NCBI GenBank assembly: GCA_016180435.1
Contig: JACPBG010000003.1
Span: 77,791 to 141,790 of the forward strand
Direction: 5' to 3'
DNA: 64,000 nucleotides
Source: Candidatus Sungiibacteriota bacterium
Lineage (GTDB): Bacteria > Patescibacteriota > Minisyncoccia > Sungbacterales > HO2-52-23
In this document: in pieces, positions 1-64,000 of the stretch
How the letters are laid out: every line of letters starts with the position of its first letter
How positions within the stretch are numbered: the first letter of the stretch is position 1
Made by a program: the position numbers and the translations under genes
The notes under the pieces: generated by a model
The model's database searches: none
Told to the model about the DNA's origin: nothing
Seen by the model: only the letters and a program-made list of their open reading frames with translations

Positions 1-114
1 CCCAATATTGTGGCGCGTGCCGAGGAATTTATCCCCCGGATTGCCAAGACCAACGATAAGAATCATGGTTTTATTCTACGAAATTACCTGCCCGCCATAT
101 GCCTGTCTAATTAG
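1..114 (+). CDS. 3' end of an unidentified upstream gene (partial)
   Basis: Frame 1 is open from the window edge to TAG at 112-114; family A repeat follows. No recognisable motifs. Confidence 0.25.
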   Translation, partial: PNIVARAEEFIPRIAKTNDKNHGFILRNYLPAICLSN

Positions 115-194
115 TAAAGATGCTGTTCCAATCCCCACAGAGTATGGAGCTTTATCCTTACTTCCGGCACAGGCGTATGGCAGGCGGGCGAACA

Positions 195-279
195 AATACG
201 AAAATACGAAAAACTATTACACTTGTTTAAAACTCATCTTAACTGTTCGTATTTTCGTACACTTTCGTACTTTCGTAGG
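195..279. repeat. Family A ('tacgaa' iteron) palindromic element
   Basis: aatacgaaaatacgaaaaac ... gttcgtattttcgtacactttcgtactttcgtagg; inverted arrays of TACGAA iterons. Confidence 0.7.
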
Positions 280-328
280 AAATATTTAGTATTTGCCTAT
301 CGCTTTTTTTTCAAGTATAATCCAAATT

Positions 329-934
329 ATGGTTGAAAGCAATGAAGAAGAGAAGTTTGGCGAATTTACGCCAGATGCGCATGGCGTGGGCGGGGGGCTT
401 TGGGATGTTACCAAGGTTATTATAACCTCGATTTTAATTGTCCTTCCTATTCGATATTTCATAATCCAGCCTTTTATTGTGCGCGGAGCGTCTATGGATC
501 CAAATTTTGAGGATCGGCAATACCTGATTGTAGACGAGGTGTCATATTATTTTCGCGAACCCGAGCGGGGAGAAGTTATTATTTTTCATTATCCCCGCGA
601 CCCCCGACAATATTTCATTAAGCGAATTGTCGGCCTGCCCGGAGACACTCTGGAATTTACCGGCGGCCGGGTTAAGATTACTAATAAGGCGTATCAAGAG
701 GGATTTACGTTTGAAGAACCGTATCTTATGCCCCCCGATCGCCCCACCGGACCATATATGCGTATAACTCTTGGCGAAGATGAATATTTCGTGTTAGGCG
801 ATAACCGGGACGCAAGTTCTGATTCAAGAGTCTGGGGAGTTTTGCGGCGTGAGCTTATTGTCGGACGCGCCTTTTTCCGGGCACTGCCCCCCAAGAAGTT
901 CGGATTTGTGCCGGACTATTCCGTGGCGTATTAA
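329..934 (+). CDS. lepB: Signal peptidase I (S26 family)
   Basis: GASMDPNF (catalytic Ser box) and GDNRDASSDSRVWG (box E); N-terminal TM segment. ATG at 329; the ORF track alternative is 293. Confidence 0.85.
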   Translation: MVESNEEEKFGEFTPDAHGVGGGLWDVTKVIITSILIVLPIRYFIIQPFIVRGASMDPNFEDRQYLIVDEVSYYFREPERGEVIIFHYPRDPRQYFIKRIVGLPGDTLEFTGGRVKITNKAYQEGFTFEEPYLMPPDRPTGPYMRITLGEDEYFVLGDNRDASSDSRVWGVLRRELIVGRAFFRALPPKKFGFVPDYSVAY

Positions 935-1098
935 GCAATGATGCCAATCCCATGCGAATTTAATGCTAATCTACAAATTGCTAATAATTATTCTTCGAGT
1001 TAAATCGAGAAGATACCTTAAATGTATATTCTCGACAAGCTCGAATAGTAACGATTCGCAATTCGCCAGATTGGCATTAGATTTGTAGATTGGCATCG
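935..1098. repeat. Family B ('gccaatc') palindromic element, long variant
   Basis: gcaatgatgccaatcccatgcgaatttaatgc...ttcttcgagttaaatcgaga...gattggcatc; terminal inverted repeats tgatgccaatc/gattggcatca. Confidence 0.8.
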
Positions 1099-1104
1099 CT
1101 GCAC

Positions 1105-2472
1105 ATGTCTAAACAAAAATCATCGGAAAAAGATATCATCGCTTCTTTGGACCGTTTGCCGGCGCGTGAGGAGATTTATGAAAATCTGCAAAAAAAATTC
1201 GGATCTTTGGCGGAATATTACGGGTTTGAATTGATTTTTACTCCGCCCATCGAGCATTATCGTCAGTATCTGCCTTTGATAAGGGGAGGGTATATGGATG
1301 AGCGAATTCCGGTACAGTGCCGTTGCCGTCCCGGTAGTGATTATGTGCTTCGTGTGTCCGGCATTCTTTCGGCTCTTCGCGCCTATATTTCCCATAAGAT
1401 GAGTGATGGGCCGCAGCCGGTTAAGCTTGTTTTTGAGGGAGATGTTTTTTTTGCCGAATCCAAGCGCGAGGACGCTATCAAGTCGCGCTACGAATGCGGT
1501 TTGCTGATAGCGGGCGAGGAGGGGCCGGTTGCCGCCGCCGAGATAGTGCAGATTTTCTGGAAGATTTTAGACGGTATCGGTGTTGATCTGCGAGAGCTTG
1601 AACTTCGGGTAAATGCCATTGGCTGCGCATCTTGTTATCCGTCTTTTCGTTCCTCGCTGGCATCTTATTTCCGTTCGCGCGCTTCGCGTCTTTGCCGCAG
1701 TTGCCGCAAAGCCGCCAAATCGCATCCGGTGAGGGCCTTGTCGTGTGCGGATGAAAAATGCAAGATGTTTGCAAAACATGCCCCGCAAGTTCTTGATTTT
1801 TTGTGCGACCAGTGCAAAAAACAGTTGCGCGGATTCCTTGAATTTTTGGATGAGCTGAAAGTCCCTTATTATCTGGATCCGCGTTTTTTCCGGGATGGAC
1901 TTTGGTTCAATACCTTGATTTTTGAATTTTCCGGAAAGGCCAAGGAAAAACCGGTTAGTGCCGTTGCGGTCGAAGGCGGCGGCGCCGAAGATGTGGCGGG
2001 CGGTGATAATAATGATGTATCTGCCGAGGAGCACGAAGGCGCGATTGTAATTGGCGAGGGCGGAGGATGCACCAAAGCCGCCGAACTTCTTTCCGGCAAA
2101 CGGGTTGAGGCAGTCGGGTTTGAACTGTATATTGATCGTTTAATAATGTTTTTATCGCGCCGCCGGCTGGTTGATTCCAAAAAACCCATGGTGTTTCTTA
2201 CGCATCTTGGTGATTTGGCCAAGCGTAAAAGCCTGGCTTTAATGGAGACCTTGCGCGGCGGAGGGATAGAAGTAAAGGAATCGTTGGGCCGCGATTCTAT
2301 CAAATCACAGCTTAAACTTGCGGAAAAAGCCGAGGCGAAATTCGCGCTTATTATGGGACAGAAAGAGGCGCTGGACGATACGATTATTGTGCGGGAAGTC
2401 GGGTCCGGTATTCAGGAAACGATTCCGCAGGAAAAATTGATAGAATTTTTGAAAGCCAAGTTAAAAAAGTAA
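1105..2472 (+). CDS. Histidyl-tRNA synthetase-like class II aaRS (divergent, with Cys-rich insertion)
   Basis: Class II core; GGG...AVGFELYIDRL (HisRS motif-3-like); C-terminal HisRS-type anticodon-binding domain (MVFLTHLGD...ALIMGQKE). Four CxxC pairs inserted at aa 180-245. Confidence 0.6.
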   Translation: MSKQKSSEKDIIASLDRLPAREEIYENLQKKFGSLAEYYGFELIFTPPIEHYRQYLPLIRGGYMDERIPVQCRCRPGSDYVLRVSGILSALRAYISHKMSDGPQPVKLVFEGDVFFAESKREDAIKSRYECGLLIAGEEGPVAAAEIVQIFWKILDGIGVDLRELELRVNAIGCASCYPSFRSSLASYFRSRASRLCRSCRKAAKSHPVRALSCADEKCKMFAKHAPQVLDFLCDQCKKQLRGFLEFLDELKVPYYLDPRFFRDGLWFNTLIFEFSGKAKEKPVSAVAVEGGGAEDVAGGDNNDVSAEEHEGAIVIGEGGGCTKAAELLSGKRVEAVGFELYIDRLIMFLSRRRLVDSKKPMVFLTHLGDLAKRKSLALMETLRGGGIEVKESLGRDSIKSQLKLAEKAEAKFALIMGQKEALDDTIIVREVGSGIQETIPQEKLIEFLKAKLKK

Positions 2473-2562
2473 AACACACGAATCCACAAATGTTTACACT
2501 AATCCACGAATCACGAATAGTTTATTCGTGGATTCGTATGAGTCGTTTGTGGATTAGTGTGA
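2473..2562. repeat. Family C ('atccacaaat/cgtggatt') palindromic element
   Basis: aacacacgaatccacaaatg...cacgaatcacgaat...attcgtggattcgt...ggattagtgtgac. Confidence 0.75.
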
Positions 2563-2568
2563 CGGCGC

Positions 2569-2916
2569 ATGCCTAATTGTCTTTTCTGTAAAATCGCATC
2601 CGGTGAAATTCCGTCCGAAACATTCTATGAAGACAAGGATGTCCGTGTTTTTAAAGATATAAACCCCAAGGCCCCGGTGCATTTACTGGTGGTTCCCAAA
2701 GTGCATATTCAGTCAATCGCCCATCTGGAAACAAACCATAGCGATGTTATTACCAAAATAATTTATATTGCCAAACGTACGGCCGCAGATAGGGGCTTGA
2801 CCGGATATAAATTAGTGTTTAATGTCGGTAAAGAAGGAGGGCAGGTGATTGACCATTTGCATCTGCATCTGCTTGGCGGGTGGGGAAGTAAGGAGGAGAA
2901 AAAAGTTGACGTATAG
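2569..2916 (+). CDS. HIT-family (histidine triad) hydrolase
   Basis: HLHLHLLGG histidine triad motif. Confidence 0.85.
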   Translation: MPNCLFCKIASGEIPSETFYEDKDVRVFKDINPKAPVHLLVVPKVHIQSIAHLETNHSDVITKIIYIAKRTAADRGLTGYKLVFNVGKEGGQVIDHLHLHLLGGWGSKEEKKVDV

Positions 2917-2984
2917 TTTTACGAAATACGGATCAGTACGAATGTACGAATTCGTAAATTCGTAAAAATTCGTATTTCGTAAAG
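2917..2984. repeat. Family A element
   Basis: ttttacgaaatacggatcagtacgaatgtacgaattcgtaaattcgtaaaaattcgtatttcgtaaag, followed by tc + ATG of rpsU. Confidence 0.8.
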
Positions 2985-2986
2985 TC

Positions 2987-3211
2987 ATGGTGGAGATCCG
3001 TAAAAAAGAAGGAGAAACTCAAGGCGCATTTTTGCGCAGGTTTTCGCGTTCCATGCAGCGCTCCGGGGTTTTGATCCGCGCGCGGGGAAATCAGTTTTAT
3101 GAAGCCAAGCCCACGAAGCGCGTGATGAAAGAGAGGGCTTTAAGGAGAATTGCGGCTGGTAAGGAAAGAGAACGGCTGGATAAATTGGGAAAGTTGACGA
3201 AGGAGGAATAA
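2987..3211 (+). CDS. rpsU: 30S ribosomal protein S21
   Basis: GAFLRRFSRSMQRSGVLIRARGNQFYEAKPTKRVMKERA matches the S21 family signature. Confidence 0.85.
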   Translation: MVEIRKKEGETQGAFLRRFSRSMQRSGVLIRARGNQFYEAKPTKRVMKERALRRIAAGKERERLDKLGKLTKEE

Positions 3212-3645
3212 TTTGTCGGGGCGGTTTTCGTCCCGACTTTAAAAAAGACGCTCAGCGGAATAATCCTTAAATTTTTAAACCCTCGCTTCGCTAAGCGTAC
3301 GGGCCGCAACAAATTTTAGAATATTACATACTTCGTATTATCAGCGGCCCTCCCGATTCTTTTTAAAAGTCGGGACTCAACCGCGCATTCATGATGGGTG
3401 AGTATGGGGTTTGCTCATTGTATACGCTTTACTCCGCACCAAATTTTGACTGCCGTTTTAGTTTCAATCAAAGCAAGATGAACATCCATTCATGATATGA
3501 AATATTTACCGGTGGTTAAGCTTTAAGTACAGAAACTGTCAAAATTTTAGTGACGGGGCTTGCGGCGTTTTTTGTTTGTTTGACTTTTAGGGCCGTGACT
3601 ATATACTTAAAATAGTTTTTTTATTTTTCAAACAGAGGTGTTTTT

Positions 3646-4206
3646 ATGAATAGGAAAGTTCTTGGAATGCTTTGCGCTGTAATGGTTTTGGCCTTTGCAC
3701 CGTTGGCATACAGCCAGAATGTAGTGGAGATGAAGGGCGAGCAAGATTTCATGACCTGGGTAAGCGGTTTAAAGCTTGAGGCCGGGGGAGATGTGTATAA
3801 CCCAGCACTTAAAGAAACTAAACTAATTTATCCTGTTAAAATGAAAGTTATTATCGTACCCCAATTGATACGTGCCTCATTCAGTACCCAGGTATCATTT
3901 CAGAGTCATTCGGAACGATATACAGTAATTCTTACTGGTTTCGGCATGAACATCCCTTTTGAGGGGTCAGAACTAAGGGGACAAATAAACCCGCTTTTTT
4001 TCTTAGAGCTTGAAACATCACTTTTGAAATCCGAACATTTTGACTCATTACTTGAATCAAGTCGGAAGTTTATACCCATAGAAATTCAAGGGTATGTGGG
4101 TTTACAAGATCAGTTGAAGTTGGAAAAAAGCAAGGACTATCCGGGGAGTTTTGAGATACGAGTAAAGCTTCGTCCTACATTAATAAACGGCAAACCGTTG
4201 CCGTAA
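3646..4206 (+). CDS. Hypothetical secreted protein
   Basis: N-terminal signal peptide MNRKVLGMLCAVMVLAFAPLAYSQ; GAGGTG 8 nt upstream. Confidence 0.5.
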   Translation: MNRKVLGMLCAVMVLAFAPLAYSQNVVEMKGEQDFMTWVSGLKLEAGGDVYNPALKETKLIYPVKMKVIIVPQLIRASFSTQVSFQSHSERYTVILTGFGMNIPFEGSELRGQINPLFFLELETSLLKSEHFDSLLESSRKFIPIEIQGYVGLQDQLKLEKSKDYPGSFEIRVKLRPTLINGKPLP

Positions 4207-4247
4207 TCATAATCTCGGAGGAATTACGCATTCCTTCGTTTTTTTGT

Positions 4248-4829
4248 TTGACAAAAATAAACGGATTTGATATAAGGTTATCAGGTCTTAATAAAGGAAT
4301 ACCGATGAATTTGACCGATATGACAATGAATTGGCTTATCTGGCTGGTAGCACAGTGGTGGTTTTATCCCGCAGCGTTTTATTATCTGTTTTTCGGCGCT
4401 TTGTTTGGGTCGTTGAATTACTGGGTCGCGCAGGAAACAGACCAATATCCTTACTGGCTGCGATTCCTTTTGTATCCCGTGGCAACTGTTTTACGCGAGG
4501 GTTGGTGGGATGGCGCGGTAGCTCCTTCCCATAAGCCAATTGTCAGAACATACGTTAATTTTGCCTCGGCGACTACGGTGAGTTATACTAATCATTCAGA
4601 GGCCATATGCATAGTCGTGTATAGTCTTTTCTGGACGCTAAAGGTTCTGTTTAATTTATCTGTTTTGGTAGTCATATTCACGGTGGGTATACTGGTATGT
4701 GTGTATGCGTTCATCGCGATTGGTGTTTGTAAAGCTTTGGACGGCATTGCAGATATTATGATGACTGGCATATCAGTCGCATTTCGGGCTGTCCGCCCGA
4801 CCTCTGAAGTTGATAAAAACGCGCCATAA
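4248..4829 (+). CDS. Hypothetical integral membrane protein
   Basis: Several hydrophobic helices; followed by a rho-independent terminator. Confidence 0.4.
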   Translation: MTKINGFDIRLSGLNKGIPMNLTDMTMNWLIWLVAQWWFYPAAFYYLFFGALFGSLNYWVAQETDQYPYWLRFLLYPVATVLREGWWDGAVAPSHKPIVRTYVNFASATTVSYTNHSEAICIVVYSLFWTLKVLFNLSVLVVIFTVGILVCVYAFIAIGVCKALDGIADIMMTGISVAFRAVRPTSEVDKNAP

Positions 4830-4843
4830 CGTCGGTTCCATTT

Positions 4844-4869
4844 GCCGGAATTTTCTTCCGGCTTTTTTA
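4844..4869 (+). terminator. Rho-independent terminator
   Basis: gccggaattttcttccggc followed by tttttt. Confidence 0.7.
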
Positions 4870-4895
4870 ATCCAAAGCTGTTTATTATTTGTATA

Positions 4896-4929
4896 CTGTA
4901 GAGCAATTTTCACTAATTCGCGATCGCGA
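4896..4929. repeat. Perfect 34-bp palindrome
   Basis: ttttcactaattcgcgatcgcgaattagtgaaaa. Confidence 0.6.
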
Positions 4930-4972
4930 ATTAGTGAAAATTGATGGAAATCAAAATAGTGTTCGGCGCAAA

Positions 4973-4999
4973 TAAAAAAAATCCGAGGAAAGGTCCTCG
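4973..4999 (-). terminator. Rho-independent terminator for the minus-strand gene 5006..5611
   Basis: Minus strand reads caccgaggacctttcctcgg followed by tttttttt. Confidence 0.7.
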
Positions 5000-5005
5000 G
5001 TGTGA

Positions 5006-5611
5006 TTATGATTTGGTTTTTCGCGGTTTGTGAGTGCGAAATACTACCGTGGGGCGCAGTGCCAAGTAAAGCTCTTTTGCTTTTTTGCCGCGCGGGTTCA
5101 GGCGGTAATATTTATGGAATGCCGTGGCTGACAAAAATACTCGCCAGAGAAGGAATGCCTGTAAGAGCTTGTCTTTGGATTTATCTTCAGTAAAGATTTT
5201 CAGGTCTTTATACGCCCACTCCGCATATTGGCAGAGTTTGAGATAGGAGCGCACGAATTTTTGCACCGCTCGGCGAGTTTCTGGAGGATACGTCTCGCCC
5301 AGAATAAGATTTTTCGTATCCCGCGTAGTTTTTGAATCAGCGAGACGTTTTTTTGCTTCGTCTAGCCATTTTCCGGTCTCGAGTGAATAATCGACTCCAT
5401 CCCGTTTCGCCTGCCGAAGGATTCTTTTCTCGAATTCTTCGATCTTCATACGGACGGGTGTGGTTTTCATTTCGTTCCACGCTTCCTCAATATTGCGGAG
5501 TGCTTTTTGAATCACTGTCAGTTTCGTCGCATATACAACCTGCCCCTCGCCACTTCCTATTCCCATGATTCCCCCCCTTATTTTTTGGATGTTATCAGGA
5601 TCTATGTGCAT
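5006..5611 (-). CDS. Hypothetical protein
   Basis: 201-aa ORF bracketed by terminators; no recognised motif. Confidence 0.5.
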   Translation of the reverse strand: MHIDPDNIQKIRGGIMGIGSGEGQVVYATKLTVIQKALRNIEEAWNEMKTTPVRMKIEEFEKRILRQAKRDGVDYSLETGKWLDEAKKRLADSKTTRDTKNLILGETYPPETRRAVQKFVRSYLKLCQYAEWAYKDLKIFTEDKSKDKLLQAFLLWRVFLSATAFHKYYRLNPRGKKAKELYLALRPTVVFRTHKPRKTKS

Positions 5612-5692
5612 AGTATATAATCACCGGAAATAAGTCAATTGTTTGTTGGGGTTTGTTTTGACTTTTTGGTATTTATTATGTATCAAGAAGAT

Positions 5693-6172
5693 ATGTTGGA
5701 AAAAATTCAAAATGATATTAAAGATGCGATGCGGGCGCATGATGAACTTAAATTATCGGTTCTGCGGATGTTATCGGCTGCGATTCATAACCGCGAAATT
5801 GAGAAGAAATCCAGGGGCGGGGAGGCAGTTTTAACTGATGACGAAATTATCGCGGTTATCCGTTCTGAAGTGAAAAAACGGCGCGACGCGGTTGAGGGTT
5901 TTACTAAAGGCGGGAGAATGAATATGGCGGAGAAAGAGCAGATGGAGTCAAAAATTTTGGAAAGTTATATGCCGCAGGAATCGGCGGATGAGGAAATAGA
6001 AAAAATAGTGAAAGAGGTTATCGCATCAATGAGTGAGGATATAATAAAGCCCTTCGACCAGGCTCAGGGTAAAAATTTTGGTAAAATAATGGGTGCGGTG
6101 ATGAAAAAAATCGGGGGATTGGCATCGGGAGACAAGGTCAAGGCGGTGGTAGAAAAATTTTTGGTAAAATAG
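5693..6172 (+). CDS. GatB/YqeY-domain protein
   Basis: MLEKIQNDIKDAMRAHD...SVLRML; C-terminal GatB_Yqey-like region. Confidence 0.7.
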   Translation: MLEKIQNDIKDAMRAHDELKLSVLRMLSAAIHNREIEKKSRGGEAVLTDDEIIAVIRSEVKKRRDAVEGFTKGGRMNMAEKEQMESKILESYMPQESADEEIEKIVKEVIASMSEDIIKPFDQAQGKNFGKIMGAVMKKIGGLASGDKVKAVVEKFLVK

Positions 6173-6177
6173 AATTT

Positions 6178-6549
6178 ATGTCGAATAAACTGTTGCAAAG
6201 GATAAAAAAAAATCTTCCGGCCGCTGTTCGCATTAAGCTACCCCGTAAGGTAGCTATTATTAGCATCGAAGAAAAAGAATCCAGGGAATTAAACCTGGCT
6301 TATCGTGATAAAAATAAACCCGCCAATGTTTTATCCTTCCTTTATAGCCCTGAATATGGTGAAATAATTGTATGTCCGGCGGTTATCCGAAAAGAGGCAA
6401 AAGAGCAAAGAAATACGTATAGATACCAGATGACATGGATGATTGTGCATGGTATTATACATCTTGCGGGGATTCACCATGAGAAATCAGAAATTATGCG
6501 TAAAAAATTTGAGCGTATCGAAAGAAGTGCTCTCGGCAAATTATTCTAA
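6178..6549 (+). CDS. ybeY: rRNA maturation endoribonuclease YbeY
   Basis: HGIIHLAGIHHE zinc-binding H..H.....H motif. Confidence 0.8.
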   Translation: MSNKLLQRIKKNLPAAVRIKLPRKVAIISIEEKESRELNLAYRDKNKPANVLSFLYSPEYGEIIVCPAVIRKEAKEQRNTYRYQMTWMIVHGIIHLAGIHHEKSEIMRKKFERIERSALGKLF

Positions 6550-6667
6550 TTGTTCTAATTATTCTAATTGATCCAAATAAATCTACAATTTTCAATGTCC
6601 AAATTAGACATTAGTCATTGAGTATTGATTAGAATAATTAGGTCAATTAGGTTAATTAGAATAATTT
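6550..6667. repeat. Family D ('ctaatt/aattag') palindromic element
   Basis: ttgttctaattattctaattgatcc...attagaataattaggtcaattaggttaattagaataatt. Confidence 0.75.
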
Positions 6668-6672
6668 TGAAC

Positions 6673-7914
6673 GTGTCTCGTAACATCATCACAGCTTTAG
6701 ATGTCGGTACATCCACGGTGCAGGCCGTGATTGCCGAGAAACGCCGCGGCGAAGACAGCCCGCGTATTTTGGGCATTGGTATTTCTCCATCGCACGGGGT
6801 AAGGCGCGGAGTGGTGGTGGATTGCGATGATGCAAGTGCCGCAATCCAGGCCGCCATGGAAGATGCCCGAAAGGCAGCCGGAGTCCAAACGCGCTCGGTT
6901 TGGGTGACTGTGGGCGGCGCGCATGTTTCCGTTTCTTCTTCCCGTGGAATTATTGCGGTGTCGCGCGCGGACGGCGAAATTTCGCCCGAGGATGTGGGAC
7001 GCGCCATTGCCGCGGCCGAGACCTTTATCCCTAAAAATCCGAACCGTGAAATTTTGCATATGATTCCACGCGATTTCAGGGTGGATGCGGAGGCGGGTAT
7101 TAAAGATCCTATTGGAATGCATGGCGTGCGGCTGGAGGTGGATACCCTGATTATTGATTGTTCTCGGCCGTTTTTAAAAAATCTATTCAAATGTGTGGAG
7201 GGCGCCGGACTTAAAATCGTAGATTATGTGTTTTCGCCATTGGCCGCCGCTGAAGTTGTGCTTACCAAAAGGCAGAAAGAACTTGGATCAATGGTGCTGG
7301 ATATCGGAGGAGGTACCGCAAGCTTTATGGTGTTTGAGGAGGGGGTGCCGATACATGCCGGCGTTTTGCCGATTGGAGGCGGGCATATTACCAATGATGT
7401 TGCGATTGGGTTTCGTACAGATGTGGATGTGGCCGAAAAAATAAAGTTGGTATACGGGTCATGCCTTTCGGTGGAACTTCCCAAGCGCGAGAATATACGG
7501 CTGGCCGAATTTGTGGAGGGGGAATCGGCGCTTTATTCGCGTCGGGAACTTGCCGAGATTATAGAAGCCCGGCTCCGGGACATTTTTGAACTTCTGCAAA
7601 AGGAGCTTCGTAAAATTAATCGTGCAGCGCTTCTTCCGGGAGGAGTGGTGGTGGTGGGCGGATCAGCCGCCACCCGGGGCTTGATTGATTTGACCAAGCG
7701 CGAGATGAAACTGCCGGTTGCTATTGGTGTTCCGCAGGGATTTGAGATATCGGATGAAGAAAAGGCGTCCGCATTTTCCGCGGCTTTGGGTGTTGTGCGC
7801 TGGGCATATGCTAAAGGAGGCGGGGGCGATGGAGGGATTTGGTTGCGGGGCCGTAAATTAGGCGATTTTTCCGGAGACAAAATAATGAGCTGGTTTAAAT
7901 CGTTTTTACCATAG
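6673..7914 (+). CDS. ftsA: Cell division protein FtsA
   Basis: Actin-like ATPase: ITALDVGTS, LDIGGGTASF, GGGHITNDVA; C-terminal amphipathic helix. Start probably GTG/TTG at 6667-6673; the track ATG at 6625 lies inside the family D repeat. Confidence 0.8.
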   Translation: MSRNIITALDVGTSTVQAVIAEKRRGEDSPRILGIGISPSHGVRRGVVVDCDDASAAIQAAMEDARKAAGVQTRSVWVTVGGAHVSVSSSRGIIAVSRADGEISPEDVGRAIAAAETFIPKNPNREILHMIPRDFRVDAEAGIKDPIGMHGVRLEVDTLIIDCSRPFLKNLFKCVEGAGLKIVDYVFSPLAAAEVVLTKRQKELGSMVLDIGGGTASFMVFEEGVPIHAGVLPIGGGHITNDVAIGFRTDVDVAEKIKLVYGSCLSVELPKRENIRLAEFVEGESALYSRRELAEIIEARLRDIFELLQKELRKINRAALLPGGVVVVGGSAATRGLIDLTKREMKLPVAIGVPQGFEISDEEKASAFSAALGVVRWAYAKGGGGDGGIWLRGRKLGDFSGDKIMSWFKSFLP

Positions 7915-8083
7915 ATCATGAACAGAACGTCTTAGCAATTTTTGTCAGCTGCCTGGTTTTTCTGGGCGGTTTTGAATTATCTCGGACTCTTGTTGTTTAA
8001 ACTATGTGGATAAGGGGTGGAATATATGTGTTTTTGTCAACTTGCCAGAGAAATAAGTGTGTGCTACCTTGAGGGCGGAAATG

Positions 8084-8196
8084 CAATGATGCCAATCCAC
8101 AAATTTTATGCCAATTTAGCGAATTGCGAATAAATTTTAACAGATGTATATTCGCAATTTGTAGATTAGCATTAAATTCGCATCGGATTGGCATCA
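8084..8196. repeat. Family B element
   Basis: caatgatgccaatccacaaattttatgccaatttagcgaattgcgaat...gcattaaattcgcatcggattggcatca. Confidence 0.8.
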
Positions 8197-8201
8197 CATT
8201 T

Positions 8202-9305
8202 ATGCCTCAATTAAAACCCGACATAGAGTCATACGCGCGTATCAAGGTGGTTGGAGTCGGAGGCGGTGGAGGAAAAGCCATAACGCGCATGATTGACCAT
8301 AAAACCAATGGGGTTGATTTTATTAGCATAAATACCGACGCGCAGGATCTTCATTTCACTAAAGCCAAAACCAAAATTCATATCGGAAAAAATCTCACCA
8401 AAGGACTTGGCGCGGGCATGAATCCGGAAATCGGCAGGCAGGCGGCCGAGGAAAATCGCGATGAGATCCATGAGATATTGAAAGGCGCGGACATGGTGTT
8501 TTTAACCTGCGGTCTGGGAGGAGGAACCGGAACCGGAGCATCTCCCATTGTGGCTGAAGTTGCGCAGGATGCCGGTGCGCTGGTGATAGGAGTTGTAACC
8601 AGGCCCTTTAGTTTTGAGGGCGCGCAGCGCGGAAAAATAGCGGAAGAGGGATGGCATAAATTAAAAGATCGCGTGGATGCGCTGATCACAATACAAAATG
8701 ATCGCCTGCTTAATGTAATTACCAAAGACACCTCGCTTTTGAATGCGTTTGTGATTTGTGATGATGTATTGCGCCAGGCCGTGCAGGGAATTGCGGATTT
8801 GATCATTACTCCCGGAGTGATTAATGTGGATTTTGCGGATGTCCGAGCCATTATGCAGGATGCCGGATCCGCGCTTATGGGCGTGGGATTCGGAACTGGA
8901 GAGGACCGAGCGGTTACTGCGGCTAAATCCGCAGTCGGATCGCCTTTGCTTGAACTTTCCATAAACGGCGCGCGCGGGGTATTATTCAATATTTCGGGCG
9001 GATCGGATCTTACTATGTGGGAGATCAATGAGGCAGCCAAAGTGATTACCGAATCCATTGATCGCGAGGCCAAAGTTATTTTCGGGGCGGTGGAGGACGA
9101 GCGCCTGAAAAAAGGGGAAATTAAAATTACCGTGATTGCCACCGGATTTAATCCGAACAACGGAAACAATAATAATTTGCGCCTGCCTTTGCATCGGGAT
9201 GAAAAACAAGAGCCAAAAAAAACAGGGCAGGCGGAGAAACAACCGCAGTTGGAGGATAATGAATGGGATGCCGTGCCGGCCTTTTTGCGGAGAAAAGGGA
9301 AGTGA
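8202..9305 (+). CDS. ftsZ: Cell division GTPase FtsZ
   Basis: GVGGGGGKA and the tubulin signature GGGTGTGASP; ATG at 8202 immediately after the B element. Confidence 0.9.
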   Translation: MPQLKPDIESYARIKVVGVGGGGGKAITRMIDHKTNGVDFISINTDAQDLHFTKAKTKIHIGKNLTKGLGAGMNPEIGRQAAEENRDEIHEILKGADMVFLTCGLGGGTGTGASPIVAEVAQDAGALVIGVVTRPFSFEGAQRGKIAEEGWHKLKDRVDALITIQNDRLLNVITKDTSLLNAFVICDDVLRQAVQGIADLIITPGVINVDFADVRAIMQDAGSALMGVGFGTGEDRAVTAAKSAVGSPLLELSINGARGVLFNISGGSDLTMWEINEAAKVITESIDREAKVIFGAVEDERLKKGEIKITVIATGFNPNNGNNNNLRLPLHRDEKQEPKKTGQAEKQPQLEDNEWDAVPAFLRRKGK

Positions 9306-9317
9306 TACTCGGTACTA

Positions 9318-17661: not shown

Positions 17662-18894
17662 TCATCGGACACCGAGCGTTGTGCCGGAATACTCGAGACC
17701 TTTCGGTTTGATGACGACTTTCTTTTCGTCGCTTCGTTCGATATGTCCAGCGCGGAGCGCACCGATGTTGTGCGAGGTGGCGACTTCGAGAACCGCATCT
17801 GCGTCGGCTTCCGAAATATAGAGCGCGAAGCCCGCGCCCATATTGAAGTTGCCGTACGCCTCTGTGTCGTCCACTGGCCCGTGCTTCTGCAGAAAATCGA
17901 AGATCGGGAGTTGCTTCGGTAGATGCTCGACGATGTAGGCGAACGATTGCGTTGCCCGCATAAGCTTGCGCCAGCCATGACCCGTGATGTTCACGGCGTA
18001 GTGAATGCTCACGCCGCGATTGAGGCAGTCTTCGACGAGACCGACGTAGATGTGCGTAGGGTCGAGAAGCGTCTCGCCGTATGTTCGCCCATCGCCGAGC
18101 CTAGTTAGGTAGCCGTCAGACAGCGCGCGTAACGGAAATTGTTCTGGAATAAAAAGATGCGCCAGCCGCCGCCAGAATCCATCCTTCCTGTCGGCGATTT
18201 TCCGCGCCATCGTGAGACCGTTCGCGTGAATACCGGAGCTCTCGATGAGAACGATTACGTCGCCATGTTGGATGTTGTCCGCGGTGATGAGTCGCTCCTT
18301 CGGCTTCACGAGGCCCATCGCCGAACCGGAAAGCACGATTGCCTCTGGCACAACAACACCTTTGAGTGTCGGGGTTTCTCCGCCACCCCAAACGCATCGC
18401 GCGAGGTTACATGCATTCTTCCAACCCTCGACGAGATCGCGGCATCGCTTCTCATCGTTGAACCAGCTCGAGTCGCCGACGGCGAGGTGCATTGCCACCG
18501 AAAGCGGCAGCGCGCCGAGCGTAATCATGTCGTTCACGATCATCGCCACAGTATCCTGCGCGATGTGGTTGTAATACGATTTGCCGCTAAGGCGATACAT
18601 CGCGTCGGCGACGAGGTTCTTCGTGCCGAGTCCTTCCTCGACATGCGCGAAATAGCTCTTGGCCGCTTCGATGAGGTAGGCGCTTTCACCACGGCTCATC
18701 TCGACTTCTTGAAATTCGCCGTTGTTGAGTCGTCTGATGTTACTTGCGGTTTCGCGACCTGTGAGTTGCGCCATCCGCTTGAACGGATCCATTGCGTCGT
18801 CGTAGTTCACGCCGACGCCAGCGTAGGTCATCTTTATTTGTTGCATTCGCATGCGAATGAAGAGCGGGTAATCGTCCCGCGAAATGATTAGCAA
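17662..18894 (-). CDS. PurM-like (AIR synthase-related) protein, GC-rich
   Basis: VNITGHGWRKL and NFNMGAGFALYISEADADAV resemble PurM N- and C-terminal domains. Local GC is clearly above the window average. Confidence 0.55.
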   Translation of the reverse strand: MLIISRDDYPLFIRMRMQQIKMTYAGVGVNYDDAMDPFKRMAQLTGRETASNIRRLNNGEFQEVEMSRGESAYLIEAAKSYFAHVEEGLGTKNLVADAMYRLSGKSYYNHIAQDTVAMIVNDMITLGALPLSVAMHLAVGDSSWFNDEKRCRDLVEGWKNACNLARCVWGGGETPTLKGVVVPEAIVLSGSAMGLVKPKERLITADNIQHGDVIVLIESSGIHANGLTMARKIADRKDGFWRRLAHLFIPEQFPLRALSDGYLTRLGDGRTYGETLLDPTHIYVGLVEDCLNRGVSIHYAVNITGHGWRKLMRATQSFAYIVEHLPKQLPIFDFLQKHGPVDDTEAYGNFNMGAGFALYISEADADAVLEVATSHNIGALRAGHIERSDEKKVVIKPKGLEYSGTTLGVR

Positions 18895-19037
18895 TCATTT
18901 CGCCCCCGGCTACCCTGCTACATAACTTTAGTTATGATACGGGGCGGGCAAGACCTTTACCCCGCATTAAATTTTCGGCAGTCGGGCCATCCGGAATCGG
19001 ACCGGAGACATACCCACCCCAAGGGTACGTATTACCA

Positions 19038-19898
19038 CTATACTATGGCCCGTTTTATCCAGTTTATTATTTCGCGTGCAAGTTCTTTTTCTTTTCCGCG
19101 GAAACTATGATTCGTGCCTTTTATGACTATGCCCGAAAATGATTTTGCGTTAGGCGCATTTTTGTGGAAGACCTCTATGAGTTTTTTAGCGGGACGATCT
19201 AGGTGTTCGTCACGCGATCCAAAAATTACCGCAAGCGACGTGCGAATTGAATTCAGGGCGCGCCACGGAGCATTCGGATGATAATAAGGAAAAGTGTCTT
19301 CGGCTCTTCCTGGCGTAAATAAGCTCAAATTTCGTCCGGCGGAGAATAGATAACCATTGGATGTAAATATGGCTGAAGGATCTTTTTTGCATAATCTTTT
19401 GGCGAGTTGGAAATTTTTTTCAAATTTTCGTCTTCCAATACGTTTTATCTCGGCAACAATATCGCTTACTGCCCCAAGAAGCATTAATCCTTTTATGCGC
19501 TTATCCCCGGTTTTATGCATATAATATACGATTTTGTTTGCGCCGGTAGAGTGTCCGGCAAGAATGATATTTTTATAGCCCATCCGCTCGGCCTCATTTA
19601 TCATGGCGCGGACATCTAAAATGCAGTCCTCGAATTTTTCAAATACCGTTCCAAGAAATCTTTTGGGTCCTCGGGCGACAATATCGTGGCCTCTGTTGTT
19701 GAATTTAAAGTATCCGATGCCCAGTTTTTGGCAGCGGGAAGATAATCCCGAGATTAATTTTTGCGAAGAATAAAAAGAGGATGTTAGTCCGTGAACCCAT
19801 ATAAGCGCGGTCCTGCTTTTTCGTTTAGGCGGAACATAAATCCCGTCCAGCGTTACGCCGTCCGAGGTTTTGATTTGGGTTAAGAGAACGGGAATCAT
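19038..19898 (-). CDS. Alpha/beta hydrolase (esterase/lipase-like)
   Basis: GHSTG nucleophile elbow (ILAGHSTGANKIV). Confidence 0.7.
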   Translation of the reverse strand: MIPVLLTQIKTSDGVTLDGIYVPPKRKSRTALIWVHGLTSSFYSSQKLISGLSSRCQKLGIGYFKFNNRGHDIVARGPKRFLGTVFEKFEDCILDVRAMINEAERMGYKNIILAGHSTGANKIVYYMHKTGDKRIKGLMLLGAVSDIVAEIKRIGRRKFEKNFQLAKRLCKKDPSAIFTSNGYLFSAGRNLSLFTPGRAEDTFPYYHPNAPWRALNSIRTSLAVIFGSRDEHLDRPAKKLIEVFHKNAPNAKSFSGIVIKGTNHSFRGKEKELAREIINWIKRAIV

Positions 19899-19906
19899 GT
19901 AACCAA

Positions 19907-19985
19907 ATCAACGAATAACGAATCTTATTCGAATTTACGAATAAACAAGTTCGTATATTCGTAAGCCATTCGTTATTCGCTGATG
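19907..19985. repeat. Family A' ('cgaataacgaat' subfamily) element
   Basis: atcaacgaataacgaatcttattcgaatttacgaataaacaagttcgtatattcgtaagccattcgttattcgctgatg; it includes the pepA stop TAA. Confidence 0.7.
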
Positions 19986-21526
19986 AAATGCGGATATTCT
20001 TTCGCCAGTTCCACAATATATCGTACTCCTGTTCCCGCTGCGCCTTTGCCTAAGTAGTCCGCCTCAACCGCAGTCATGCGCGGCGCAATATCTATGTGGG
20101 CAAAGTGAGTTTCGCCGGCAAATTGTTCCAGAAATTTTGCTCCATGTGTTGCTCCGCCGTATTTGTCTTTGGCGCCGATATTGGCAAGATCGCCGAATGT
20201 GCCTTTGATTTCCGGAAGAAATTCATCCCATAAGGGCAGAGGCCAGACATAGTCCCCGGATTTTTTTCCAACATCAATCATTGCGCGTTCGAGTGATTCA
20301 TCCCCGTCTTTGGTGAAAAGCGCGGAGCAGTGGCTTCCGAGCGCCACATGCGCGGCTCCGGTAAGCGTGGCAAAATTCACCATAAGCCCTGGTTTATACT
20401 TTGTTGCTCCGTAATAAAGCGCATCCGCCAAAATTACGCGTCCCTCGGCGTCAGTATTCAAGACCTCAATGGTTTTTCCGGACATGGTTTTAAGAAGATC
20501 TCCCGGATGATAACTCGAACCCGACGGCATATTTTCTACGGCGGGAATAAGGCCCACGACATTTATTGGGAGTTTGAGCCGTGCGACTGCAGCCATTCCG
20601 TGAATCACTGCCGCACCTCCGGACATATCCATGTGCATTTCATATATATAGTCGGATGGTTTCAAGTTAAGCCCCCCGGTGTCAAAGGTGACACCTTTTC
20701 CGGTAAGAACCAGGGGTTTTTGCTCTTGGGGACCATGAAAATATTCTAAAATTATAAATTGCGGCTTTTCTGAAGATCCGCGCGCAACTCCAAGCACTCC
20801 GCCCATGTTAAGCCGTTGCATGTCTTTTTCATTGAGAATTTTTACGAGAATCCCGTATTTTTTAGCGGTTTGCACCGCTTCATCGGCAAGGCGTTTTGGC
20901 GTCATATCGCCACCCGGAGTATTGGCAAGCGCGCGGCAGGAATTTACCTCCTCTCCGATAATCATGCCATCCCGAATTCCGTCTCTCGCTGATTTAAATG
21001 CGTCTTTCGGCGCCGTCCACTCCGATTGCGATCGGAGCGAGGCTCGCCCCTCGTGGGCGGCAAGATTTACTGTTCTTATTTCCGGCCAGCCGGTTTTGGG
21101 CCTTTCTTTATATTTATTGAATTCAAAATCAGCCATTAGCGCATTGGTCGTGAATAACGAAGCGTCTCTTCGAGCATCGTCGGAAGAAGACGGAAGTTCT
21201 GCGGCAAACTCTTTTATGCGCTCTGATTTTGCGTATCGTGTAAACATGCGTGCAAGCAAGTGTTCTTTGCGGTAGTTCCATTTGGATTTATCGCCAAGTC
21301 CGAAAAGCCGGACGCGTTTTATATTGCCCTTGGGAAACCAAATTGATTTTGTTTCTCCGGCCTCGCCCATGAATTCTTCTTTGGCAAGTTTCCGTACGGC
21401 TGTTTGCACTGATTTTGGCAAATACGAAAAAAGCTCGGCACTTTCGATCCTTTGTTTTTCAAACAGGGCAAAGAAGATATTCGGGGAGCGCGCCGCGGAT
21501 TTATATGTGACAGGAATTATTTTCAC
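19973..21526 (-). CDS. pepA: Leucyl aminopeptidase (M17)
   Basis: NTDAEGRVILADAL M17 signature; GTG start directly abutting a family B end. Confidence 0.85.
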   Translation of the reverse strand: MKIIPVTYKSAARSPNIFFALFEKQRIESAELFSYLPKSVQTAVRKLAKEEFMGEAGETKSIWFPKGNIKRVRLFGLGDKSKWNYRKEHLLARMFTRYAKSERIKEFAAELPSSSDDARRDASLFTTNALMADFEFNKYKERPKTGWPEIRTVNLAAHEGRASLRSQSEWTAPKDAFKSARDGIRDGMIIGEEVNSCRALANTPGGDMTPKRLADEAVQTAKKYGILVKILNEKDMQRLNMGGVLGVARGSSEKPQFIILEYFHGPQEQKPLVLTGKGVTFDTGGLNLKPSDYIYEMHMDMSGGAAVIHGMAAVARLKLPINVVGLIPAVENMPSGSSYHPGDLLKTMSGKTIEVLNTDAEGRVILADALYYGATKYKPGLMVNFATLTGAAHVALGSHCSALFTKDGDESLERAMIDVGKKSGDYVWPLPLWDEFLPEIKGTFGDLANIGAKDKYGGATHGAKFLEQFAGETHFAHIDIAPRMTAVEADYLGKGAAGTGVRYIVELAKEYPHFISE

Positions 21527-21530
21527 GGGT

Positions 21531-21639
21531 GTGATGCCAATCTACAAATCTAATGCCAATATAGCGAATTGCGAATCGATTTATGTATAAGCATTCGCAA
21601 TTTGTAGATTAGCATTAAATTCGCATCGGATTGGCATCA
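21531..21639. repeat. Family B element
   Basis: gtgatgccaatctacaaatctaatgccaatatagcgaattgcgaat...gcattaaattcgcatcggattggcatca. One end gives the TGA of rpmB; the other abuts the GTG of pepA. Confidence 0.8.
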
Positions 21640-21852
21640 TTGCTGGTGTAGTTTTTTTAAACACTTCACGCAAATTTTTGCGCGTTTCCCGGCCACCTGT
21701 GGCGAGTCTCGCCCTGCGGTGCGGGATTCTAATCTAGCCCATTGTAAATTGGGGTATTTTCTTATGGTTTTTGCTGGGTTATAATGGCTGCGGAGGAAAG
21801 CGCGTTTACCGGCAATAGAGGATCCTTTGTGGCAAAGAAAACAAGTTTTCAT
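21637..21852 (-). CDS. rpmB: 50S ribosomal protein L28
   Basis: CFLCHKGSSIAGKRAFLRSHYNPAKTIRKYPNLQ resembles L28 (C.vtGKR...SHa.NaTKRrf.PNLq). Confidence 0.7.
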   Translation of the reverse strand: MKTCFLCHKGSSIAGKRAFLRSHYNPAKTIRKYPNLQWARLESRTAGRDSPQVAGKRAKICVKCLKKLHQQ

Positions 21853-22383
21853 GTCTTTACGAAATACGAATAGTTACGAATTTACGAATAATGTGCTATT
21901 TTATGTTTACTATACGTTTGAAATGGACATTTCGTGGCGCAAAATACGCAAGTATGCCCAATTTTAGTCCGCCCACCACGAGATATTGATATACTTGCTC
22001 GATGTGATTTTTCACGAATCTATCACCTTTTTTGATCTCTAATATTATCTTATCTTCAATTAGAAAATCCAGGAAGTTACTGCCGATTCGTTCATTCTGA
22101 TACTTGATGGGAAAATACGCTTGTTCTCGAAATTTTAATCCCGCATTTTTTAATGCAATCGCTACTGCGCGTTGATATACTTTTTCGCTGTTGCCAAATC
22201 CCAATTTATTGTATACGTCAAACAATATGCCTATTATTTGATAACTTAACTCCGGGTATACGAGATCTTCTCGTTTAAGCATGTGTCCCGCGTCCATTTT
22301 ATGAGATTATCATGGTTCGGAGATTTTTACAATAGTTAAGCGAGGATTCGTACATTCGTATTTAATTCGTATTTCGTAAAGAA
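21853..22383 (-). mobile_element. Putative autonomous family A element: TIR + GxxExxY/PD-(D/E)xK nuclease gene + TIR
   Basis: Left TIR tttacgaaatacgaatagttacgaatttacgaataat; right TIR (reverse complement) ctttacgaaatacgaattaaatacgaatgtacgaat; 133-aa nuclease ORF 21896..22297 in between. Confidence 0.6.
21896..22297 (-). CDS. GxxExxY-type PD-(D/E)xK nuclease-like protein
   Basis: GNSEKVY (G-x-x-E-x-x-Y) and ...FLDFLIEDKIILEIKKGD (D ... E-x-K). Paralog of 26509..26907. Confidence 0.7.
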   Translation of the reverse strand: MDAGHMLKREDLVYPELSYQIIGILFDVYNKLGFGNSEKVYQRAVAIALKNAGLKFREQAYFPIKYQNERIGSNFLDFLIEDKIILEIKKGDRFVKNHIEQVYQYLVVGGLKLGILAYFAPRNVHFKRIVNIK

Positions 22384-22384
22384 C

Positions 22385-23029
22385 ATGGAAAACGTGATAG
22401 AACCATTTTTTTATATCGCGGTTTTGATTTTTTCCGTAGTGATACACGAGGTATCGCACGGTTTTGTGGCGCTGGCTTTGGGGGACAGAACCGCCAAATA
22501 CGCCGGGAGATTAACTTTAAATCCAATTCCGCATCTTGATCTTTTTGGATCAATTCTTCTGCCCGCCCTGCTCATTATTACGCAAAGTCCGTTTTTGATA
22601 GGTTGGGCCAAGCCGGTTCCGTATAACCCGTATAATTTGCGGAATAAGCGGTGGGGTCCGGCCTGGGTTGGCGCGGCGGGACCCTTGGCGAATCTTTCGC
22701 TTTCTTTGGTTTTCGGGCTGGCAATCCGATTTTTACCGTCAACTCTTGGTATTTTCCCCGGCGCATTTCTTATGAATTTTATGTCCATCGCAAGCTCTAT
22801 TGTATTCATCAACGTTATGCTCGCTGTTTTTAATTTGGTGCCGATTCCGCCGCTGGACGGATCAAAAGTCCTCTTCTCTGTATTACCGTATCAATGGCGC
22901 GGGGTGGAGGCATTTCTGGAGCAATACGGATTTATGATCCTGCTATTTTTTATATTTTTCTTTTCGCACTGGCTATTACCCATTGTTCTATTACTCTTTC
23001 GTTTGATTACCGGAGGATATCCGTTTTAA
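22385..23029 (+). CDS. M50-family (site-2 protease-like) zinc metallopeptidase
   Basis: HEVSHG (HExxH) in a TM helix; GWAKPVPYNP motif; polytopic membrane protein. Confidence 0.75.
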   Translation: MENVIEPFFYIAVLIFSVVIHEVSHGFVALALGDRTAKYAGRLTLNPIPHLDLFGSILLPALLIITQSPFLIGWAKPVPYNPYNLRNKRWGPAWVGAAGPLANLSLSLVFGLAIRFLPSTLGIFPGAFLMNFMSIASSIVFINVMLAVFNLVPIPPLDGSKVLFSVLPYQWRGVEAFLEQYGFMILLFFIFFFSHWLLPIVLLLFRLITGGYPF

Positions 23030-23040
23030 CCGTAAATCAC

Positions 23041-23517
23041 ATGAAATATATAAATTATCAAGAATTGAGCGAATTGCAGAAAAAAGCGTTGGATGAAGCA
23101 GCGAATGTTTTGGAGAACTCCTATGCGCCGTATTCAAAATTTCATGTTGGGGCGGCTCTTATTTCTGCGGATGGAACGATAATCACCGGAACTAATTTTG
23201 AAAATGCGGCATATAGCTTGACGGTTTGTGCGGAACGCGCCGCGGTGGTTCGGGCTAATGCGATGGGGATCAAAAAAATTCGAAGTATAGCAGTTATCGC
23301 CCGGGGCGATACTTTTGATACGGTTGAGGTAACTGGTCCTTGTGGCGATTGCCGACAGGTATTATATGAAACCTCGCAAATTTCCAATTGCGATACAGAA
23401 GTTATTCTCTCCACTACAAAAAAAGATAAGATTATCGTTACGTCAATCAAGGAATTGTTACCGCTCGGATTAGGACCCGATGATATTGGGATGGATATTT
23501 CCCGATATCGGCAATAA
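23041..23517 (+). CDS. cdd: Cytidine deaminase
   Basis: CAERAA and PCGDCRQVL zinc-binding motifs; ATG at 23041. The track ORF 22894 overlaps the previous gene. Confidence 0.8.
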   Translation: MKYINYQELSELQKKALDEAANVLENSYAPYSKFHVGAALISADGTIITGTNFENAAYSLTVCAERAAVVRANAMGIKKIRSIAVIARGDTFDTVEVTGPCGDCRQVLYETSQISNCDTEVILSTTKKDKIIVTSIKELLPLGLGPDDIGMDISRYRQ

Positions 23518-23593
23518 GGCGAATTTTGTTTTGACAATTTTATGAGGAGGAGTTATTCTTGTTCCAGATCACACTATCTATCAGGATCTGAAA

Positions 23594-24259
23594 ATGGATC
23601 ATAAGGAAATGCATCTATATGATGCTTTCGCGCTCATGCGAGATCTTCTCGATACCCATGATGCGCTTGATCTTCTTATAAAAACAGGCCATGCGCGGTT
23701 TGTGGATAAAAGCCAACTTTTTTGGGTCGTGGGATCACCATCACTATTTGAGATAAACGGTAGTCGCATACGGAATGAAGATATTCTGGAATTGGTGCAA
23801 AAAGCTCGAGAGGGGCAAGAAAACTCATATGCTCCGCATTCTCATTTTAATGTGGGGGCGGCAATTCTTGCTGAGAATCGGCTCCGGGATCAAAAAATAT
23901 TTTCCGGCTGCAATATCGAGAATGCGGCTTACAGTCCTACACTCTGCGGTGAAATTACTGCTGCAGCGAAGGCGGTGAGTGCGGGATATCGAAGGTTTCT
24001 GGCATACGCCACGGTCGGCGGTTTTGATGATTCGATGAGTGATGAGCTCCGTGCGAAAACCGTCGGTACTTATGTGACGCCGTGTGGCCGTTGCCGGCAG
24101 TTTACCAAAGAATTCGACGCAGATCCTTGCATGGTGATTGTCGCTCCCGATGAAGGACCGTTTCTTATCTCCACGCTTGAATTTTTACTTCCCGCAGGAT
24201 TCGGTCCGAAAAATCTTGGTGTTGATCCATCTTTATATGACAGACATGCAGTGAAGTAA
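23594..24259 (+). CDS. Cytidine-deaminase-family paralog with N-terminal extension
   Basis: HSHFNVGAA...CGEITA...PCGRCRQF; CGE replaces the usual CAE. Confidence 0.6.
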   Translation: MDHKEMHLYDAFALMRDLLDTHDALDLLIKTGHARFVDKSQLFWVVGSPSLFEINGSRIRNEDILELVQKAREGQENSYAPHSHFNVGAAILAENRLRDQKIFSGCNIENAAYSPTLCGEITAAAKAVSAGYRRFLAYATVGGFDDSMSDELRAKTVGTYVTPCGRCRQFTKEFDADPCMVIVAPDEGPFLISTLEFLLPAGFGPKNLGVDPSLYDRHAVK

Positions 24260-24376
24260 TATAAATTCGCTCCGGTTTACCGCGAGCGGTTTTTTATTTG
24301 TCTGAAATTTTATCTTTAACGGGGTTGACATTGGAAATATCCGTTATATGCTTAACACGAGTCCTTTGCTTTATTC

Positions 24377-24826
24377 GTGCCGGAGGATTTTATGTGGGAA
24401 TTTTTCCTGGAACATTGGGTTGCATTTGTATTGTCGTGGGTCGCGATCGGATACTTCATTGGTGTTTTCTCGCTCGAGGTTTACGAAAAGTGGGACCTGC
24501 CGGACGGCTCTAAATTCGATAATTTTTTTGGAAACCGGCTTTTTCTTTTTCCGGTTAATTATTTAGATGGTGATGAAAGGAAGTGTGGCATTTGGCCCAT
24601 GGTTCAAACGTCCTTTGAAAAAAATATGAAAGGCCGATACGTCTTGAGTATGATCGTGGGCGGGCCGTTGCGTATTTTGTGGCTTTTGTTTGTCATGGCG
24701 GTGATGATATTAGTGGCAACTTCGTTTTTTTTATTGAGCGCTGTGTCAAGAATGATATCGGCGGGAATGCATCTTTTCCGATTCCCGGCGGACACTGCCG
24801 AAGAAAAATCAGAGCATATTTCTTAA
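24377..24826 (+). CDS. Hypothetical membrane protein
   Basis: Two or three TM helices; terminator immediately downstream. Confidence 0.4.
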   Translation: MPEDFMWEFFLEHWVAFVLSWVAIGYFIGVFSLEVYEKWDLPDGSKFDNFFGNRLFLFPVNYLDGDERKCGIWPMVQTSFEKNMKGRYVLSMIVGGPLRILWLLFVMAVMILVATSFFLLSAVSRMISAGMHLFRFPADTAEEKSEHIS

Positions 24827-24848
24827 CCCCTCGGGGTTATTTTTTGTG
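24827..24848 (+). terminator. Rho-independent terminator
   Basis: aacccctcggggtt followed by atttttt. Confidence 0.7.
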
Positions 24849-24852
24849 CCAT

Positions 24853-24957
24853 TGACCCCGTTAGAGATGCGGAACGAAATCACGTCAAAGTTTATATATG
24901 ATTAAAGAATACTCTCAGTATGTGTTTAGATGTAACCCAAATCTCTAACGCGGGGTT
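24853..24957. repeat. Family G ('ccccgttaga') element, copy 1 of a tandem pair
   Basis: tgaccccgttagagatgcgg ... atctctaacgcgggg. Confidence 0.7.
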
Positions 24958-25070
24958 GACCCCGTTAGAAAGAAACAGAGAATGCTTTTAATGCGGGAAT
25001 TGTTTGTTTTTACGAATAAAAATGGATTGCTGTTGCTACTATATTTGTTTCTCTCTAACGGGGTTGACCG
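24953..25070. repeat. Family G element, copy 2 of the tandem pair
   Basis: ggttgaccccgttagaaagaaacag ... tttctctctaacggggttgac. Confidence 0.75.
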
Positions 25071-25079
25071 TTTAAACCG

Positions 25080-25430
25080 GGCTTGGTATACTTTTTTTAT
25101 TCGGAATTTAGTATTTTGCTTTTGAGGCAATGAGAGGCGCGAAGCGCTACAATAAGCAACCCCCCCAAAGTGAGCACTGGCCGACAAAATTTTCCATTAC
25201 GGAGCTTGAAAATAAGCCGCAGAGCGGCTTCATTCAGAAAATAAAAGAGTGAGTATATAGGCGGTTGAGACCGTTACAATTTGAGATAATGGGAGGCGCG
25301 AAGCGCTACAATAAGAAAATACTAAAGTGAGTATACACGCGGTTTTGGCAATATGATTTTGAAACAATCAGGAGGCGCGATAGCATGGTTTCTCCGCCCG
25401 GGGCGGAGAATATCGCGCCGGATGCTTAGT
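25080..25430 (+). repeat. Tandem degenerate 'aaagtgag...aatgggagg-cgcgaagcgc-aataag' units (L1), leader of the str operon
   Basis: ttttgcttttgaggcaatgagaggcgcgaagcgctacaataag; gataatgggaggcgcgaagcgctacaataagaaaat; aaagtgagtatacacgcggttttggcaatatgattttgaaa. Related to the region at 45342-45557. Confidence 0.55.
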
Positions 25431-25500
25431 GAGGTTTGTCGCTGGACAAACCGAACGTGTTTCGAAATTATGTTGCCGAAACCGCTATAGCGAGCAAATC

Positions 25501-25911
25501 ATGCCTACAATTCAACAACTAATCAAACACGGCCGGCACGCCAAAATATATAAAACCCGATCCCCGGCGCTCGGGCGGGGATTTAATGTGCTCAAAAATA
25601 GGCCCGTGTATTATTCTTCGCCTTTCAAGCGCGGCGTTTGCATCAAGGTAACCACCATGACTCCTAAGAAACCAAACTCGGCTTTGCGTAAAGTAGCAAG
25701 GGTGCGCTTGACCAATGGCATGGAGATTACGGCCTATATTCCGGGAGAGGGACATAATTTGCAGGAGCACTCGGTGGTGGTAGTAAGAGGAGGGCGCGTA
25801 AAAGATCTGCCCGGAGTGCAATATCATATTGTAAGGGGGGTGTTGGATACTACGGGGGTGGAGGGCCGCAAACAGCAAAGGTCAAAATATGGAGCAAAGC
25901 GTCCTAAATAG
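25501..25911 (+). CDS. rpsL: 30S ribosomal protein S12
   Basis: [19 protein letters not shown]...[12 protein letters not shown]...KYGAKRPK. Confidence 0.92.
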
Positions 25912-25994
25912 TTTTACGAAATACTAATCATTACGAATATACGGATTATTTGAAGACGTATTCGTAAATTCGTACTCATTCGTATTTCGTAAAG
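25912..25994. repeat. Family A element
   Basis: ttttacgaaatactaatcattacgaatatacgg...attcgtaaattcgtactcattcgtatttcgtaaag, then atc + ATG of rpsG. Confidence 0.8.
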
Positions 25995-25997
25995 ATC

Positions 25998-26465
25998 ATG
26001 CGTAGAAAAAGGAAATTCACCAGAGAAATAATTCCGGATGCAAAATACAGCAATGTCGCGATTGCCAAATTTATCAACTATGTAATGCGCAAAGGGAAAA
26101 AGTCCACGGCGCAAAAAGTGGTGTATCGCGCCTTTGATGTGATTGAGAAAAAACATCAGCAGGATCCGCTGGCGGTTTTTGATCTGGCTATGAAAAATGC
26201 ATCTCCTTTGATGGAAGTGCGGCCGCGCCGGATTGGCGGAGCTACATATCAGGTGCCGCGTGAAGTCCGGCCCGGGCGTAAAATGGCCCTTACCTATCGC
26301 TGGATTATCGCGGCGGCGCGTTCCAAGAAAGGCAAACCCATGCATGTAAAATTGGCGGAGGAATTGATCGCGGCTTCCAAAAACGAGGGGATGGCGATTA
26401 AAAAGCGGATGGATATGCATAGGATGGCCGAGGCCAATAAAGCGTTTGCGCATTTCGCCTGGTAA
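25998..26465 (+). CDS. rpsG: 30S ribosomal protein S7
   Basis: MRRKRKFTREIIPDAKY...KKSTAQKVVYRAFD... Confidence 0.9.
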   Translation: MRRKRKFTREIIPDAKYSNVAIAKFINYVMRKGKKSTAQKVVYRAFDVIEKKHQQDPLAVFDLAMKNASPLMEVRPRRIGGATYQVPREVRPGRKMALTYRWIIAAARSKKGKPMHVKLAEELIAASKNEGMAIKKRMDMHRMAEANKAFAHFAW

Positions 26466-26938
26466 AATTACTACGAAGGTACGAATTTTTACGAACGTAC
26501 GAATAATTATGCGGGAAATAAAAAAGAAAGATTTATTATATCCTGATTTAAGCTATCAAGTGGTTGGTATTTTATTTGAAGTATTTAATGAACTCGGTTA
26601 TCAGTATCAGGAAAAATATTACCAAAGAGCGATCAGCAAAAGTTTGCATCTGGTAGGCATTCCTTTTCAGGAACAAATTATTTTTCCAATAGAATTTAAG
26701 GGTCAGAAGATTGGCCGGTATATCTTTGATTTTTTAGTTGATAATAAAATTGTTTTAGAAATAAAACGTGGTGACACTTTTTCACCTCAAGATATCCGAC
26801 AAACGATCGCCTACTTAAAAAGATCAAATTTACGACTAGGAATCCTTGCTCGTTTTTCAAGCAAGGGTCTTAAGTTCAAAAGAATAGTAAATATAATTGA
26901 TTCGTAATTTTCGTATTTATTCGTAACTTCGTAGTAAA
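26466..26938 (+). mobile_element. Putative autonomous family A-type element (TIR-nuclease-TIR) inserted between rpsG and fusA
   Basis: Left attactacgaaggtacgaatttttacgaacgtacgaataatt; right (reverse complement) tttactacgaagttacgaataaatacgaaaattacgaatc. The nuclease ORF stop lies inside the right TIR; the fusA ATG follows immediately. Confidence 0.6.
26509..26907 (+). CDS. GxxExxY-type PD-(D/E)xK nuclease-like protein
   Basis: YQYQEKYYQRA (GxxExxY region) and IFDFLVDNKIVLEIKRGD (D ... E-x-K). Paralog of 21896..22297. Confidence 0.7.
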   Translation: MREIKKKDLLYPDLSYQVVGILFEVFNELGYQYQEKYYQRAISKSLHLVGIPFQEQIIFPIEFKGQKIGRYIFDFLVDNKIVLEIKRGDTFSPQDIRQTIAYLKRSNLRLGILARFSSKGLKFKRIVNIIDS

Positions 26939-29071
26939 ATGCCAAGAGAATATCCTTTAGAGAGTACCAGAGATATCGGCATTATTGCCCATATTGATGC
27001 CGGAAAAACGACCGTAACCGAGCGGGTGCTTTTTTATACCGGCGTATCGCATAAAATCGGCGAGGTGCATGAGGGCGATACGGTGATGGATTGGATGGAG
27101 CAAGAGCGCGAAAGGGGAATTACTATTACGGCGGCCGCAACGAATGTGTTTTGGGTGCCGACGCATGTCGGAGAACTTAGAACTGAGAACTTAGAACTTA
27201 GAAAAAAGAACGAATACAGAATAAATATCATAGATACTCCGGGACATATTGATTTTACCGTGGAGGTTCAGCGCTCACTTCGGGTATTGGATGGCGCGGT
27301 GGTGGTTTTTGACGGAGTGGCCGGAGTTGAGCCGCAATCCGAAACCGTCTGGCGCCAAGCCGATAAATTTAAAGTTCCGCGCATGTGTTTTATAAATAAG
27401 CTTGACCGCATGGGCGCGTCATTTGAGCGCTCGCTCAATTCCATTTATGAGCGACTAACCCCGAATGCGGTTTCGGTGGCAATACCCATAGGACACGAAC
27501 AGGAACACGAAGGCGTGATTGACCTTATGCGCATGAAGTCCGTGAAGTTTCTGGGAGATAAAGGAGAAAAACTTGAATTTGTTGAGATACCCGAGAATTT
27601 GAAATCCTATGCCGAGGAATGGCGCCATAAAATGGTTGAAAAAATTTCGGAAACGGATGACGCGCTTACGGATAAATATCTGGAAGGCAAAGAGATGACT
27701 GTCGAGGAACTGCGTGGCGCTTTACGCCGCGCGACCATTGGATATCGGCTGGTTCCGGTATTTTGCGGATCGGCGCTTAAAAATAAAGGCGTGCAGTTGA
27801 TGCTGGACGGTGTGGTTGATTATCTGCCCTCTCCTTTGGATATGCCGCCGGTAAAAGGAACTCATCCCAAAACCGGTGCGGAAGAAATTCGCGAAGCGAA
27901 AGATGATGCGCCATTTGCCGCGCTTGCTTTTAAATTGCAAACCGATCCTTATGTGGGACAACTTACATATTTTAGGGTTTATTCGGGCATGCTTAAAGCC
28001 GGATCTTATGTTTTAAATTCGGTAAATGGAGATCAGGAGAGGGTGGGGCGGATTTTGCGCATGCATGCCAATACCCGCGAGGAACTGAAAGAAATCGGCG
28101 CCGGAAATATCGGTGCGATTGTCGGTCTTAAAAATACCCGTACCGGAGATACGCTTTGCGATCCGGAGCATCCGGTTGTGCTTGAAAAAATCGTATTTCC
28201 CGAGCCGGTGGTATCTTTGAAAATTGAGCCCAAGACCAAGGCTGACCAGGAAAAAATGGGACTGGCCCTGCGGCGTCTGGGCGAGGAGGACCCGACATTT
28301 CGCATTAAAGGCGACATTGAGACCGGTGATACCATTATTTCGGGTATGGGTGAACTTCATTTGGAAATTATTGTGGATCGCATGAAGCGCGAATTTTCCG
28401 TGGAGGCCAATGTGGGCCGGCCGCAGGTGGCTTATAAAGAAACCATTAAAAAAACCGCGGAAGCGGAAGGAAAATATATTCGTCAATCAGGCGGACGCGG
28501 ACAGTACGGACATGCGTGGCTTCGGGTTGAGCCGCGCGAGCGCGGAAAGGGATTTGAATTTCTTGACGAGATCAAAGGCGGTATAATTCCGCAAGAATAC
28601 ATTCCGGCGATTGAAAAAGGGATTAAGGAGGCCATGGAAAAAGGTGTTTTGGCGGGGTACCCACTGGTTGATATGGCGGTCGCGGTTTATGACGGATCAT
28701 ATCATGAAGTGGATTCGTCCGAGGCCGCATTCAAAATCGCGGGTTCCATGGCTTTGCAGGAGTGCGTTAAGCGCGCGGGACTTGTGCTGCTTGAGCCGAT
28801 TATGAAAGTGGAGGTTGTGACTCCGGAGCAGTTTCTGGGCGAGGTTACCGGGGATTTGAATTCCAAGCGTGCGCGGATTGAAGAAATGTCCGAGCGCGGC
28901 CTGGGAATTAAGGTGATTGACTGCAAAGTTCCGCTTTCGGAAATGTTCGGATATGTTACGACTCTTCGTTCCTTGACGCAAGGCAGAGCCAGTTTTACTA
29001 TGGAATTTGATCACTACGAGGAAGTCCCGAATAATATTGCGCAGCTTATAATTGAAGGGAAGCGGCAGTGA
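26939..29071 (+). CDS. fusA: Elongation factor G
   Basis: [23 protein letters not shown] and all five EF-G domains. Contains a family F-encoded insertion ([15 protein letters not shown]) between G2 and G3. Confidence 0.95.
27172..27212. repeat. Family F heptad-repeat half-element, in-frame inside fusA
   Basis: gagaacttagaactgagaacttagaacttagaaaaaagaac. Confidence 0.7.
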
Positions 29072-29278
29072 TGCCAATCCAATGCGAATTTAATGTTTAC
29101 CCCGTTAGATAATAACCTTTTTTAAAAAGATGTGCTGTTGTTGTAAAAACCCTTTTAAAAATTTTATTGGTTGTCAAGAGATATCTAACGGGGCGAGTCT
29201 GGCGAATTGCGAATACTAAACACAAGATTTTATTAGCAATTTGTAGATTAGCATTTCATTTGTAGATTTGCATCATTG
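29066..29278. repeat. Family B element interrupted by a nested family G element
   Basis: cagtgatgccaatccaatgcgaatttaatg | G insert | tctggcgaattgcgaat...gcatttcatttgtagatttgcatca. Confidence 0.75.
29098..29193. repeat. Family G element nested in the B element
   Basis: tttaccccgttagataataacc ... agatatctaacggggcg. Confidence 0.7.
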
Positions 29279-29566
29279 CGTGCGAAGCACAAATAAAAAA
29301 TAGCGGCGTGGGACCGCATTAAGGCAAAAAGAGCGAGTCAATTTTAAACTTTAGTATATACACCCAACCGGCGCCTGCCACAATAATTGCAATAAAAATA
29401 AGAAAAGCGCCCCAGTCGAATTCGTAGATAAAACGTACGAGCGAAAATAAAATTTCAGAGATAGGACCTCGATCCGGCAGGGTGGGTAAAGAATATTCGT
29501 GCATAGCATTCTTTGTAATATATTATAGAGATCTATATTATGGACATATCAAAACTAAAAAATCTT

Positions 29567-29679
29567 GTCAACCCCGTTAGAGAGAAACAAACACATCAGT
29601 TATTGGGGAAAAGGTTATGTGTTAAAATAAAGGCGCTGTTTGCATGATTATCATTCCCTGTTTCTTTCTAACGGGGTCA
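29567..29679. repeat. Family G element (inserted after a promoter-like ttgtcaa)
   Basis: gtcaaccccgttagagagaaacaaac ... ctgtttctttctaacggggtcaa. Confidence 0.75.
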
Positions 29680-29723
29680 AGGCGAATCTTGACTTTATAT
29701 CAAAGATGGGATAAGTTTTTAAT

Positions 29724-29942
29724 ATGTCAATGGTCATAGAAAAAAAATATCACAAAAGTATTAGTGAGGTTTCGCGAAAGATGGGAATTAGAGAAAATGA
29801 TCTAGTGGGTCGTGCACTCGCTCTTTATTTAGATAGCGCAAAAAAAATTCTTGATGTAGAAAAAGAATTTAAGGCATGGGACGTTTTGAGCGATGAGTCG
29901 TTGGTTGGACTCGCTAAGCGTGTTCCAAGGCGGTCAATATGA
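29724..29942 (+). CDS. Putative antitoxin (partner of the MazF/PemK-like toxin)
   Basis: 72-aa ORF overlapping the toxin start by 4 nt (ATGA). Confidence 0.45.
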   Translation: MSMVIEKKYHKSISEVSRKMGIRENDLVGRALALYLDSAKKILDVEKEFKAWDVLSDESLVGLAKRVPRRSI

Positions 29943-30265
29943 AAAAGGGTGAAATTTGGTTGGTAGAAATTCCGGGCATTGACGGCCATGAACAGCGGGG
30001 ATTCCGCCCCGCGATTTTTATTGCGGACACCAAGACGGGCGTGGCCATAATTATTCCATGCACTTCTAATTTGCAAGCGCTTCGTTTCCCATTTACTATT
30101 CGTATTGAATCATCTCGCAGTAATGGATTAAATGAATTATCGGTTGCCCTGGTTCTTCAGCTTCGTGCTATTGATAAAAAGAGATTATTGAGAAAAATAG
30201 GACAACTTGATAATTCAGTTCTTAAAGAACTTGACGTGGTGATACGTAATCTTTTAGATTTATAG
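29939..30265 (+). CDS. MazF/PemK-family toxin endoribonuclease
   Basis: MKKGEIWLVEIPGIDGHEQRGFRPAIFIA has the typical PemK/MazF N-terminal signature. Confidence 0.75.
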   Translation: MKKGEIWLVEIPGIDGHEQRGFRPAIFIADTKTGVAIIIPCTSNLQALRFPFTIRIESSRSNGLNELSVALVLQLRAIDKKRLLRKIGQLDNSVLKELDVVIRNLLDL

Positions 30266-30382
30266 AGGACCAGTTTCGCGTACCCAAATAAAAATAGCGG
30301 CACGAGTCGAGGTAACCCATCGTGCATTCATTCTCGCTCTCCAATAAATAAGAACTACTATGGATATATCAAAATTAAAAAA

Positions 30383-30412
30383 TCTTGTCAAATATATATA
30401 GGAGATGGTATA
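30383..30412 (+). promoter_or_regulatory. Sigma70-like promoter for the hicBA cassette
   Basis: TTGTCA-N18-TATATT (cttgtcaaatatatataggagatggtatatt). The same ttgtcaa motif precedes the mazEF cassette. Confidence 0.4.
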
Positions 30413-30420
30413 TTGAAGAT

Positions 30421-30675
30421 ATGAAAAAACGACAAAAAATTAAAAAAGAAATCGCCACTTTTAATGCGGTATTTTTGGAAGAAAGCGATGGAGGATACAG
30501 CGTAAGTGTGCCTGCTTTGCCGGGCTGTTTTTCACAGGGTGATACCTTTGAAGCGGCCGTGGAAAATATAAAAGAGGCCATAGAACTTTATCTTGAAGAT
30601 GAATCTAAAGAGATTGATTTTTTGAAAGTTCGCCCTAAAAAAGAATTCATGGTACCAGTTGAACTTTATGCCTAA
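30421..30675 (+). CDS. hicB: HicB-family antitoxin
   Basis: FLEESDGGYSVSVPALPGCFSQGDTFEAAVENIKEAIELYLE matches the HicB/UPF0150 signature. Confidence 0.7.
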   Translation: MKKRQKIKKEIATFNAVFLEESDGGYSVSVPALPGCFSQGDTFEAAVENIKEAIELYLEDESKEIDFLKVRPKKEFMVPVELYA

Positions 30676-30895
30676 ATTGCCGCAGATTTCGGGAAAAGAG
30701 ATGGGGCGGGTTTTGGCTCGCCTCGGTTTTATATTCAAAAGCCAGAAAGGAAGTCATATGAAATTCATTCGCTTGCATGACGGCGCAAAAGAAATTATAG
30801 TAGTACCAAATCATAAAACGCTTCGTAAAGGAACATTTAGCGGCATATTAAAGCAGCTTAACATCACCTTTGAAAAATTACGCGAGCTGATGTAA
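30668..30895 (+). CDS. hicA: HicA-family toxin
   Basis: MPKLPQISGKEMGRVLARLGFIFKSQKGSHMKF matches the HicA/YcfA signature. Confidence 0.7.
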   Translation: MPKLPQISGKEMGRVLARLGFIFKSQKGSHMKFIRLHDGAKEIIVVPNHKTLRKGTFSGILKQLNITFEKLRELM

Positions 30896-30927
30896 TAAAA
30901 AATAGCGGTGCGGGTTCGTACACACAT

Positions 30928-31230
30928 ATGAGTGAAAAAATGGAAAAATTGAAAAGCGAAATATCTCCCGAAGAATATAAAAAAAAGCTTCTCACTGTTG
31001 CCGGCGAACTTTTCAAAGGGAAAGTCCCAAATTATTTCCTTGAATATCTTGATAATGATGAAATTGAAAGTGCCAGAGTATCACTTTTAGGCGCGATTGA
31101 TGCGTTCGTTTTTGGAAAAAATATATCAGATGAAGAAGCAAAAACAAAATATGAAATTCTGGGTTTTGATCCGGAGGAAGCAAGTAGGATCAGAAACTTA
31201 AGCAAAGCCAATAAAAGAAGATCTCAATAA
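30928..31230 (+). CDS. Hypothetical protein
   Basis: 100-aa ORF preceded by the same aaataaaaaatagcgg leader repeat. Confidence 0.4.
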   Translation: MSEKMEKLKSEISPEEYKKKLLTVAGELFKGKVPNYFLEYLDNDEIESARVSLLGAIDAFVFGKNISDEEAKTKYEILGFDPEEASRIRNLSKANKRRSQ

Positions 31231-31293
31231 TCAAATTTATTTTGCATTTTATTTTTTACGTTTTGTAGCAGAACAGCGATAAATTTTAAAAAT

Positions 31294-31593
31294 ATGGAGT
31301 GGGTAAAACTCAAAAATTTGGTAAAACAAAATGGAGATAAGTTTGTGTTGGTTGAAAATGGGGAGCCGGAAATTGTGATGATGTCTTTTCATGAATATCA
31401 GAAACTCGCTAATCATAATGCGAATACGGCGAATTTGCGTACGAATGTCACGAATCGCGAAGACGACAACTATTATATGGATGTATCCGCGGGCCGTTTG
31501 CCGGAAACCGAATTTGTATCACCCCACGAGTTAGAAGCGCCCGGACTTCCGGTGCGGCTTGAGGATATCCGGCTGGATGATCTGCCCATTTGA
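31294..31593 (+). CDS. Phd/YefM-like antitoxin-domain protein
   Basis: NGEPEIVMMSFHEYQKL resembles the Phd/YefM N-terminus; C-terminal extension; no toxin partner found. Confidence 0.45.
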   Translation: MEWVKLKNLVKQNGDKFVLVENGEPEIVMMSFHEYQKLANHNANTANLRTNVTNREDDNYYMDVSAGRLPETEFVSPHELEAPGLPVRLEDIRLDDLPI

Positions 31594-31605
31594 GGCATTT
31601 TTTTC

Positions 31606-31635
31606 GGCATTTGACAATGAACCGGCTATTTTGCT
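31606..31635 (+). promoter_or_regulatory. Sigma70-like promoter upstream of tuf
   Basis: TTGACAatgaaccggctattttgcTAAACT (-35 TTGACA, 18-nt spacer, -10 TAAACT). Confidence 0.45.
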
Positions 31636-31791
31636 AAACTTAATTTTGTATTGTGAATTTTATCAATAGACCTACTGCACAAAGATTTTCGTCACGAAAT
31701 TTAAGAATTTCGAGGCAAAATCGCTGAACAAACTTTGCGGCCTATCGCTTAGATAAGCCAAAAAGTAATGTGCGGGTATATAAAAGAAAAT

Positions 31792-32991
31792 ATGGCAGAA
31801 GCCAAAAAATTCGAGCGGACCAAGCCGCATTTAAACGTGGGTACCATAGGGCATGTGGACCATGGTAAAACCACCCTAACCGCGGCCATAACCAAAGTAT
31901 TGAGTTTAAAAGGACTTCCTTCGCGCGTGGAGTCGGTGGATCAGATTGATAATGCTCCCGAAGAAAAAGCGCGTGGAATCACGATCGCGCTTCATCATTC
32001 CGAATACGAATCGGAAAAGCGGCATTACGCCCATATTGATGCCCCCGGACACGCCGACTATATTAAAAACATGATTACCGGCGCTGCCCAGATGGACGGC
32101 GCTATTCTGGTCGTGTCCGCAACTGACGGCCCCATGCCGCAAACCCGCGAGCACATACTTCTTGCTCGCCAAGTAGGAGTGCCGGCTGTTGTGGTGTTTT
32201 TGAACAAATGCGATGCCGTGGAAGATAAAGAACTGATTGATTTGGTTGAAGCCGAAGTTCGCGAACTTTTAAAAAAATATGAATTCCCAGGAGATCAGAC
32301 TCCCATTATACGCGGCTCGGCATTAAAAGCCCTGGACGCAAAATCAGCCGATGATGAATGGGCCAAACCGATAATAGAACTGGTTAGTGTGCTTGATTCT
32401 TATGTTCCGGAGCCTGTGCGCGAAGTTGACAGGCCGTTCCTCATGCCGGCCGAAGACGTTTTTTCAATCGAGGGCCGCGGTACGGTGGTTACCGGCAGGA
32501 TTGAGCGCGGCAAAGTTAAATTGAATGAAGAAGTAGAAATTATCGGTATGCGCGATACGCAAAAGACGATTGTTACCGGAATTGAAATGTTTAATAAATC
32601 GCTGGATGAAGGTATTGCGGGAGATAATGCCGGCATACTTTTGCGCGGACTCAAAAAAGAAGATGTGGAGCGCGGACAAGTGCTTGCCAAGCCGGGATCC
32701 GTAACGCCGCACACGGATTTTGAATCAGAGGTCTATATTTTGACCAAAGAAGAAGGAGGACGCCATACCCCGTTTTTCTCGGGATATAAGCCGCAATTTT
32801 ATATCCGCACCACCGATGTTACGGGGGAGGTTACGCTTGCCCAGGGAACCGAAATGGTAATGCCCGGAGATACTGTTAAATTCATAGTAAAACTCATTGT
32901 GCCGGTGGCTTTAGAGGAAAAACAGCGTTTCGCCATCCGGGAGGGAGGGAAAACAGTTGGAGCCGGAGTGGTTACGAAAATAGTGAAGTAA
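31792..32991 (+). CDS. tuf: Elongation factor Tu
   Basis: [22 protein letters not shown]; ATG at 31792. Confidence 0.95.
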
Positions 32992-32993
32992 TA

Positions 32994-33098
32994 AGCAGTG
33001 ATGCTAATCCGATGCGAATTTAATGCCAATTTAGCGAATTGCGAATGCGTTATCATTAGCAATTTGTAGATTGGCATAAGATTTGTAGATTGGCATCA
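32994..33098. repeat. Family B element
   Basis: agcagtgatgctaatccgatgcgaatttaatgccaatttagcgaattgcgaat...attagcaatttgtagattggcataagatttgtagattggcatca. Confidence 0.8.
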
Positions 33099-33109
33099 TA
33101 TGTGGTTCC

Positions 33110-33442
33110 TTGGCATCTAAAAAAACAGAAGAAATTAAAACCCGTTTGCGCATCAGAGTTCGGGCTTATGACGCGAAGATTATTGATAATTCCGTAAAGC
33201 AAATTGTGGAGACCGCGATCCGGAATGGCGCGGAGATCGTGGGTCCGGTGCCGCTGCCTACCGAGACCCATAAATATACCGTAAACCGTTCAAGTTTCGT
33301 GCATAAAAACGCGCGCGAGCAGTTTGAGATGCGGGTGCACAAGCGCATGATAGATATTATGAATCCCACACCGCGGACGATTAATGCGCTTACGAATCTG
33401 AATTTGCCGGCGGGAGTGGATATTGAAATAAAAATGATGTGA
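33110..33442 (+). CDS. rpsJ: 30S ribosomal protein S10
   Basis: [22 protein letters not shown]...GPVPLPT...[18 protein letters not shown]...; TTG start. Confidence 0.85.
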
Positions 33443-33466
33443 TTTCCGCTCGCTGATGCGGTTTCT

Positions 33467-33588
33467 GCCATTTCATTTTTTCCAAGGCTTCGGCCGCTCC
33501 TGCGGCGGCCTGCAGGGTCGGCGAGACACTCGCGCGTTTCGCGCGAGACCAAGCTGTCTCGCCTCCCATTGCAAAAAATGAAATGCAA
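33467..33588 (+). repeat. Family E structured element (copy E2)
   Basis: Outer stem atttcatttttt/aaaaaatgaaat; ggccgctcctgcggcggcc; tgcagggtcgg; stem cgagaca/tgtctcg; inner hairpin ctcgcgcgtttcgcgcgag; accaagc; cctcccattg. Confidence 0.75.
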
Positions 33589-33681
33589 AAACCGTTTTGG
33601 CTCGCTTAGGGGTTTTTAGCGTAGCGCTTCGTCGAGCCAAGTTCGATTTCGCGCCGTTTACGTTAATAAGATGTAATAAAC

Positions 33682-33852
33682 ATGAATTTAGCCAAATGTG
33701 ATAGATGTAAAAAAGTAATCCGAAAGCCTTTGGAAAAAGGAAACATTTCAGTGCGGACTTACGGTATTCAGTGGGAAGGTGTAGATCTGTGTTCTCGCTG
33801 TTCTCCCGCATTTTTGCGATTTTTTAATAAATATGCTAAGGTAAAAAAATAG
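33682..33852 (+). CDS. Small zinc-ribbon protein (56 aa, below track threshold)
   Basis: MNLAKCDRCKKVIRKPLEKGNISVRTYGIQWEGVDLCSRCSPAFLRFFNKYAKVKK; CxxC...CxxC. Confidence 0.3.
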   Translation: MNLAKCDRCKKVIRKPLEKGNISVRTYGIQWEGVDLCSRCSPAFLRFFNKYAKVKK

Positions 33853-33889
33853 AAGCAAAGGTCGCAAGAAAATATAATTTTTCAAAAAT

Positions 33890-34135
33890 ATGCCAGGAGA
33901 AGGAGCACCGAAAAAATCAAAACAGGATTTACTTGATGAATATCGTATATTGATGGAGGTGTTATTAAAAGATCAGCCTGGAGCAGATTATCATCCTCTC
34001 GATGTTTATGAATTGACGGCTCGACAAGCTGAGTTGCAGAAAGAATTAGGAGAGGAGGCGCGTCCTATAGATGAGGAGTTTGCTGCCAAGAGAAGTGCGT
34101 TTATTGAAACTCTTTCTAAAGAAGGTGAGAAATGA
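33890..34135 (+). CDS. Hypothetical protein
   Basis: 81-aa acidic ORF in the gap between rpsJ and rplC. Confidence 0.35.
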   Translation: MPGEGAPKKSKQDLLDEYRILMEVLLKDQPGADYHPLDVYELTARQAELQKELGEEARPIDEEFAAKRSAFIETLSKEGEK

Positions 34136-34365
34136 TTTTGTTGAAGATCTGAATCTTTCAAGCCGTGTCCATTTAGAAGTGGGCATCCTTGAGCGATTCA
34201 CTCCACATATAACTTTCGTTGAATCTTGCGTACGAAAAATCGGCAATAACGAAAATTATGTGTGGGGTTCAAATCGTTCACTCCCAAGTTGTCAGGGATA
34301 GCTTTAGTTGTAAAGCATGGAATTAAATACTTTTTAGTCCTTTCGTTAAAAAATTTAATCCCATT

Positions 34366-34392
34366 TCGGTGCAGACCGGGGGATCCGGTTTT
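34366..34392 (+). terminator. Hairpin + T-run
   Basis: gaccgggggatccggtttttgttt. Confidence 0.5.
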
Positions 34393-34402
34393 TGTTTACC
34401 TT

Positions 34403-34543
34403 TACCCCGTTAGAACGCCGCCGACTCCTGCTCGCCTCGCTAAAGCTACGGCGAAGCGGGTCGGTGGTAACGAACGATAGAGATAGCCAATGGGAGTGTA
34501 ATGCTCCCATTGGCGGATCGTGAAGCGCCCGTTCTAACGGGGT
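34403..34543. repeat. Family G element with GC-rich interior
   Basis: tttaccccgttagaacgccgccgactcctgctcgcc...gcgcccgttctaacggggt. Confidence 0.7.
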
Positions 34544-34624
34544 TTACGAAATACTAATTGTTACGAATATACGAATCCAAATCGGTTTTATTAGTAAATT
34601 CGTACTGATTCGTATTTCGTAAAG
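34543..34624. repeat. Family A element
   Basis: tttacgaaatactaattgttacgaatatacgaatcc...attagtaaattcgtactgattcgtatttcgtaaag, then ttt + ATG of rplC. Confidence 0.8.
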
Positions 34625-34627
34625 TTT

Positions 34628-35251
34628 ATGAAGTTTATCTTAGGTGAAAAAATAGAAATGTCGCAGATTTTTGATAAAGACGGCAATGTGGTACCGGTAA
34701 CTTTGGTGCGGGCAACTCCTAATGTGGTTTTGCGGGTAAAAACCAAAGAAAAAGACGGATATGAAGCGATGCAGGTTGGGTTTGGAATTAGAAAAGCGAA
34801 GAATATAAAAAAATCACAGCTCGGGCATTTCAAAGATTTAGGAAATTTCAGATATGTTCGTGAATTTCGAAAGCTACCAGCTACAAGCTACCAGCTGCCA
34901 GCTCGCGGGGAAAAGATTGATATCTCTATATTTCAAGAGGGAGATAGCGTAAAGGTGAGTGGTATTTCCAAGGGCAAAGGATTCCAGGGCGTGATGAAAC
35001 GGCACGGATTTCATGGGGCTCCGGCGTCGCACGGAACCAAGCATGCGCATCGCGAGCCGGGGTCCATTGGTGGTGCCGGGCGCGCCGGAGGAAGGGTTGC
35101 TAAAGGAATGCGAATGGCGGGACGTATGGGAAGCGATAGGGTTACGGTGAGAAATTTGAAAATCGCGAAAATTGATTTAGAGAATAATATGTTGGCGATA
35201 AAAGGGGCAATTCCCGGAAGAAGAGGAACATTGTTGGAAATTAGAGGGTAA
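34628..35251 (+). CDS. rplC: 50S ribosomal protein L3
   Basis: MKFILGEKIEMSQIFDKDGNVVPVTLV ... GKGFQGVMKRHGF. Confidence 0.9.
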   Translation: MKFILGEKIEMSQIFDKDGNVVPVTLVRATPNVVLRVKTKEKDGYEAMQVGFGIRKAKNIKKSQLGHFKDLGNFRYVREFRKLPATSYQLPARGEKIDISIFQEGDSVKVSGISKGKGFQGVMKRHGFHGAPASHGTKHAHREPGSIGGAGRAGGRVAKGMRMAGRMGSDRVTVRNLKIAKIDLENNMLAIKGAIPGRRGTLLEIRG

Positions 35252-35257
35252 AACAAT

Positions 35258-35372
35258 AGATTACCACAGATTAATATACAGATTATCACAGATCACAGAT
35301 TTACGTCGTAACGTATTTTTTATCATCTGTGATCGGTGTATATCTGTGAGATATCTGTGAAAATCTGTTGGT
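35258..35372. repeat. Family H ('cacagat/atctgtg') palindromic element
   Basis: gattaccacagattaatatacagattatcacagatcacagat ... catctgtgatcggtgtatatctgtgagatatctgtgaaaatctgttgg. Confidence 0.8.
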
Positions 35373-35376
35373 AAGG

Positions 35377-36015
35377 ATGAAAATCAAAGTTTACAACCAA
35401 GAAGGAAAAGAAGCAGGAACTGCGGATTTGCCGGACGGTGTGTTTGGGTTGAAGTGGAACGCGGATTTGGTGCATCAGGTGGTAACTGGCCAGGCCGCGA
35501 ATTTGCGTAGAGGCACGGCGCATGCTAAAGGCAGAAGTGAAGTTCGCGGAGGCGGGAGAAAACCCTGGCGGCAAAAAGGCACCGGTCGCGCGCGCCATGG
35601 CTCTATCCGTTCTCCCATTTGGATCGGAGGAGGGGTTACGCATGGCCCCTTGAAAGAAAAAAGTTATCATAAAAAAATCAACAAAAAGATGGCAAAAAAA
35701 GCCCTTTTTACGGCACTTTCCGCCAAAGCGCGGGACAATGAAATTGTTATTTTGGAGGACTTGAAATTCTCGGAAGCTAAAACCAGGTATGCCGCAGAAA
35801 TTTTCAGGAATTTATCGCAAGTTGACGCGCTCAAAGACATTGTAAAAGCCAAAACTCTGCTTGCGTTTCCGGAAAAAAGCCATGATTTAAAGCGCGCATT
35901 TCGTAATTTGCCGCGAGTCGGCATGGACGAGGCCAGGAATTTGAATGCGCATGAAGTATTGCAGTACCGTTATATTCTTATGTCCAAAGCTGTGTTAGGA
36001 ATATTTAAGCAGTGA
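35377..36015 (+). CDS. rplD: 50S ribosomal protein L4
   Basis: GGGRKPWRQKGTGRARHGSIRSPIWIGGGV. Stop TGA is contributed by the family B element. Confidence 0.9.
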   Translation: MKIKVYNQEGKEAGTADLPDGVFGLKWNADLVHQVVTGQAANLRRGTAHAKGRSEVRGGGRKPWRQKGTGRARHGSIRSPIWIGGGVTHGPLKEKSYHKKINKKMAKKALFTALSAKARDNEIVILEDLKFSEAKTRYAAEIFRNLSQVDALKDIVKAKTLLAFPEKSHDLKRAFRNLPRVGMDEARNLNAHEVLQYRYILMSKAVLGIFKQ

Positions 36016-36172
36016 TGCCAATCCTATGCGAATTTAATGCCAATCTGGCGAATTGCCAATAAATATTCTTCGAGTGAAATCGAGATGATACCTTAATGTA
36101 TATTCTCGACAAGCTCGAATAGTAACGATTCGTAATTTGTAGATTAGCACTTCATTTGTAGATTCGCATCAT
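36009..36172. repeat. Family B element, long variant
   Basis: agcagtgatgccaatcctatgcgaatttaatgcc...ttcttcgagtgaaatcgagatgatacc...gattcgcatca. Confidence 0.8.
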
Positions 36173-36176
36173 ATTG

Positions 36177-36587
36177 ATGTCTTTACTCAATTTATTAAAA
36201 AGAAAAAAGGAGCCCGTAGTTAAAGAGAAAGAAGATAAATCTTTCGCTAAGCCAGTTTTAGTTGAACCAAAAGATTCTGTTCAGGATGAAACGGTAGAAA
36301 AAAAATCCGGGAAAGCGGTTTGGGGAGTTATAATCCGCCCGCATGTGACTGAGAAATCTTCCGATGCCGGAGGAGAAAATAAATATATGTTTATTGTGTC
36401 GCAAGGATCAAATAAGCGCTCAATTAAACAGGCGGTAGAGGGGCGTTATGGCGTCTCTGTTAAAAAGGTCGGGGTTCTAACCATGCCGGAAAAGAAACGC
36501 ATGCGTGGACGGCAAACCGGGTGGAGGCAGGGATTCAAGAAAGCAGTGGTAACGCTGAAAGAAGGGCAAGCCATAGAATTGCAGTGA
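36177..36587 (+). CDS. rplW: 50S ribosomal protein L23 (N-terminal extension)
   Basis: VIIRPHVTEKSSDAGGENKYMFIVSQGSNKRSIKQAVEGRYGVSVKKV. Confidence 0.8.
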   Translation: MSLLNLLKRKKEPVVKEKEDKSFAKPVLVEPKDSVQDETVEKKSGKAVWGVIIRPHVTEKSSDAGGENKYMFIVSQGSNKRSIKQAVEGRYGVSVKKVGVLTMPEKKRMRGRQTGWRQGFKKAVVTLKEGQAIELQ

Positions 36588-36684
36588 TGCCAATCCAATG
36601 CGAATTTAATGCCAATCTGGCGAATTGCGAATACGTTATCATTAGCAATTTGTAGATTAGCATAAGATTTGTAGATTGGCATCA
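36581..36684. repeat. Family B element
   Basis: gcagtgatgccaatccaatgcgaatttaatgccaatctggcgaattgcgaat...gcataagatttgtagattggcatca. Confidence 0.8.
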
Positions 36685-36702
36685 TGTTGTGCGAAGCACG
36701 AT

Positions 36703-37533
36703 ATGAAAAAGTACAATCCCACATCATCCGCGCGGCGGCAAATGGAGACAGCGGAATATAAATCCGTACTTACCCGTACGGAGCCGTTGAAATCGCTTGC
36801 ATACGGAAGGAAGCGGGATGTGGGCAGGAATTCGTTTGGCCGCATAACCACGCGCCATAAAGGCGGCGGCGAGAAGCGTCTTTGGCGCGAAGTAGATTTT
36901 TTATATGATAAGCGCGATGTCCCGGCGAATGTAGAATCAATTGAATACGATCCGAATCGCTCGGCTTTTATTGCACTGCTTTCGTATCGCGACGGTGAAA
37001 AGCGTTATATTCTTGCTCCGCAGAATTTGCGTGTCGGAAATAAAGTCATAACATCCGAGCGCGCGCCGGTTGAAGTCGGGAATCGCATGCCTTTGAAGAA
37101 TATACCCGTAGGAACATTCGTATATAATGTTGAACTTGCTGAAGGTCGCGGAGCGCAATTAGTTCGTTCGGCCGGCGCGTATGCAACCGTTCTTGCCCAA
37201 GAGGGAGAATATACCCACCTTTCATTTCCGTCCAAGGAAATTAGAATGGTGCGAAGCGGCAATTGGGCTTCTGTCGGCGCGCTTTCCAATGAAGAGCATG
37301 GCAAAGTGATCTGGGGCAAAGCCGGAAGAATGCGCCATAAGGGGGTGCGGCCAACCGTACGGGGATCGGCCATGAATCCGGTGGATCATCCGCATGGCGG
37401 AGGCGAGGGCCGGACGCTGATCGGGCGCAGGCGAGGCCCGGCAACTCCGTGGGGAAAACCGGCTAGGGGTGTGAAAACCCGTAAGAGAAACAAGAAGTCG
37501 AGTAAATTTATTTTACATAAAAGAAGGAAGTAG
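36703..37533 (+). CDS. rplB: 50S ribosomal protein L2
   Basis: RNIPVGTFVYNVEL...GRGAQLVRSAG...VRGSAMNPVDHPHGGGEGR. Confidence 0.92.
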   Translation: MKKYNPTSSARRQMETAEYKSVLTRTEPLKSLAYGRKRDVGRNSFGRITTRHKGGGEKRLWREVDFLYDKRDVPANVESIEYDPNRSAFIALLSYRDGEKRYILAPQNLRVGNKVITSERAPVEVGNRMPLKNIPVGTFVYNVELAEGRGAQLVRSAGAYATVLAQEGEYTHLSFPSKEIRMVRSGNWASVGALSNEEHGKVIWGKAGRMRHKGVRPTVRGSAMNPVDHPHGGGEGRTLIGRRRGPATPWGKPARGVKTRKRNKKSSKFILHKRRK

Positions 37534-37652
37534 CCACAGATTATCACAGATTTCACTACAGATTGCCACAGATCACAGATAAGATTTCATTCTTCCGTTC
37601 CATCATCTGTGATCTGTGGACATCTGTGTAGCATCTGTGCGCATCTGTTGGA
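37534..37652. repeat. Family H element
   Basis: ccacagattatcacagatttcactacagattgccacagatcacagat ... catctgtgatctgtggacatctgtgtagcatctgtgcgcatctgttgg. Confidence 0.8.
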
Positions 37653-37655
37653 ATT

Positions 37656-37985
37656 ATGTCAAGATCATTAAAGAAGGGTCCATACGTTCATCCGTCTATA
37701 TTAAAACATATGTCCCGCATCCGAGCGGGTTCTAAAACCGTAATTAAAACCTGGGCTCGTGATTCTACGATTACCCCCGATATGGTGGGATATCTTTTTG
37801 GAGTACATAATGGTAGAAATTTTGTGGAATTTTACGTGTCCGAAGATATGGTCGGACATCACCTTGGAGAATTTTCTCCCACCCGGAAATTTGTCCGCCA
37901 TGGCGGAAGGATGCAAAAAGAGATGGAACAAAAAGCCGCAACGGCCGAAGCGGAAAAGGCTAAAGCAGCCACCGAGAAGAAATAG
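37656..37985 (+). CDS. rpsS: 30S ribosomal protein S19 (C-terminal extension)
   Basis: MSRSLKKGPYVHPSILK...GHHLGEFSPTRKF. Confidence 0.9.
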   Translation: MSRSLKKGPYVHPSILKHMSRIRAGSKTVIKTWARDSTITPDMVGYLFGVHNGRNFVEFYVSEDMVGHHLGEFSPTRKFVRHGGRMQKEMEQKAATAEAEKAKAATEKK

Positions 37986-38091
37986 AGCAGTGATGCCAAT
38001 CCCATGCGAATTTAATGCCAATCTACCAATTGCGAATATTCACATAATTCGCAATTCGCCAGATTAGCATTTCATTTGTAGATTTGCATCA
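37986..38091. repeat. Family B element
   Basis: agcagtgatgccaatcccatgcgaatttaatgccaatctaccaattgcgaat...agcatttcatttgtagatttgcatca. Confidence 0.8.
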
Positions 38092-38110
38092 TTGCAGTGC
38101 GAAGCACGAT

Positions 38111-38641
38111 ATGGAGATAAAAGCCAGTTTAAAAAATTTACATATTGCTCCGCGGAAAGTCCGGCTGGTTGCGGGACTGATAAAAGGCAAGGATATCGGA
38201 CGCGCCGAAGTGGAACTTGTTAATCTTGTGAAGCGATCTTCCAATCCGATTTTAAAACTTTTACGGTCCGCCGCTGCGAACGCCGCGCACAATTTTGGAT
38301 TACCCCGAGAATCATTGTATATCAAAGAAATAAAAGTAGATGCCGGACAAGTGTTTAAACGCTTTCGTGCTCGAGCTTTCGGCCGCGCCGCCCCTATACG
38401 AAAGCGAACAAGTCATGTATCATTAATTCTTGAATCTCGCGAGCACAACACTGCTCGTAAGCCAGGGCCCCGGTCAAATAGCGGGGCTGAGTTCCAAGGA
38501 GGCGTGGCAGAGCGGGAAATTTCGGCGGCACCTGAAAAAGAACGTAAATATGAGCGGGATTTAGGCGCAAGAAGGGGCCGGCCTTGGAAAACCAAACCGT
38601 TGAATTTTGTGAGAAGAGTGTTTAATAGAAAAGCAATTTAA
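38111..38641 (+). CDS. rplV: 50S ribosomal protein L22 (long C-terminal extension)
   Basis: MEIKASLKNLHIAPRKVRLVAGLIKGKDIGRAEVEL... Confidence 0.85.
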   Translation: MEIKASLKNLHIAPRKVRLVAGLIKGKDIGRAEVELVNLVKRSSNPILKLLRSAAANAAHNFGLPRESLYIKEIKVDAGQVFKRFRARAFGRAAPIRKRTSHVSLILESREHNTARKPGPRSNSGAEFQGGVAEREISAAPEKERKYERDLGARRGRPWKTKPLNFVRRVFNRKAI

Positions 38642-38725
<84 letters not shown>

Positions 38726-39463
38726 GTGACTCATCGAGTTCATCCATACATATTTCGGATTGGGCATACGACGAATTGGAAGTCGCGTTGGTTTAGGGCG
38801 CATAAATTTTCTGAATATTTGCGTGAAGATGCCATATTGCGCGAGTTGCTGGAGAAAAAATTGCGCAAGAATCATATTGAGGCGATTGAAATTGAACGAG
38901 CTCCCAATGTTGTGCGGATATTTGTAAGAACTGCGCGCCCCGGAATGATTATAGGACGCGGAGGAGAGGGATCCGAAAAATTAAAAAATGAGATTACCGC
39001 ATATCTTGCCAAAATACGTAAGAGATTCAATAGCCCCGTGGTTCAAAAAGAGGATCTGAAGCTTACCATTGAAGAGGTGCGCGCTCCGGAGACCCATGCC
39101 CTAATCGCAGGGCAGATGATCGCAGATGAGATTGAAAAGCGTATTCCATTTCGCCGCGTGTTAAAACAGGCCGTTGAGAGGATTTTTGGATCAAAGGGCG
39201 TTGAGGGCGTTAAAATAATGATAAAAGGGCGTCTGGACGGCAATGAAATTGCGCGCACCGAATGGCTGAAAAGAGGACGGATTCCGCTGCAAACCATTCG
39301 TGCCAACATAGATTTTGCGCATCGTACTGCCTATACCACATATGGGACGATTGGGATAAAAGTATGGATTTATAAAGGAGATATATTTGATAAGAACTTA
39401 GATCTTAGAACTAAGAACTTAGACAAGCATTTAGAACTTAGAACCAAGAACTTAGAAAATTAA
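38726..39463 (+). CDS. rpsC: 30S ribosomal protein S3 with repeat-encoded C-terminal tail
   Basis: KH and S3_C domains (IGRGGEGSEKLKNE...). The last 24 aa (DKNLDLRTKNLDKHLELRTKNLEN) are encoded by the family F element. Confidence 0.9.
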   Translation: MTHRVHPYIFRIGHTTNWKSRWFRAHKFSEYLREDAILRELLEKKLRKNHIEAIEIERAPNVVRIFVRTARPGMIIGRGGEGSEKLKNEITAYLAKIRKRFNSPVVQKEDLKLTIEEVRAPETHALIAGQMIADEIEKRIPFRRVLKQAVERIFGSKGVEGVKIMIKGRLDGNEIARTEWLKRGRIPLQTIRANIDFAHRTAYTTYGTIGIKVWIYKGDIFDKNLDLRTKNLDKHLELRTKNLEN

Positions 39464-39515
39464 ACTATTTACTAAGTTCTAAACGCTAAGTTCTGAGATC
39501 TTTTGCGAAGCAAAC
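39392..39515. repeat. Family F element overlapping the rpsC 3' end and the intergenic gap
   Basis: taagaacttagatcttagaactaagaacttagacaagcatttagaacttagaaccaagaacttagaaaattaaactatttactaagttctaaacgctaagttctgagatcttttgcgaagcaaac, then ATG of rplP. Confidence 0.8.
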
Positions 39516-39920
39516 ATGTTTCAGCCCAAAAAAGTAAAACATAGGAAGTGGCATAAAGGCAGGACCAAAGGCCTTGAATATAGATCCAATAATATAGCGT
39601 TTGGATCTTACGGTCTAAAAGGGCTTGAGGCCCGTTGGATTACTGCGCGTCAGATTGAGGCGGCGCGCCGCGCCATGACGCGATATGTCGAGCGCGGGGG
39701 AAAAATTTGGATCCGTATTTTTCCGGATAAGCCGGTTACTAAAAAACCCCCCGAGGTGACGCTGGGAGGAGGAAAAGGCGCGGTGGATCATTATGTGGTT
39801 CCGGTGCGGCCCGGCAAAATACTTTTTGAAATAGACGGCGTGTTACCGGATATTGCGGAGGAGGCATTGCGTTTGGCTGCTCATAAGATGCCGATAAAGA
39901 CAAAGATTATAAGGAAATAA
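39516..39920 (+). CDS. rplP: 50S ribosomal protein L16
   Basis: [19 protein letters not shown]...[28 protein letters not shown]. Confidence 0.9.
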
Positions 39921-40020
39921 ACCCTGTACACAAATCCACAAATGAGCACACAAATCCACAAATGGAATAAGTATTCGTGATTCGTGGATTGGTGTAAACA
40001 TTCGTTGATTAGTGTGTTTT
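39921..40020. repeat. Family C element
   Basis: accctgtacacaaatccacaaatgagcacacaaatccacaaatgg...cgtgattcgtggattggtgtaaacattcgttgattagtgtgtttt, then ATG. Confidence 0.8.
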
Positions 40021-40200
40021 ATGAAAATTGCAGAACTGCGTCAAAAAACAAAGGAGGAGTTACAGGAGCTGTTGCACGAGAAGTGCGCCCGGATTGATGA
40101 ATTAAGGCCGCTTTTGCATCAAAAAAAGGTGAAAAATGTTAAAGAATTATCCAGAGTTAAAAAAGATATAGCGAGAATAATGACATTATTACATTTGTGA
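40021..40200 (+). CDS. rpmC: 50S ribosomal protein L29
   Basis: MKIAELRQKTKEELQELLHEKCARIDELR. Confidence 0.85.
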   Translation: MKIAELRQKTKEELQELLHEKCARIDELRPLLHQKKVKNVKELSRVKKDIARIMTLLHL

Positions 40201-40202
40201 TA

Positions 40203-40303
40203 TCAACGAATAACGAATCTTGCGCGAATTTACGAATAAACGAATTTATGGTGAGTAGAGTCGAACCATTCGTATATTCGTAATAAATTCGTTATTCGAT
40301 GAT
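40203..40303. repeat. Family A' element
   Basis: atcaacgaataacgaatcttgcgcgaatttacgaataaacgaattt...ccattcgtatattcgtaataaattcgttattcgatgat. Confidence 0.75.
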
Positions 40304-40317
40304 AGAGCGAAGCGATC

Positions 40318-40608
40318 ATGAGGAAACTTAAAGGTATTGTCACATCCGATAAGATGCAAAAGACCGTCGGAGTGCGAGTAGATCGGTTAAAAAAACACCC
40401 AAAATACGGGAAATATTTTCGTACAACGCAAAAGTTTAAAGCACATGACGAAAAAGGGGAATATAAAATTGGCGATCTGGTTATTATTCAGGAAACAAGG
40501 CCGCTGTCCAAAGATAAAAGATGGCGTGCAGTTTCTTTAGTAAAACGCGGGATTGTGGAAACAGATGAGAAGGAAGAAAGCAGTGATGCCAATCCGATGC
40601 GAATTTAA
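40318..40608 (+). CDS. rpsQ: 30S ribosomal protein S17, C-terminus extended into the B element
   Basis: KGIVTSDKMQKTVGVRVDRLKKHPKYGK. The final SSDANPMRI* is encoded by family B sequence. Confidence 0.85.
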   Translation: MRKLKGIVTSDKMQKTVGVRVDRLKKHPKYGKYFRTTQKFKAHDEKGEYKIGDLVIIQETRPLSKDKRWRAVSLVKRGIVETDEKEESSDANPMRI

Positions 40609-40743
40609 TGCCAATCTGGCGAATTGCCAATAATTATTCTTCGAGTGTAATCGAGAAGTACCTTAGGGTATTATTCTCGACAAGCTCGAATGATAACCGA
40701 TTCGCAATTTGTAGATTAGCATAAGATTTGTAGATTGGCATCA
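40579..40743. repeat. Family B element, long variant
   Basis: agcagtgatgccaatccgatgcgaatttaatgccaatctggcgaattgccaat...ttcttcgagtgtaatcgagaag...gattggcatca. Confidence 0.8.
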
Positions 40744-40750
40744 TATTAAA

Positions 40751-41116
40751 ATGATCCAGCTTCGTTCTATGGTAAAAGTGGCAGATAATTCTGGGGCTGT
40801 TTTGCTCCAAGTTTTTCAGGTATCGCGCGGATCCCGCCATCGTTATGCGCGTATTGGCGATATGGTTGTTGCTTCGGTAAAAATTGCCGAACCTGGCAAG
40901 GCGGTTAAGAAAAAAGACGTTGTACACGCAGTGATTGTGCGAACGCGATCCCCGTATCGTCGCAAGGATGGGACCTATGTGCGTTTTGATGATAATGCCG
41001 CAGTAATACTTGACGGGACAGAACCCAAAGGAGGAAGGATTTTTGGTCCGGTAGCCCGGGAATTGCGCGATAGAGGATTTACAAAAATTGTTTCATTGGC
41101 GTCAGAAGTCGTATAA
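40751..41116 (+). CDS. rplN: 50S ribosomal protein L14
   Basis: [16 protein letters not shown]...[11 protein letters not shown]. Confidence 0.9.
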
Positions 41117-41280
41117 AGCAGTGATGCCAATCCTATGCGAATTTAATGCCAATCCGGCGAATTGCCAATAATTATTCTTCGAGTGAAATCGAGATGATAC
41201 CTTAATGTATATTCTCGACAAGCTCGAATAGTAACGATTCGTAATTTGTAGATTAGCATAAGATTTGTAGATTGGCATCA
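41117..41280. repeat. Family B element, long variant
   Basis: agcagtgatgccaatcctatgcgaatttaatgccaatccggcgaattgccaat...gattggcatca. Confidence 0.8.
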
Positions 41281-41287
41281 TATTAGA

Positions 41288-41596
41288 ATGAAAATAAAAA
41301 AAGGCGACACCGTAAAAATAACTTCGGGTAATGATAAAGGGAAGACCGGCAAGGTCATCCGGGCTTTCGGGAATGCAGGAAAAATCGTAGTGGAGGGTGT
41401 GAATATCCGCAAGAAACACGTCCGTCCGAAGCGCCAGGGACAGAAAGGAGAAATAGTCCGAATCCCGGCGCCATTTTTAGTATCAAGGGCCATGTTGCTT
41501 TGTCCCAAATGTGGGAAGCTCATTCGTCCGGGGATGATATTGCATGAAGACTCCGTAAAGGTCCGTATATGCAAAAAATGCAGTGCGGAGATTTAA
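41288..41596 (+). CDS. rplX: 50S ribosomal protein L24 with C-terminal zinc-ribbon extension
   Basis: MKIKKGDTVKITSGNDKGKTGKV (KOW motif); CPKCG...CKKC tail. Confidence 0.85.
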   Translation: MKIKKGDTVKITSGNDKGKTGKVIRAFGNAGKIVVEGVNIRKKHVRPKRQGQKGEIVRIPAPFLVSRAMLLCPKCGKLIRPGMILHEDSVKVRICKKCSAEI

Positions 41597-41606
41597 ATTT
41601 TAAATT

Positions 41607-42149
41607 ATGCCGATCCAATCTTTACAAGAGCGATATAATAAAGACATTGTGCCGGCAATGGTGAAGCGATTCGGATATAAAAATATAATGGCCGTTCCAC
41701 GGATCCAAAAGGTTGTTTTGAATTGCGGAGTTGGGAAATTGCGCGACGAGAAACAGCGGGAAGAAGTGATCAAGTTTTTGACTTTAATTGCCGGTCAAAA
41801 GCCTTCGCCGCGCTCTGCGAAAAAAGCCATAGCGTCATTTAAAACGCGTAAAGGTCTTGTTATAGGATATCAAGTGACATTACGGGGAAGGCGCATGTAT
41901 GATTTCATTTCCAGGTTCACAGATATAGCGCTCCCGCGCACCCGTGATTTTAGGGGAATTGATGCAAAATCGTTTGATAGCGGCGGGAATTTGACAATTG
42001 GAATTAAAGAGCATATAGTATTTCCTGAAATGATCGGAGAGGATTACCATTTTTTGTTCGGCCTTGAAGTTACGATAGTGACCACGGCTCCAAGGCGAGA
42101 AGAGGGGGTTGAATTATTAAAGTTGATGGGATTCCCAATAAAGCAGTGA
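41607..42149 (+). CDS. rplE: 50S ribosomal protein L5
   Basis: NIMAVPRIQKVVLNCGVG...GMDITIVTTA-like core. Stop TGA is contributed by the B element. Confidence 0.9.
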   Translation: MPIQSLQERYNKDIVPAMVKRFGYKNIMAVPRIQKVVLNCGVGKLRDEKQREEVIKFLTLIAGQKPSPRSAKKAIASFKTRKGLVIGYQVTLRGRRMYDFISRFTDIALPRTRDFRGIDAKSFDSGGNLTIGIKEHIVFPEMIGEDYHFLFGLEVTIVTTAPRREEGVELLKLMGFPIKQ

Positions 42150-42256
42150 TGCCAATCCGATGCGAATTTAATGCCAATCTGGCGAATTGCGAATACCAAA
42201 TAAAGGAGTTTATTAGCAATTTGTAGATTAGCATAAGATTTGTAGATTGGCATCAT
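42141..42256. repeat. Family B element
   Basis: agcagtgatgccaatccgatgcgaatttaatgccaatctggcgaattgcgaat...gcataagatttgtagattggcatca. Confidence 0.8.
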
Positions 42257-42257
42257 A

Positions 42258-42446
42258 TTGATGGCTAAACAATCTGTCATAGCAAGGGCCCTAAAAAAAC
42301 CCAAATACAAATCCCGCTTAGTGCGCCGGTGTTTCCGTTGTGGCCGTAAACGCGGATATATGAGGGCGTTTGACGCGTGCCGGATTTGTTTCAGAGAAAT
42401 GGCAAACAGAGGGGAAATACCCGGAATAAAGAAAAGCAGCTGGTAA
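42258..42446 (+). CDS. rpsZ: 30S ribosomal protein S14 type Z (zinc-binding)
   Basis: 62 aa; [20 protein letters not shown]. Confidence 0.85.
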
Positions 42447-42453
42447 CTGATAA

Positions 42454-42538
42454 CTTTACGAAATACGAATCATTACGAATGTACGAATACATTTTATCAG
42501 ATTATTCGTAAATTCGTATATATTAGTATTTCGTAAAG
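42454..42538. repeat. Family A element
   Basis: ctttacgaaatacgaatcattacgaatgtacgaatac...attcgtaaattcgtatatattagtatttcgtaaag. Confidence 0.8.
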
Positions 42539-42547
42539 ATAAAGATT

Positions 42548-42934
42548 ATGGATCCTATTTCAGATATGTTCATCCGCATAAAAAATGCGCAAAAAGCGGG
42601 GCATGAAACTGCCTCCGTTCCTTATTCTAAATTCAAGTTTGAATTGATTAAAGTTCTTGAGCGAAGCGGATATATAAATAGTGCGGAACGTCGCGGGAAA
42701 CGTATAAAACGTTTTATAGAAGTTGGTTTAAAGTACCATAACGGATCTCCTGCTGTTTCCGGAATCCGTCTGCTTTCACGCCCGAGCAGGCGCGTATATG
42801 CAAGCGCCAAAGAACTGTTGGGAATTGCGCGTCACGGCGGGGTTGTAGCGGTGAGTACTTCTAAGGGCGTTATGTCCCATAAAGATGCGTTGAAGGGAAA
42901 GGTCGGAGGACAGCTGATAGCGGAAATATGGTGA
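42548..42934 (+). CDS. rpsH: 30S ribosomal protein S8
   Basis: MDPISDMFIRIKNAQKAGHETASVPYSK. Confidence 0.9.
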   Translation: MDPISDMFIRIKNAQKAGHETASVPYSKFKFELIKVLERSGYINSAERRGKRIKRFIEVGLKYHNGSPAVSGIRLLSRPSRRVYASAKELLGIARHGGVVAVSTSKGVMSHKDALKGKVGGQLIAEIW

Positions 42935-42943
42935 GATCTCTCG

Positions 42944-43170
42944 TTGCAGCGTTTTTAGATATTTTGCTTTCTCGACAAGTCCTCGGCCGCTCCTGCGGCG
43001 GCCTGCGGGGTCGGGCAAACACCGAGCACTGAATTTGTTCTAAAAATAGTTCCAGAGTTTGTCGAGGGACTACCTTGAAAGAAATCGGCATTGTATTGTG
43101 GGTTGAGTGCTCGGACCAAGCTGTTTGTCCTCCCATTGTCTCGAAAGTAAAATATCCAAAACGCATATAT
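42944..43170 (+). repeat. Family E structured element (copy E3, long variant)
   Basis: ~30-bp outer stem gcgtttttagatattttgctttctcgacaa / ttgtctcgaaagtaaaatatccaaaacgc; ggccgctcctgcggcggcc; stem gggcaaaca/tgtttgtcc; internal aaatagttccagagtttgtcgagggactacc insert shared with E1. Confidence 0.75.
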
Positions 43171-43197
43171 ACTCAATTAATAAGTTTAATATAATGT

Positions 43198-43740
43198 ATG
43201 AGTAGAATCGGTAAAAAACCAATTTTAATACCGCCTGGCGTTGAGGTGTCAATTCGTGATAATGTAGTTACGGTTAAGGGGCCCAAAGGAGAACTTTCAC
43301 GGATATTACATTCGGAAATTTCAGCCGATATAAATGATAAAACTATAGTTGTTTCTACGGCTGGAGTTAGTAAAAAATCATCTGCACTTTGGGGTCTTTC
43401 TCGATCGCTGATAGCCAATATGGTTGAAGGAGTAACTAACGCCTTTCGAAAAAAACTGGATTTTGAGGGTATTGGATTCAGGGCGAGTATTGATGGCGGC
43501 GCTTTGCAGATGCAACTTGGTTTCTCGCATCCGGTGCGAATCGAACCGCCTGAAGGCATTGCGTTTTTAGTTGAAAAAAACGTGATTACTATTTTAGGAA
43601 TTGATAAGGAGGCGGTAGGTAATACGGCGGCGCGCATTAGGCGGCTGAAGCCAGTAGAGCCGTATAAAGGGAAGGGCATTAAGTATCAAGGGGAGATAGT
43701 GAAAAGAAAAGCCGGAAAAAAAGCGGTCGCGTCTGCATAA
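43198..43740 (+). CDS. rplF: 50S ribosomal protein L6
   Basis: MSRIGKKPILIPPGVEVSIRDNVVTVKGPKGEL. Confidence 0.9.
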   Translation: MSRIGKKPILIPPGVEVSIRDNVVTVKGPKGELSRILHSEISADINDKTIVVSTAGVSKKSSALWGLSRSLIANMVEGVTNAFRKKLDFEGIGFRASIDGGALQMQLGFSHPVRIEPPEGIAFLVEKNVITILGIDKEAVGNTAARIRRLKPVEPYKGKGIKYQGEIVKRKAGKKAVASA

Positions 43741-43862
43741 TGCGAGATTTTAGAACTTAGAACCAAGAACTTAGACAAGCATTTAGAACTTAGAACCAAG
43801 AACTTAGAAAATTAAACTATTTACTAAGTTCTAAGATCTAAGATCTAAGTTCTCGTGCGAGA
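43741..43862. repeat. Family F palindromic element
   Basis: tgcgagattttagaacttagaaccaagaacttagacaagcatttagaacttagaaccaagaacttagaaaattaaactatttactaagttctaagatctaagatctaagttctcgtgcgagatc. Confidence 0.8.
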
Positions 43863-43870
43863 TCAAATTT

Positions 43871-44236
43871 ATGGGATTGAAACAGGAAAAAAGAGATCGT
43901 CGACACAAGCGTGTACGAAGTCGAATCCGAGGAACGAGCACGCGGCCGCGCCTTTCGGTCTTTCGCTCTAACCGCCATATTGCGGCCCAGCTTATTGATG
44001 ATGAAGCCGGCAGGACGCTTTTATCCGTTAGCGATATGGATATCGGTACGGGCAAGAAAAAAAATTCCCAATCCGGATCATTATACGTCCGCGCCGAAAA
44101 AGTCGGTACTCTGCTGGCAGAAAAAGCTCAGAAACTTTCTATGGCGTCGGTTGTGTTTGACCGCGGGGGATATGCGTATCATGGCGCCGTTAAAGCCTTG
44201 GCGGATGGAGCAAGGAAAGGAGGATTACAATTTTAA
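43871..44236 (+). CDS. rplR: 50S ribosomal protein L18
   Basis: RPRLSVFRSNRHIAAQLIDDEAGRTL...VFDRGGYAYHGAVKALADGARKGGL. Confidence 0.85.
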   Translation: MGLKQEKRDRRHKRVRSRIRGTSTRPRLSVFRSNRHIAAQLIDDEAGRTLLSVSDMDIGTGKKKNSQSGSLYVRAEKVGTLLAEKAQKLSMASVVFDRGGYAYHGAVKALADGARKGGLQF

Positions 44237-44239
44237 TTG

Positions 44240-44326
44240 ATTTTACGAAATACGAATCATTACAAATATACGAATACGTTTTGGTAAGTTGATTCGTAAA
44301 TTCGTACCTATTCGTATTTCGTAAAG
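44240..44326. repeat. Family A element
   Basis: ttttacgaaatacgaatcattacaaatatacgaatacgttttggtaagttgattcgtaaattcgtacctattcgtatttcgtaaag. Confidence 0.85.
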
Positions 44327-44328
44327 GC

Positions 44329-44826
44329 ATGGCAAGACCCCGAGAGCGAAAATTGAATTCGGAGTTTGAACGTGAGCGGTCGGAATTCGACCAGCGCGTT
44401 TTAGATATCAGGCGGACGGCCCGTGTGGTTGCGGGCGGCCGGCGTTTTAGTTTTCGGGCAGCCGTCATTGTGGGTAATCGCAAGGGCCGAATCGGGTTTG
44501 GGATGGGAAAGGGAATTGATGTATCCGCTGCCGTGGAAAAAGCCGTTCATCGGGCCAAAAAAGAATTGATAAATATTCCGCTCACCAAGAGCTTTTCAAT
44601 ACCTCACGGAGTCAGCGGCAAGGCGGCCGCCGCTCGGGTAATTTTGAAGCCGGCGGTTGAAGGCCGGGGACTTGTGGCTGGCGGCCCGGTACGGGCGATC
44701 GCGGACCTCGCAGGGATTAAGAATCTTACCGCCAAAATTCTTGGCCGTACTCCGAATAAATTGAACAATGCTAAAGCGGTGATAGAAGCGTTAAAACACT
44801 TGAAGAATTTAGAACAGAGAACTTAA
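44329..44826 (+). CDS. rpsE: 30S ribosomal protein S5
   Basis: RTARVVAGGRRFSFRAAVIVGNRKGRIGFGMGKG. Confidence 0.9.
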   Translation: MARPRERKLNSEFERERSEFDQRVLDIRRTARVVAGGRRFSFRAAVIVGNRKGRIGFGMGKGIDVSAAVEKAVHRAKKELINIPLTKSFSIPHGVSGKAAAARVILKPAVEGRGLVAGGPVRAIADLAGIKNLTAKILGRTPNKLNNAKAVIEALKHLKNLEQRT

Positions 44827-44829
44827 TTG

Positions 44830-44916
44830 ATTTTACGAAATACGAATCATTACAAATATACGAATACGTTTTGGTAAGTTGATTCGTAAATTCGTACCTA
44901 TTCGTATTTCGTAAAG
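44830..44916. repeat. Family A element; near-identical duplicate of 44240-44326 including the left flank ttaattgat
   Basis: Same sequence as the previous copy. Confidence 0.85.
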
Positions 44917-44918
44917 GT

Positions 44919-45341
44919 ATGCAACTTCACCAACTTTCATCCAAAACAAAATCACATCGCGAACGGCGCATTGGCCGGGGCGGTAAGCGCGGCACCTATT
45001 CGGGTCGCGGCATTAAAGGCCAGGGCGCGCGAGCGGGCGCCAAATTTCGTCCGGCCGAACGCGAAATTTTAAAAAAGATACCCAAACTCCGCGGTCGCGG
45101 GAAGCACTCTTTTAAATCCTTTCGTTTGAAACCGGTCGTTGTCAATCTGGGTCATATTGAAAAAAGATTTAAGAGCGGAGATACAGTAACCCCGGAAAGT
45201 TTGTTAAAATCCGGATTAATTACTAAAATAAAGGGGAGAATGCCTAAAGTGAAGATTTTGGGACAGGGAGAATTAAAAAAGAATTTGATATTTAAAGACG
45301 TGCAGTTTTCGAAATCCGCAGCGGTCAAGTTAAAACACTAA
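44919..45341 (+). CDS. rplO: 50S ribosomal protein L15
   Basis: MQLHQLSSKTKSHRERRIGRGGKRGTYSGRGIKGQ. No L30 gene precedes it. Confidence 0.85.
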   Translation: MQLHQLSSKTKSHRERRIGRGGKRGTYSGRGIKGQGARAGAKFRPAEREILKKIPKLRGRGKHSFKSFRLKPVVVNLGHIEKRFKSGDTVTPESLLKSGLITKIKGRMPKVKILGQGELKKNLIFKDVQFSKSAAVKLKH

Positions 45342-45557
45342 CAATCCGAACAGTATTTATAGATTTGTGCCGAAGGCACACACCTTAAAAAATTGCTAAA
45401 GTGAGTATACACGCGGTTTCGGCAATATGGTTTTGAAAAAGCTACCAAGTGAGTGACTGCGTTTTCGTATATTGTAATTTCAGATAATGGGAGGACGCGA
45501 AATAAGATATTCGCCGCAGGCGGATTCAATAAGAAAATTCTCCAAGCGAGTCACAGG
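45342..45557 (+). repeat. Tandem degenerate 'aaagtgag...aatgggagg' units (L2), leader of secY
   Basis: aaagtgagtatacacgcggtttcggcaatatggttttgaaa; gataatgggaggacgcgaaataag; aagcgagtcacaggcgg. Shares blocks with 25080-25430. Confidence 0.5.
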
Positions 45558-45693
45558 CGGAATTTAGCATTTTGCTTTTGAGGCAATGGGAGGATAAACA
45601 GCTTGGTCTTCCGCGAGGCGGAAGTGTTTATCCGACCCCGCAGGCCGCCGCCGGAGCGGCCGAGGACTTGCCGAAAAAGTAAAATACTAAAGT
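45558..45693 (-). repeat. Family E structured element (copy E4, reverse orientation, E3 subfamily)
   Basis: Reverse complement: gtcctcggccgctccggcggcggcctgcggggtcgg-ataaaca-cttccgcctcgcggaag-accaagc-tgtttatcc-tcccattgcctcaaaagcaaaat. Confidence 0.7.
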
Positions 45694-45711
45694 CCGCTAT
45701 GATGAGTAATC

Positions 45712-46983
45712 ATGTTTAATAAATTATCATTATTATTCACTATCCCCGATCTTCGCAAGAAGGTGATTTTTGTATTGGCGATGCTGGTGGTGTTTCGTCT
45801 GGCGTCTTCCATACCCGTGCCCGGCGTGGACGCGGAACGTCTGCGCGCATTTATCGGCGGAAATCAGTTTTTCGGCCTTTTGAATATCTTCTCGGGTGGC
45901 GCGCTTGATAATCTTTCGGTTGTAATGCTGGGTGTCGGTCCTTATATTACGGCAACAATTATAATGCAGCTTTTAACCATGATTTTTCCGCGCCTTAAAG
46001 AGATGTATCAGGAGGAGGGTGAAGCCGGCCGAACGAGGTTTAACCAATATGCGCGTATTCTTACGATTCCCCTGGCGCTTTTGCAGTCATATGGCCTTTT
46101 GGTGTTGCTGGCGCGGCAACAAGTGCTTCCCGAACTTACCGCATTTGGATTTACGGTGAATATGATAGTGGCCACAGCCGGATCTTTGCTTTTAATGTGG
46201 ATCGGTGAGCTTATTACTGAAAAAGGCATAGGAAATGGCGTATCTTTAATGATTTTTGCCGGAATTGTGGCTGGTTTGCCAACCTCCATACGCCAGGAGT
46301 TTTTTACGTTTAGCGTGGACAAATTGCCCAATTATTTGTTGTTTATCGCGGTGGGTATTTTGGTTATCGCCGGAGTAATTATCATATCCGAGGGCCAGCG
46401 CAATGTTCCGGTATCATATGCCAAACGCATACGAGGCGGCAGAGTTTATGGCGGAGTATCCACGCATCTTCCTTTGCGGGTAAATCAAGCCGGGGTGATT
46501 CCGATTATTTTTGCCATATCCATAATTCTTTTCCCCGGCCTTATCGGAAGTTTTCTGGCAGGTGTTCCCAATACTTACGTTCAGTATCTCTCACAATTTC
46601 TTATCTCGCTTTTTAATAACCAGCTTATATACGGCATCATTTATTTTCTTTTGGTATTTATTTTTACTTATTTTTACACCGCAGTTACTTTTGATCCGCA
46701 GGCGATTGCCGATAATATCCAGAAACAGGGTGGATTTATTTTGGGGATAAGGCCCGGACGCCCTACCTCCGAGTTTTTATACAAAATCCTAAATAGGATT
46801 ACGCTGGCGGGAGGATTGTTTTTGGGAGCGGTTGCGGTTTTGCCGCTTATTGTGCAGGGCGCGTTGGGGGTGCAAGCGCTCACTATCGGAGGAACTGCGC
46901 TTTTGATCGCGGTGTCGGTGGTGCTTGAGACCATGAAGCAGATAGAGGCGCAGTTGGTGATGCGGGAATATGAGAATATTTGA
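45712..46983 (+). CDS. secY: Preprotein translocase subunit SecY
   Basis: 10-TM topology; GIMPYITA-like GVGPYITATIIMQLL. Confidence 0.9.
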   Translation: MFNKLSLLFTIPDLRKKVIFVLAMLVVFRLASSIPVPGVDAERLRAFIGGNQFFGLLNIFSGGALDNLSVVMLGVGPYITATIIMQLLTMIFPRLKEMYQEEGEAGRTRFNQYARILTIPLALLQSYGLLVLLARQQVLPELTAFGFTVNMIVATAGSLLLMWIGELITEKGIGNGVSLMIFAGIVAGLPTSIRQEFFTFSVDKLPNYLLFIAVGILVIAGVIIISEGQRNVPVSYAKRIRGGRVYGGVSTHLPLRVNQAGVIPIIFAISIILFPGLIGSFLAGVPNTYVQYLSQFLISLFNNQLIYGIIYFLLVFIFTYFYTAVTFDPQAIADNIQKQGGFILGIRPGRPTSEFLYKILNRITLAGGLFLGAVAVLPLIVQGALGVQALTIGGTALLIAVSVVLETMKQIEAQLVMREYENI

Positions 46984-47280
46984 CTCATTGATGCGCCTTT
47001 TGCTCAAGAGTTACGGCGCGGAAAAAATAGAGCCAAAAATGCCATAGGATTCCTCCGCGTTCTCCGCTATCATTCTTTACCAACCCCTTATTATCCCTTT
47101 AAAAAAGTCATTCTGAACTCTGTGAAGAATCCCGTTATGTATGGGGCGGAGCCGCGGTTTCCTTTATGGCATTTTTTCACCATTTTTTATCCGCGCCTCC
47201 ACAATTTCGCAAATAGGCGCATCAACTCGTCTTTAAAAGAGAAAGTGCATCACATGTTTTAAGGGAAGAGTTTTAAATGT

Positions 47281-47306
47281 ATCCGCCATCGGCGGCTTTT
47301 GTTTTA
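47281..47306 (+). terminator. Hairpin + T-run
   Basis: atccgccatcggcggcttttgtttta. Confidence 0.5.
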
Positions 47307-47334
47307 TAAAAAAGTGTAGTATTATAATAAAATA

Positions 47335-48051
47335 ATGAACGAACCTATTTCATCAAAAAATAAATTTGCTATTAGTGTAATGGGTCCGCCGGGCTCCGGA
47401 AAAGGAACACAGGCGCAGATACTTGCCGGCGGACTTGAGGCCTTTCATTTTGTCACGAGTGTCGAGGGCAAAAAATATATTGCCGCCCATGACGATCCCG
47501 AAACAAAACGTCAAGAAGTCAGATATAAAAAAGGACTGCTTTTTGAATCTCCCTGGACACTCCGCGTGGTACAAGAAAAAACGCAGCGTGTTTTTGAGGA
47601 CGGGCTGAGTATTGTTTATGACGGTTCACCGCGTACCCCGCTTGAAGCAGAAAAACTGATCCCGTTTCTCATTAAACTTTTCGGCAAAGAGTGTGTCGTG
47701 GCCGTGGAACTTAAAGTCGGTGAAGCCGAATTGAGATCGCGTCTTTCCAAAAGGCGGGTATGCAGTCTTGATCATTCCCACGCTTTTATTGACTCGGAAA
47801 ATCATCATATTGGAGATTTATGTCCCAAGATGGATGGGGGAGTGTTGCAAAAAAGGGAGATTGACGAATCGGCGCTTTTTGAAACACGCATGGGAGAATT
47901 TAGAAATTTGACTATACCGGCCATTGAATTTTTTCATAAGGAGGACGTGCTTATTGTTATCAATGGCGAGCAGTCGATTGAAAATGTGCGGCGCGATATT
48001 GATGAGGCGTTTGCCAAAAGATTCGGTAAGCGGTGGCCCCGTGGAGTATGA
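47335..48051 (+). CDS. adk: Adenylate kinase
   Basis: MGPPGSGKGTQAQIL P-loop. Classic secY-adk-map order; stop overlaps the map start (ATGA). Confidence 0.8.
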   Translation: MNEPISSKNKFAISVMGPPGSGKGTQAQILAGGLEAFHFVTSVEGKKYIAAHDDPETKRQEVRYKKGLLFESPWTLRVVQEKTQRVFEDGLSIVYDGSPRTPLEAEKLIPFLIKLFGKECVVAVELKVGEAELRSRLSKRRVCSLDHSHAFIDSENHHIGDLCPKMDGGVLQKREIDESALFETRMGEFRNLTIPAIEFFHKEDVLIVINGEQSIENVRRDIDEAFAKRFGKRWPRGV

Positions 48052-48857
48052 TTACGATTAAAACTACAGAAGAAATTGCTATATTGCGAGAAGGAGGCAG
48101 ACGGCTCGCAGAAATTTTGCAAAAGCTGGTTGAGGCGTCTTGTCCCGGCGTATCGGATTTTGAGCTTGATGTTCTGGCGGAGGAACTTATTTTAGCATGC
48201 GGAGGAAAACCGGCATTTAAGGGATACAGGATCAAGGAAACGCGCGTTGCGTTTCCCGCTTCCATTTGCGTGTCGATTAATGACGAGGTGGTGCACGGGA
48301 TCCCGCGCAAAAACCGGATCTTAAAAGATGGTGATATTGTCGGGATTGATATAGGAATGCAGTGGCCGAATCAAGAACTTAGAACTAAGAACTTAGAACT
48401 TAGAAATATAAGAGGAATGTATACGGATATGGCGGTAACTATCGGGGTGGGTAAAATTTCGGCAGAAGCCGAACGGCTGATTCAAACAACCCGATCTGCA
48501 TTAGATGTCGGTATTCGGACGGTACGTCCGGGTGCGCATGTCGGAGATATAGGATGCGCCGTGGAGGAGGTTCTAAAACGCGAAAAACTCGGGATTATAA
48601 GGGATCTTGCCGGACACGGCGTGGGGCATGATCTTCATGAAGAGCCGCTTATTCCGAATTACGGAATGCGCGGCGCCGGAGTAGAATTAAAAGAGGGCAT
48701 GGTTATTGCTATTGAACCCATGGCAACTTTGGGGGGATGGCGGATTAAGCTTGATCGAGATGAGTGGACGATCCGTACCGCTGATCGGAGTTTGGCGGCG
48801 CATTTTGAGCATACTTTAGTTGTTACAAAAAGCGGAGCGGAGATATTGACGAAATAG
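48048..48857 (+). CDS. map: Methionine aminopeptidase type I with repeat-encoded insertion
   Basis: Pita-bread fold with metal ligands (DIGMQ ... HGVGHDLHEEP ... AIEPM). Family F insert QELRTKNLELRN lies after DIG. Confidence 0.85.
   Translation: MITIKTTEEIAILREGGRRLAEILQKLVEASCPGVSDFELDVLAEELILACGGKPAFKGYRIKETRVAFPASICVSINDEVVHGIPRKNRILKDGDIVGIDIGMQWPNQELRTKNLELRNIRGMYTDMAVTIGVGKISAEAERLIQTTRSALDVGIRTVRPGAHVGDIGCAVEEVLKREKLGIIRDLAGHGVGHDLHEEPLIPNYGMRGAGVELKEGMVIAIEPMATLGGWRIKLDRDEWTIRTADRSLAAHFEHTLVVTKSGAEILTK
48373..48406. repeat. Family F heptad-repeat half-element, in-frame inside map
   Basis: caagaacttagaactaagaacttagaacttagaaat. Confidence 0.7.
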
Positions 48858-48889
48858 TTGTTTGGTGAATTGTGTGTTATTATTATGAG

Positions 48890-48985
48890 GTAGATGCAAT
48901 ATTAAACGCCACTGTTACGCAAAATTAGACGCAAATTGCGTTTAGATATTGCGTAAATTAGTTTGCGTTTGAAGTTGCTTCTAAA
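48890..48985. repeat. Family K ('acgcaaa/ttgcgt') iteron element
   Basis: ttacgcaaaattagacgcaaattgcgtttagatattgcgtaaattagtttgcgtttgaag. Confidence 0.5.
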
Positions 48986-48987
48986 AT

Positions 48988-49377
48988 ATGAAATACATGG
49001 GTCTTGATTATGGAGAAAGGCGGATCGGGGTTGCGGTTTCTGACGCCCAAGGCCGGGTGGCTTTTCCAAAGAAATTGGTTTTTAACCGGGGCAATTCCCA
49101 GATGATGGAGCAATTGCAGGCCGTGGTTAAGGATGAGCATATTTCCCGGATCGTAGTGGGTCTTCCGGTAGGATTGGATGGCAATGAAACGGCGCAAACA
49201 TCAGCCACGCGTGAATTTGCCGATGCGCTCCGTAATGTTACTGGAGTTGCGGTAGAGTTTGAAAATGAGATGCTGACAACGCACATGGTGCAGGGCCTGG
49301 GAGTTCCCCGCGAGCATACGGACGAGGCCGCGGCAGCCGTGATTTTACAATCATACCTTGATAAAATAAATCACTAA
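48988..49377 (+). CDS. ruvX: Putative Holliday-junction resolvase/pre-16S rRNA nuclease YqgF (RuvX)
   Basis: MGLDYGERRIGVAVSD...RIVVGLPVGLDGNE. Confidence 0.75.
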   Translation: MKYMGLDYGERRIGVAVSDAQGRVAFPKKLVFNRGNSQMMEQLQAVVKDEHISRIVVGLPVGLDGNETAQTSATREFADALRNVTGVAVEFENEMLTTHMVQGLGVPREHTDEAAAAVILQSYLDKINH

Positions 49378-49461
49378 TTTACACGAATTTGGTCACGAAT
49401 TTCACGAATTACGTAAATTTATTCGTGATATCTGTGTTCAAATTTGTGAATATTCGCGAAA
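49378..49461. repeat. Family J ('cacgaatt/attcgtg') iteron element
   Basis: ttacacgaatttggtcacgaatttcacgaattacgtaaatttattcgtgatatctgtgttcaaatttgtgaatattcgcg. Confidence 0.5.
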
Positions 49462-50202
49462 ATGTTTTTAAGTTGGATCATCCCCGCCTATAACGAAGAA
49501 AAGCGTATCGAAAAAACTCTTTTTGAAGTGGATGCTTATTTGATGTCCAAAAATTTTCCCGGCGGATATGAAATTATAGTGGTTGATTCGTCCTCAACTG
49601 ATAACACGGCGGATTTGGTGAGGAAACTTTCATCGCGCATACCCCGGTTATCGCTTAGGATAGTAGATAATAAAGGCAAGGGCTGGGCTGTGCATGAGGG
49701 AATGTTAAATTCCTCCGGGGATATGCGTATTTTTTCCGATGCGGATAACTCCGTATCGCCGGATCAGCTTAATGGCTTCATTCCGTTTTTGTGTGCCGGC
49801 GCCAAGAAAGACACGTGTTTTGACGTGGTCATCGGTTCTATCGAGGCGGGTGGAGCGACTATTGAAGAAAATGCCCAATGGTATCGGCGGGCTCTCGGCA
49901 GGATATCAAAACTAATTATACGCATTGTTTCCGGTCTTTGGGAAATTCGCGATACCCAGCGCGGATTCAAGTTATTTTCAAAACGAGCGGCTGAGGCGGT
50001 TTTTACGCGCCAAACCATTTTTGCCTGGGGCTTTGATATTGAGGTACTGCTCGTTGCCAAGCGGCGCAATTTTGCCATAAAAGAAGTGCCGGTAAAATGG
50101 ATAAATGCCGGTGATTCCAAAGTGAGTATTGGCGCTTATGTCAGCACATTCAAGGAATTATTGCAGATAAAATGGAACGATACCCGTGGAAAATATAAAT
50201 AA
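49462..50202 (+). CDS. Family 2 glycosyltransferase (dolichyl-phosphate sugar transferase-like)
   Basis: IIPAYNEE...EIIVVDSSSTDNT...DAD motif. Confidence 0.7.
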   Translation: MFLSWIIPAYNEEKRIEKTLFEVDAYLMSKNFPGGYEIIVVDSSSTDNTADLVRKLSSRIPRLSLRIVDNKGKGWAVHEGMLNSSGDMRIFSDADNSVSPDQLNGFIPFLCAGAKKDTCFDVVIGSIEAGGATIEENAQWYRRALGRISKLIIRIVSGLWEIRDTQRGFKLFSKRAAEAVFTRQTIFAWGFDIEVLLVAKRRNFAIKEVPVKWINAGDSKVSIGAYVSTFKELLQIKWNDTRGKYK

Positions 50203-50255
50203 ATTGTTAAAAAACTCATAAAACCCAGATATGCACAAAACCCAAACAGCGGCCT

Positions 50256-50493
50256 CAATTCCTAATTGCCTAATTGTCTAATTTCTAATAAAATGCCCAA
50301 TAAAGAAATTAAGAATTAAGGCCTTAGAAATTTTATTAGGTTCACCCCGTTAGAAAGAAACAGAAGGTATTTTTAGTGCAGAAATTATCTATTTTTATGA
50401 ATAAAAACGAGTTGCAGTTGCTACTATATTTGTTTATTTCTAACGGGGTAAATTAGGAATTAGGTGAATTTGGAATTTTAGTTCTTGCTCGCG
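50256..50493. repeat. Family D element containing a nested family G element
   Basis: caattcctaattgcctaattgtctaatttctaataaaatgcc...ttttattaggt | G insert | aaattaggaattaggtgaatttggaattttag. Compare the intact D copy at 55030-55145. Confidence 0.8.
50343..50458. repeat. Family G element nested in the D element
   Basis: caccccgttagaaagaaacag ... tttatttctaacggggt. Confidence 0.75.
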
Positions 50494-50551
50494 TTTGGTT
50501 CCTGTGTTTTGTGTGTTTATATGGCGATTATAGTACTGGTTTACTAGGGAT

Positions 50552-51589
50552 ATGTTTTACGAAGCATCTGACAATGATCATAAGCATGGTTCTTTTTCCG
50601 AGGTCCGGCAGGATCTGGTATCCGGCGACTGGGTGGTTATTGCAACCGGGCGCGCCAAGCGTCCGCACGATTTTTTGCAGGAGGGGAAAAAGGCATTCCG
50701 TCAGCCGAAACGCACTTGTCCTTTTGAGAATCTGCATGAAAATGCGTTACTCTCTTTATCACTTGGCGCAGAGCGCGGGAAAAATATCAAACCATGGGTA
50801 AAAGTTGTTGTGAATAAATTTCCGGCTTTTCAACGCGGGGTTTGCAGTATATTTCACAAAACCGGGCCATATCAGTGGACTGATGGCGTTGGACAGCATG
50901 AGGTTGTTATAACACGCGACCACGAACGCTCTCTTGGTCAGATGGCGGATTTGGAGGCGGAATTGGCGGTGCGGGCGTATCAAGAACGGTATCGCGCCAT
51001 TAAACAGGATGAATGCGTGCGCTATATTTCAATTTTTCATAATCACGGTCGGGGATCCGGCGCTACGCTTTCTCATCCGCACTCGCAAATTATCGGGATT
51101 CCCGTAATACCGTCTGATATTGCCCGCAGCATCCGCGGATCAGCCGTTTATTATGAGGAACACAAGGAATGCGTTCATTGCGTGATGCTGAAATTCGAGA
51201 AAAATGATAAAAAGCGTTTGATTTACGAAAATGACCATTTTTTGGTTTTTGCGCCGTTTGCTTCTCGCCTGGCGTTTGAGATAAGAATTTATCCCAAAAA
51301 TCACGTTTCACATTTTGAAGATGCGTCCGAGGCAGAAATTGTTTCTGTGGCCAATGCCCTGCGCGTTTCCCTCGGCAAGATTTTTAAGGGCCTGAATAAT
51401 CCCGATTACAACTTTTTTTTGCATACGTCCCCAATTGATAAATTAAACAGTTTCCGGCATTATCACTGGCATTTTGAAATTCTGCCTAAGACCTCTATTT
51501 GGGCCGGGTTTGAAATCGGAACGGGTATTGAGATTTCCACCATCACGCCCGAGAATGCGGCAGAGTTTTTGAGAAATATAAAAGTATAG
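50552..51589 (+). CDS. galT: Galactose-1-phosphate uridylyltransferase (HIT superfamily)
   Basis: HPHSQIIGIP (H-x-H-x-Q) and CPFENLHE zinc site. Confidence 0.75.
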   Translation: MFYEASDNDHKHGSFSEVRQDLVSGDWVVIATGRAKRPHDFLQEGKKAFRQPKRTCPFENLHENALLSLSLGAERGKNIKPWVKVVVNKFPAFQRGVCSIFHKTGPYQWTDGVGQHEVVITRDHERSLGQMADLEAELAVRAYQERYRAIKQDECVRYISIFHNHGRGSGATLSHPHSQIIGIPVIPSDIARSIRGSAVYYEEHKECVHCVMLKFEKNDKKRLIYENDHFLVFAPFASRLAFEIRIYPKNHVSHFEDASEAEIVSVANALRVSLGKIFKGLNNPDYNFFLHTSPIDKLNSFRHYHWHFEILPKTSIWAGFEIGTGIEISTITPENAAEFLRNIKV

Positions 51590-51595
51590 GTTGAT

Positions 51596-51680
51596 TTTAC
51601 GAAATACGAATCATTACGAATGTACGAATATGGCATGGCAAATTAATTCGTAAATTCGTATATATTCGTATTTCGTAAAG
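51596..51680. repeat. Family A element
   Basis: ttttacgaaatacgaatcattacgaatgtacgaatatggc...attaattcgtaaattcgtatatattcgtatttcgtaaag, then at + ATG of tpiA. Confidence 0.8.
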
Positions 51681-51682
51681 AT

Positions 51683-52441
51683 ATGCATAGGCCCTTAATT
51701 ATCGCTAATTGGAAATCAAATCCTTTAACGCTGAAAGAGGCGCTGGATTTGGCGCGCGGAGCCGAAGAAGCCGCGCGGCGTTTTCGCGGTGCGGAAATTG
51801 TTGTGGCGCCACCGTTTCTTTTTGCGATAGAGGTTTCTAAATTATTGAAATATGCAAAACTCGGAGCGCAAGACGCATTCTGGTCCGATGGCCCTTATAC
51901 CGGCGAGGTTTCATGGCGGCAGCTTAAAAAAATTGGCGTGTGTTATGTAATTCTGGGACATTCTTCGCGGCGCGCGGAGTTGGGAGAAACGGATGACGTG
52001 GTGAATAAAAAATTAAAGGCGGTTCTGGGCGGCGGATTGTTGCCGGTTTTATGCATCGGAGAGTTCAGGCGTAAAGGGAATACTGTTCCGCCGATAGTAG
52101 GTCTGCAATTAAAAAAAGCCCTTAAAGGCATTAAAAAATCGCAATTGAAAAATCTGGTTATTGCTTATGAGCCGGTTTGGGCAATTTCCACCATGCCGGG
52201 CGCCCGGGCCGATACGCCCCAGAGCGCGGAACGCGCCATAAAATATCTAAGGGATGCGATTTCTCGCATCTATGGACGTAAAGCGGCGCATGAGATACGG
52301 ATGTTATACGGAGGGTCGGTGAGTTCAAAAAACGCCCGCGATTTTTTATCGCATCCTGGAATAGACGGCGCGTTGGTCGGCGGCGCCAGTTTGCGTCCGC
52401 AAGAATTCGGAGAAATTATTTCGCGGGCGTTTAAGGGCTAG
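51683..52441 (+). CDS. tpiA: Triosephosphate isomerase
   Basis: IAYEPVWAIST and GGASL motifs. Confidence 0.85.
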   Translation: MHRPLIIANWKSNPLTLKEALDLARGAEEAARRFRGAEIVVAPPFLFAIEVSKLLKYAKLGAQDAFWSDGPYTGEVSWRQLKKIGVCYVILGHSSRRAELGETDDVVNKKLKAVLGGGLLPVLCIGEFRRKGNTVPPIVGLQLKKALKGIKKSQLKNLVIAYEPVWAISTMPGARADTPQSAERAIKYLRDAISRIYGRKAAHEIRMLYGGSVSSKNARDFLSHPGIDGALVGGASLRPQEFGEIISRAFKG

Positions 52442-52564
52442 CAAAATTCGCAGGTATTATCTTTTTTGTCTTGATGTTCTCCGGTTCTCGGATCGCCACA
52501 ACACTCTTTACAGCAAAAAGTAGTTCCTTCAAGAACGTAGACCCCGTCTTTGTGCCTTTTTTCT

Positions 52565-53818
52565 TTACCGCATTTTGTGCATTTGAATAATTTTTATACT
52601 ATTATACCATGTGCGCAACGCTTTATGAATCGGCAGGATAAAAAGAAAATAGCGAAGTTCTATAAGCTCCTTGGCAATCCAACCGAATATTCCGGAGAAG
52701 TGTATGATAATAAGATCGGCAATCGCGTATTTTTTACCCACTGCCAGAATAAAAGGATAGTGCGCGAGGGGAGTAAATTTTTTGGGCGGTTTTCCCTCTA
52801 TGGCGCGGATTATATTTCGGGCCGCAAGCCTGCCTTCAGTTTTGGCTATTGGAACACTCCCGGGGAGCGCTTTCCCCGTTTTTGGATTTATAAACATAGC
52901 ATTATCGCCTACGGCAAAGATATTTTCAAAATCTATTGTTTGCAGGCATTGGTTTACTTCAGCCGAGTTTTTTTCGGATAGCGTTAGCCCCGATTTTTTA
53001 AGTATAGTGGGTCCGACAACGCCACCGGTCCAGATTAGGACGTCAAATTTTTCTTTATGTCCGTTTTGAAGCGTCGCCTCATTTTTTTGTACACCAATGA
53101 TTGGCGATCCGGTTAAAATTTGTACGCCGAGAGCCCGCAGTCTAATCCCGGATTTTTTAATTATGGAGGCGGAAAATCCAGGGAGAATTTGCGGCGACGC
53201 TTCGATCAGAACCAGTTCCATTTCGCAGACGCGCTTTTTTGTGAATTTTTCCGCTATATGGCAGATGAACCCCACAAATTCGGCGGCAAGTTCCACTCCG
53301 CTTGCTCCGCCGCCTCCAATCGTAATTTTAATTGAGGACTTGGTTTTGAAGTTTTCCTCAATTACATTGCGCAGGCGCAGGGCGTCATCAAAGGTCTTTA
53401 AGGGAAAACTGTATTCTTTCAGTCCGGGTATATCATAGTAGGCGGTTTCGGCGCCAAGCGCCAGTACGAGAAATTCATATGGGAGTTGTCCGAATGAGCG
53501 TAGCGCCAGTTTTTTATTATGAAACTCAAATCCTATTATTTCGTCGGTTATGAGGAGCACCGGTTTGTTTTTGAATATGTCGGCCAGGGGAATAAGTATG
53601 GATGATTTAAGGGAGGAGGTAGTGGCATCTTCTAAGGCGATTGCGGCGATCTGATATAGAGACGGGGTATAGAGCTGGTGATGATGACGGTCAATCAGGA
53701 TGATTTCGTGCGTGTCGCGATGCGGCCCGATGCGTTTGGCAAGTGTTAAGGCGGCGGTTATGCCGCCAAATCCCGCGCCCGAAATAACTATATTTTTTTT
53801 CGAATTAGACATAGCCAT
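52565..53818 (-). CDS. FAD-dependent pyridine nucleotide-disulfide oxidoreductase (NDH-2-like)
   Basis: NIVISGAGFGGITAAL GxGxxG and a second dinucleotide fold GGGGASGVELAAE. Confidence 0.7.
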   Translation of the reverse strand: MAMSNSKKNIVISGAGFGGITAALTLAKRIGPHRDTHEIILIDRHHHQLYTPSLYQIAAIALEDATTSSLKSSILIPLADIFKNKPVLLITDEIIGFEFHNKKLALRSFGQLPYEFLVLALGAETAYYDIPGLKEYSFPLKTFDDALRLRNVIEENFKTKSSIKITIGGGGASGVELAAEFVGFICHIAEKFTKKRVCEMELVLIEASPQILPGFSASIIKKSGIRLRALGVQILTGSPIIGVQKNEATLQNGHKEKFDVLIWTGGVVGPTILKKSGLTLSEKNSAEVNQCLQTIDFENIFAVGDNAMFINPKTGKALPGSVPIAKTEGRLAARNIIRAIEGKPPKKFTPLAHYPFILAVGKKYAIADLIIIHFSGIFGWIAKELIELRYFLFILPIHKALRTWYNSIKIIQMHKMR

Positions 53819-53840
53819 CTCTACATTATACTATAGAATA

Positions 53841-54965
53841 ATGCGGATAAAAACATTATCAGATGTGCGGATTTCTCGCGGCACGCGAGTTCTTCTGCGG
53901 GGTGATTTTGACGTTGCGGTACGCGCTGGGAAAATTAAGGATGATTTTCGTCTGCGGGCGATTATTCCCACCATTGAATTTATCATCGGGCACGGAGGAT
54001 GCCCGCGCCTAATGGGGCATATGGGACGACCGCACGGAAAAAAAACGGCACAGGCCTCTCTTAAGCCGGTGGCTGAATATATTTCTCGGGCGTTGAGGCG
54101 CAGGGTCCTTTTTGTCGGCGATCCCCGGATATTTGATAAAAATATGGATGGCCGGCAGGAAATTCTTTTTTTTGAAAATCTTAGATTTTTCAAGGGCGAA
54201 GAAGAAAACAGCTCTTTGTTTGCGCGGCGTTTGTCCCGGTGGGGGGATTTATATATTGATGATGCGTTTGCCAATGCGCATCGCGCGCATGCTTCGGTAG
54301 ATAAGATTGCGCGTTTGTTGCCATCCGCCGCCGGTCTAAGATTTATCGAGGAAGTAAAAGCCCTGGGGCGCCTGCTTCAAGGTCCGCGCCGTCCCGCGGT
54401 TGCGGTTTTGGGCGGAGCCAAACTTGAAACCAAGCTGCCGCTGATTGAAAGGTTTTTAAAAATAGGATATGAGGTGTTGGTGGGCGGGGCTTTGGTTAAT
54501 CCTGCCCTTCCATTTATTATTAACAAGCGTAATCTTTCTCCGTTACGCCGAATTATTTCAAGCCCGCGTTTGCATCTCCCGGTTGATCTTCGGGTCGCAC
54601 GCAGTGTCAGGTCTCGTACGCGGATATCCGGAATAGGTGCGGTTAGAGCAGGTGAAATTAATTATGATATTGGACCGGAAACCATCCAAAGTTTTTGCGC
54701 ATCAATCCGCCGCGCCAAAACAATTGTATGGAACGGGCCGCTTGGGTTTGCCGAATATCGTAAATTCGCAAAAGGCACGGTTGCTATTGCGCGCGCGATT
54801 GCCGGTAGCGGCACATTTAGCGTTATGGGGGGAGGGGATACGATTGCCCTTCTTTCGCAATACGGAGTACTTAAAGGATTTTCGCATATATCCATAGGCG
54901 GAGGAGCAATGTTGGAATTTTTGGCGGGGAAGAAACTGCCCGGAGTGGAGGTGTTGAGAAAATGA
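53841..54965 (+). CDS. pgk: Phosphoglycerate kinase
   Basis: RVLLRGDFDVAV...; C-terminal GGGDT and GGGAMLEFL. Confidence 0.85.
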   Translation: MRIKTLSDVRISRGTRVLLRGDFDVAVRAGKIKDDFRLRAIIPTIEFIIGHGGCPRLMGHMGRPHGKKTAQASLKPVAEYISRALRRRVLFVGDPRIFDKNMDGRQEILFFENLRFFKGEEENSSLFARRLSRWGDLYIDDAFANAHRAHASVDKIARLLPSAAGLRFIEEVKALGRLLQGPRRPAVAVLGGAKLETKLPLIERFLKIGYEVLVGGALVNPALPFIINKRNLSPLRRIISSPRLHLPVDLRVARSVRSRTRISGIGAVRAGEINYDIGPETIQSFCASIRRAKTIVWNGPLGFAEYRKFAKGTVAIARAIAGSGTFSVMGGGDTIALLSQYGVLKGFSHISIGGGAMLEFLAGKKLPGVEVLRK

Positions 54966-55029
54966 CGTATGATGAATTTAAATAACTGAAAGTATAAAAC
55001 TCAAACATGTACAAAACCCATTAAGATAA

Positions 55030-55145
55030 ATTTCTAATTACCTAATTGCCTAATTTCTAATAAAATGTCCAATAAAGAAATTAAGAATTTAGGCCTTAGA
55101 AATTTTATTAGGTGAATTAGAAATTAGGTGAATTTGGAATTTTAG
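55030..55145. repeat. Family D element (intact)
   Basis: ttctaattacctaattgcctaatttctaataaaatgtcc...aattttattaggtgaattagaaattaggtgaatttggaattttag. Confidence 0.8.
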
Positions 55146-55152
55146 TGCTTGT

Positions 55153-55983
55153 TTGTGCTCTGGTTTATGTGCTTTGCATTTTTTACTTATGCGTTATAAA
55201 GATATTAATCATTTCAAATCTGAATGCGGTTATGAAGTCAACGGAGCATGGCTGCCGCGAGTTACCAAGATTCTGGATATAAAGGCTAAACCCGGCCTGG
55301 ATATTTTTTTTAAAGAAGTCGGGGATTATTCGTCTGCCGAAGACATTAAAAATAAGTCAGCGGAAGAAGGAACCAAACTTCATCGGGCGATCCAGGGCCT
55401 TTTTACCGGCAATACCGATCCTATTCCAGGGGAGGTGCGGCCGGCTGTAGATGCTTTTCAAGAGTTTAATGAAGCAAGAAAAATAGAATTGCATCCGGAA
55501 TTTGTGGAGCGGCTTATTTGGTCCGGGCGGTATAAATATGCCGGAACCGTGGATGCGCTGGCCGTGGTTGATGGGAAATTCGGCGTGCTGGATATAAAAA
55601 CCTCAACCGGATTTTGGCCGGAATATAATTTGCAAACCGCGGCTTACATTTCGGCTTTGCAGGAGTTTGAGATTAAAAAAACATTAGCTCTTCCGCAGGA
55701 TGTCCAGACGCGTTGGATTTTAAGAATAGATCAGAATAAAATATGTAAACGCTGTAAAGCCGTGCTTCGTGAAAAAGGAGGAAGGGCAAAGGTCCGTAAT
55801 GGTAAGTCGGGCGGCGTCGCGCCTTGTCCCGCAGATCTGCATGAATGGGGAGAATTACGGGGCGAGGTAGAAATTCGGGAATTCCCGTATTTTTATAACG
55901 ACACCCGGGCCTTTATAGCTGCCAAGATATTGTGGGAATGGGAAAATGGATATTGGTTAAGGCAAATCGGATATTTGAAATAA
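55153..55983 (+). CDS. Cas4/RecB-like PD-(D/E)xK nuclease family protein (stand-alone)
   Basis: GTVDAL (motif II), LDIKT (motif III), QTAAY (QxxxY); one N-terminal Cys plus C-terminal CKRC...C suggests Fe-S. No CRISPR array nearby. Confidence 0.55.
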   Translation: MCSGLCALHFLLMRYKDINHFKSECGYEVNGAWLPRVTKILDIKAKPGLDIFFKEVGDYSSAEDIKNKSAEEGTKLHRAIQGLFTGNTDPIPGEVRPAVDAFQEFNEARKIELHPEFVERLIWSGRYKYAGTVDALAVVDGKFGVLDIKTSTGFWPEYNLQTAAYISALQEFEIKKTLALPQDVQTRWILRIDQNKICKRCKAVLREKGGRAKVRNGKSGGVAPCPADLHEWGELRGEVEIREFPYFYNDTRAFIAAKILWEWENGYWLRQIGYLK

Positions 55984-56107
55984 ATCCTGTACACAAATCC
56001 ACTAATGAGCACACAAATCCACAAATGGGATAAGTAGTCGTGATTCGTGGATTGGTGTATCAATTCGTGGATTGGTGTATCAATTCGTGGATTGGTGTGT
56101 TTGTTTT
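55984..56107. repeat. Family C element with triplicated right-arm iteron
   Basis: atcctgtacacaaatccactaatgagcacacaaatccacaaatggg...cgtgattcgtggattggtgtatcaattcgtggattggtgtatcaattcgtggattggtgtgtttg. Confidence 0.8.
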
Positions 56108-56108
56108 T

Positions 56109-56543
56109 ATGGAAAAAATAATTGTCTATACCGATGGCGGCGCCCGGGGAAATCCTGGTCCGGCGGCTATCGGGGTTGTTATTAAGGATTTAAATGGCCA
56201 TACTATTAAAAGTTATGGCGAAGCAATTGGGAATACGACTAATAATGAAGCGGAATACCGGGCGGTGGTTTTGGCATTGCAGAAACTTAAACTTATTTTT
56301 GGCGGAAAGAAAACAGAAAAACTATCGGTAGAGTTTCGAATGGACAGCGAACTGGTGGCGTGCCAGCTTAAGGGAGAATATAAGATTGAAGAAGAGCGCC
56401 TGTTTCCGCACTTCATAAAAATATGGAATCTAAAGATGGATTTTCGCGAAATTGTATTTAATCACATCCCCCGGGAAAAAAATAAAGAGGCAGACCGGTT
56501 AGTGAATGAGGCGCTGGATAAAGAGCAGGAAAAATTATTTTAA
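56109..56543 (+). CDS. rnhA: Ribonuclease HI
   Basis: IVYTDGGARGNPGPAAIGVV...NNEAEYRAVVLAL...NHIPREKNKEADRL. Confidence 0.8.
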   Translation: MEKIIVYTDGGARGNPGPAAIGVVIKDLNGHTIKSYGEAIGNTTNNEAEYRAVVLALQKLKLIFGGKKTEKLSVEFRMDSELVACQLKGEYKIEEERLFPHFIKIWNLKMDFREIVFNHIPREKNKEADRLVNEALDKEQEKLF

Positions 56544-56576
56544 CAAAAACCCGCGTAGGCGGATTTTTGTTATCCT

Positions 56577-56600
56577 TGATGCATCTATAAGCCGAATTCT
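56577..56600. terminator. Bidirectional hairpin terminator (rnhA on plus, rnpB on minus)
   Basis: aaaaacccgcgtaggcggatttttg. Confidence 0.6.
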
Positions 56601-56603
56601 GTT

Positions 56604-57093
56604 CCGCATTTTTTTATATTTTTGCGGAGATGATCATTTATCTAGGCCAAAGATTTCTCATTTGGCTCAAGCGGATTTTCCGCAATTGCGGATTACCTTG
56701 CACCGGATAGGAGTTTTTCACCGCGTATTGTTGCCAGTACGCGCTGTGAGCTTTTACTTTTACCTCGCCGAAGCGAAGCTTATCCCGCGCGAAGGCGGGC
56801 TCACTCTTTTCACCCTTACCTCCTCCACCATAAAAACCTTTAGAGTTTTTTTGATGACGATCGGCGGTATTGTTTCTGTGACACTTTCCCGGTCATGGCG
56901 GCCGTTAGCCGCTATCTCTAACGCTGCATAGCAGCGTAGAACTTAGAACCAAGATCTTAGAACTTAGAAAAACGACTAAGATCTAAGTTCTAATACTCTA
57001 AGTTCTGCGTTGCTATGCAACGCTGGTGTTCGGACTTTCCTCCCCCCAGTAATGTTTTGCATTAATGGGAGCGATCATCCAATGCATCAAGGT
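56604..57093 (-). ncRNA. rnpB: RNase P RNA (bacterial type), interrupted by a family F palindromic insertion
   Basis: Minus strand shows ggaggaaagtccgaacacc (P4 5' strand), gtcacagaaac, ggtaagggtgaaaagagtgagcc, ggtgcaaggtaatccgc, gcttgagccaaatgag...ggcctagataaatgatc...gcggaacagaattcggcttatagatg (E. coli M1-like 3' third). P1 pairs ccttgatgcat/atgcatcaagg. Confidence 0.75.
56935..57004. repeat. Family F palindromic element inserted inside rnpB
   Basis: tagaacttagaaccaagatcttagaacttagaaaaacgactaagatctaagttctaatactctaagttct, flanked by hairpins acgctgcatagcagcgt and gcgttgctatgcaacgc. Confidence 0.75.
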
Positions 57094-57126
57094 ACGTTTA
57101 TAATAATACTCCTAAAAAATTAAAAT

Positions 57127-57238
57127 GTCAACCCCGTTAGAGAGAAACAGGGATTCTCATTTATTTTCAAATATCTCTGTGTTTATAAAAACCTTTTGTG
57201 TGCAAATCACCGTGTTTGTTTCTTTCTAACGGGGTCAA
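57127..57238. repeat. Family G element
   Basis: gtcaaccccgttagagagaaacaggg ... gtttgtttctttctaacggggtcaa. Confidence 0.75.
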
Positions 57239-57340
57239 ATAAAAATCGTCCTGATTAGTTCGGGACGATTTCAGTATAAAATCTCCATCAAGCGAGCCCG
57301 ATATGCGTTTCTACGAAATTAGTGGAGGCGAAAATTCCAA

Positions 57341-57476
57341 GGGCGAGGTAATGCTGTTTTGAGACAATGGGAGGCGAGATTTGCTTGGTTCCGACGTCAG
57401 TCGGAAAATTTCGTCGACCCTTAGCGAGCGCGCCGCCGGAGCGCGCGAGTCGTGTCTCAAAACAGCATTGCCGAGT
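57341..57476 (-). repeat. Family E-like structured element (copy E5, reverse orientation)
   Basis: Outer stem gctgttttgagaca/tgtctcaaaacagc; reverse complement holds gcgcgctccggcggcgcgc hairpin, ccgactgacgtcgg hairpin, accaagc, cctcccattg. Confidence 0.6.
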
Positions 57477-57533
57477 AAGTATTATTTGTCTCTGCCGTAA
57501 CTTTTGAGTGGAGCGTGTATCGGGCAAGCGATT

Positions 57534-57758
57534 TTATACCACCATTGATATATCTATTTTTTTTCCGCTACGGCGGTTTTTTGAATTTTCTATTTTACGC
57601 AAGAAAAGTTCAATTTGATCCAGGCGATAAACCCGGTAATTATTTACCGGATTGCGATATGCGGAAAGCGTCCCTTTCTTGTCCCAATTGCGGAGTGTCA
57701 AGGGGGTGACACTTAAAATTTCGGCGGCTTGCTGTATGGTAAGGTATTTTTTCTCCAT
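57534..57758 (-). CDS. MerR/excisionase-type HTH DNA-binding protein
   Basis: YLTIQQAAEILSVTPLTLRNWDKKGTLSAYRNPVNNYRVYRLDQI has the HTH_17/excisionase-like signature. Confidence 0.6.
   Translation of the reverse strand: MEKKYLTIQQAAEILSVTPLTLRNWDKKGTLSAYRNPVNNYRVYRLDQIELFLRKIENSKNRRSGKKIDISMVV
57560..57586. terminator. Hairpin with T-runs on both sides
   Basis: ttttttttccgctacggcggttttttg. Confidence 0.5.
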
Positions 57759-58172
57759 ATTATAACATATATAAACCTTAATAATTTATCGCATAGTACT
57801 ATTAAAGTTTATCAAATGATACATATCATTATCAATGCGTTTTTTATCCTGTATTTATTTTGTTCTATCGCGGTTGTATCGTCAACGCGGGGTTATCCAC
57901 ATTTATCTCAATAAATATCAACATGTCATGCTAAACTTAATAATAGGTTATCCCCAGCATCCGATATGCTATTGGATGCATCCGATACCGCACAAGTATT
58001 AAAAAAATCGGGCGAAAATTTTTACAAGACCGTTGATTGGTTATCAAAAATATTTTGTTTTAGCGGAGCAAAATGTAATCGAGAACAAATTCGGGCGGAT
58101 AAAAAAATTTTCCTGTCGGTCGGCAAGTAGATCGACTTCGCCCAGCCGAGTGCGGTTTTACCCGGAGAATAA

Positions 58173-59513
<1,341 letters not shown>

Positions 59514-59665
59514 GCAGTGATGCCAATCCGATGCGAATTTAATGCCAATCTGGCGAATTGCGAATAATTATTCTTCGAGTGAAATCGAGAAGATACCTTA
59601 AATGTATATTCTCGACCCGCTTCGCTCTCGCTACAGCGAGGCGAGCAGGCTTGTAGATTGGCATC
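59514..59665. repeat. Family B element, long variant with rearranged right arm
   Basis: gcagtgatgccaatccgatgcgaatttaatgccaatctggcgaattgcgaat...ttcttcgagtgaaatcgagaag...gattggcatcacacc, then tATG. Confidence 0.75.
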
Positions 59666-59671
59666 ACACCT

Positions 59672-60397
59672 ATGTTTTTCGAAACCCCATCATTCATCGT
59701 TTCCCCCTATCTTTTTATTTTAGTAATTTTGGTAAACATTGGTTTGCTTTCGTTTTTGATTTTATGGGGAACCAGATTTTTCAGGCGGACTTTCCAGTCC
59801 CGGGATCAGGCGCGTTTGCGCCTGGAGCGCGCGGAGCGCGAGGCGGAGGAAATTGTAAACCGGGCCCGCCAAGAGTCGCTTGCCATAATCGGAAAGGCCC
59901 ATGAGTCATCTGCCGAAATTATGAAGGAGGCCGCCGTGTCGCGTGGGGATTTTCAAAAAGAATTTGAAAAAGTCATGAGGGAATTTTCGAGGGGAGAAAC
60001 CGAGCGGCTTTTGAAAATATCCGAAGGATTTTTGAAATCGTATCAGGCCTACACCGAGGAGGCGCGCAAGACCTATCTGAAAAATCTGGACGCGCTTTAT
60101 CAGCATTTAACTGATCGCGCGCGGGAAGGCGCGGGGCGATTTGAAAAATTCATGCAGGATGAAGTCGGGCAGTTTGAGGGCATTGCCAAATCCCAGTTTG
60201 AGCGCCTGCAATCCAGCGTGGTCCTGGAGGTAGAAGCATATAAACAGGATTTGATAAAACGCGTGGAGCGCTCCATATTTCGCATTATTTATCTTGTTTC
60301 AACCAATGTTTTGGGTAAAACCATTGATTTGGAGGGTCATCGGGAGCTGGTTTTGAAAGCGTTGGAAGAAGCCAAGCGGGAAGGATTCTTTGATTAA
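59672..60397 (+). CDS. atpF: F-type ATP synthase subunit b
   Basis: N-terminal TM helix followed by a long charged coiled coil (RLRLERAEREAEEIVNRARQES). Confidence 0.7.
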   Translation: MFFETPSFIVSPYLFILVILVNIGLLSFLILWGTRFFRRTFQSRDQARLRLERAEREAEEIVNRARQESLAIIGKAHESSAEIMKEAAVSRGDFQKEFEKVMREFSRGETERLLKISEGFLKSYQAYTEEARKTYLKNLDALYQHLTDRAREGAGRFEKFMQDEVGQFEGIAKSQFERLQSSVVLEVEAYKQDLIKRVERSIFRIIYLVSTNVLGKTIDLEGHRELVLKALEEAKREGFFD

Positions 60398-60503
60398 ATC
60401 CTGTACACGAATCCACTAATGAGCACACTAATCCACAAATAACTAAAAAGTATTCATGATTCGTGGATTAGGGTAAACATTCGTTGATTAGTGTGTTTAA
60501 TTG
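60398..60503. repeat. Family C element
   Basis: atcctgtacacgaatccactaatgagcacactaatccacaaat...catgattcgtggattagggtaaacattcgttgattagtgtgtttaattgtt. Confidence 0.8.
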
Positions 60504-60505
60504 TT

Positions 60506-61030
60506 ATGCAAGAAAAAAATTCTATCAATGAAATAATCAAACAGATTCGGACGCAGGAAGACGCAGGTGCGTTTAGCGAAGGCGCGGATATTTTGGAGGA
60601 AGGGATATATTATCGTGATCCTTCGGCGTTGCGCGATAAATTGCGAAGCCGCCTGCCGCAAAGGATTGATCTTGCGTTAGGGGGCGAGGCGGACAAATTT
60701 TTGTCTAAAAAGGATGCGGACGGCTTAAGATCGTTCATAGCGTCTCTCCGCGGGGCCATCAAGAATTTGCGGATTTTGCGTCTTGAGCTTGCGTTTGATC
60801 CGACCGGAGAAACAATCGATTACATAAGTTCATGGGTAAAACGCGAGATAGGGCCGGATATGATTTTGGACTTAGGGCGCGACCTCTCGATTCGCGGCGG
60901 CGCGCGCATCATATTTCACGGAAAATTGGTGGAAAAAAGCCTGGGAACGATGATCGCATCCTGGATTGAGCGCGACAGAGAAAAAATAAAAGAGTCGTTG
61001 CGGCACGCCGTAACCGTGAGAAACCAGTAA
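60506..61030 (+). CDS. atpH: F-type ATP synthase subunit delta (OSCP)
   Basis: Position between atpF and atpA; OSCP-like helical N-domain. Start ATG at 60506; the track GTG at 60491 lies in the repeat. Confidence 0.65.
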   Translation: MQEKNSINEIIKQIRTQEDAGAFSEGADILEEGIYYRDPSALRDKLRSRLPQRIDLALGGEADKFLSKKDADGLRSFIASLRGAIKNLRILRLELAFDPTGETIDYISSWVKREIGPDMILDLGRDLSIRGGARIIFHGKLVEKSLGTMIASWIERDREKIKESLRHAVTVRNQ

Positions 61031-61123
61031 ACGAGAACTTAGAACCAAGAACTAAGAACTTAGAAAATTAAACTACTCGCTAAGTTCTAAGATCTATATG
61101 CTAAGTTCTTTTGCGAAGCAAAC
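61031..61123. repeat. Family F palindromic element with start-proximal tail
   Basis: cgagaacttagaaccaagaactaagaacttagaaaattaaactactcgctaagttctaagatctatatgctaagttcttttgcgaagcaaac, then GTG of atpA. Confidence 0.8.
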
Positions 61124-62602
61124 GTGGAGGATTTCAATTTCTATCTCAATCGTATCGGTGAAATCGGCTTTGTAAAAAAAGTCGTGCCGCCGATCATATA
61201 TGCCGAGGGTTTGCCGGGCGCCACGCCGGAAGAGGTTGTTTTAACCGAATCCGGCGAGATCTCCACCGTTACCGCCATACGTGAGGATGCGGTGGAGCTT
61301 TTAAGTTTTTCACGAACGCCTTTACGGGTGGGCACGCGCTTGGCGCGAAGCGCTGCGCGCTTTGAAATTCCCCTGGGTCCCGAACTTCTGGGGTCAATTA
61401 TTGACCCCCTGGGGCATTCGCTTGATCCATCGCATCCCCTGCCGCTTCGCGGCGAGCGCCGTCCGGTGGATATTGTTCCATCCGGAATCCAGTCGCGGGC
61501 GCGCATACGCCGGCCGTGCGAAACCGGCAGCACCGCCATTGATCTTATGATCCCTTTGGGAAAGGGCCAGCGGGAACTTGTGATCGGCGATCAAAAAACC
61601 GGGAAATCAAGATTTCTTTTGCGCTCGTTACTCACGCAGGTTCGTCAGGGCGCGATTGGAGTATATGCGGCTATTGGGAAACCGCAAATCACGGTCAAAC
61701 AAGTTGAGGGGTTTTTGCGGGAGAATAAGATATTTGAAAAAGCAGTTATGGTTGTTTCCGAATCGGACGATCCGGCAAGTTTGGCGTACCTGACGCCTTA
61801 TGTCGCCATGACCATTGCGGAGTATTTTCGGGATGCGGGGAATGATGTTTTTCTTGTGCTGGACGATTTGTCTCTTCACGCCAAGGCCTATCGCGAGATT
61901 TCTCTTCTGGGGCGCAGATATCCCGGCAGAAATTCATATCCGGGCGATATATTTTACGCGCATGCGCGTTTGCTTGAGCGTGCCGGAAATTTTAAGCACG
62001 CGCGCGGTGAGCGGGCGATAACCTGCCTTCCGGTGATTGAAACCGTGGAGGGGGATTTGACCGGGTACATTCAAACTAACCTCATGTCTATGACCGATGG
62101 CCATCTTTTTTTCGATCACCGCCTATTTGTGGAAGGGCGGCGGCCAGCCGTGGATCCATTTTTATCGGTAACCCGCGTGGGGCATCAGGTACAATCCGCA
62201 TTGAAACTTGAAATCGGCCGGGCGCTTATATCATTTTTGCGCGAGGCCAATGCGCTGCATAATTTTGCGAGTTTCGGCGCAGAGCTCGGGGAGCATGTCA
62301 GAAAAATTTTTGCCAAAGAAGAACGCGTTATGCAGTTTCTCGATCAGACCGTATACGATTCTCTCGCATCCAATTTGCAGCTTCTGTTATTCGGCATGGC
62401 TTGGGGCGATATGTGGGAAAATATGTCTTCCCTGGAGATGCGTTCCACAATTCAGAAAAACGTTTTTTTACATGAGACCAACCGGGATTTTCGTAATCGC
62501 GTTGAGCAGGTAATCGGCGGCGCAAATAGCCTGCCGGCGCTCTTGGAAAGAGTAAGGGATTTTGGCGTATCGGTCTCGCCAGTAGAGGCTAAACCTCGAT
62601 AG
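61124..62602 (+). CDS. atpA: F-type ATP synthase subunit alpha
   Basis: P-loop GDQKTGKS, DDLS... (Walker B), ~500 aa; GTG start. Confidence 0.85.
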   Translation: MEDFNFYLNRIGEIGFVKKVVPPIIYAEGLPGATPEEVVLTESGEISTVTAIREDAVELLSFSRTPLRVGTRLARSAARFEIPLGPELLGSIIDPLGHSLDPSHPLPLRGERRPVDIVPSGIQSRARIRRPCETGSTAIDLMIPLGKGQRELVIGDQKTGKSRFLLRSLLTQVRQGAIGVYAAIGKPQITVKQVEGFLRENKIFEKAVMVVSESDDPASLAYLTPYVAMTIAEYFRDAGNDVFLVLDDLSLHAKAYREISLLGRRYPGRNSYPGDIFYAHARLLERAGNFKHARGERAITCLPVIETVEGDLTGYIQTNLMSMTDGHLFFDHRLFVEGRRPAVDPFLSVTRVGHQVQSALKLEIGRALISFLREANALHNFASFGAELGEHVRKIFAKEERVMQFLDQTVYDSLASNLQLLLFGMAWGDMWENMSSLEMRSTIQKNVFLHETNRDFRNRVEQVIGGANSLPALLERVRDFGVSVSPVEAKPR

Positions 62603-62639
62603 TTTACTATCGAGGTTTAGCCTCAATGGCACAAACCGC

Positions 62640-63527
62640 ATGATTCGAAGAAACATTTTTGAAGAAACAGAGCGTCTTTCAGTACTTCGTATTCTTATCG
62701 AAACGTATGAGGGCATTGCCGCCATGACCATACGCCGAATTCGAAATTCAGTTCTGCAAAACCGCGAATTTTATGCCGGCCTGTCTGATCTTTTTGCCGA
62801 AATAAAATCAGCTTACGCAAAAGATCTGCGCTCCCTTATGGTCAAGCGGGGAATAAAACAGGCGTTGGCCGACGGAGCTAAAGCCAAATCTTTATCGCTG
62901 ATCCGGAGAAACGGCAAAACCGTTTATGTCCTGCTTTCGTCTAACACCGGACTTTACGGGGAAATTATCGGCAAGACATTCGCTTTATTTGTTAAGAACA
63001 TCCGCTGGAGCGATGCGGATTGCGTGATAGTCGGCAGGGTGGGCAGGATGTTATTTGAATCCGCCATGCCGCAAAAGAAATTTTCGTATTTTGATTTTCC
63101 CGACACCCATGTTTCGCGCGCCGATTTGGAGGAAATTACAAAATTTCTCCATCAGTATGAGAATGTCGTGGTATTTCACGGAGCATTTCGCAGTTTTATT
63201 GATCAGCATCCGGCATTATCGCGTGTTTCGGGGGACGAGCGTCTGTTGGGGGAAGAGGCTTCGGGGTCGGTGTCCTACATCTTTGAGCCATCGCTTGAGG
63301 ATATAATGGTTTTTTTCGAAAGTGAGATTTTTGCATCGCTTCTGGGGCAGGTTTTTTATGAGTCGCGTCTTGCTAAAGTGGCAAGCCGTTTAATGGTACT
63401 TGATCGCGCATCCACAAATGTTGATGATGCCTTGCGCCGCTCGTTTTTTAAGCAGCGTCAAGCCGGACATCAGCTTTCCAATAAAAAGCAGATAAATGCC
63501 ATGAGCGGCGTAGCTCTTTGGGGGTAA
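62640..63527 (+). CDS. atpG: F-type ATP synthase subunit gamma
   Basis: Position and size; N- and C-terminal coiled-coil helices. Confidence 0.75.
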   Translation: MIRRNIFEETERLSVLRILIETYEGIAAMTIRRIRNSVLQNREFYAGLSDLFAEIKSAYAKDLRSLMVKRGIKQALADGAKAKSLSLIRRNGKTVYVLLSSNTGLYGEIIGKTFALFVKNIRWSDADCVIVGRVGRMLFESAMPQKKFSYFDFPDTHVSRADLEEITKFLHQYENVVVFHGAFRSFIDQHPALSRVSGDERLLGEEASGSVSYIFEPSLEDIMVFFESEIFASLLGQVFYESRLAKVASRLMVLDRASTNVDDALRRSFFKQRQAGHQLSNKKQINAMSGVALWG

Positions 63528-63615
63528 CATCAGCGAATAACGAATCCTTCGCGAATTTACGAATACTGGAATTCGTAATTCGTATATTCGTACGAGATTC
63601 GTTATTCGACGATGT
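63528..63615. repeat. Family A' element
   Basis: catcagcgaataacgaatccttcgcgaatttacgaatactggaattcgtaattcgtatattcgtacgagattcgttattcgacgatg. Confidence 0.75.
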
Positions 63616-63642
63616 TTTACCGTTATTCGTTGATAAATTTAA

Positions 63643-63757
63643 TCATGAATCCCGTTAGAAGTTTATGTCTAAATATTTCACGGGATTGGTTAATAGTCAA
63701 AGTTCTCAATTTCAAATTTGATTTTGGAGTTAAAGGACTTCTAACGGGATGAATACA
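63643..63757. repeat. Family G-variant element ('tcccgttagaag') whose right TIR contains the atpD start codon
   Basis: atgaatcccgttagaagtttatg ... ggacttctaacgggATGaat. Confidence 0.65.
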
Positions 63758-64000
63758 AATTACGGGACAATTATAGGCGTTGAGGGGCAGATCGCGGAAG
63801 TCGAATTTTTGACTGCCAAGCCGTCTTTGCATGACATTCTGGTTTTGGAGGACGATCCCTCGGTTCGTCTGGAAGTCCGCGTTTCATCCCGCGAAGATGC
63901 TTATTTTTGTTTTGTATTCGGATCTTCTTTAAAGTTGCGCCGCGGCGCGCGAGCCCTTAATTCCGGAGAGCAGTTGTCCATTCCGGTGGGGCGCGGCTTT
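63749..64000 (+). CDS. atpD: F-type ATP synthase subunit beta (5' part; runs off the window)
   Basis: MNTNYGTIIGVEGQIAEVEF... has the beta N-terminal beta-barrel signature. Confidence 0.8.
   Translation, partial: MNTNYGTIIGVEGQIAEVEFLTAKPSLHDILVLEDDPSVRLEVRVSSREDAYFCFVFGSSLKLRRGARALNSGEQLSIPVGRGF

Follow-up and report, generated by a model that had tools for sequence, protein, structure and literature searches.

A heptamer-armed cassette enclosing a GxxExxY nuclease gene in a Sungbacteria genome: a candidate selfish element with MITE-like derivatives

A selfish, horizontally spreading nuclease cassette of ~0.5 kb, resident between rpmB and an M50 protease gene and accompanied by MITE-like derivatives, is the reading that we prefer (probability about 0.55) for positions 21855-22381 of the window, by which we mean the whole 64,000-nt stretch of Candidatus Sungiibacteriota contig JACPBG010000003.1 (positions 77,791 to 141,790) that was analysed. 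Very probably positions 21855-22381 are a genuine selfish cassette, conserved and with functional arms; that its nuclease is also the mobilising enzyme has roughly even odds, or slightly less. The 527-nt cassette comprises a GxxExxY PD-(D/E)xK nuclease ORF enclosed by two inverted arms of ~35 nt, each composed of four TACGAAT heptamers. The left arm (21855-21889) reads CTTTACGAAATACGAATAGTTACGAATTTACGAAT and the right arm (22346-22381) reads ATTCGTACATTCGTATTTAATTCGTATTTCGTAAAG; over their outer 18 nt (21854-21871 / 22365-22382) they form a perfect inverted repeat. A gap of 2 nt separates the left arm from the rpmB ATG, and 3 nt ('aac') lie between the right arm and the M50 ATG. The locus is laid out as follows:

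21637..21852, minus strand: rpmB (L28-like), flanking host gene, 71 aa, in the same orientation as the nuclease ORF
21855..21889, minus strand: R-type arm, downstream on the ORF strand, four ATTCGTA units, arm profile 41 bits
21896..22297, minus strand: GxxExxY / PDDEXK_3 nuclease ORF, 133 aa (128 aa from Met6)
22283..22345, minus strand: inner non-coding leader from arm to ORF start
22346..22381, minus strand: L-type arm, upstream on the ORF strand, four TACGAAT units, arm profile 35 bits
22385..23029, plus strand: site-2/M50 protease, flanking host gene, divergent from rpmB

On the ORF strand, the order is therefore L-type arm, ORF, R-type arm and the ATG of the downstream gene. A sequence-only reading of this DNA had described a TIR-nuclease-TIR unit at 21853-22383 between divergent rpmB and M50 genes, with both outer arm ends abutting start codons; the arms, the ORF, the gene order and the abutment at both ends were all recovered. 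The M50-ORF-rpmB order is reproduced on independent Logan contigs from other runs, and thus did not arise through misassembly of this record. Public assemblies start the nuclease ORF at Met6 (22282) rather than Met1 (22297), giving a 128-aa form (21896..22282) that was found on six short Logan contigs, all of which end at repeats. The leader (22283..22345) is poorly conserved relative to the orthologous cassette L060. The rpmB-like ORF matches L28 weakly (20 bits, under the Pfam cut-off), and its orthologue in L051 gives an equally weak match. The M50 protein is 100% identical to one that NCBI lists under Candidatus Sungbacteria, and the genome is a MAG. An Rfam scan of the window at gathering thresholds returned RNase P and two tRNAs only, none of which covers the arms. 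In a promoter and terminator scan of 21500-22600, promoter-like sites were fewer than in shuffled sequences and none lay within the arms; a role of the arms as outward promoters is thus unsupported. Neither the sequence nor the promoter scan shows a promoter or ribosome-binding site belonging to the nuclease ORF.

The assignment of the ORF to the GxxExxY/PD-(D/E)xK nucleases, made earlier from the translation, is borne out by profile matches over the full lengths of both models: PF13366 (PDDEXK_3) with E 3e-30 and 105.3 bits (cut-off 22; profile positions 2-116 of 117), and TIGR04256 (GxxExxY) with E 1e-29 and 103.3 bits (cut-off 35; profile positions 1-116 of 116). The GxxExxY motif is G30-N-S-E33-K-V-Y36, and residues E33, Y36, D72, E82, K84, Q96, and Y100 are intact and invariant in 56 homologues. 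The ORF is complete and stand-alone, with close homologues all ~125-140 aa long, and so is no remnant of a longer host gene. The structure model is confident (pLDDT 92) and has a restriction-endonuclease-like alpha/beta fold, predicted to be a minimal PD-(D/E)xK domain closest to Cas4, a restriction-endonuclease domain and Hjc. A phmmer search of PDB sequences returned nothing below E 0.9. The best PADLOC match is Cas4b (E 6e-4, 18 bits), with no cas or other partner gene nearby, and PHROGs gave marginal matches only; a recognised defence or phage gene is ruled out on the marginal character of these matches. The sole ORF of the cassette matches PDDEXK_3 alone, and no DDE, HUH, serine or tyrosine transposase is encoded. 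At E <=1e-3 the family, a large one, takes in 16,984 clusters (50% identity), and among the best 150 of these 16,984 family representatives ~25 (~1 in 6) are tandem two-domain fusions, suggesting that a dimer is the working unit. PDDEXK_3 was listed as 'function unknown' in a 2012 survey of the superfamily (PMC3424549) and in Pfam; a full-text literature search for GxxExxY, PDDEXK_3, PF13366 and TIGR04256, incomplete in coverage, returned no paper on the biology of the family.

The window holds eight further copies with arms of this type (family A). One of them is a paralogous cassette with its own nuclease gene, for which the sequence-only reading had given ~45% protein identity; the paralogy stands, and the identity was measured at 50% over 126 aa between ORFs 26509..26907(+) and 21896..22297 (tblastn; the sole paralogue in the window). 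The other copies have no ORF. With <=3 mismatches allowed, the window has 17 matches to the terminal 16-mer TTCGTATTTCGTAAAG vs. 1.3 expected, a count reached by 0 of 100 shuffles, and these matches define seven ORF-less palindromes of 68-86 nt with loops of 0-16 nt, each of which fills a spacer from the stop codon of the preceding gene to 2-9 nt before the next ATG. The eight copies are:

26466..26937, plus strand: paralogous cassette in the rpsG-fusA spacer (arms 26468-26504 and 26900-26937; ORF 26509-26907)
2917..2984, plus strand: ORF-less family A palindrome, downstream gene rpsU
25912..25994, plus strand: ORF-less family A palindrome in the rpsL-rpsG spacer, downstream gene rpsG
34542..34624, plus strand: ORF-less family A palindrome, downstream gene rplC
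42454..42538, plus strand: ORF-less family A palindrome, downstream gene rpsH
44241..44326, plus strand: ORF-less family A palindrome, downstream gene rpsE
44831..44916, plus strand: ORF-less family A palindrome, downstream gene rplO
51595..51680, plus strand: ORF-less family A palindrome, downstream gene tpiA

The copies at 44241..44326 and 44831..44916 are 100% identical. Alignment of the 18 family A arms yields a common plan, (C/T)TT-TACGAA-A-TACGAAT-N3-TACGAAT-N-TACGAAT, with consistent differences between L and R arms in the spacers. Upon this re-alignment, the arms at rpmB-M50 match the short copies and the second cassette position by position, with no loss of similarity. The divergence that had been claimed between the arms of the two cassettes is real, lying mainly in the outermost unit, and their architecture is identical. 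So too is the geometry that the first description had likened to that of the short copies: L arm, ORF or loop, R arm and ATG, in the short copies and in the rpsG-fusA copy alike. All nine family A copies (9/9) are co-oriented with the downstream gene, including the rpmB-M50 cassette on the opposite strand, and GC skew does not change sign at this oppositely oriented cassette; on this single case, family A orientation follows transcription, not replication. No direct repeat indicative of a target-site duplication was found around any of the nine copies; TTGA, on the left side only, is common to three of them. A second palindrome type (family B) is represented by:

19907..19984, no strand assigned: family B palindrome, ATCAACGAAT-AACGAAT-...-TACGAAT

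Further family B copies lie at 40201-40304 and 63526-63616, and these palindromes match arms that flank GxxExxY genes elsewhere (L009, L018, L022). Palindromes are present in nearly every operon spacer of this genome, and rpsC and rpsE are each bracketed by two separate ones.

Comparison of the rpmB-M50 spacer among Sungbacteria that share this gene order reveals three states: empty, occupied by another palindrome, and occupied by the same cassette. The spacer is without arms in L051 (complete genome CP066690.1; 23 nt, M50 71% identical to that of the window), L054 (24 nt, M50 70%), and L196 (62 nt, M50 89%). It contains a decayed GCGAAT-type palindrome of ~110 nt without an ORF in L045-L050 (M50 88%), and an ORF-less CACGAAT-type palindrome in L192 (M50 86%). 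In L060/L061 (M50 70%), the same cassette is present in the same orientation, ending 3-4 nt from both ATGs and encoding a nuclease 72% identical to that of 21896..22297. The window copy is, given these states, an insertion. The short family A copy in the rpsL-rpsG spacer likewise is present in L045 and absent in L051, where the stop-start distance is 2 nt.

The arrangement recurs well beyond this genome. When one genome per GTDB species was scanned with both paralogues as query, 37 loci were returned, from Doudna-, Yanofsky-, Moran-, Komeili-, and Paceibacteria, Saccharibacteria and Bacteroidota; 34 of the matches are full-length (42-65% identity). Inverted repeats within 150 nt upstream and downstream flank 29 of these 34 genes (z 5-21 vs. 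shuffles), and flanking arrays are TACGAA-type in 29/34; upon inspection, each array comprises some four TAC(G/T)AA(N) units that directly adjoin the ORF start or stop. A profile derived from the arms in the window detects one plus and one minus arm bracketing the ORF in most loci, as well as extra short palindromes in some. In at least half of the cassettes, a co-directional gene begins <=15 nt from the distal arm, and many cassettes also begin a few nt after a stop codon. The rpsG-GxxExxY-fusA order is seen again in three other phylum-level groups (L013, L020, L038).

The nearest relatives of the nuclease (72-76% identity) come from Bacteroidetes, Omnitrophota and Parcubacteria, where the gene contexts are unrelated. 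One of the cassettes (L059) has both arms, near-identical to those of the window; in another (L056), the R (ORF-distal) arm is complete and nearly identical to the window's R arm, and the L arm keeps two of four units. CPR and Bacteroidota copies interleave in a neighbour-joining tree, and the 72-76% identity of cross-phylum homologues vs. 50% for the in-genome paralogue argues for horizontal spread. Taken with the states of the rpmB-M50 spacer, the cross-phylum relatives and the tree show gain, loss, replacement and horizontal transfer. A tblastn search of plasmids returned just three distant homologues.

Arms and nuclease lineages go together. Over the 37 cassettes, the heptamer variant (TACGAAT, TACTAAT, AACGAAT, TACGAAC/G or TACGAAA) tracks the protein clade, in agreement with the earlier suggestion of co-evolving element lineages, although linkage alone would yield such a correlation too. 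In distant homologues (29-36% identity), the arms or an adjacent hairpin are built of different repeated heptamers or related units, namely CGCAGAA (L184), CACGAA (L183), GGATT (L190), and CGCGGAT (L191); one distant homologue (L189) has direct repeats in place of inverted arms.

Comparison of the window cassette with that of L060 gives a pN of 0.16, a saturated pS of 0.86 and 47% identity at third codon positions; none of the eight heptamer cores differs, nor do the CTTT termini. Purifying selection is shown for the heptamer cores as well as for the nuclease ORF. What is conserved in the arms was addressed with 28 arm pairs, which had been gathered with a profile from the window's arms and are thus biased toward the consensus. 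When each arm is compared with its partner's reverse complement, 96% of unit positions agree, where conservation alone predicts 94%, and the N3 and N1 spacers are complementary at 28% of positions vs. 31% expected. Deviations within units affect one arm only 27 times and both arms 8 times. The outermost 3 nt do co-vary between arms of one element (34/54 vs. 21 expected; 34 is reached in 0/2000 shuffles), covariation being confined to the 3-5 nt that lie outside the first unit. Because the spacers lack complementarity and the units lack a compensatory signal, it is the TACGAA sequence that is conserved, not the pairing, which suggests that a protein reads the arm sequence, rather than an RNA stem alone being maintained. 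Predicted RNA folds are strong (z -3.7 to -7.9), with the arms closing the folds of short and long copies, including a 546-nt fold; this hairpin potential is a consequence of conserved sites being arranged in inverted orientation. The constant mismatches in the spacers may simply prevent the DNA from becoming a perfect palindrome.

In the mechanism that we propose, the nuclease, probably as a dimer, would read the heptamer arrays of both arms. The nuclease is assigned this role since it is the sole component always inherited with the heptamers, and it is solely from this co-inheritance that we infer binding of the one to the other. Concerning the chemistry of mobility, we infer that DNA breaks made by the nuclease could let host repair or ligation copy or move the cassette, as well as ORF-less copies in trans. 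The ORF would be expressed by read-through, co-transcribed with the gene that it points at (here rpmB), given that it has no visible promoter or ribosome-binding site. In the transcript, the arms would form three stems, of 16, 7 and 7 bp in that order, with a 3x3 internal loop between the first two and a 1x1 loop between the last two, thereby looping the insert out; RNase III might then remove it, as with 23S rRNA intervening sequences. Such folding of the arms would explain why the insertions that survive in essential, tightly packed operons are those occupying a stop-to-start or start-to-start spacer exactly.

Several observations count against this mechanism and the selfish reading. No target-site duplication is visible, and we know of no stand-alone 130-aa PD-(D/E)xK protein shown to perform transposition. 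The two ORF-bearing copies in the window are old (50% identity), and nothing indicates that a full cassette has moved recently in this genome. Seven palindromes with matching arms stay ORF-less beside an apparently active nuclease. The L060 cassette at the same site fits long vertical residence under purifying selection, and this shared site is consistent with a domesticated or host-useful function as well as with a selfish one. Two further candidates were rejected: an integron attC cassette, given that arms lie on both sides of the ORF and there is no R-box and no integrase; and excision by Hjc-like cruciform resolution, which by reasoning only would yield hairpin-capped breaks, not excision.

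The foremost alternative, which we consider unlikely, reverses the relationship between palindrome and gene: the ORF-less palindromes would be the primary repeats, spread by other means, and the GxxExxY gene a parasite akin to a homing endonuclease that cuts the centre of an empty palindrome and enters the loop by gene conversion via the ~35-nt arms. This would account for the invariable position of the ORF, precisely in the loop of a palindrome type of which ORF-less copies are also present, for the preservation of L/R arm asymmetry and of orientation, for the patchy distribution with cross-phylum similarity, and for a protein too small for an obvious strand-transfer function; PD-(D/E)xK homing endonucleases do exist, I-Ssp6803I being one. 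However, seven of the eight A-type palindromes of the same genome are still empty despite their matching arms, nothing in this model requires the arms to stay conserved over saturating divergence when insertion has already disrupted the homing site, and neither the arrival of palindromes at new spacers nor the swapping of unit families at one spacer in close relatives is explained.

Somewhat less likely again is that the palindromes are host cis-regulatory RNA hairpins (REP-like or RNase III sites for mRNA processing or stability), with the nuclease ORF a passenger in two of the loops. The concentration of copies in ribosomal-protein operons directly before start codons would be expected of such hairpins, as would their strict orientation with transcription and the strong predicted folds, and there is a precedent in 23S rRNA, from which RNase III excises ORF-bearing hairpins (PMC4990558). 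Yet the heptamers are conserved across phyla without compensatory changes and with non-complementary inter-unit spacers, close relatives lack the elements at orthologous spacers or have others in their place, GxxExxY genes outside ribosomal contexts have the same arms (in Bacteroidota and elsewhere), and distant nuclease lineages have different heptamers. Finally, a housekeeping or defence nuclease lying by coincidence between two independent palindromes, for which the palindromes in nearly every operon spacer (with rpsC and rpsE likewise bracketed by two) and the weak similarity to Cas4 models could be cited, is excluded for practical purposes by the recurrence of the arrangement in 29/34 unrelated genomes, each side here being moreover a half-palindrome that forms, with the other half, one palindrome with the ORF in its loop, and defence-system models matching no better than E ~1e-3.

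The cassette that we prefer to see as selfish works like a TIR element with MITEs, like a REPIN-RAYT system and like an rRNA intervening sequence (IVS), yet lacks a defining feature of each. As in TIR transposons, the TIRs are common to ORF-bearing and ORF-less copies, and there is presence/absence polymorphism at orthologous sites; the target-site duplication and the recognised class of transposase are missing. Bacterial MITEs by or within genes include Correia/NEMIS, ERIC and the Rickettsia palindromic elements (reviewed in PMC3184786). The short copies resemble these as ORF-less TIR elements of 70-160 nt that lie between or within genes, are co-transcribed and can fold; known MITEs, however, derive from DDE-type IS and make target-site duplications, whereas here no duplication was seen and the only associated gene is that of a 130-aa nuclease.

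With REP/REPIN elements and their RAYT transposases, reportedly described by Nunvar in 2010 and by Bertels and Rainey in 2011, the cassette shares the many short intergenic palindromes, a single-copy, presumed mobilising gene flanked by inverted repeats, and the coupling of repeat and enzyme lineages. RAYT is an HUH/Y1 (IS200/IS605-like) protein, however, whereas the flanked gene here encodes a PD-(D/E)xK nuclease, and REPs are short, G+C-rich hairpins, unlike the A+T-rich four-heptamer arrays of these arms. Neither the PD-(D/E)xK homing endonucleases nor the Cas4/Hjc nucleases include this protein at the sequence level, and it differs from Cas4 and homing endonucleases in having no Fe-S cluster domain and no intron, intein or CRISPR context.

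The IVS of 23S rRNA genes that carry an S23p ORF, known from Leptospira, Coxiella and others, have long been regarded as possible mobile elements or relics of them (PMC4990558). They resemble the cassette in size (~0.4-0.5 kb), in terminal inverted repeats and a long stem enclosing one small ORF, in the tandem heptamers (GACAGAT) of the Coxiella IVS arm, and in sitting within a highly transcribed essential gene, where they are tolerated through removal of the stem at the RNA level (PMC4990558). The cassette differs in its location in mRNA operon spacers rather than 23S rRNA helices 25/45, in an ORF that encodes a PD-(D/E)xK nuclease (PF13366) rather than the four-helix-bundle S23p, and in arms of four TACGAAT units; the stem of the cassette is a predicted one, which RNase III may process.

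The association ties PF13366/TIGR04256, a family of unassigned function, to a conserved four-heptamer cis element, and gives a concrete hypothesis of DNA or RNA binding and cutting. It also suggests a possible origin for the very dense palindromes of reduced Patescibacteria genomes, connects heptamer-arm cassettes to ORF-bearing rRNA intervening sequences, and would mean that selfish DNA can persist as close as 2-3 nt to the start codon of an essential ribosomal gene. More tentatively, and on balance doubtful at present, PF13366 proteins may be the catalytic component of an unrecognised class of mobile element, each lineage reading its own heptamer (TACGAAT, CGCAGAA, CGCGGAT, others) and mobilising a ~0.5-kb cassette together with swarms of ORF-less hairpins into spacers before start codons; the heptamer palindromes of the window's ribosomal operons and the S23p rRNA intervening sequences would then belong to the same 'ORF-in-a-hairpin' super-class. 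If each nuclease lineage does read its own heptamer, the family could supply programmable-looking sequence readers. No pairing of a family G (CACAGAT) palindrome with an S23p ORF occurs among the loci collected in this analysis. A literature search on CPR palindromic repeats found nothing relevant, and no account of the cassette itself came to light, coverage being incomplete and an earlier description possible.

Units of related sequence are also repeated elsewhere in the window, in frame inside fusA and within the RNase P RNA. In metagenomes, a scan with a 15-mer arm end gave at least 120 matching stretches, and 80 of these were analysed as loci: 66 are chance matches, and the 14 real loci among the 80 are mostly short palindromes or solo arms, together with one full cassette.

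The junction between rpsG and fusA is a recurrent landing site, with the following loci:

Window 26466-26937: GxxExxY cassette (nuclease ORF between inverted TACGAAT arms)
L013, L020 and L038: loci from other phylum-level groups, with the order rpsG-GxxExxY-fusA
L045 5975-6119: junction in a related Sungbacteria locus
L054 4755-6013: junction in a second such locus

Four lineages carry GxxExxY cassettes at this junction. It is occupied in one relative by a palindrome of another unit type, TCCGAAAT, and in a second relative by several small ORFs in a row (DUF5678, Asp_protease_2-like). The end of rpsG is apparently part-duplicated in CP066690.1, a complete Sungiibacteriota genome (L051 5650-6035), giving a second reading of '...KAFAHFAW*', which is followed by a long, structured, G+C-rich spacer and then by fusA. 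Metagenome contigs additionally carry solo TACGAAT arms, that is, half-elements (L125 5300-5420, L072 8440-8684, and L079 10035-10068), those of L072 and L125 being set within arrays of another unit (TTGTTCA/TTGTTTA). Among the best 150 representatives of the GxxExxY protein family, approximately 25 are tandem double-domain proteins of ~265 aa (including P0252, P0260, P0264, and P0266).

Nearly all spacers of the ribosomal-protein super-operon (window 25400-52000) are occupied by a palindrome of 70-160 nt, composed of 3-5 repeats of a 6-7-nt unit; in some of these palindromes another one is nested. The units belong to at least nine families, including TGCCAAT/GCGAAT, AGAACTT, CACAGAT, CACAAAT, CACGAAT, ACGCAAA, and TTCTAAT. 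Examples, together with the RNase P RNA gene, are as follows:

21520-21640: spacer palindrome
35252-35367: spacer palindrome, family G (CACAGAT units)
36588-36675: spacer palindrome
37534-37655: spacer palindrome, family G (CACAGAT units)
38644-38711: spacer palindrome
39921-40011: spacer palindrome
48858-48987: spacer palindrome
49378-49461: spacer palindrome
56572-57090, minus strand: RNase P RNA gene (519 nt vs. a 367-nt model)
56922-57022: AGAACTT-type palindrome within the RNase P RNA

The arm of the Coxiella 23S rRNA intervening sequence that bears an S23p ORF contains tandem GACAGAT heptamers (PMC4990558), to which the CACAGAT units of family G are similar; the family G palindromes may be related to S23p-type elements, as forms that lack the ORF.

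Two short A copies (ORF-less palindromes sharing the cassette arms) lie on either side of rpsE (44241-44326 and 44831-44916) and are 100% identical, loop included, with the identity extending to 4 nt (TTGA) on the left. The two 92-nt spacers that contain them differ solely in the final base, a pattern suggestive of a recent event, either duplication or gene conversion.

AGAACTT units also occur in-frame within fusA (27170-27205), where the repeats encode 12 residues of EF-G, in a loop that varies in length and sequence in the relatives L045, L051, and L054. The arrangement suggests that palindrome units were inserted into a coding region, as is likewise the case for the Rickettsia palindromic elements.

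Follow-up and report, generated by a model that had tools for sequence, protein, structure and literature searches.

A GxxExxY nuclease gene enclosed by an iteron palindrome at the rpsG-fusA junction of a Candidatus Sungiibacteriota bacterium: a possible REPIN/RAYT-like system

The rpsG-fusA junction in the 64,000-nt stretch of Candidatus Sungiibacteriota (CPR/Patescibacteria) DNA analysed here (the window) contains one resident copy of a widespread module, in which an iteron palindrome encloses, in its loop, a gene encoding a predicted nuclease of the GxxExxY family. The palindrome shows three to four hexamers per arm, with a period of 8-10 bp, and a short base-paired outer clamp. Many CPR genomes contain the module as a conserved unit, at many gene junctions. 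The explanation that we favour, with a probability of roughly 0.45, is a REPIN/RAYT-like system made up of the GxxExxY nuclease and the iteron palindrome, in which the nuclease would recognise the arms. The nuclease, probably as a dimer, would recognise the hexamer array when the DNA is folded or single-stranded, and its cutting at the arms would lead to the maintenance or propagation of the palindromes. Palindromes of the window that have the arms and no ORF (ORF-less family A) would be non-autonomous derivatives served in trans. With a fold unrelated to that of RAYT and a non-covalent mode of action, the nuclease would leave the copying to host repair or replication.

Organization of the module between rpsG and fusA

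The genes rpsG, encoding the ribosomal protein S7 (25998-26465, plus strand), and fusA, encoding EF-G (26939-29071, plus strand), were both assigned from the ORF and its translation, and the Pfam domains of EF-G were found on the orthologous fusA of locus L004. Between the end of rpsG (26465) and the start of fusA (26939) is a gap of 473 bp (26466-26938), which contains the module named C1. The left arm of C1 (26468-26508) shows a TTAC clamp, four TACGAA hexamers (26472-26503) with the spacers gg, tttt and cg, and a final taatt. Downstream of it, an ORF of the plus strand (26509-26907) encodes the predicted GxxExxY/PDDEXK_3 nuclease of 132 aa, with residues E35, D74, E84 and K86. The right arm (26901-26937) contains four TTCGTA hexamers (26901-26933) and a GTAA clamp. 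The inverted repeat reaches out to TTAC/GTAA (26468-26937), 2 nt downstream of the rpsG stop codon, and the repeat search gave arms of 28 nt with 86% complementarity. The stop codon of the ORF (26905-26907) overlaps the first hexamer of the right arm, and the right-arm hexamers end 5 nt before the fusA ATG. The initial annotation of this DNA had described a 473-bp gap with two arms and a 132-aa PD-(D/E)xK ORF, which was confirmed in every detail, as was its placing of the ORF stop codon inside a right arm that adjoins fusA. The three-hexamer array pattern is found 13 times in the window, versus 0 times in 100 dinucleotide-preserving shuffles. The C1 protein is 100% identical to the NCBI entry "GxxExxY protein [Candidatus Sungbacteria bacterium]", and three independent assemblies (Logan contigs) match the window at 100% across the C1 module. 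Samples that contain the organism include SRR4343430 and SRR12113425.

The GxxExxY protein

In Pfam and NCBIfam, the C1 protein only matches PF13366 PDDEXK_3 (E 5e-28, 98.3 bits, cut-off 22) and TIGR04256 GxxExxY (E 3.4e-28, 98.3 bits, cut-off 35), the families that the initial annotation had expected from its motifs. The protein shows the motif G30-x-x-x-x-E35-x-Y37, followed by D74 and E84-I-K86. Its putative catalytic residues, E35, D74, E84 and K86, already pointed out in that annotation, are invariant across 82 homologues. The fold is a confident PD-(D/E)xK, restriction-endonuclease-like alpha/beta core, with Cas4 as the closest structure. A D/ExK catalytic set is typical of DNases, and the invariant E, D and ExK together with the confident fold make it likely that the predicted nuclease is active. 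Many proteins of the family are about 265 aa long and show two fused GxxExxY domains, which suggests that the working unit may be a dimer. When 1.84 billion cluster representatives (clusters at 50% identity) were searched with a profile, 15,489 clusters matched at E <= 1e-3 and 4,369 at E <= 1e-10. No PDB sequence matched the family at E < 0.05, the PADLOC models of defence components gave only weak matches to Cas4/DRT-PDDEXK (E 7e-4 to 7e-3), PHROGs gave only marginal ones, and none of Pfam, NCBIfam, PADLOC and PHROGs showed a match to a known transposase family. A phage origin was rejected, with 0 matches of the arm pattern in the IMG/VR viral contigs and 0 matches of the protein among 50,697 phage records. 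In a survey of 2012, the GxxExxY/PF13366 family is listed as "function unknown" (PMC3424549), and no later functional work on it was found in the searchable literature.

A second module and ORF-less palindromes in the window

A second arm-ORF-arm module, C2, is located at 21856-22380. It shows a left arm (21856-21888; TTTACGAAATACGAA..., four TACGAA), an ORF of the minus strand (21896-22297) encoding a 133-aa GxxExxY protein 50% identical to that of C1, and a right arm (22347-22380; four TTCGTA ... TTTCGTAAA) which ends just a few nt short of the ATG (22385) of a gene for an M50 peptidase. By six-frame translation, C1 and C2 are the only GxxExxY ORFs of the window, and both are nested in TACGAA/TTCGTA arms. 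Exact look-ups of the EF-G and C2 GxxExxY proteins found no record.

Besides the two modules, family A is represented in the window by seven clear ORF-less palindromes, about 66-83 nt long, and by one degenerate copy. One of the seven is a few nt upstream of rpsU, encoding S21 (2918-2983), and another fills the rpsL-rpsG spacer (25913-25993). The others are upstream of rplC, encoding L3 (34543-34623), rpsH, encoding S8 (42455-42537), rpsE, encoding S5 (44242-44325), rplO, encoding L15 (44832-44915), and tpiA (51596-51679). The degenerate family A-like palindrome (197-277) shows 2 + 4 hexamers and a long loop. The hairpins of the ORF-less copies are strong, with folding energies from -27 to -34 kcal/mol and z from -4.2 to -7.3. 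Among themselves, these copies show 71-87% identity, except for the pair upstream of rpsE and rplO, which is 99% identical, lies 590 bp apart and could derive from local duplication or gene conversion. Target-site duplications or flanking direct repeats are found at none of the ten family A copies of the window.

The route from the ORF-bearing to the ORF-less form is visible in locus L151. There, a region (8140-8345) shows the arms around an internally deleted ORF, of which the first 24 and the last 37 codons are left, without the catalytic core. This locus is an intermediate on that route, and loss of the ORF gives rise to ORF-less palindromes. The initial annotation had taken the ORF-less copies as the C1 arms minus their ORF: the L151 intermediate bears out the derivation, but the copies of the window resemble the arms of C2 (73-79% identity) and not those of C1 (only 61-66%). 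Judged by these identities, the resident partner of the ORF-less copies, if any, would be the C2 gene.

The module in other genomes

The homologues from other metagenomes and genomes form 75 distinct modules (49-74% identity), about 60 of which show the same kind of arms: 46 have clear TACGAA, 11 TACTAA, two TACAAA and one TACGGA; in a further 12 the arms are weak and in three there are none. The association between arms and ORF, which the initial annotation had drawn from the window, is far stronger than first seen. Three other CPR assemblies contain homologues of 65-74% identity with the same four-plus-four hexamers, two of them between rpsG and fusA and one between pilC and a pilin-like gene. 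A metagenome scan with the family profile returned 80 loci (49-67% identity). Modules are found at no fewer than 41 different junctions, of which the recurrent ones are rpsG-fusA (eight times), followed by pilT-pilC, pilC-pilin, hydrogenase-hypA and the spacers between ribosomal protein genes. In most modules, the last left hexamer adjoins the ATG or shares nucleotides with it, the first right hexamer is overlapped by the stop codon, and the outer ends are within a few nt of the stop and start codons of the neighbouring genes. ORF-less copies near modules are rare in other genomes: the 20 kb of L004 contain none and other loci few, so that trans-mobilisation is not generally evident.

Genomic context and position of the elements

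The elements probably touch stop and start codons for the simple reason that these streamlined genomes leave intergenic spacers of only 2-30 nt; empty spacers in relatives often have 2-12 nt. We rejected the idea that the position of the arm before the ATG has a particular role in translation or as a promoter, since any insert must adjoin both codons and no sigma-70-like sites are found on the arms. We do not think that the position rule reflects a special function, though an RNA-processing model would explain the position too. Shine-Dalgarno motifs are almost absent upstream of the genes in the genome of the window.

Spacers of the window are also filled by at least five further palindrome families, with no associated nuclease gene in view. 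These families are GATGCCAATCC.../...TTTGTAGATTGGCATCA, GAACTTAGAAC / CTAAGTTCT, ACAAATCCACAAATG / CGTGGATT, CCCCGTTAGA / TCTAACGGGG and a "family B", which shows ATCAACGAATAACGAAT ends. The palindromes of the window nest inside one another, and related CPR genomes have their own palindrome flavours in the rpsL-rpsG spacer. Among the families of the window, only family A has a nuclease gene in the loop. Palindromes spread in these genomes, yet the GxxExxY gene is not obviously needed for their spread.

Selection on the arms

The arms were compared in 20 strictly parsed modules. Left-arm and right-arm hexamers share 95% identity, whereas the inner spacers, with 57% versus 44 +/- 4.5% in shuffles, are near background. 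The outer 4-nt clamp covaries between arms (70% versus 41 +/- 5%, with a maximum of 57% in 500 shuffles), and the outermost spacer does likewise. The mismatches between arms, read on the sense strand, comprise six G.U, nine A.C and 37 others, and the missing excess of G.U over A.C speaks against selection acting on an RNA helix. At rpsG-fusA, the hexamers of the orthologous modules persist while S7 falls to about 54% identity. The hexamers are under selection at the sequence level. What is constrained is a repeated 6-bp word together with the pairing or identity of the extreme ends, as would be expected for a protein-recognised DNA repeat that folds too.

The arms follow the protein

Hexamers are conserved and spacers are free, and the variants TACTAA, TACAAA and TACGGA change together. 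Locus L143 shows three modules in three consecutive spacers, around three different paralogues, with arms of the TACGGA, TACGAA and ATGCGRA-like types. The protein of L140 (six TACAAA) is 75% identical to that of L117 (TACGAA). In nine of the 14 modules of a minority type, the nearest protein neighbour is of the same type. A global test of protein distance versus hexamer type was not significant (358/2000 permutations) because TACGAA dominates, and only the nearest-neighbour view is informative. In the retrieved flanks of the minority-type genomes, few additional arms were found for matching ORF-less copies to the resident nuclease by hexamer type.

Outside the TACGAA-related types, other iterons are found at distant members from annotated replicons, with CAGAGGA and CGCGGAT types in Bacteroidota and Gemmatimonadota. 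In Bacteroides finegoldii (L175), a radA-GxxExxY locus with a protein of 31% identity shows 30-nt arms with three CAGAGGA / CCTCTGT units. Bernardetia (L177), with a protein 55% identical to that of Bacteroides, shows ACAGAGA / CTCTGT arms at a different locus. Gemmatirosa has two paralogues: one (L179) is 49% identical to the Bacteroides protein and is followed by a palindrome with three GCAGAGGA, and the other (L173), with 35% identity to the window ORF, is followed by a palindrome with three CGCGGAT. CAGAGGA-type iterons are common to Bacteroides, Bernardetia and one Gemmatirosa paralogue. In Treponema (L171), the protein is 34% identical to the window ORF and the inverted repeat has 11 bp (ACACGGATTCG). 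Sphingomonas (L176) shows three CGCGAAG-like units, only on the upstream side, at a gene between fabD and fabG. The flanking repeats of Prevotella (L178) and of a Fusobacteria plasmid (L172) are direct, not inverted. When the GC-rich Gemmatirosa protein was searched against plasmids by tblastn, it matched itself only.

The arms track the protein that they enclose and not the host, and the iteron type tracks the protein subfamily across phyla and differs between paralogues of one genome. This tracking is the best, if indirect, support for a protein that would read its own repeat. A wider form of the favoured explanation, slightly less probable than the form given for the module itself, holds that the GxxExxY proteins would be a hitherto unrecognised class of iteron-specific nucleases in several phyla, each subfamily with its own repeat, that spread palindromes. 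Under this tentative wider form, to be held no more firmly, the TACGAA, CAGAGGA and CGCGGAT palindromes would be created or maintained by these nucleases as a PD-(D/E)xK counterpart of RAYT/REPIN, and the spacers of essential operons would be colonised by them.

Some observations run against the favoured REPIN/RAYT-like reading. PD-(D/E)xK enzymes form no covalent intermediates, which makes strand transfer by them alone impossible. Insertion footprints are missing along with target-site duplications, and only one near-identical ORF-less pair is found. The other palindrome families, at least five, have no nuclease gene in view, and the spread of palindromes may not need a dedicated one. The repeats of Prevotella and of the Fusobacteria plasmid, being direct, also speak against it.

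History of the rpsG-fusA junction

The junction was surveyed in 80 loci or genomes retrieved with an S7 query. In ordinary bacteria the rpsG-fusA gap measures 10-40 bp, and in several CPR genomes it measures 2-39 bp; as the surveyed gaps are short, the module at rpsG-fusA is an insertion relative to the ancestral state. The tight junctions of related CPR genomes correspond to the empty site that the initial annotation had envisaged in relatives. The nearest S7 relatives (71-75% identity) are without the GxxExxY gene and show other insertions or a tight junction. The cargo in their gaps includes pairs of antitoxin-like and RelE/ParE-like ORFs (by motif; no Pfam match), a PF05635 "23S rRNA IVS protein" with NUDIX within separate iteron arms, an RRM protein and other palindromes. 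The rpsG-fusA junction is a hot spot.

Eight lineages carry a GxxExxY module at rpsG-fusA. Their pairwise identities are 55-83% for GxxExxY, 51-85% for S7 and 63-79% for EF-G, and run in parallel. Seven of the eight GxxExxY proteins fall in two clusters, and that of L107 is found elsewhere. Recent horizontal homing into rpsG-fusA, which had first been suggested by a gene missing in the nearest S7 relatives and present in distant ones, was rejected because the GxxExxY identity tracks that of S7 and EF-G pair by pair. The simplest reading of these identities would be that the module was inserted long ago, was passed on together with the locus, and disappeared or gave way to other cargo in some lines. 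The C1 copy is old and has been retained at rpsG-fusA. Thus, the inserted element of the initial annotation stands as an insertion relative to the ancestral state, but not as a fresh one, since it co-diverges with S7 and EF-G in eight lineages; the ancient fixed gene, which that annotation had set against its own proposal, is in part what was found, an old and vertically kept resident. Signs of current transposition are absent: neither target-site duplications nor near-identical ORFs are found, and the three assemblies are identical across the module. Change over deep time is seen in the many junction contexts, in the L151 intermediate and in the single 99% identical ORF-less pair.

Alternative explanations

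A classical autonomous transposon with its MITEs is unlikely. According to this explanation, the arm-ORF-arm unit would transpose actively, with GxxExxY as transposase or excision nuclease, and the ORF-less family A would be recent deletion derivatives. The terminal inverted repeats around a nuclease ORF, the presence of ORF-less copies and of a deletion intermediate, the at least 41 junction contexts and the empty rpsG-fusA junctions in other CPR genomes all fit it, and the initial annotation had presented the element as a classic autonomous-element/MITE relationship. That part of it was not supported: no target-site duplications are found, the two ORFs of the window are only 50% identical, and the protein belongs to no known transposase family. 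Moreover, the divergence of C1 follows that of S7 and EF-G in eight lineages with the junction unchanged, the ORF-less copies of family A are nearer to C2 than to C1, and there are 0 matches in viral contigs or phage records. PD-(D/E)xK proteins of this small size are not known to transpose DNA by their own means.

It also seems improbable that the gene is stationary and encodes a cellular or domesticated nuclease, with no mobility left, and that the iterons are operators or expression signals, for instance for autorepression over its own start codon, with the ORF-less palindromes as decayed relics or extra binding sites. The inverted, clamp-paired arms, the at least 41 unrelated junctions and the seven to eight ORF-less copies before unrelated genes would be left unexplained, and the invariant catalytic residues point to cleavage, not to binding alone. 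No sigma-70-like promoter was found on the arms with a consensus that may not be that of the CPR hosts. On its side are an ATG and a stop codon that overlap or touch the inner hexamers in most modules, the long residence at fixed junctions, the apparently low copy number and the covariation of iterons and protein, as between operator and regulator.

Action at the RNA level is very unlikely. Here, the arms would pair in the polycistronic transcript, like a 23S rRNA intervening sequence, and the insert would be excised by RNase III or by GxxExxY as an RNA endonuclease, leaving near-leaderless downstream mRNAs. The strong folding of the ORF-less copies (-27 to -34 kcal/mol), their ends a few nt before start codons, the near absence of Shine-Dalgarno motifs from the genome, the covarying outer clamp and the PF05635 "23S rRNA IVS protein" found in analogous arms at the same junction of L013 would agree with it. 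They are set against arm mismatches with no excess of G.U over A.C, inner spacers in which pairing is not kept, a module orientation that is free with respect to the host genes (C2 is antisense) and a D/ExK set that is typical of DNases. An rRNA intervening-sequence context, in which GxxExxY genes presumably occur, was rejected, since none of the 20 loci scanned with Rfam shows the GxxExxY gene inside an rRNA gene. A known RNA family was rejected too, with RNase P RNA and two tRNAs as the only Rfam matches of the window.

Homing into pre-existing palindromes, in which these would spread alone or by a host process and GxxExxY would be a selfish passenger that cuts cognate loops and is copied in by repair with the arms as homology, has an equally slim chance: the ORF always exactly in the loop, the about 35 bp of homology that the arms offer per side, the other palindrome families that spread and nest without a visible nuclease and the match of iteron type to protein subfamily would suit it, but seven to eight ORF-less copies stay unconverted beside two resident genes, recent ORF copies are absent, the deletion remnant shows that change from ORF to ORF-less occurs, and most other genomes are without ORF-less targets near the module.

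Relation to known systems

Judged by the defining features of these families, the module is outside RAYT, IS/MITE and rRNA-IVS, and probably outside the homing endonucleases. As in REPIN-RAYT, a nuclease gene is located between inverted copies of the same short repeat, the repeat is dispersed in intergenic regions as hairpin-forming doublets, and no target-site duplication is seen; the gene may also share with RAYT a low copy number and a long vertical persistence rather than hopping. In the window, two modules and seven to eight ORF-less doublets are found, i.e. the repeat around the gene is dispersed too. RAYT, however, is an HUH/Y1 transposase similar to IS200/IS605 TnpA, whereas the gene described here encodes a PD-(D/E)xK GxxExxY protein. 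A REP is a single GC-rich hairpin with a GTAG/CGTC tag (PMC3733652), whereas each arm of the module consists of three to four AT-rich hexamer iterons with no such tag. In addition, the gene of the module is inside the loop of one doublet, and the hosts belong to CPR and other phyla.

In the searchable literature, no description of a nuclease-palindrome association or of a function for the family was found; the recurrence of the module in dozens of other bacteria suggests a partnership of nuclease and palindromic repeat that is undescribed as far as that literature goes. The family gains a genomic grammar, with the gene in or beside short iteron arrays that match the protein subfamily, and the data suggest a second, independently evolved nuclease/palindrome partnership beside REPIN-RAYT. 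The module may help to explain the repeat families found inside ribosomal-protein operons of CPR genomes with almost no spacers. Should each subfamily read a different 6-7 bp word, nature would offer in this family a collection of small nucleases with distinct sequence specificities.

IS elements and their MITEs share with the module the terminal inverted repeats around a gene and the shorter ORF-less forms arising by internal deletion. Unlike them, the module lacks target-site duplications, recent ORF copies and a protein of any known transposase family, and it is extremely compact, with start and stop codons that overlap the repeats. PD-(D/E)xK homing endonucleases such as I-Ssp6803I are likewise small enzymes that selfish inserts in conserved, highly expressed genes or operons encode; in contrast, the module is associated with no intron or intein, its insertion sites are many and unrelated (at least 41 junctions), and its conserved DNA partner is its own arms, not an empty target allele. 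The Cas4 and RecB-type proteins differ in length (about 200 aa versus about 130 aa here), the identity to them is 16%, and the module has no CRISPR context. The ORFs of 23S rRNA intervening sequences (PF05635, four-helix bundle) are likewise small ORFs in an extended inverted-repeat loop, associated with genes of the translation apparatus. They have another fold, and the module, unlike them, is located between protein genes and shows no wobble signature. In locus L013, a PF05635 ORF at the rpsG-fusA junction sits within iteron arms of its own.

GxxExxY modules and proteins in other genomes

Among the loci fetched from other genomes and metagenomes, L143 (Ga0076091_110, 5972-8290) shows one operon with three consecutive spacers, each containing one module, that is, a GxxExxY ORF inside inverted iteron arms, and the iteron word is different in each of them: TACGGA, TACGAA and an ATGCGRA-like word. 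Locus L151 (Ga0078972_1001013) shows, at 8140-8345, arms around a GxxExxY ORF from which the central catalytic part is lost, so that the N-terminal 24 aa are fused directly to the C-terminal 37 aa; this remnant adjoins a full copy (5995-6399) and tandem arrays of additional arms. Many members of the family have two tandem GxxExxY domains, with a length of about 265 aa (e.g. the representative proteins P0130, P0135, P0140 and P0143), and a few are fused to larger proteins, of up to 815 aa. In Sphingomonas parapaucimobilis (L176, NZ_CP155749.1, 482837-483265), the operon for fatty-acid synthesis has a GxxExxY gene inserted between its fabD and fabG genes, which suggests that the habit of lying between neighbouring genes of a conserved operon extends beyond CPR.

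The ORF-less family B palindromes of the window (19907-19984, 40202-40303 and 63529-63613) show ATCAACGAATAACGAAT outer ends and contain TACGAA/TTCGTA hexamers inside. In metagenomes from elsewhere, the same outer ends are found on either side of GxxExxY genes that form a separate subclade (loci L113, L117, L147, L135, L137, L138, L169, L114 and L140); no ORF matching this subclade was found in the 64-kb window.

Other insertions in the str operon

At the rpsG-fusA junction, L013 (CAYIFD010000014.1, 4465-5406) contains a gene encoding a PF05635 "23S rRNA intervening sequence protein" and a NUDIX gene, both enclosed by inverted iteron arms of their own, tcaaaatgcaaaatg / cattttgcattttg. The insert has a small-ORF-in-palindrome layout parallel to that of the GxxExxY module, but with a different protein. 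The rpsG-fusA gaps of the nearest relatives (L011, L012, L014, L016 and L019) show an antitoxin-like ORF (M.TITIEIPKK...) and a RelE/ParE-like toxin, several of them apparently frameshifted, and neither ORF in these gaps gave a Pfam match. The rpsL-rpsG spacers of the CPR genomes L011, L014, L015, L018, L019, L053 and L105 each contain their own iteron palindrome, with words of 6-8 nt that differ among them, and the spacer of L095 shows a TACTAA/TACGAA palindrome in the same position as in the window. Small accessory genes repeatedly interrupt the str operon in the window organism: four small ORFs are located between fusA and tuf (29939-31593), one of them encoding a PemK/MazF toxin (29939-30265; PF02452, 2e-22).

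Other palindromes and gene starts in the window

Iterons of the GAACTTAGAAC type form intergenic palindromes at 38643, 39392, 43707 and 61033, and are also present within fusA (27171-27205), where they are in frame and translated as part of the protein, within the ORF 12128-13030 (12774-12798) and within the ORF 48033-48857 (48375-48399). The gene for RNase P RNA, on the minus strand at 56572-57090, contains a complete GAACTTAGAAC palindrome (56937-57006); the gene has 519 nt versus the 367 positions of the model.

Many spacers are filled by palindromes of another large family, 110-190 nt in length (GATGCCAATCC ... TTTGTAGATTGGCATCA), with examples at 935-1097, 8083-8197, 21531-21643, 32973-33099, 36007-36175, 40578-40747, 41116-41302, 42141-42259 and 59512-59667. 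These palindromes mostly lie directly upstream of start codons in the ribosomal-protein cluster, and the copy at 29065-29300 is interrupted by a nested CCCCGTTAGA/TCTAACGGGG palindrome. Shine-Dalgarno-like motifs are nearly absent upstream of about 50 start codons of the window. A strong hairpin followed a few nt later by the gene start is common among the window genes.

Follow-up and report, generated by a model that had tools for sequence, protein, structure and literature searches.

Rickettsia, Bordetella, pneumococci and Geobacter all provide known cases of small dispersed repeats that lie in frame within genes. Rickettsia palindromic elements (RPEs) occur in RNA genes too and are translated over the whole palindrome, and the cyanobacterial STRR are another family, one of heptamer repeats. 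As listed in PMC3184786, RPEs (Ogata et al. 2000) measure about 105–146 nt, and the same review covers small repeats that are fused in frame inside genes and at their 3′ ends. Geobacter metallireducens has a four-tandem-heptanucleotide element of unknown function, present in 49 copies between and within genes (Aklujkar et al. 2009, PMC2700814), and the TAACTGA repeats of Beggiatoaceae and Cyanobacteria constitute a heptamer direct-repeat family (PMC4679880). Our literature searches found no report of in-frame repeat fusion for the Candidate Phyla Radiation (CPR) or for EF-G.

The DNA analyzed here, a 64-kb stretch referred to as the window, belongs to a very small, groundwater-type Sungbacteria genome through which a repeat that we call family F is scattered. 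Family F is multi-copy, and its full form is a strong hairpin found in spacers of ribosomal-protein and ATP-synthase operons and in RNase P RNA. The sequence GAACTTAGAAC, with at most one mismatch, has 34 matches in the window against 0.76 expected, and the 33-nt unit AGAACTTAGAACNNAGAACTTAGAACTTAGAAA, with up to three mismatches, has 8 in 64 kb against 0 expected; three of these eight units lie inside genes and one forms a gene tail. The sequence-only reading of this DNA had proposed that fusA and the intergenic palindromes have the word CTTAGAA in common, which is borne out by these units and by 31 matches of the word (7.1 expected). Tandem Repeats Finder returns a period of 7 with 4.6 copies at 27172, 38644 and 48374. 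Intergenic copies fold strongly (z = −4 to −12), whereas coding copies do not.

A full palindrome with 34-nt arms, 85% complementary, is located in the rplV/rpsC spacer (38644–38711, plus strand; −32.9 kcal/mol, z = −8.8) and ends immediately 5′ of the rpsC GTG start; Pfam identifies L22 and S3 beside it. In the rpsC/rplP element, the right, inverted arm (39467–39502, plus strand; hairpin z = −6.4) is followed by TTTTGCGAAGCAAAC and the rplP ATG, and a further palindrome stands directly 5′ of the atpA GTG start (61034–61109, plus strand; z = −5.4). These full copies adjoin the start codons of rpsC, rplP and atpA and have the flank TTTTGCGRAGCAARC in common. The composite palindrome of the rplF/rplR spacer (43743–43856, plus strand; z = −4.1) is flanked by an 8-bp direct repeat, TGCGAGAT, which is found at this copy only, the other flanks resembling translation-start regions. 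Inside rnpB, the RNase P RNA gene (56572–57090, minus strand; RF00010, 131 bits), a palindrome with an extended stem (56922–57022; −54.2 kcal/mol, z = −12.4) is part of a 119-nt insertion at the position of a 15-nt hairpin in the Rfam model. Two of the elements have ~60 nt in common, including the non-heptad parts GACAAGCATTT and the loop AATTAAACTATTTAC, and must therefore have arisen by dispersal and not by local slippage. The palindromes themselves did not match any known RNA family in Rfam, and a mobilising enzyme was not observed in the window, none of the ~20 window ORFs scanned against Pfam being a transposase.

The gene fusA (26939–29071, plus strand; 710 aa in the ORF list) has its best matches among Sungbacteria EF-Gs, at 92–93% identity. 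A structure-database comparison matches its product to EF-G PDB entries with E values down to 1e-76, its homologues have the five-domain architecture of EF-G (GTP_EFTU, EF-G_D2, EFG_III, EFG_IV and EFG_C), and the G motifs are intact (an 18-residue motif stretch and NKLD are found in the ORF). The family F unit, four AGAACTT heptads followed by AGAAA, occupies 27172–27204 (plus strand, 33 nt) and has a predicted 11-aa peptide, residues 79–89, within the codons 27170–27214 for G78–E92. It matches AGAACTTAGAACNNAGAACTTAGAACTTAGAAA with 0 mismatches, can be aligned in register to the left palindrome arm and is detected by Tandem Repeats Finder at 27172–27203 with period 7, 4.6 copies and 92% matches. 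The heptad sequence that had been quoted from 27172 onward is exact, and in frame and stop-free in the ORF reading; the claim that it copies one family F arm in frame agrees with the register, and the claim that only one arm is present agrees with the lack of hairpin potential in the array region (RNA fold z = −0.5, compared with −4 to −12 for the intergenic copies). The proposed position between G2 and G3 is likewise correct, the array having RGITI of switch I on one side and DTPGH of G3 on the other. In a low-confidence AlphaFold2 model (48 close homologues as input; mean pLDDT 65, poor), from which strand order alone was taken, the array is flanked by predicted strands 68–72 and 93–99, and its site would be a surface loop, the β2–β3 turn between switch I and G3.

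A perfect array has a stop once per 21 nt in each of the frames, 7 and 3 being coprime. The fusA copy is free of stops because the single in-frame TAG of the perfect array reads GAG, at 27185–27187, and family F is polymorphic at exactly the dinucleotide of that TAG.

At this site the loop is 8–39 residues long in 120 of the 120 closest homologues (Sungbacteria and other Parcubacteria), the typical form being KPTYLPEEKKTKDNE, of 15 aa; the window loop has 20 aa, and long variants occur at scattered places in the tree of the 120 homologues. The nearest relatives, with EF-Gs 92–93% identical, have a 25-aa loop unrelated in sequence to that of the window, and these lengths do not lend support to the suggestion of a 15-aa addition to a loop of about 3 residues. 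Such a short loop is a fair description of short-loop EF-Gs, with an 18-residue gap in the alignment for PDB 6not and ~11 for gamma-proteobacterial EF-Gs, but not of this lineage; similarly, the comparison with orthologs uncovered loops of equivalent length with unrelated DNA, which goes partly against the insertion as first described, whereas the family F identity of the window loop stands. The loops of the window and of one relative (L006, P0025) have the flanks PTHVG and K(K/E)NEY in common, with 36 nt of other sequence between them in the relative versus 27 nt of heptads in the window, which makes the fusA event look like a replacement within a hypervariable, already long loop, as judged from these sequences, and not like an addition of 15 aa. 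The event is probably recent, because the 92–93% identical relatives are without family F in 22 kb of syntenic DNA; in one of them (L001) the word is absent throughout the 22 kb and the EF-G loop differs.

Four heptads of other words (ACAACCA, GTAACCA, CTAAGTT) stand at the same EF-G site in other Sungbacteria, and four-heptad arrays occur at this fusA site in five other genomes. The idea that the EF-G loop word of each relative recurs nearby is not supported, no recurrence being found within 17–22 kb in L003, L004, L005 and L006, and the link of the loop word to a genome-wide family is demonstrated for this window only. Two further candidates were rejected: the DADxNAD-type loop of many relatives gave no match as a derivative of the TACGAAT palindrome family, and there is no parallel insert in EF-Tu, where a longer ORF merely reflects an upstream start.

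Half-copies are in frame not only in fusA, but also in map and in a β-lactamase gene, and S3 owes its C-terminal tail to two arms. In map (MetAP, CDS 48048–48857) the unit at 48374–48406 (plus strand) reads ELRTKNLELRN and lies in an insert of 15 aa by comparison with Thermotoga maritima MetAP (PDB 1o0x), between D106 and D131 of the ORF, which we take to correspond to D97 and D108, the metal ligands of E. coli MetAP. The map array is identical in sequence in an independent Logan assembly (L126, run SRR12113390), MetAP P0121 is 100% identical to that of the window, and MetAP loops vary from zero to >30 aa. The unit is reversed (12767–12799, minus strand) in the gene of a ComEC-type metallo-β-lactamase (12128–13030, plus strand), where it reads SLSSKFFVLSS with TTC in place of TAA, in a loop 5 aa longer than those of relatives. 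Two left arms at 39393–39463 (plus strand) form the end of rpsC (S3, 38726–39463), its last 20 codons and stop, with DKNLDLRTKNLDKHLELRTKNLEN preceding the stop; the tail is 20 aa longer than in relatives, the nearest of which ends in KGDIFSKTT. The same phenomenon with a different repeat family is seen in rplC (L3, 34628–35251), where an in-frame heptad array of the word AGCTACC (34872–34903, plus strand) reads KLPATSYQLPA in a loop that varies as the EF-G and MetAP loops do; comparison of homologue loops shows the sites hosting arrays to be hypervariable in EF-G, MetAP and L3. The sequence-only reading did not contain the units in map, the β-lactamase gene, the rpsC tail and rnpB, nor the other heptad words at the EF-G site.

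We interpret the fusA segment, with a probability of roughly 0.6, as a stop-free half-copy of a dispersed palindromic element, i.e., one 33-nt arm with four tandem AGAACTT heptads, that is carried as a tolerated passenger. The arm would have entered fusA as a block, by copy-paste or by templated repair from another family F copy, and would have replaced the middle of a long, hypervariable EF-G surface loop. As a perfect array has stops in all frames, the donor copy would already have been without the in-frame TAG. A second arm would bring TAA stops and an mRNA hairpin into coding DNA, so that only single arms would survive there. The 11 added EF-G residues are most likely a tolerated surface passenger and not a functional module.

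Compared with the described systems, family F resembles RPEs in being a dispersed palindromic repeat of intergenic DNA, protein genes and an RNA gene (operon spacers, fusA, map, the β-lactamase gene, rpsC and rnpB), with protein copies that lie in tolerated loops and keep the frame open; the likeness to in-frame RPEs noted earlier is thus upheld in its behavior. It differs in that fusA, map and the β-lactamase gene each have a single 33-nt arm as coding sequence, in place of translation over the whole palindrome, in its construction from heptads, of which RPEs are not built, in its CPR rather than alphaproteobacterial host, and in that the fusA insert replaces part of an existing long loop. 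Given the heptad build and the host outside Rickettsia, membership of family F in an RPE consensus family is very unlikely. The Geobacter element is likewise a multi-copy set of four tandem 7-nt units, intergenic and intragenic, and family F has period 7, 4.6 copies and a word at many loci of both kinds (8 units per 64 kb); however, the Geobacter word, GGGACCG, is GC-rich, the phylum is another, and its description includes neither a paired inverted arm nor an essential translation factor among the hosts. Heptamer families have in common with family F one favored 7-nt word per genome in short tandem sets, mostly intergenic near start codons, and stop codons within the word that limit overlap with genes, but their copy number varies, the inverted partner is usually missing, and they are not reported in frame in conserved domains. 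Like REP/BIME/REPIN, MITE-like, BRE, BOX and RUP repeats (PMC3184786), family F is hairpin-forming, intergenic and found inside operons, and like fusions of the BRE/BOX/RUP type it supplies internal in-frame copies or a 3′-end gene extension, as in the S3 tail. REP/REPIN go with a RAYT (IS200/IS605-like) gene, but neither such a gene nor a transposase gene was observed in the window (~20 ORFs, Pfam). MITEs would have terminal inverted repeats and a target-site duplication at each copy; in family F the arms are inverted repeats with a heptad substructure, a candidate target-site duplication, the 8-bp TGCGAGAT repeat, is seen at one copy only, and clear terminal repeats plus target duplications are not observed.

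The reading as a passenger has to be weighed against the conservation of the arrays. In three genome pairs, in-frame arrays are conserved in nucleotides far above the surrounding synonymous sites, which counts against a neutral passenger, as this would not be conserved. The MetAP arrays of the window, L128 and L127 have site, phase and a variant second heptad in common, and the only difference between them is a concerted C/T that affects each of the four units. Identity at third codon positions is 10/11 inside the array versus 0.33–0.43 elsewhere, and the non-heptad loop codons adjoining the array are not conserved. The EF-G arrays are nearly identical in L003/L129 and in L005/L130, where third positions elsewhere are 0.46–0.49 identical and the peak, 0.85 and 0.75, is limited to the 20-codon window with the array, which rules out a recombination tract as the cause. 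These observations argue for an alternative, in our estimate improbable though the best placed of the rivals, in which coding-loop arrays are kept by selection on DNA or RNA as cis-elements in the mRNAs of translation genes, e.g., as sites for a heptad-reading binding protein, with the protein loop merely hosting them. The position of full copies at the rpsC, rplP and atpA starts, with their common flank, fits such a role. On the other hand, the words at the same site are completely different between genomes, many relatives have a plain loop without array, the window's nearest relatives lack an array, one coding copy is reversed (in the β-lactamase gene), no candidate binding factor was identified, and repeated conversion by other genomic copies could also give the conservation. 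We consider doubtful, and put forward only tentatively, the broader proposition that in Sungbacteria the β-hairpin tips of essential translation proteins (the EF-G β2–β3 turn, the MetAP inter-Asp loop and the L3 loop) repeatedly receive and hold four-heptad DNA arrays that are kept in nucleotides including third positions amid synonymous saturation, the arrays being functional nucleic-acid elements or maintained by conversion from the genome-wide family, and the proteins having evolved to carry them. If true, this would be cis-element embedding in coding loops, in a form not previously described.

Local replication slippage of a 7-nt seed in fusA, independent of the palindromes and with the common word due to coincidence or mutational bias, is highly improbable. 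Heptanucleotide tandem arrays are common in many phyla, and a genome-collection scan with AGAACTT gave, among the matches listed, more than 118 contigs from many unrelated phyla, with arrays in Shewanella, Halomonas, Paenibacillus, Geotalea, Fibrobacter and others; PMC4679880, after Mrazek 2007, ranks heptanucleotides first in abundance among long simple sequence repeats and gives polymerase slippage as the proposed cause. Stepwise slippage is, however, excluded in the essential fusA, because every +7 nt step shifts the frame, and the fusA copy is without mismatch to a unit present eight times where none is expected, including its length, the variable dinucleotide of heptad 2 and the terminal AGAAA.

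Slightly less probable still is a function of the peptide itself, as a charged, amphipathic, 7-residue-periodic segment of the G domain that would modulate binding to the ribosome or a partner. The EF-G peptide has heptad periodicity, residues 85–91 are weakly predicted as helix, and peptides of the same type are present in MetAP and the S3 tail; the periodicity, however, is automatic from 7-nt DNA repeats in three reading phases, the loops of relatives are short or hold peptides of unrelated sequence, the peptide read from the reversed copy bears no relation to it either, and conserved arrays keep third codon positions too, which points to the nucleotides rather than the protein. An assembly or sequencing artefact that misplaced repeat sequence into fusA can be practically dismissed, for although the window is part of a metagenome-assembled genome, the assembly index has no entry for the exact EF-G protein and the fusA junction was not found in JGI metagenome contigs, both flanks are genuine fusA with the frame maintained across 710 aa, the k-mers usual in assembly exceed the array in length, the independent assembly of SRR12113390 reproduces the parallel insertion in map exactly, and four-heptad arrays stand at the same site in five other genomes. 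A metagenome scan with the family F loop sequence gave one match, to a marine contig, attributed to chance.

The type of event is already known, and it is the manner of loop reuse that is unusual. One 33-nt unit is found within 64 kb in EF-G, MetAP, a ComEC-type domain, the S3 tail and RNase P RNA, which makes it evident that repeat invasion acts as a force on the core machinery of translation in these organisms. This serves as a warning that lineage-specific loops of CPR core proteins can be repeat-derived and not adaptive. If the nucleotide conservation of the arrays is general, they would provide a testable case of DNA or RNA constraint within a protein loop.

The fusA gene (26939–29071, + strand) is an ORF encoding a 710-residue EF-G whose best matches are EF-G proteins of Candidatus Sungbacteria, at 92–93% identity. 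Its family F unit occupies 27172–27204 and reads AGAACTT AGAACTG AGAACTT AGAACTT AGAAA (period 7, 4.6 copies, 92% matches in Tandem Repeats Finder), and is placed after the switch I motif RGITI and before the G3 motif DTPGH. The coordinates, sequence and reading frame assigned to this insert by the sequence-only reading were all correct when the DNA and the ORF were re-read. In an AlphaFold2 model built with 48 close homologues as input and of poor quality (mean pLDDT 65), the insert corresponds to residues 79–91, with a weak helix at 85–91, between strands 68–72 and 93–99, and its predicted position matches the β2–β3 turn. The str operon is broken up, with a PD-(D/E)XK nuclease-family gene (PDDEXK_3, 26446–26907) between rpsG and fusA, and with a PemK/MazF toxin gene, a HicB/HicA pair and a weak Phd/YefM-like ORF between fusA and tuf (29724–31593).

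The window contains 34 matches to GAACTTAGAAC with at most one mismatch (0.76 expected), and eight to the whole 33-nt unit, AGAACTTAGAACNNAGAACTTAGAACTTAGAAA, with at most three mismatches (100 shuffles gave none). This unit is matched without mismatch in fusA, map and the L22/S3 spacer, which bears out the earlier proposal that the fusA insert is built from the word of the intergenic copies. The full element is an imperfect palindrome whose left arm combines three or four heptads (3/5 full copies have four) with AGAAA(A), followed by a loop of 8–16 nt and inverted heptads. Full elements lie in the rplV/rpsC spacer (38644–38711), from the end of rpsC up to before rplP (39393–39502), in the rplF/rplR spacer (43743–43856) and before atpA (61034–61109), all genes being assigned by Pfam, as well as at 56922–57022. 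The last is not intergenic, since Rfam places the RNase P RNA gene rnpB at 56572–57090 (− strand, 131 bits); here the palindrome has an extended stem and belongs to an insertion of 119 nt, in place of which the Rfam model shows a 15-nt hairpin. As RNA, full elements form long hairpins (−25 to −54 kcal/mol, z = −4 to −12), whereas the fusA and map copies have no such fold (z = −0.5 and −0.9). Two full elements have about 60 nt in common, non-heptad parts included, which shows that family F spread as a unit and not by slippage site by site. In three copies, TTTTGCGRAGCAARC closes the element, and the start codon of the downstream gene follows directly. No family F word is present in 22 kb of syntenic sequence from L001, the nearest relative compared at the DNA level, and on this comparison the family F burst looks recent; L001 has a 9-mer palindrome at the site of the L22/S3 palindrome.

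Other repeats are present in the window. A second, larger palindrome family consists of TACGAAT-type 8–9-mers (2918–2983, 19907–19984, 26894–26926, 42451–42541, 44242–44325, 44832–44915, 51596–51679 and 63526–63616), one copy being directly upstream of fusA, and has related copies in the relatives L006 (15809–15872) and L001 (9090–9126). A 22-nt unit, ATGCCAATCC(N)GCGAATTTA, is found in ~1.9 repeats at or just past gene 3′ ends in the ribosomal-protein operon and elsewhere (33012, 36015, 40586, 41124, 42149 and 59520), and a perfect 20-nt tandem repeat, ATTCGTGGATTGGTGTATCA (2.8 copies, 56043–56098), is located at the 5′ end of an RNase H/RVT_3-like ORF (56040–56543) adjoining rnpB.

Family F also enters other coding sequences. 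In map (MetAP), the unit (48374–48406) is in frame and in the same phase as in fusA, reads ELRTKNLELRN, and is part of a 15-residue insert relative to Thermotoga maritima MetAP (PDB code 1o0x) that is reproduced exactly in an independent Logan assembly. The insert lies between two Asp residues that correspond to the metal ligands of Escherichia coli MetAP. In a ComEC-type metallo-β-lactamase gene, the unit is in frame in reverse orientation (12767–12799, reading SLSSKFFVLSS), in a loop five residues longer than in relatives, and in rpsC two family F arms supply the final 20 codons and the stop of S3, which in the nearest relative stops at KGDIFSKTT. The L3 gene rplC (34628–35251) carries an in-frame array of another word, AGCTACC (34872–34903, reading KLPATSYQLPA), and EF-Tu has no comparable insert. 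The S5 C-terminus KNLEQRT* (44805–44826; rpsE 44329–44826), encoded by AGAATTTAGAACAGAGAACTTAA, resembles a decayed arm of family F.

As 7 and 3 are coprime, a perfect heptad array passes successively through all three reading phases, and a perfect family F array presents TAG (forward) or TAA (reverse) in each frame once per 21 nt. Every coding copy departs from the perfect array at precisely the dinucleotide that makes the in-frame stop, i.e., TG in fusA, TA in map, GA in the β-lactamase gene, and TA or CA in the S3 tail; in intergenic copies, the same dinucleotide is polymorphic (TT, CA or TA). Across family F, positions 6–7 of heptad 2 (TT, TG, TA, GA or CA) determine if the ELRT?NL frame can be read through, and several non-coding arms are already stop-free in this frame. 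Because a stop-bearing insertion would be lethal in fusA, the donor copy was presumably stop-free in the fusA phase beforehand, and because slippage in steps of +7 nt breaks the frame, the array would have to have come into fusA as a block. A second arm in coding DNA would bring more stops and a stable mRNA hairpin, which would account for genes containing stop-free single arms only.

The window loop, of 20 residues, is ~11 residues longer than that in solved structures of γ-proteobacterial EF-G and 18 longer than that in the short-loop structure 6not. The loop length is, however, 8–39 residues in all 120 closest EF-G homologues, the common Sungbacteria loop being KPTYLPEEKKTKDNE (15 residues) and that of the closest relatives (P0001–P0008) IPTYAARTGTDFDNADTREKDKEHE (25 residues). 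The EF-G gene of L006 (protein P0025) shares both the left flank (CCGAC.CA.GTCGG) and the right flank (AGAAAA..GAA..C GAR TAC) of the window loop DNA, with 36 nt of other sequence in between versus 27 nt of heptads in the window. The shared flanks and the long loops in relatives indicate that the window heptads are a replacement in an already long, hypervariable loop, and not, as had been suggested, 15 residues gained by a turn of about three. In a neighbour-joining tree of EF-G with the loop masked, long loop variants are scattered among short ones.

In relatives, the EF-G loop DNA holds four ACAACCA heptads in L003 (complete Sungbacteria genome CP066690), a nearly identical array in L129, GTAACCA GTAACCA GTTACCA GTTACCA, itself a mini-palindrome, in L005 and L130, and degenerate heptads of CTAAGTT type, which reverse the word seen in the window, in L004; L006 and L001 have repeat-like, non-heptad sequence, and L007 a plain loop rich in lysine and glutamate. 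The MetAP loop ranges from empty (DIGMRWGGLFTDMA) to >30 residues, with a 7-residue periodicity in many variants. The L3 loop varies in the same manner: it holds other heptads in L004 (11613–11643) and L007, is short in L003, L005 and L006, and in L001 (15453–15502) is an in-frame perfect palindrome with 23-nt arms. The EF-G loop word was not found elsewhere in the other genomes within the 17–22 kb examined, and the link to a genome-wide family is thus established for the window only. Heptad arrays of other words were also observed in relatives at the S3 C-terminus (AGAAAGT ×4) and just after tuf (ATAGCTT ×4.6, ACAACCA type), the loci being L005 19544–19580, L003 14763–14831 and L007 15213–15246. 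The ribosomal-protein operon of L127 has heptad arrays in nearly all spacers, and orthologous spacers across genomes differ in word and even in period.

Arrays common to two genomes are conserved at the nucleotide level far above the remainder of the gene, in MetAP as well as EF-G. The MetAP arrays of the window and of loci L128 and L127 have site, phase and a variant second heptad in common, their sole difference being C versus T at the same position in each of the four heptads; the third codon positions have an identity of 10/11 within the array and 0.33–0.43 elsewhere, and the loop codons beside the array are unrelated. For EF-G, third-position identity peaks at 0.85 (L003/L129) and 0.75 (L005/L130) in the 20-codon window with the array only, compared with 0.49 and 0.46 overall. 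Homogenisation within arrays alone cannot slow divergence of the word between lineages, and three explanations are left: the word is itself selected as DNA or RNA, other constrained copies repeatedly convert the array, or the array has inserted afresh at the same position. A functional role, in which selection acts on the heptad word as DNA or RNA, would agree with the shared arrays outlasting synonymous divergence in the MetAP and EF-G pairs, but we regard it as unlikely. An extended recombination tract as cause of the EF-G array conservation is ruled out by the confinement of the peak to the array window.

Among the genome-collection matches listed, AGAACTT tandem arrays are found in numerous unrelated bacteria, and often have arrays of other words as neighbours (e.g., L010, Geotalea, and L076, Paenibacillus). 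These matches (L008–L125) include arrays of 4 to >20 copies in many unrelated phyla, and arrays on 3–4 contigs in several genomes. In the summary of Mrazek 2007 contained in PMC4679880, heptanucleotides outnumber every other class of long simple sequence repeats, with polymerase slippage proposed as the cause. Nearest in form to the family F insert are the four-tandem-heptanucleotide elements of Geobacter metallireducens, which number 49 and occur both between and inside genes (PMC2700814). Small repeats fused in frame within genes or lengthening 3′ ends are known as Rickettsia palindromic elements, Bordetella BRE and pneumococcal repeats (PMC3184786), and our literature search found no report of such in-frame fusion in the Candidate Phyla Radiation. 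We consider it probable (roughly 0.6) that the fusA segment derives from a dispersed heptad palindrome, of which fusA has recently acquired a half-copy without stops, and that this half-copy is tolerated by a surface loop that is permissive and hypervariable. The sequence-only reading thereby retains its in-frame half-copy, working in like manner to the Rickettsia elements, and loses the short turn as its target. The repeated use of the same loops, together with the nucleotide-level conservation of the arrays, merits follow-up.

Follow-up and report, generated by a model that had tools for sequence, protein, structure and literature searches.

Bacterial MITEs such as the Correia elements of Neisseria are non-coding units of ~100-150 bp that end in inverted repeats, duplicate a short target, occur as many dispersed intergenic copies near or in promoters, and can nest in one another. 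REP/REPIN sequences are many-copy intergenic palindromes for which the mover is presumably a small nuclease encoded at another locus and acting in trans (RAYT, an HUH enzyme). In these respects both resemble the repeat family described here, which we call G. A 4-bp target duplication is a classical signature of DDE transposases, and IS1380/piggyBac-type DDE elements combine it with termini starting CC(C), as G does. GIY-YIG nucleases also occur as selfish genes between host genes, as with I-TevI and the Seg genes of T4-like phages, and homing of this kind uses one long cognate site with no terminal inverted repeats or target duplications. The GIY-YIG nuclease Slx1 cuts branched DNA. GIY-YIG enzymes are hydrolytic nucleases, and we know of none for which strand transfer has been shown.

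We analyzed a 64-kb stretch (the window) covering a ribosomal-protein region of Candidatus Sungbacteria (Patescibacteria). It contains eight G elements of 94-138 nt, plus one solo end, among repeats of three other families, A, B and D:

24313-24324: solo right terminus of G, degenerate (TCTTTAACGGGG), with TTGACA directly after it
24856-24955: G, copy 1 of a tandem pair, with TTGA at 24852-24855 and 24956-24959
24960-25063: G, copy 2 of the tandem pair, TTGA on both sides
25064-25092, plus strand: promoter-like site upstream of rpsL, TTGACC-17-(TG)TATACT, its TTGA being the triplicated target
29066-29278: palindromic B repeat that follows fusA and overlaps the fusA stop codon at its start, the left arm interrupted by G
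29100-29193: G nested in this B, flanked by TTTA (29096-29099) and CGAG (29194-29197) in place of the single CCAA of intact B copies
29572-29676: G, flanked by TCAA on both sides, with the left context TTGTCAA reading TTGACA on the minus strand
34405-34542: G in family A, 138 nt, with a GC-rich structured interior and TTTA on both sides
34543-34623: palindromic A repeat (TTTACGAAATAC...GTATTTCGTAAA), located upstream of rplC, into which the preceding G is inserted
50256-50493: D repeat split by G, with a GT2 glycosyltransferase gene on one side and a GalT-like gene on the other
50345-50448: G nested in this D, flanked by TTCA (50341-50344) and TAAA (50449-50452) in place of the TGAA of the intact D copy
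55030-55145: D copy following pgk, intact and used as the reference for the nested case
57132-57234: G, flanked by TCAA on both sides, within the minus-strand promoter for RNase P RNA, at its -35 hexamer
63650-63749: G of the TCCC...GGGA subtype, flanked by TGAA on both sides, at the start codon of an AtpD-like gene

G elements begin with CCCCGTTAGA on the left and end with TCTAACGGGG on the right. Allowing up to one mismatch, CCCCGTTAGA occurs 17 times in the window against 3.0 expected, a count reached in none of 100 shuffles, and the matches pair into the eight elements. Both termini pair in the predicted DNA fold of every copy, with z from -2.3 to -6.8; the upper value belongs to copy 1 of the tandem pair, whose right terminus has a 1-nt insertion (TCTAACGCGGGG). 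Of the eight, two form a tandem pair, and single copies lie within a B repeat, a D repeat and the terminal TTTA of an A repeat.

To examine the nested copies we removed the G core and aligned interrupted with intact hosts. The B repeat after fusA then aligned end to end with the intact B at 42142, and the D repeat at 50256-50493 with the copy at 55030-55145, each with exactly 4 extra nucleotides. The preliminary description had read both as host elements split by a G, and the alignments bear this out; the exact ends it gave for G shift, to 29100 (not 29098) and to 50345-50448 (not 50343-50458). Because the boundaries are clean in length, the hosts do not reduce to subfamilies lacking insertion boundaries, although the 4-mers flanking the B- and D-nested copies are not copies of the host 4-mer. 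The G described as abutting the A repeat at 34543 is indeed adjacent to it and, more exactly, sits within the TTTA that opens that element. The head-to-tail pair placed at 24853-25070 was likewise confirmed as TTGA[G1]TTGA[G2]TTGA. The G1 and G2 interiors are only 52% identical and unrelated, so the pair represents two separate insertions, not a tandem duplication; the interior of copy 2 is instead 79% identical to that of the copy at 50345. No G in the window is interrupted by another family, and nested G-type copies were also found outside it. This nesting does show that G came later than those particular A, B and D copies.

Comparison with sister species lends further support to mobility. 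Three orthologous sites are filled in one Sungbacteria species and empty in its sister, in both directions. The rpsL promoter holds two G copies in the window and is empty in sister loci L132 and L139, with L132 retaining the same promoter and a single TTGA; the site upstream of rplC is filled in the window and empty in L132, where the family A copy at 34543-34623 is also missing. Conversely, the tuf promoter carries a G in L132-L138 and is empty in the window. That sister-species G is 86% identical to the window copy at 57132, a different locus. The mobility proposed for G from nesting is thus upheld, on firmer ground than nesting gives, by exact 4-nt duplications at 6 of 8 window copies, by filled and empty orthologous sites, and by termini shared across phyla.

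The targets follow a pattern. The usual duplicated target is 4 bp, TNNA or less often CNNG, and the TTGA-flanked copies are located in TTGACA or TTGACC -35 boxes. On the minus strand the RNase P RNA promoter reads TTGACA-17-TATTAT (57131-57103), with the G at 57132 in its -35 hexamer. TCCC-type copies lie at ATGAA start codons: at 63650 the last A of the terminus plus TG rebuilds the ATG of the AtpD-like gene. Coding members of the family, described below, share this start-codon target, and the stop codon of their GIY-YIG gene overlaps the host ATG. Insertion into TTGACA -35 boxes and ATGAA start codons is shown to regenerate them.

The window copies do not look recent. G had been proposed to be the youngest and most active family, with transposition ongoing, and for this the data give no support: the best pairwise identity between G interiors is 79%, with most pairs at ~50%, against up to 99% among A copies and 96-100% among B copies. 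A decayed solo end is present, and the window has no nuclease gene. The same G occupies the same site in 7 of 7 sister-population contigs, and polymorphism was not seen among these. Searches for metagenome contigs of the window's own species found none, a 25-nt pattern from the 3' end of fusA had no match in JGI metagenomes, and no record of the window's exact EF-G protein was found.

The G termini are 10-18 bp long and of the form (C/T)CCCGTTAGA.../...TCTAACGGG(G/A). We found the same termini at at least 120 loci in many phyla, including Patescibacteria, Omnitrophota, Planctomycetota and Desulfobacterota. Exact 4-nt direct repeats flank 68 of 141 elements, against ~7% expected. The 34405 copy matches an element in a Saccharibacteria MAG with 88% identity over 73 nt of interior, and on the left the two share an identical stretch of 30 nt that runs from the 4-nt flank through the terminus into the interior. 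About half of all elements have non-identical flanks that do not copy the host 4-mer, which a simple cut-and-paste model does not explain. Inverted target duplication was considered as a source of these mismatched flanks and dropped because exact inverted flanks are not enriched (5 of 141, against ~10% expected by independence). Interiors are diverse: some are whole tRNA genes or conserved, covarying hairpins, and "empty" palindromes of 29-31 nt consist of an arm, 7-9 nt and an arm. No copies were present among 2.9 million viral contigs in IMG/VR, which argues against a viral origin, and tblastn found no plasmid-borne relative among 72,556 PLSDB records. Rfam 15 returned nothing at the gathering threshold and only sub-threshold hairpin noise at E <= 1.

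Units bounded by exactly these termini encode a GIY-YIG open reading frame, as in loci L051, L003 and L057. Among 80 sampled nuclease-encoding metagenomic loci, 72 have at least one terminus-bounded unit of ~275-286 bp; many of these loci are probably orthologous, as judged by shared wider flanks, so such counts overstate independence. A full-length unit consists of a terminus, 8-14 nt with a ribosome-binding site, an 86-codon nuclease gene and the other terminus. Gene and termini are tightly coupled physically: the terminal repeat itself serves as the last five codons (LSLTG), at a fixed distance in the same 72 of 80 loci, and the stop codon comes from the target duplication. Homologues number more than 1,700 at 70-85% identity, mostly exactly 86 aa long and ending KNRLKRFLSLTG, and dN/dS of ~0.10 indicates strong purifying selection. 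The protein matches Pfam PF01541 (GIY-YIG; E = 5e-14) and PDB 1zg2 (E = 5e-10), and residues Y3, Y5, Y16-T17-G18, R26, H30, E62 and N76 are invariant. It consists of one minimal domain whose C-terminal helix is basic, and the best structural matches of its AlphaFold2 model (pLDDT 90) are UPF0213 BH0048, the I-TevI catalytic domain and Slx1 (nuclease domain, rmsd 1.8 A over 72 columns). By its motifs, its conserved Arg, Glu and Asn and its alpha/beta fold, the 86-aa protein is a member of the GIY-YIG superfamily.

Short derivatives of 29-128 nt adjoin coding copies, and the non-coding interiors have no detectable derivation from the nuclease gene. In ~1.1 Mb around more than 200 elements, GIY-YIG was the only recurrent open reading frame between termini. 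The 64-kb window and the sister-species loci contain no GIY-YIG gene. Literature searches, using the exact terminus and combining GIY-YIG with MITE, TIR, TSD, CPR and UPF0213/YhbQ, returned no description of such elements, and for the coding kind (~280 bp, encoding only an 86-residue GIY-YIG nuclease) we could not find a published description. Horizontal transfer of GIY-YIG genes from Patescibacteria has been noted, with nothing further (PMC12455944).

As the nuclease units are bounded by exactly the G termini, G looks like the non-coding form of a GIY-YIG mini-transposon. We consider it likely, at a probability of roughly 70%, that G is a MITE-like short form of a widespread family of ~275-286-bp GIY-YIG elements and that the window copies are mostly old. 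G has three attributes of a MITE: a short non-coding unit with pairing terminal inverted repeats (94-138 nt; 10-18 bp), a duplication of fixed length (the B- and D-nested copies also gain 4 nt, mismatched), and presence or absence at the three orthologous sites between the window and L132/L139. Termini in common with GIY-YIG coding units were seen in other genomes; in this genome, covered over 64 kb that contain no such gene, a coding partner is putative. In the mechanism that we propose, the nuclease would act in trans, supplied by a coding copy that is either resident at another place in the genome or transiently acquired. It may recognize the termini, possibly once these have formed a hairpin or cruciform, by analogy with Slx1, and would make the cuts that move coding and non-coding copies alike, with host repair or ligation presumably completing integration. 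The copies in the window are probably mostly old, diverged insertions and not the product of a current burst.

An unlikely alternative is that G elements are MITEs of a classical DDE insertion sequence (IS1380-, IS5- or IS701-like) and that the GIY-YIG gene is a mere passenger, like the tRNA genes. The 4-bp duplication and CC-starting termini do resemble the IS1380/piggyBac type, GIY-YIG nucleases are not known transposases, and the interiors are interchangeable, tRNAs and structured hairpins included. Against this reading, the open reading frame of the coding units ends in the terminus at a fixed distance and is under strong purifying selection. Moreover, no terminus-bounded unit in the ~1.1 Mb surveyed exceeded ~600 nt or held a transposase, and none of the 200 fetched loci, a limited sample, had a transposase between termini. 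In DX4.bin27 (locus L009), two inverted copies surround a 686-aa secreted protein, which is not a transposase. Much the same exchangeability of interiors between constant arms, together with the 29-31-nt empty palindromes and the structural kinship to the I-TevI catalytic domain, could instead suggest a free-standing homing endonuclease whose recognition-site halves are the termini and whose interior spreads by double-strand-break repair. We regard this as very improbable: whole units, arms included, are missing from empty sites, inverted termini and target duplications accompany many unrelated 4-bp targets, and arms of 10-14 bp seem too short as homology for recombination-dependent homing.

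We give hardly any credence to the idea that G elements do not move today and are conserved functional hairpins, whether as inversion sites or as RNA or DNA signals for regulation or processing, kept at promoters and gene starts, with nesting reflecting composite repeat subfamilies. Several copies do sit exactly at -35 boxes and one at a start codon, some interiors are covarying hairpins or tRNAs, and the copies are old and diverged. Against immobility stand the exact duplications of 4 nt, the presence of just one target copy at empty orthologous sites, the unrelated interiors, the clean +4-nt boundaries in three repeat families, the lack of an Rfam match, and a GTT/AAC motif order opposite to that of integron attC. 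Identity with attC itself was rejected because this core order is reversed: attC sites read 5' RYYYAAC ... GTTRRRY 3' and form cassette arrays, whereas G reads GTTAGA...TCTAAC on both strands, with no arrays and no integrase. REP/REPIN identity was set aside given the 4-bp duplications of G; RAYT was looked for in the open reading frame lists only.

Beyond the assignment of G to a GIY-YIG element family, we propose more tentatively that G elements may be non-autonomous members of a previously unrecognized superfamily of prokaryotic DNA transposons. Its sole protein would be the 86-residue GIY-YIG nuclease in a ~280-bp unit whose termini double as coding sequence, with the 4-bp duplication supplying the stop and rebuilding the -35 box or start, and it would have spread horizontally via Patescibacteria, Omnitrophota and other uncultivated phyla. 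The tRNA and hairpin interiors raise the possibility that tRNA genes are cargo and that the GIY-YIG gene could be one cargo among several. To our knowledge, a unit of ~280 bp would probably be smaller than any other autonomous transposable element.

If the GIY-YIG nuclease is the mobilizing enzyme, it would represent a new catalytic class among prokaryotic DNA transposons, in a very compact selfish element tolerated in streamlined candidate-phyla-radiation genomes. Its insertion logic, in which a 4-bp duplication rebuilds TTGACA -35 boxes and ATG codons and the element's stop overlaps the host start codon, suggests how a transposon can colonize gene-dense genomes, and even ribosomal-protein operons, without killing its host. 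These elements account for orphan annotations as "GIY-YIG nuclease family protein", which run into the thousands, and signals of horizontal transfer that link Patescibacteria with other groundwater bacteria likely come from them. With an 86-aa protein and 14-bp ends, the elements offer a short, testable system for biochemistry.

Compared with known systems, the family combines familiar parts in its own way. UPF0213 proteins (YhbQ/BH0048) and Slx1 share the GIY-YIG domain and fold of the 86-aa protein, but the G-family gene has inverted repeats on both sides, together with target duplications, a genomic behavior for which we found no description for YhbQ or Slx1 in the searchable literature. 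Unlike I-TevI and Seg genes, the G family has inverted termini and non-coding derivatives, is found at hundreds of short targets that are unrelated to one another, and had no copy in the viral contigs. REPINs have no target duplication, whereas G has one of 4 bp, and the two differ in conserved motif and in enzyme class, the partner of G being a GIY-YIG nuclease. In contrast to IS1380/piggyBac elements, G has no DDE transposase between its termini in the fetched loci. Finally, unlike Correia elements and other bacterial MITEs, G has termini common to many phyla around unrelated interiors, its 4-bp TNNA target is functionally regenerated as a -35 box or start codon, and the only coding relative found is not a DDE insertion sequence but the ~280-bp GIY-YIG unit.

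The window is a region of ribosomal-protein and translation-factor genes (rpsL, rpsG, fusA, tuf and the S10/spc operons, then pgk and ATP synthase genes) with a GC content of ~45%, and palindromic repeat families occupy nearly all of its intergenic gaps. Its EF-G shares 92-93% identity with a metagenomic protein group and 80-87% with proteins whose annotation reads Candidatus Sungbacteria/Sungiibacteriota, which places the host in the Patescibacteria (CPR). The motif CCCCGTTAGA, allowing at most one mismatch, occurs 17 times versus 3.0 expected, and as paired ends these occurrences delimit eight family G elements, 94-138 nt long (CCCCGTTAGA...TCTAACGGGG); one copy (63650) carries a TCCC...GGGA terminus variant, and a decayed solo G end lies at 24313-24324. 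The termini pair upon folding in all eight copies (z -2.3 to -6.8), and the 4-nt direct flanks are identical in six (TTGA, TTGA, TCAA, TTTA, TCAA, TGAA). By alignment the interiors are largely unrelated, with 79% identity for the best pair, 61-65% in a loose cluster of four and ~50% for the remainder. A GC-rich hairpin with the loop CATTA(A/C/G)A and different but compensating stems is present in the 34405-34542 copy and in loci from other genomes or metagenomes (L015, L018, L021, L037, L072 and L077), suggesting a conserved structured module in some G elements.

To compare orthologous sites, we used sister Sungbacteria contigs (L132-L138; fusA ~85% nucleotide identity) and the complete genome CP066690.1. 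The rpsL promoter reads ATTTGACC-17-TATACT in L132, with a single TTGA, and TTGA[G]TTGA[G]TTGACC-17-TATACT in the window. Upstream of rplC, the sequence is contiguous in L132 and contains A and G elements in the window. In L132-L138 a G, with TTGA duplicated, sits in the TTGACA box upstream of tuf, where the window has a single TTGACA. This G of the sister species and the window copy at 57132, which lies at a different locus, upstream of RNase P RNA, are 86% identical. In CP066690.1, one G sits within another at the rpmC start codon. The preliminary description had claimed that G is nested in B and D elements, forms a tandem pair and abuts an A element, and all of these arrangements are borne out, with the two nested G cores (the element without its 4-nt flanks) corrected to the positions listed here:

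29100-29193, G core splitting the B copy after fusA
50345-50448, G core splitting a D copy
TTGA[24856-24955]TTGA[24960-25063]TTGA, tandem G pair with TTGA before, between and after the two copies
34405-34542, G within the TTTA that starts the A element at 34543

With the G core taken out, the interrupted B copy matched the intact copy at 42142 and the interrupted D copy that at 55030 end to end, each with exactly 4 additional nt. Because the interiors of the tandem copies are unrelated, we read the pair as two successive insertions into one regenerated target, not as a duplication. Together, the identical flanks, the three orthologous-site comparisons, the related copy elsewhere and the nesting show that G is mobile, a unit bounded by inverted termini and associated with target duplications.

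Other presence/absence differences occur in the same region. The family A copy at 34543-34623 upstream of rplC is likewise missing in the sister species (compare L132 15190-15215), so family A has moved or been lost over the same timescale as G. The 2.2-kb block 29062-31305, wholly missing from the sister species, includes two toxin-antitoxin-like pairs in the fusA-tuf interval (29700-31250), a 72-aa ORF with a PemK/MazF toxin (29724-30265) and HicB with HicA (30385-30895). Within the sister population the rplC-rplD spacer comes in two versions unrelated to each other, one with 116 nt of CAGATT-type repeats (L132 15833-15949) and one of 314 nt with a 77-aa minus-strand ORF (L134 14553-14867, and L137), an intergenic presence/absence polymorphism without G involvement. 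In the MAG DX4.bin27 (L009), identical 94-nt G elements at 2166-2259 and 4941-5034, in inverted orientation with inverted flanks, enclose a gene for a 686-aa secreted protein, and two other contig ends also carry identical copies; the pair may be a composite or an assembly-breaking repeat.

The pattern CCCCGTTAGA-N70-100-TCTAACGGGG was found at at least 120 loci with unrelated interiors, the listed matches including Patescibacteria, Omnitrophota, Planctomycetota, Desulfobacterota, Spirochaetota, Nitrospirota-like and other MAGs, and had zero matches in 2.9 million viral contigs. Exact 4-nt direct flanks were observed in 68 of 141 elements versus ~7% expected. Exact inverted flanks were not enriched (5 of 141 versus ~10% expected); each single flank conforms to TNNA or, less commonly, CNNG. 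The nested copies depart from simple duplication: flanks are TTTA/CGAG in B where the intact host has CCAA, and TTCA/TAAA in D where it has TGAA. These are not duplications of the host 4-mer, the adjacent host bases are unaltered, and non-identical flanks of other G elements still fit TNNA/CNNG. Possibilities are rewriting during repeated cleavage or re-insertion, or flank exchange among copies.

Longer units with G termini (L051, 281 nt; L003, where a nested G breaks up the coding unit; L057) encode an 86-aa GIY-YIG nuclease. Close homologues (70-85% identity) number more than 1,700 in multiple phyla, most of them exactly 86 aa with a C-terminal KNRLKRFLSLTG. The codons CTA TCT CTA ACG GGG of the gene are themselves the terminal repeat, and the flanking 4-mer supplies the stop codon (TAA, TGA or TAG). 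Of the 80 metagenomic loci that code for the nuclease, 72 contain at least one unit of ~275-286 nt bounded by the two termini, with short derivatives of 29-128 nt near the coding units, showing that the G termini are those of a GIY-YIG mini-element. The protein looks functional, judging from invariant GIY/YIG, Arg, His, Glu and Asn positions, a dN/dS of ~0.10 with synonymous sites saturated, and an AlphaFold2 model (pLDDT 90) that comes closest in structure to UPF0213 BH0048, the nuclease domain of Slx1 and the catalytic domain of I-TevI. In five G-terminus elements from other phyla (L036, L047, L071, L073 and L097) the interior is an entire tRNA gene, and another two (L019 and L070) adjoin a tRNA end; those containing a tRNA may carry it as cargo or be insertions wrapped round tRNA genes.

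In the window and many other loci, TTGA/TCAA-flanked copies lie in -35-like TTGACA/TTGACC hexamers, and after duplication an intact -35 box remains beside the original -10. Two such sites in the window are:

25064-25092, promoter-like site with a G target, 10 of 12 promoter positions
57131-57103, minus strand, promoter upstream of RNase P RNA, 11 of 12 promoter positions

TCCC-type copies, coding and non-coding, lie at ATGA(A/G), where the terminal A of the element plus TG rebuilds the start codon of the host gene; when the copy is a coding one, its GIY stop codon, TGA, overlaps the host ATG (e.g. L121 genes 3001-3261 and 3258-4067), and the 63650 copy rebuilds the ATG of the AtpD-like gene. 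This siting may reflect either target choice or survival of harmless insertions. At 63646-63751, the original ATG, displaced to the left of the element, opens a 34-codon stop-free frame across it that terminates in a TGA overlapping the rebuilt ATG (ATGA); the arrangement could keep the AtpD-like gene translationally coupled to atpG, or it could be chance.

The RNase P RNA gene (56572-57090, minus strand; RF00010, 131 bits) is 519 nt long and has a 119-nt insertion (~56896-57014) where the model has 15 nt. Within this insertion, 56938-56993 is a palindromic repeat of family C (AGAACTT heptamer), and a helix of the ribozyme seems to have taken up and tolerated a repeat element. The tRNA-Arg(TCT) at 9833-9921 (minus strand) is predicted at 89 nt, ~13 nt above a standard class I tRNA, and may hold an insertion or intron. 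Family B (934-1103, 36007-36175, 40578-40746, 41116-41284, 59513-59621) has a short form of ~105 nt and a long form of ~169 nt, the latter with an extra ~64-nt palindromic module (TTCTTCGAG...CTCGAATAG) in the loop, another element-in-element arrangement. In repeated cases the conserved B start (GCAGTGATGCC) shares bases with the stop codon of the gene before it.

The nesting shows that G arrived later than the particular A, B and D copies that host it, and no G copy in the window is interrupted by another repeat family. The further proposals that transposition is ongoing and that G is the youngest and most active family are not supported, and several observations speak against current activity: the solo end is decayed, one and the same G is present in all seven population contigs of the sister species, and G interiors are at most 79% identical versus 99% among A copies and 96-100% among B copies (families D13, D5, D6). 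A search for sequence data from the window's own species, JGI metagenomes included, yielded none. The 99% identity between the A copies at 44233 and 44823 suggests later activity of that family than of G. For the 34405 copy, a Saccharibacteria MAG contains a matching element (88% identity over 73 nt, with another 30 nt identical at the left end), which hints that G copies arrive by horizontal transfer without amplifying in place.

We favor, at roughly 55-60% confidence, a mechanism in which a GIY-YIG nuclease provided in trans would recognise the element ends and cut the element-flank junctions with a 4-nt stagger, leaving host repair or ligation to finish transposition. Given the Slx1-like fold of the nuclease, the substrate may be a hairpin or cruciform. 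Against this mechanism, we know of no GIY-YIG enzyme that transposes DNA, the 64-kb window contains no GIY-YIG nuclease gene, and in roughly half of the elements overall the two flanks differ. A search for a DDE partner for G across 200 loci found none, and G tested negative as an attC site, a REP/REPIN sequence, a homing endonuclease gene or an Rfam RNA. Our literature search did not turn up any account of GIY-YIG mini-elements with inverted termini; the searchable literature is incomplete, so an earlier description may exist. That the G/GIY-YIG family constitutes a new class of transposon is a tentative proposal, to which we give slightly under even odds; in the window, G behaves like a bacterial MITE.
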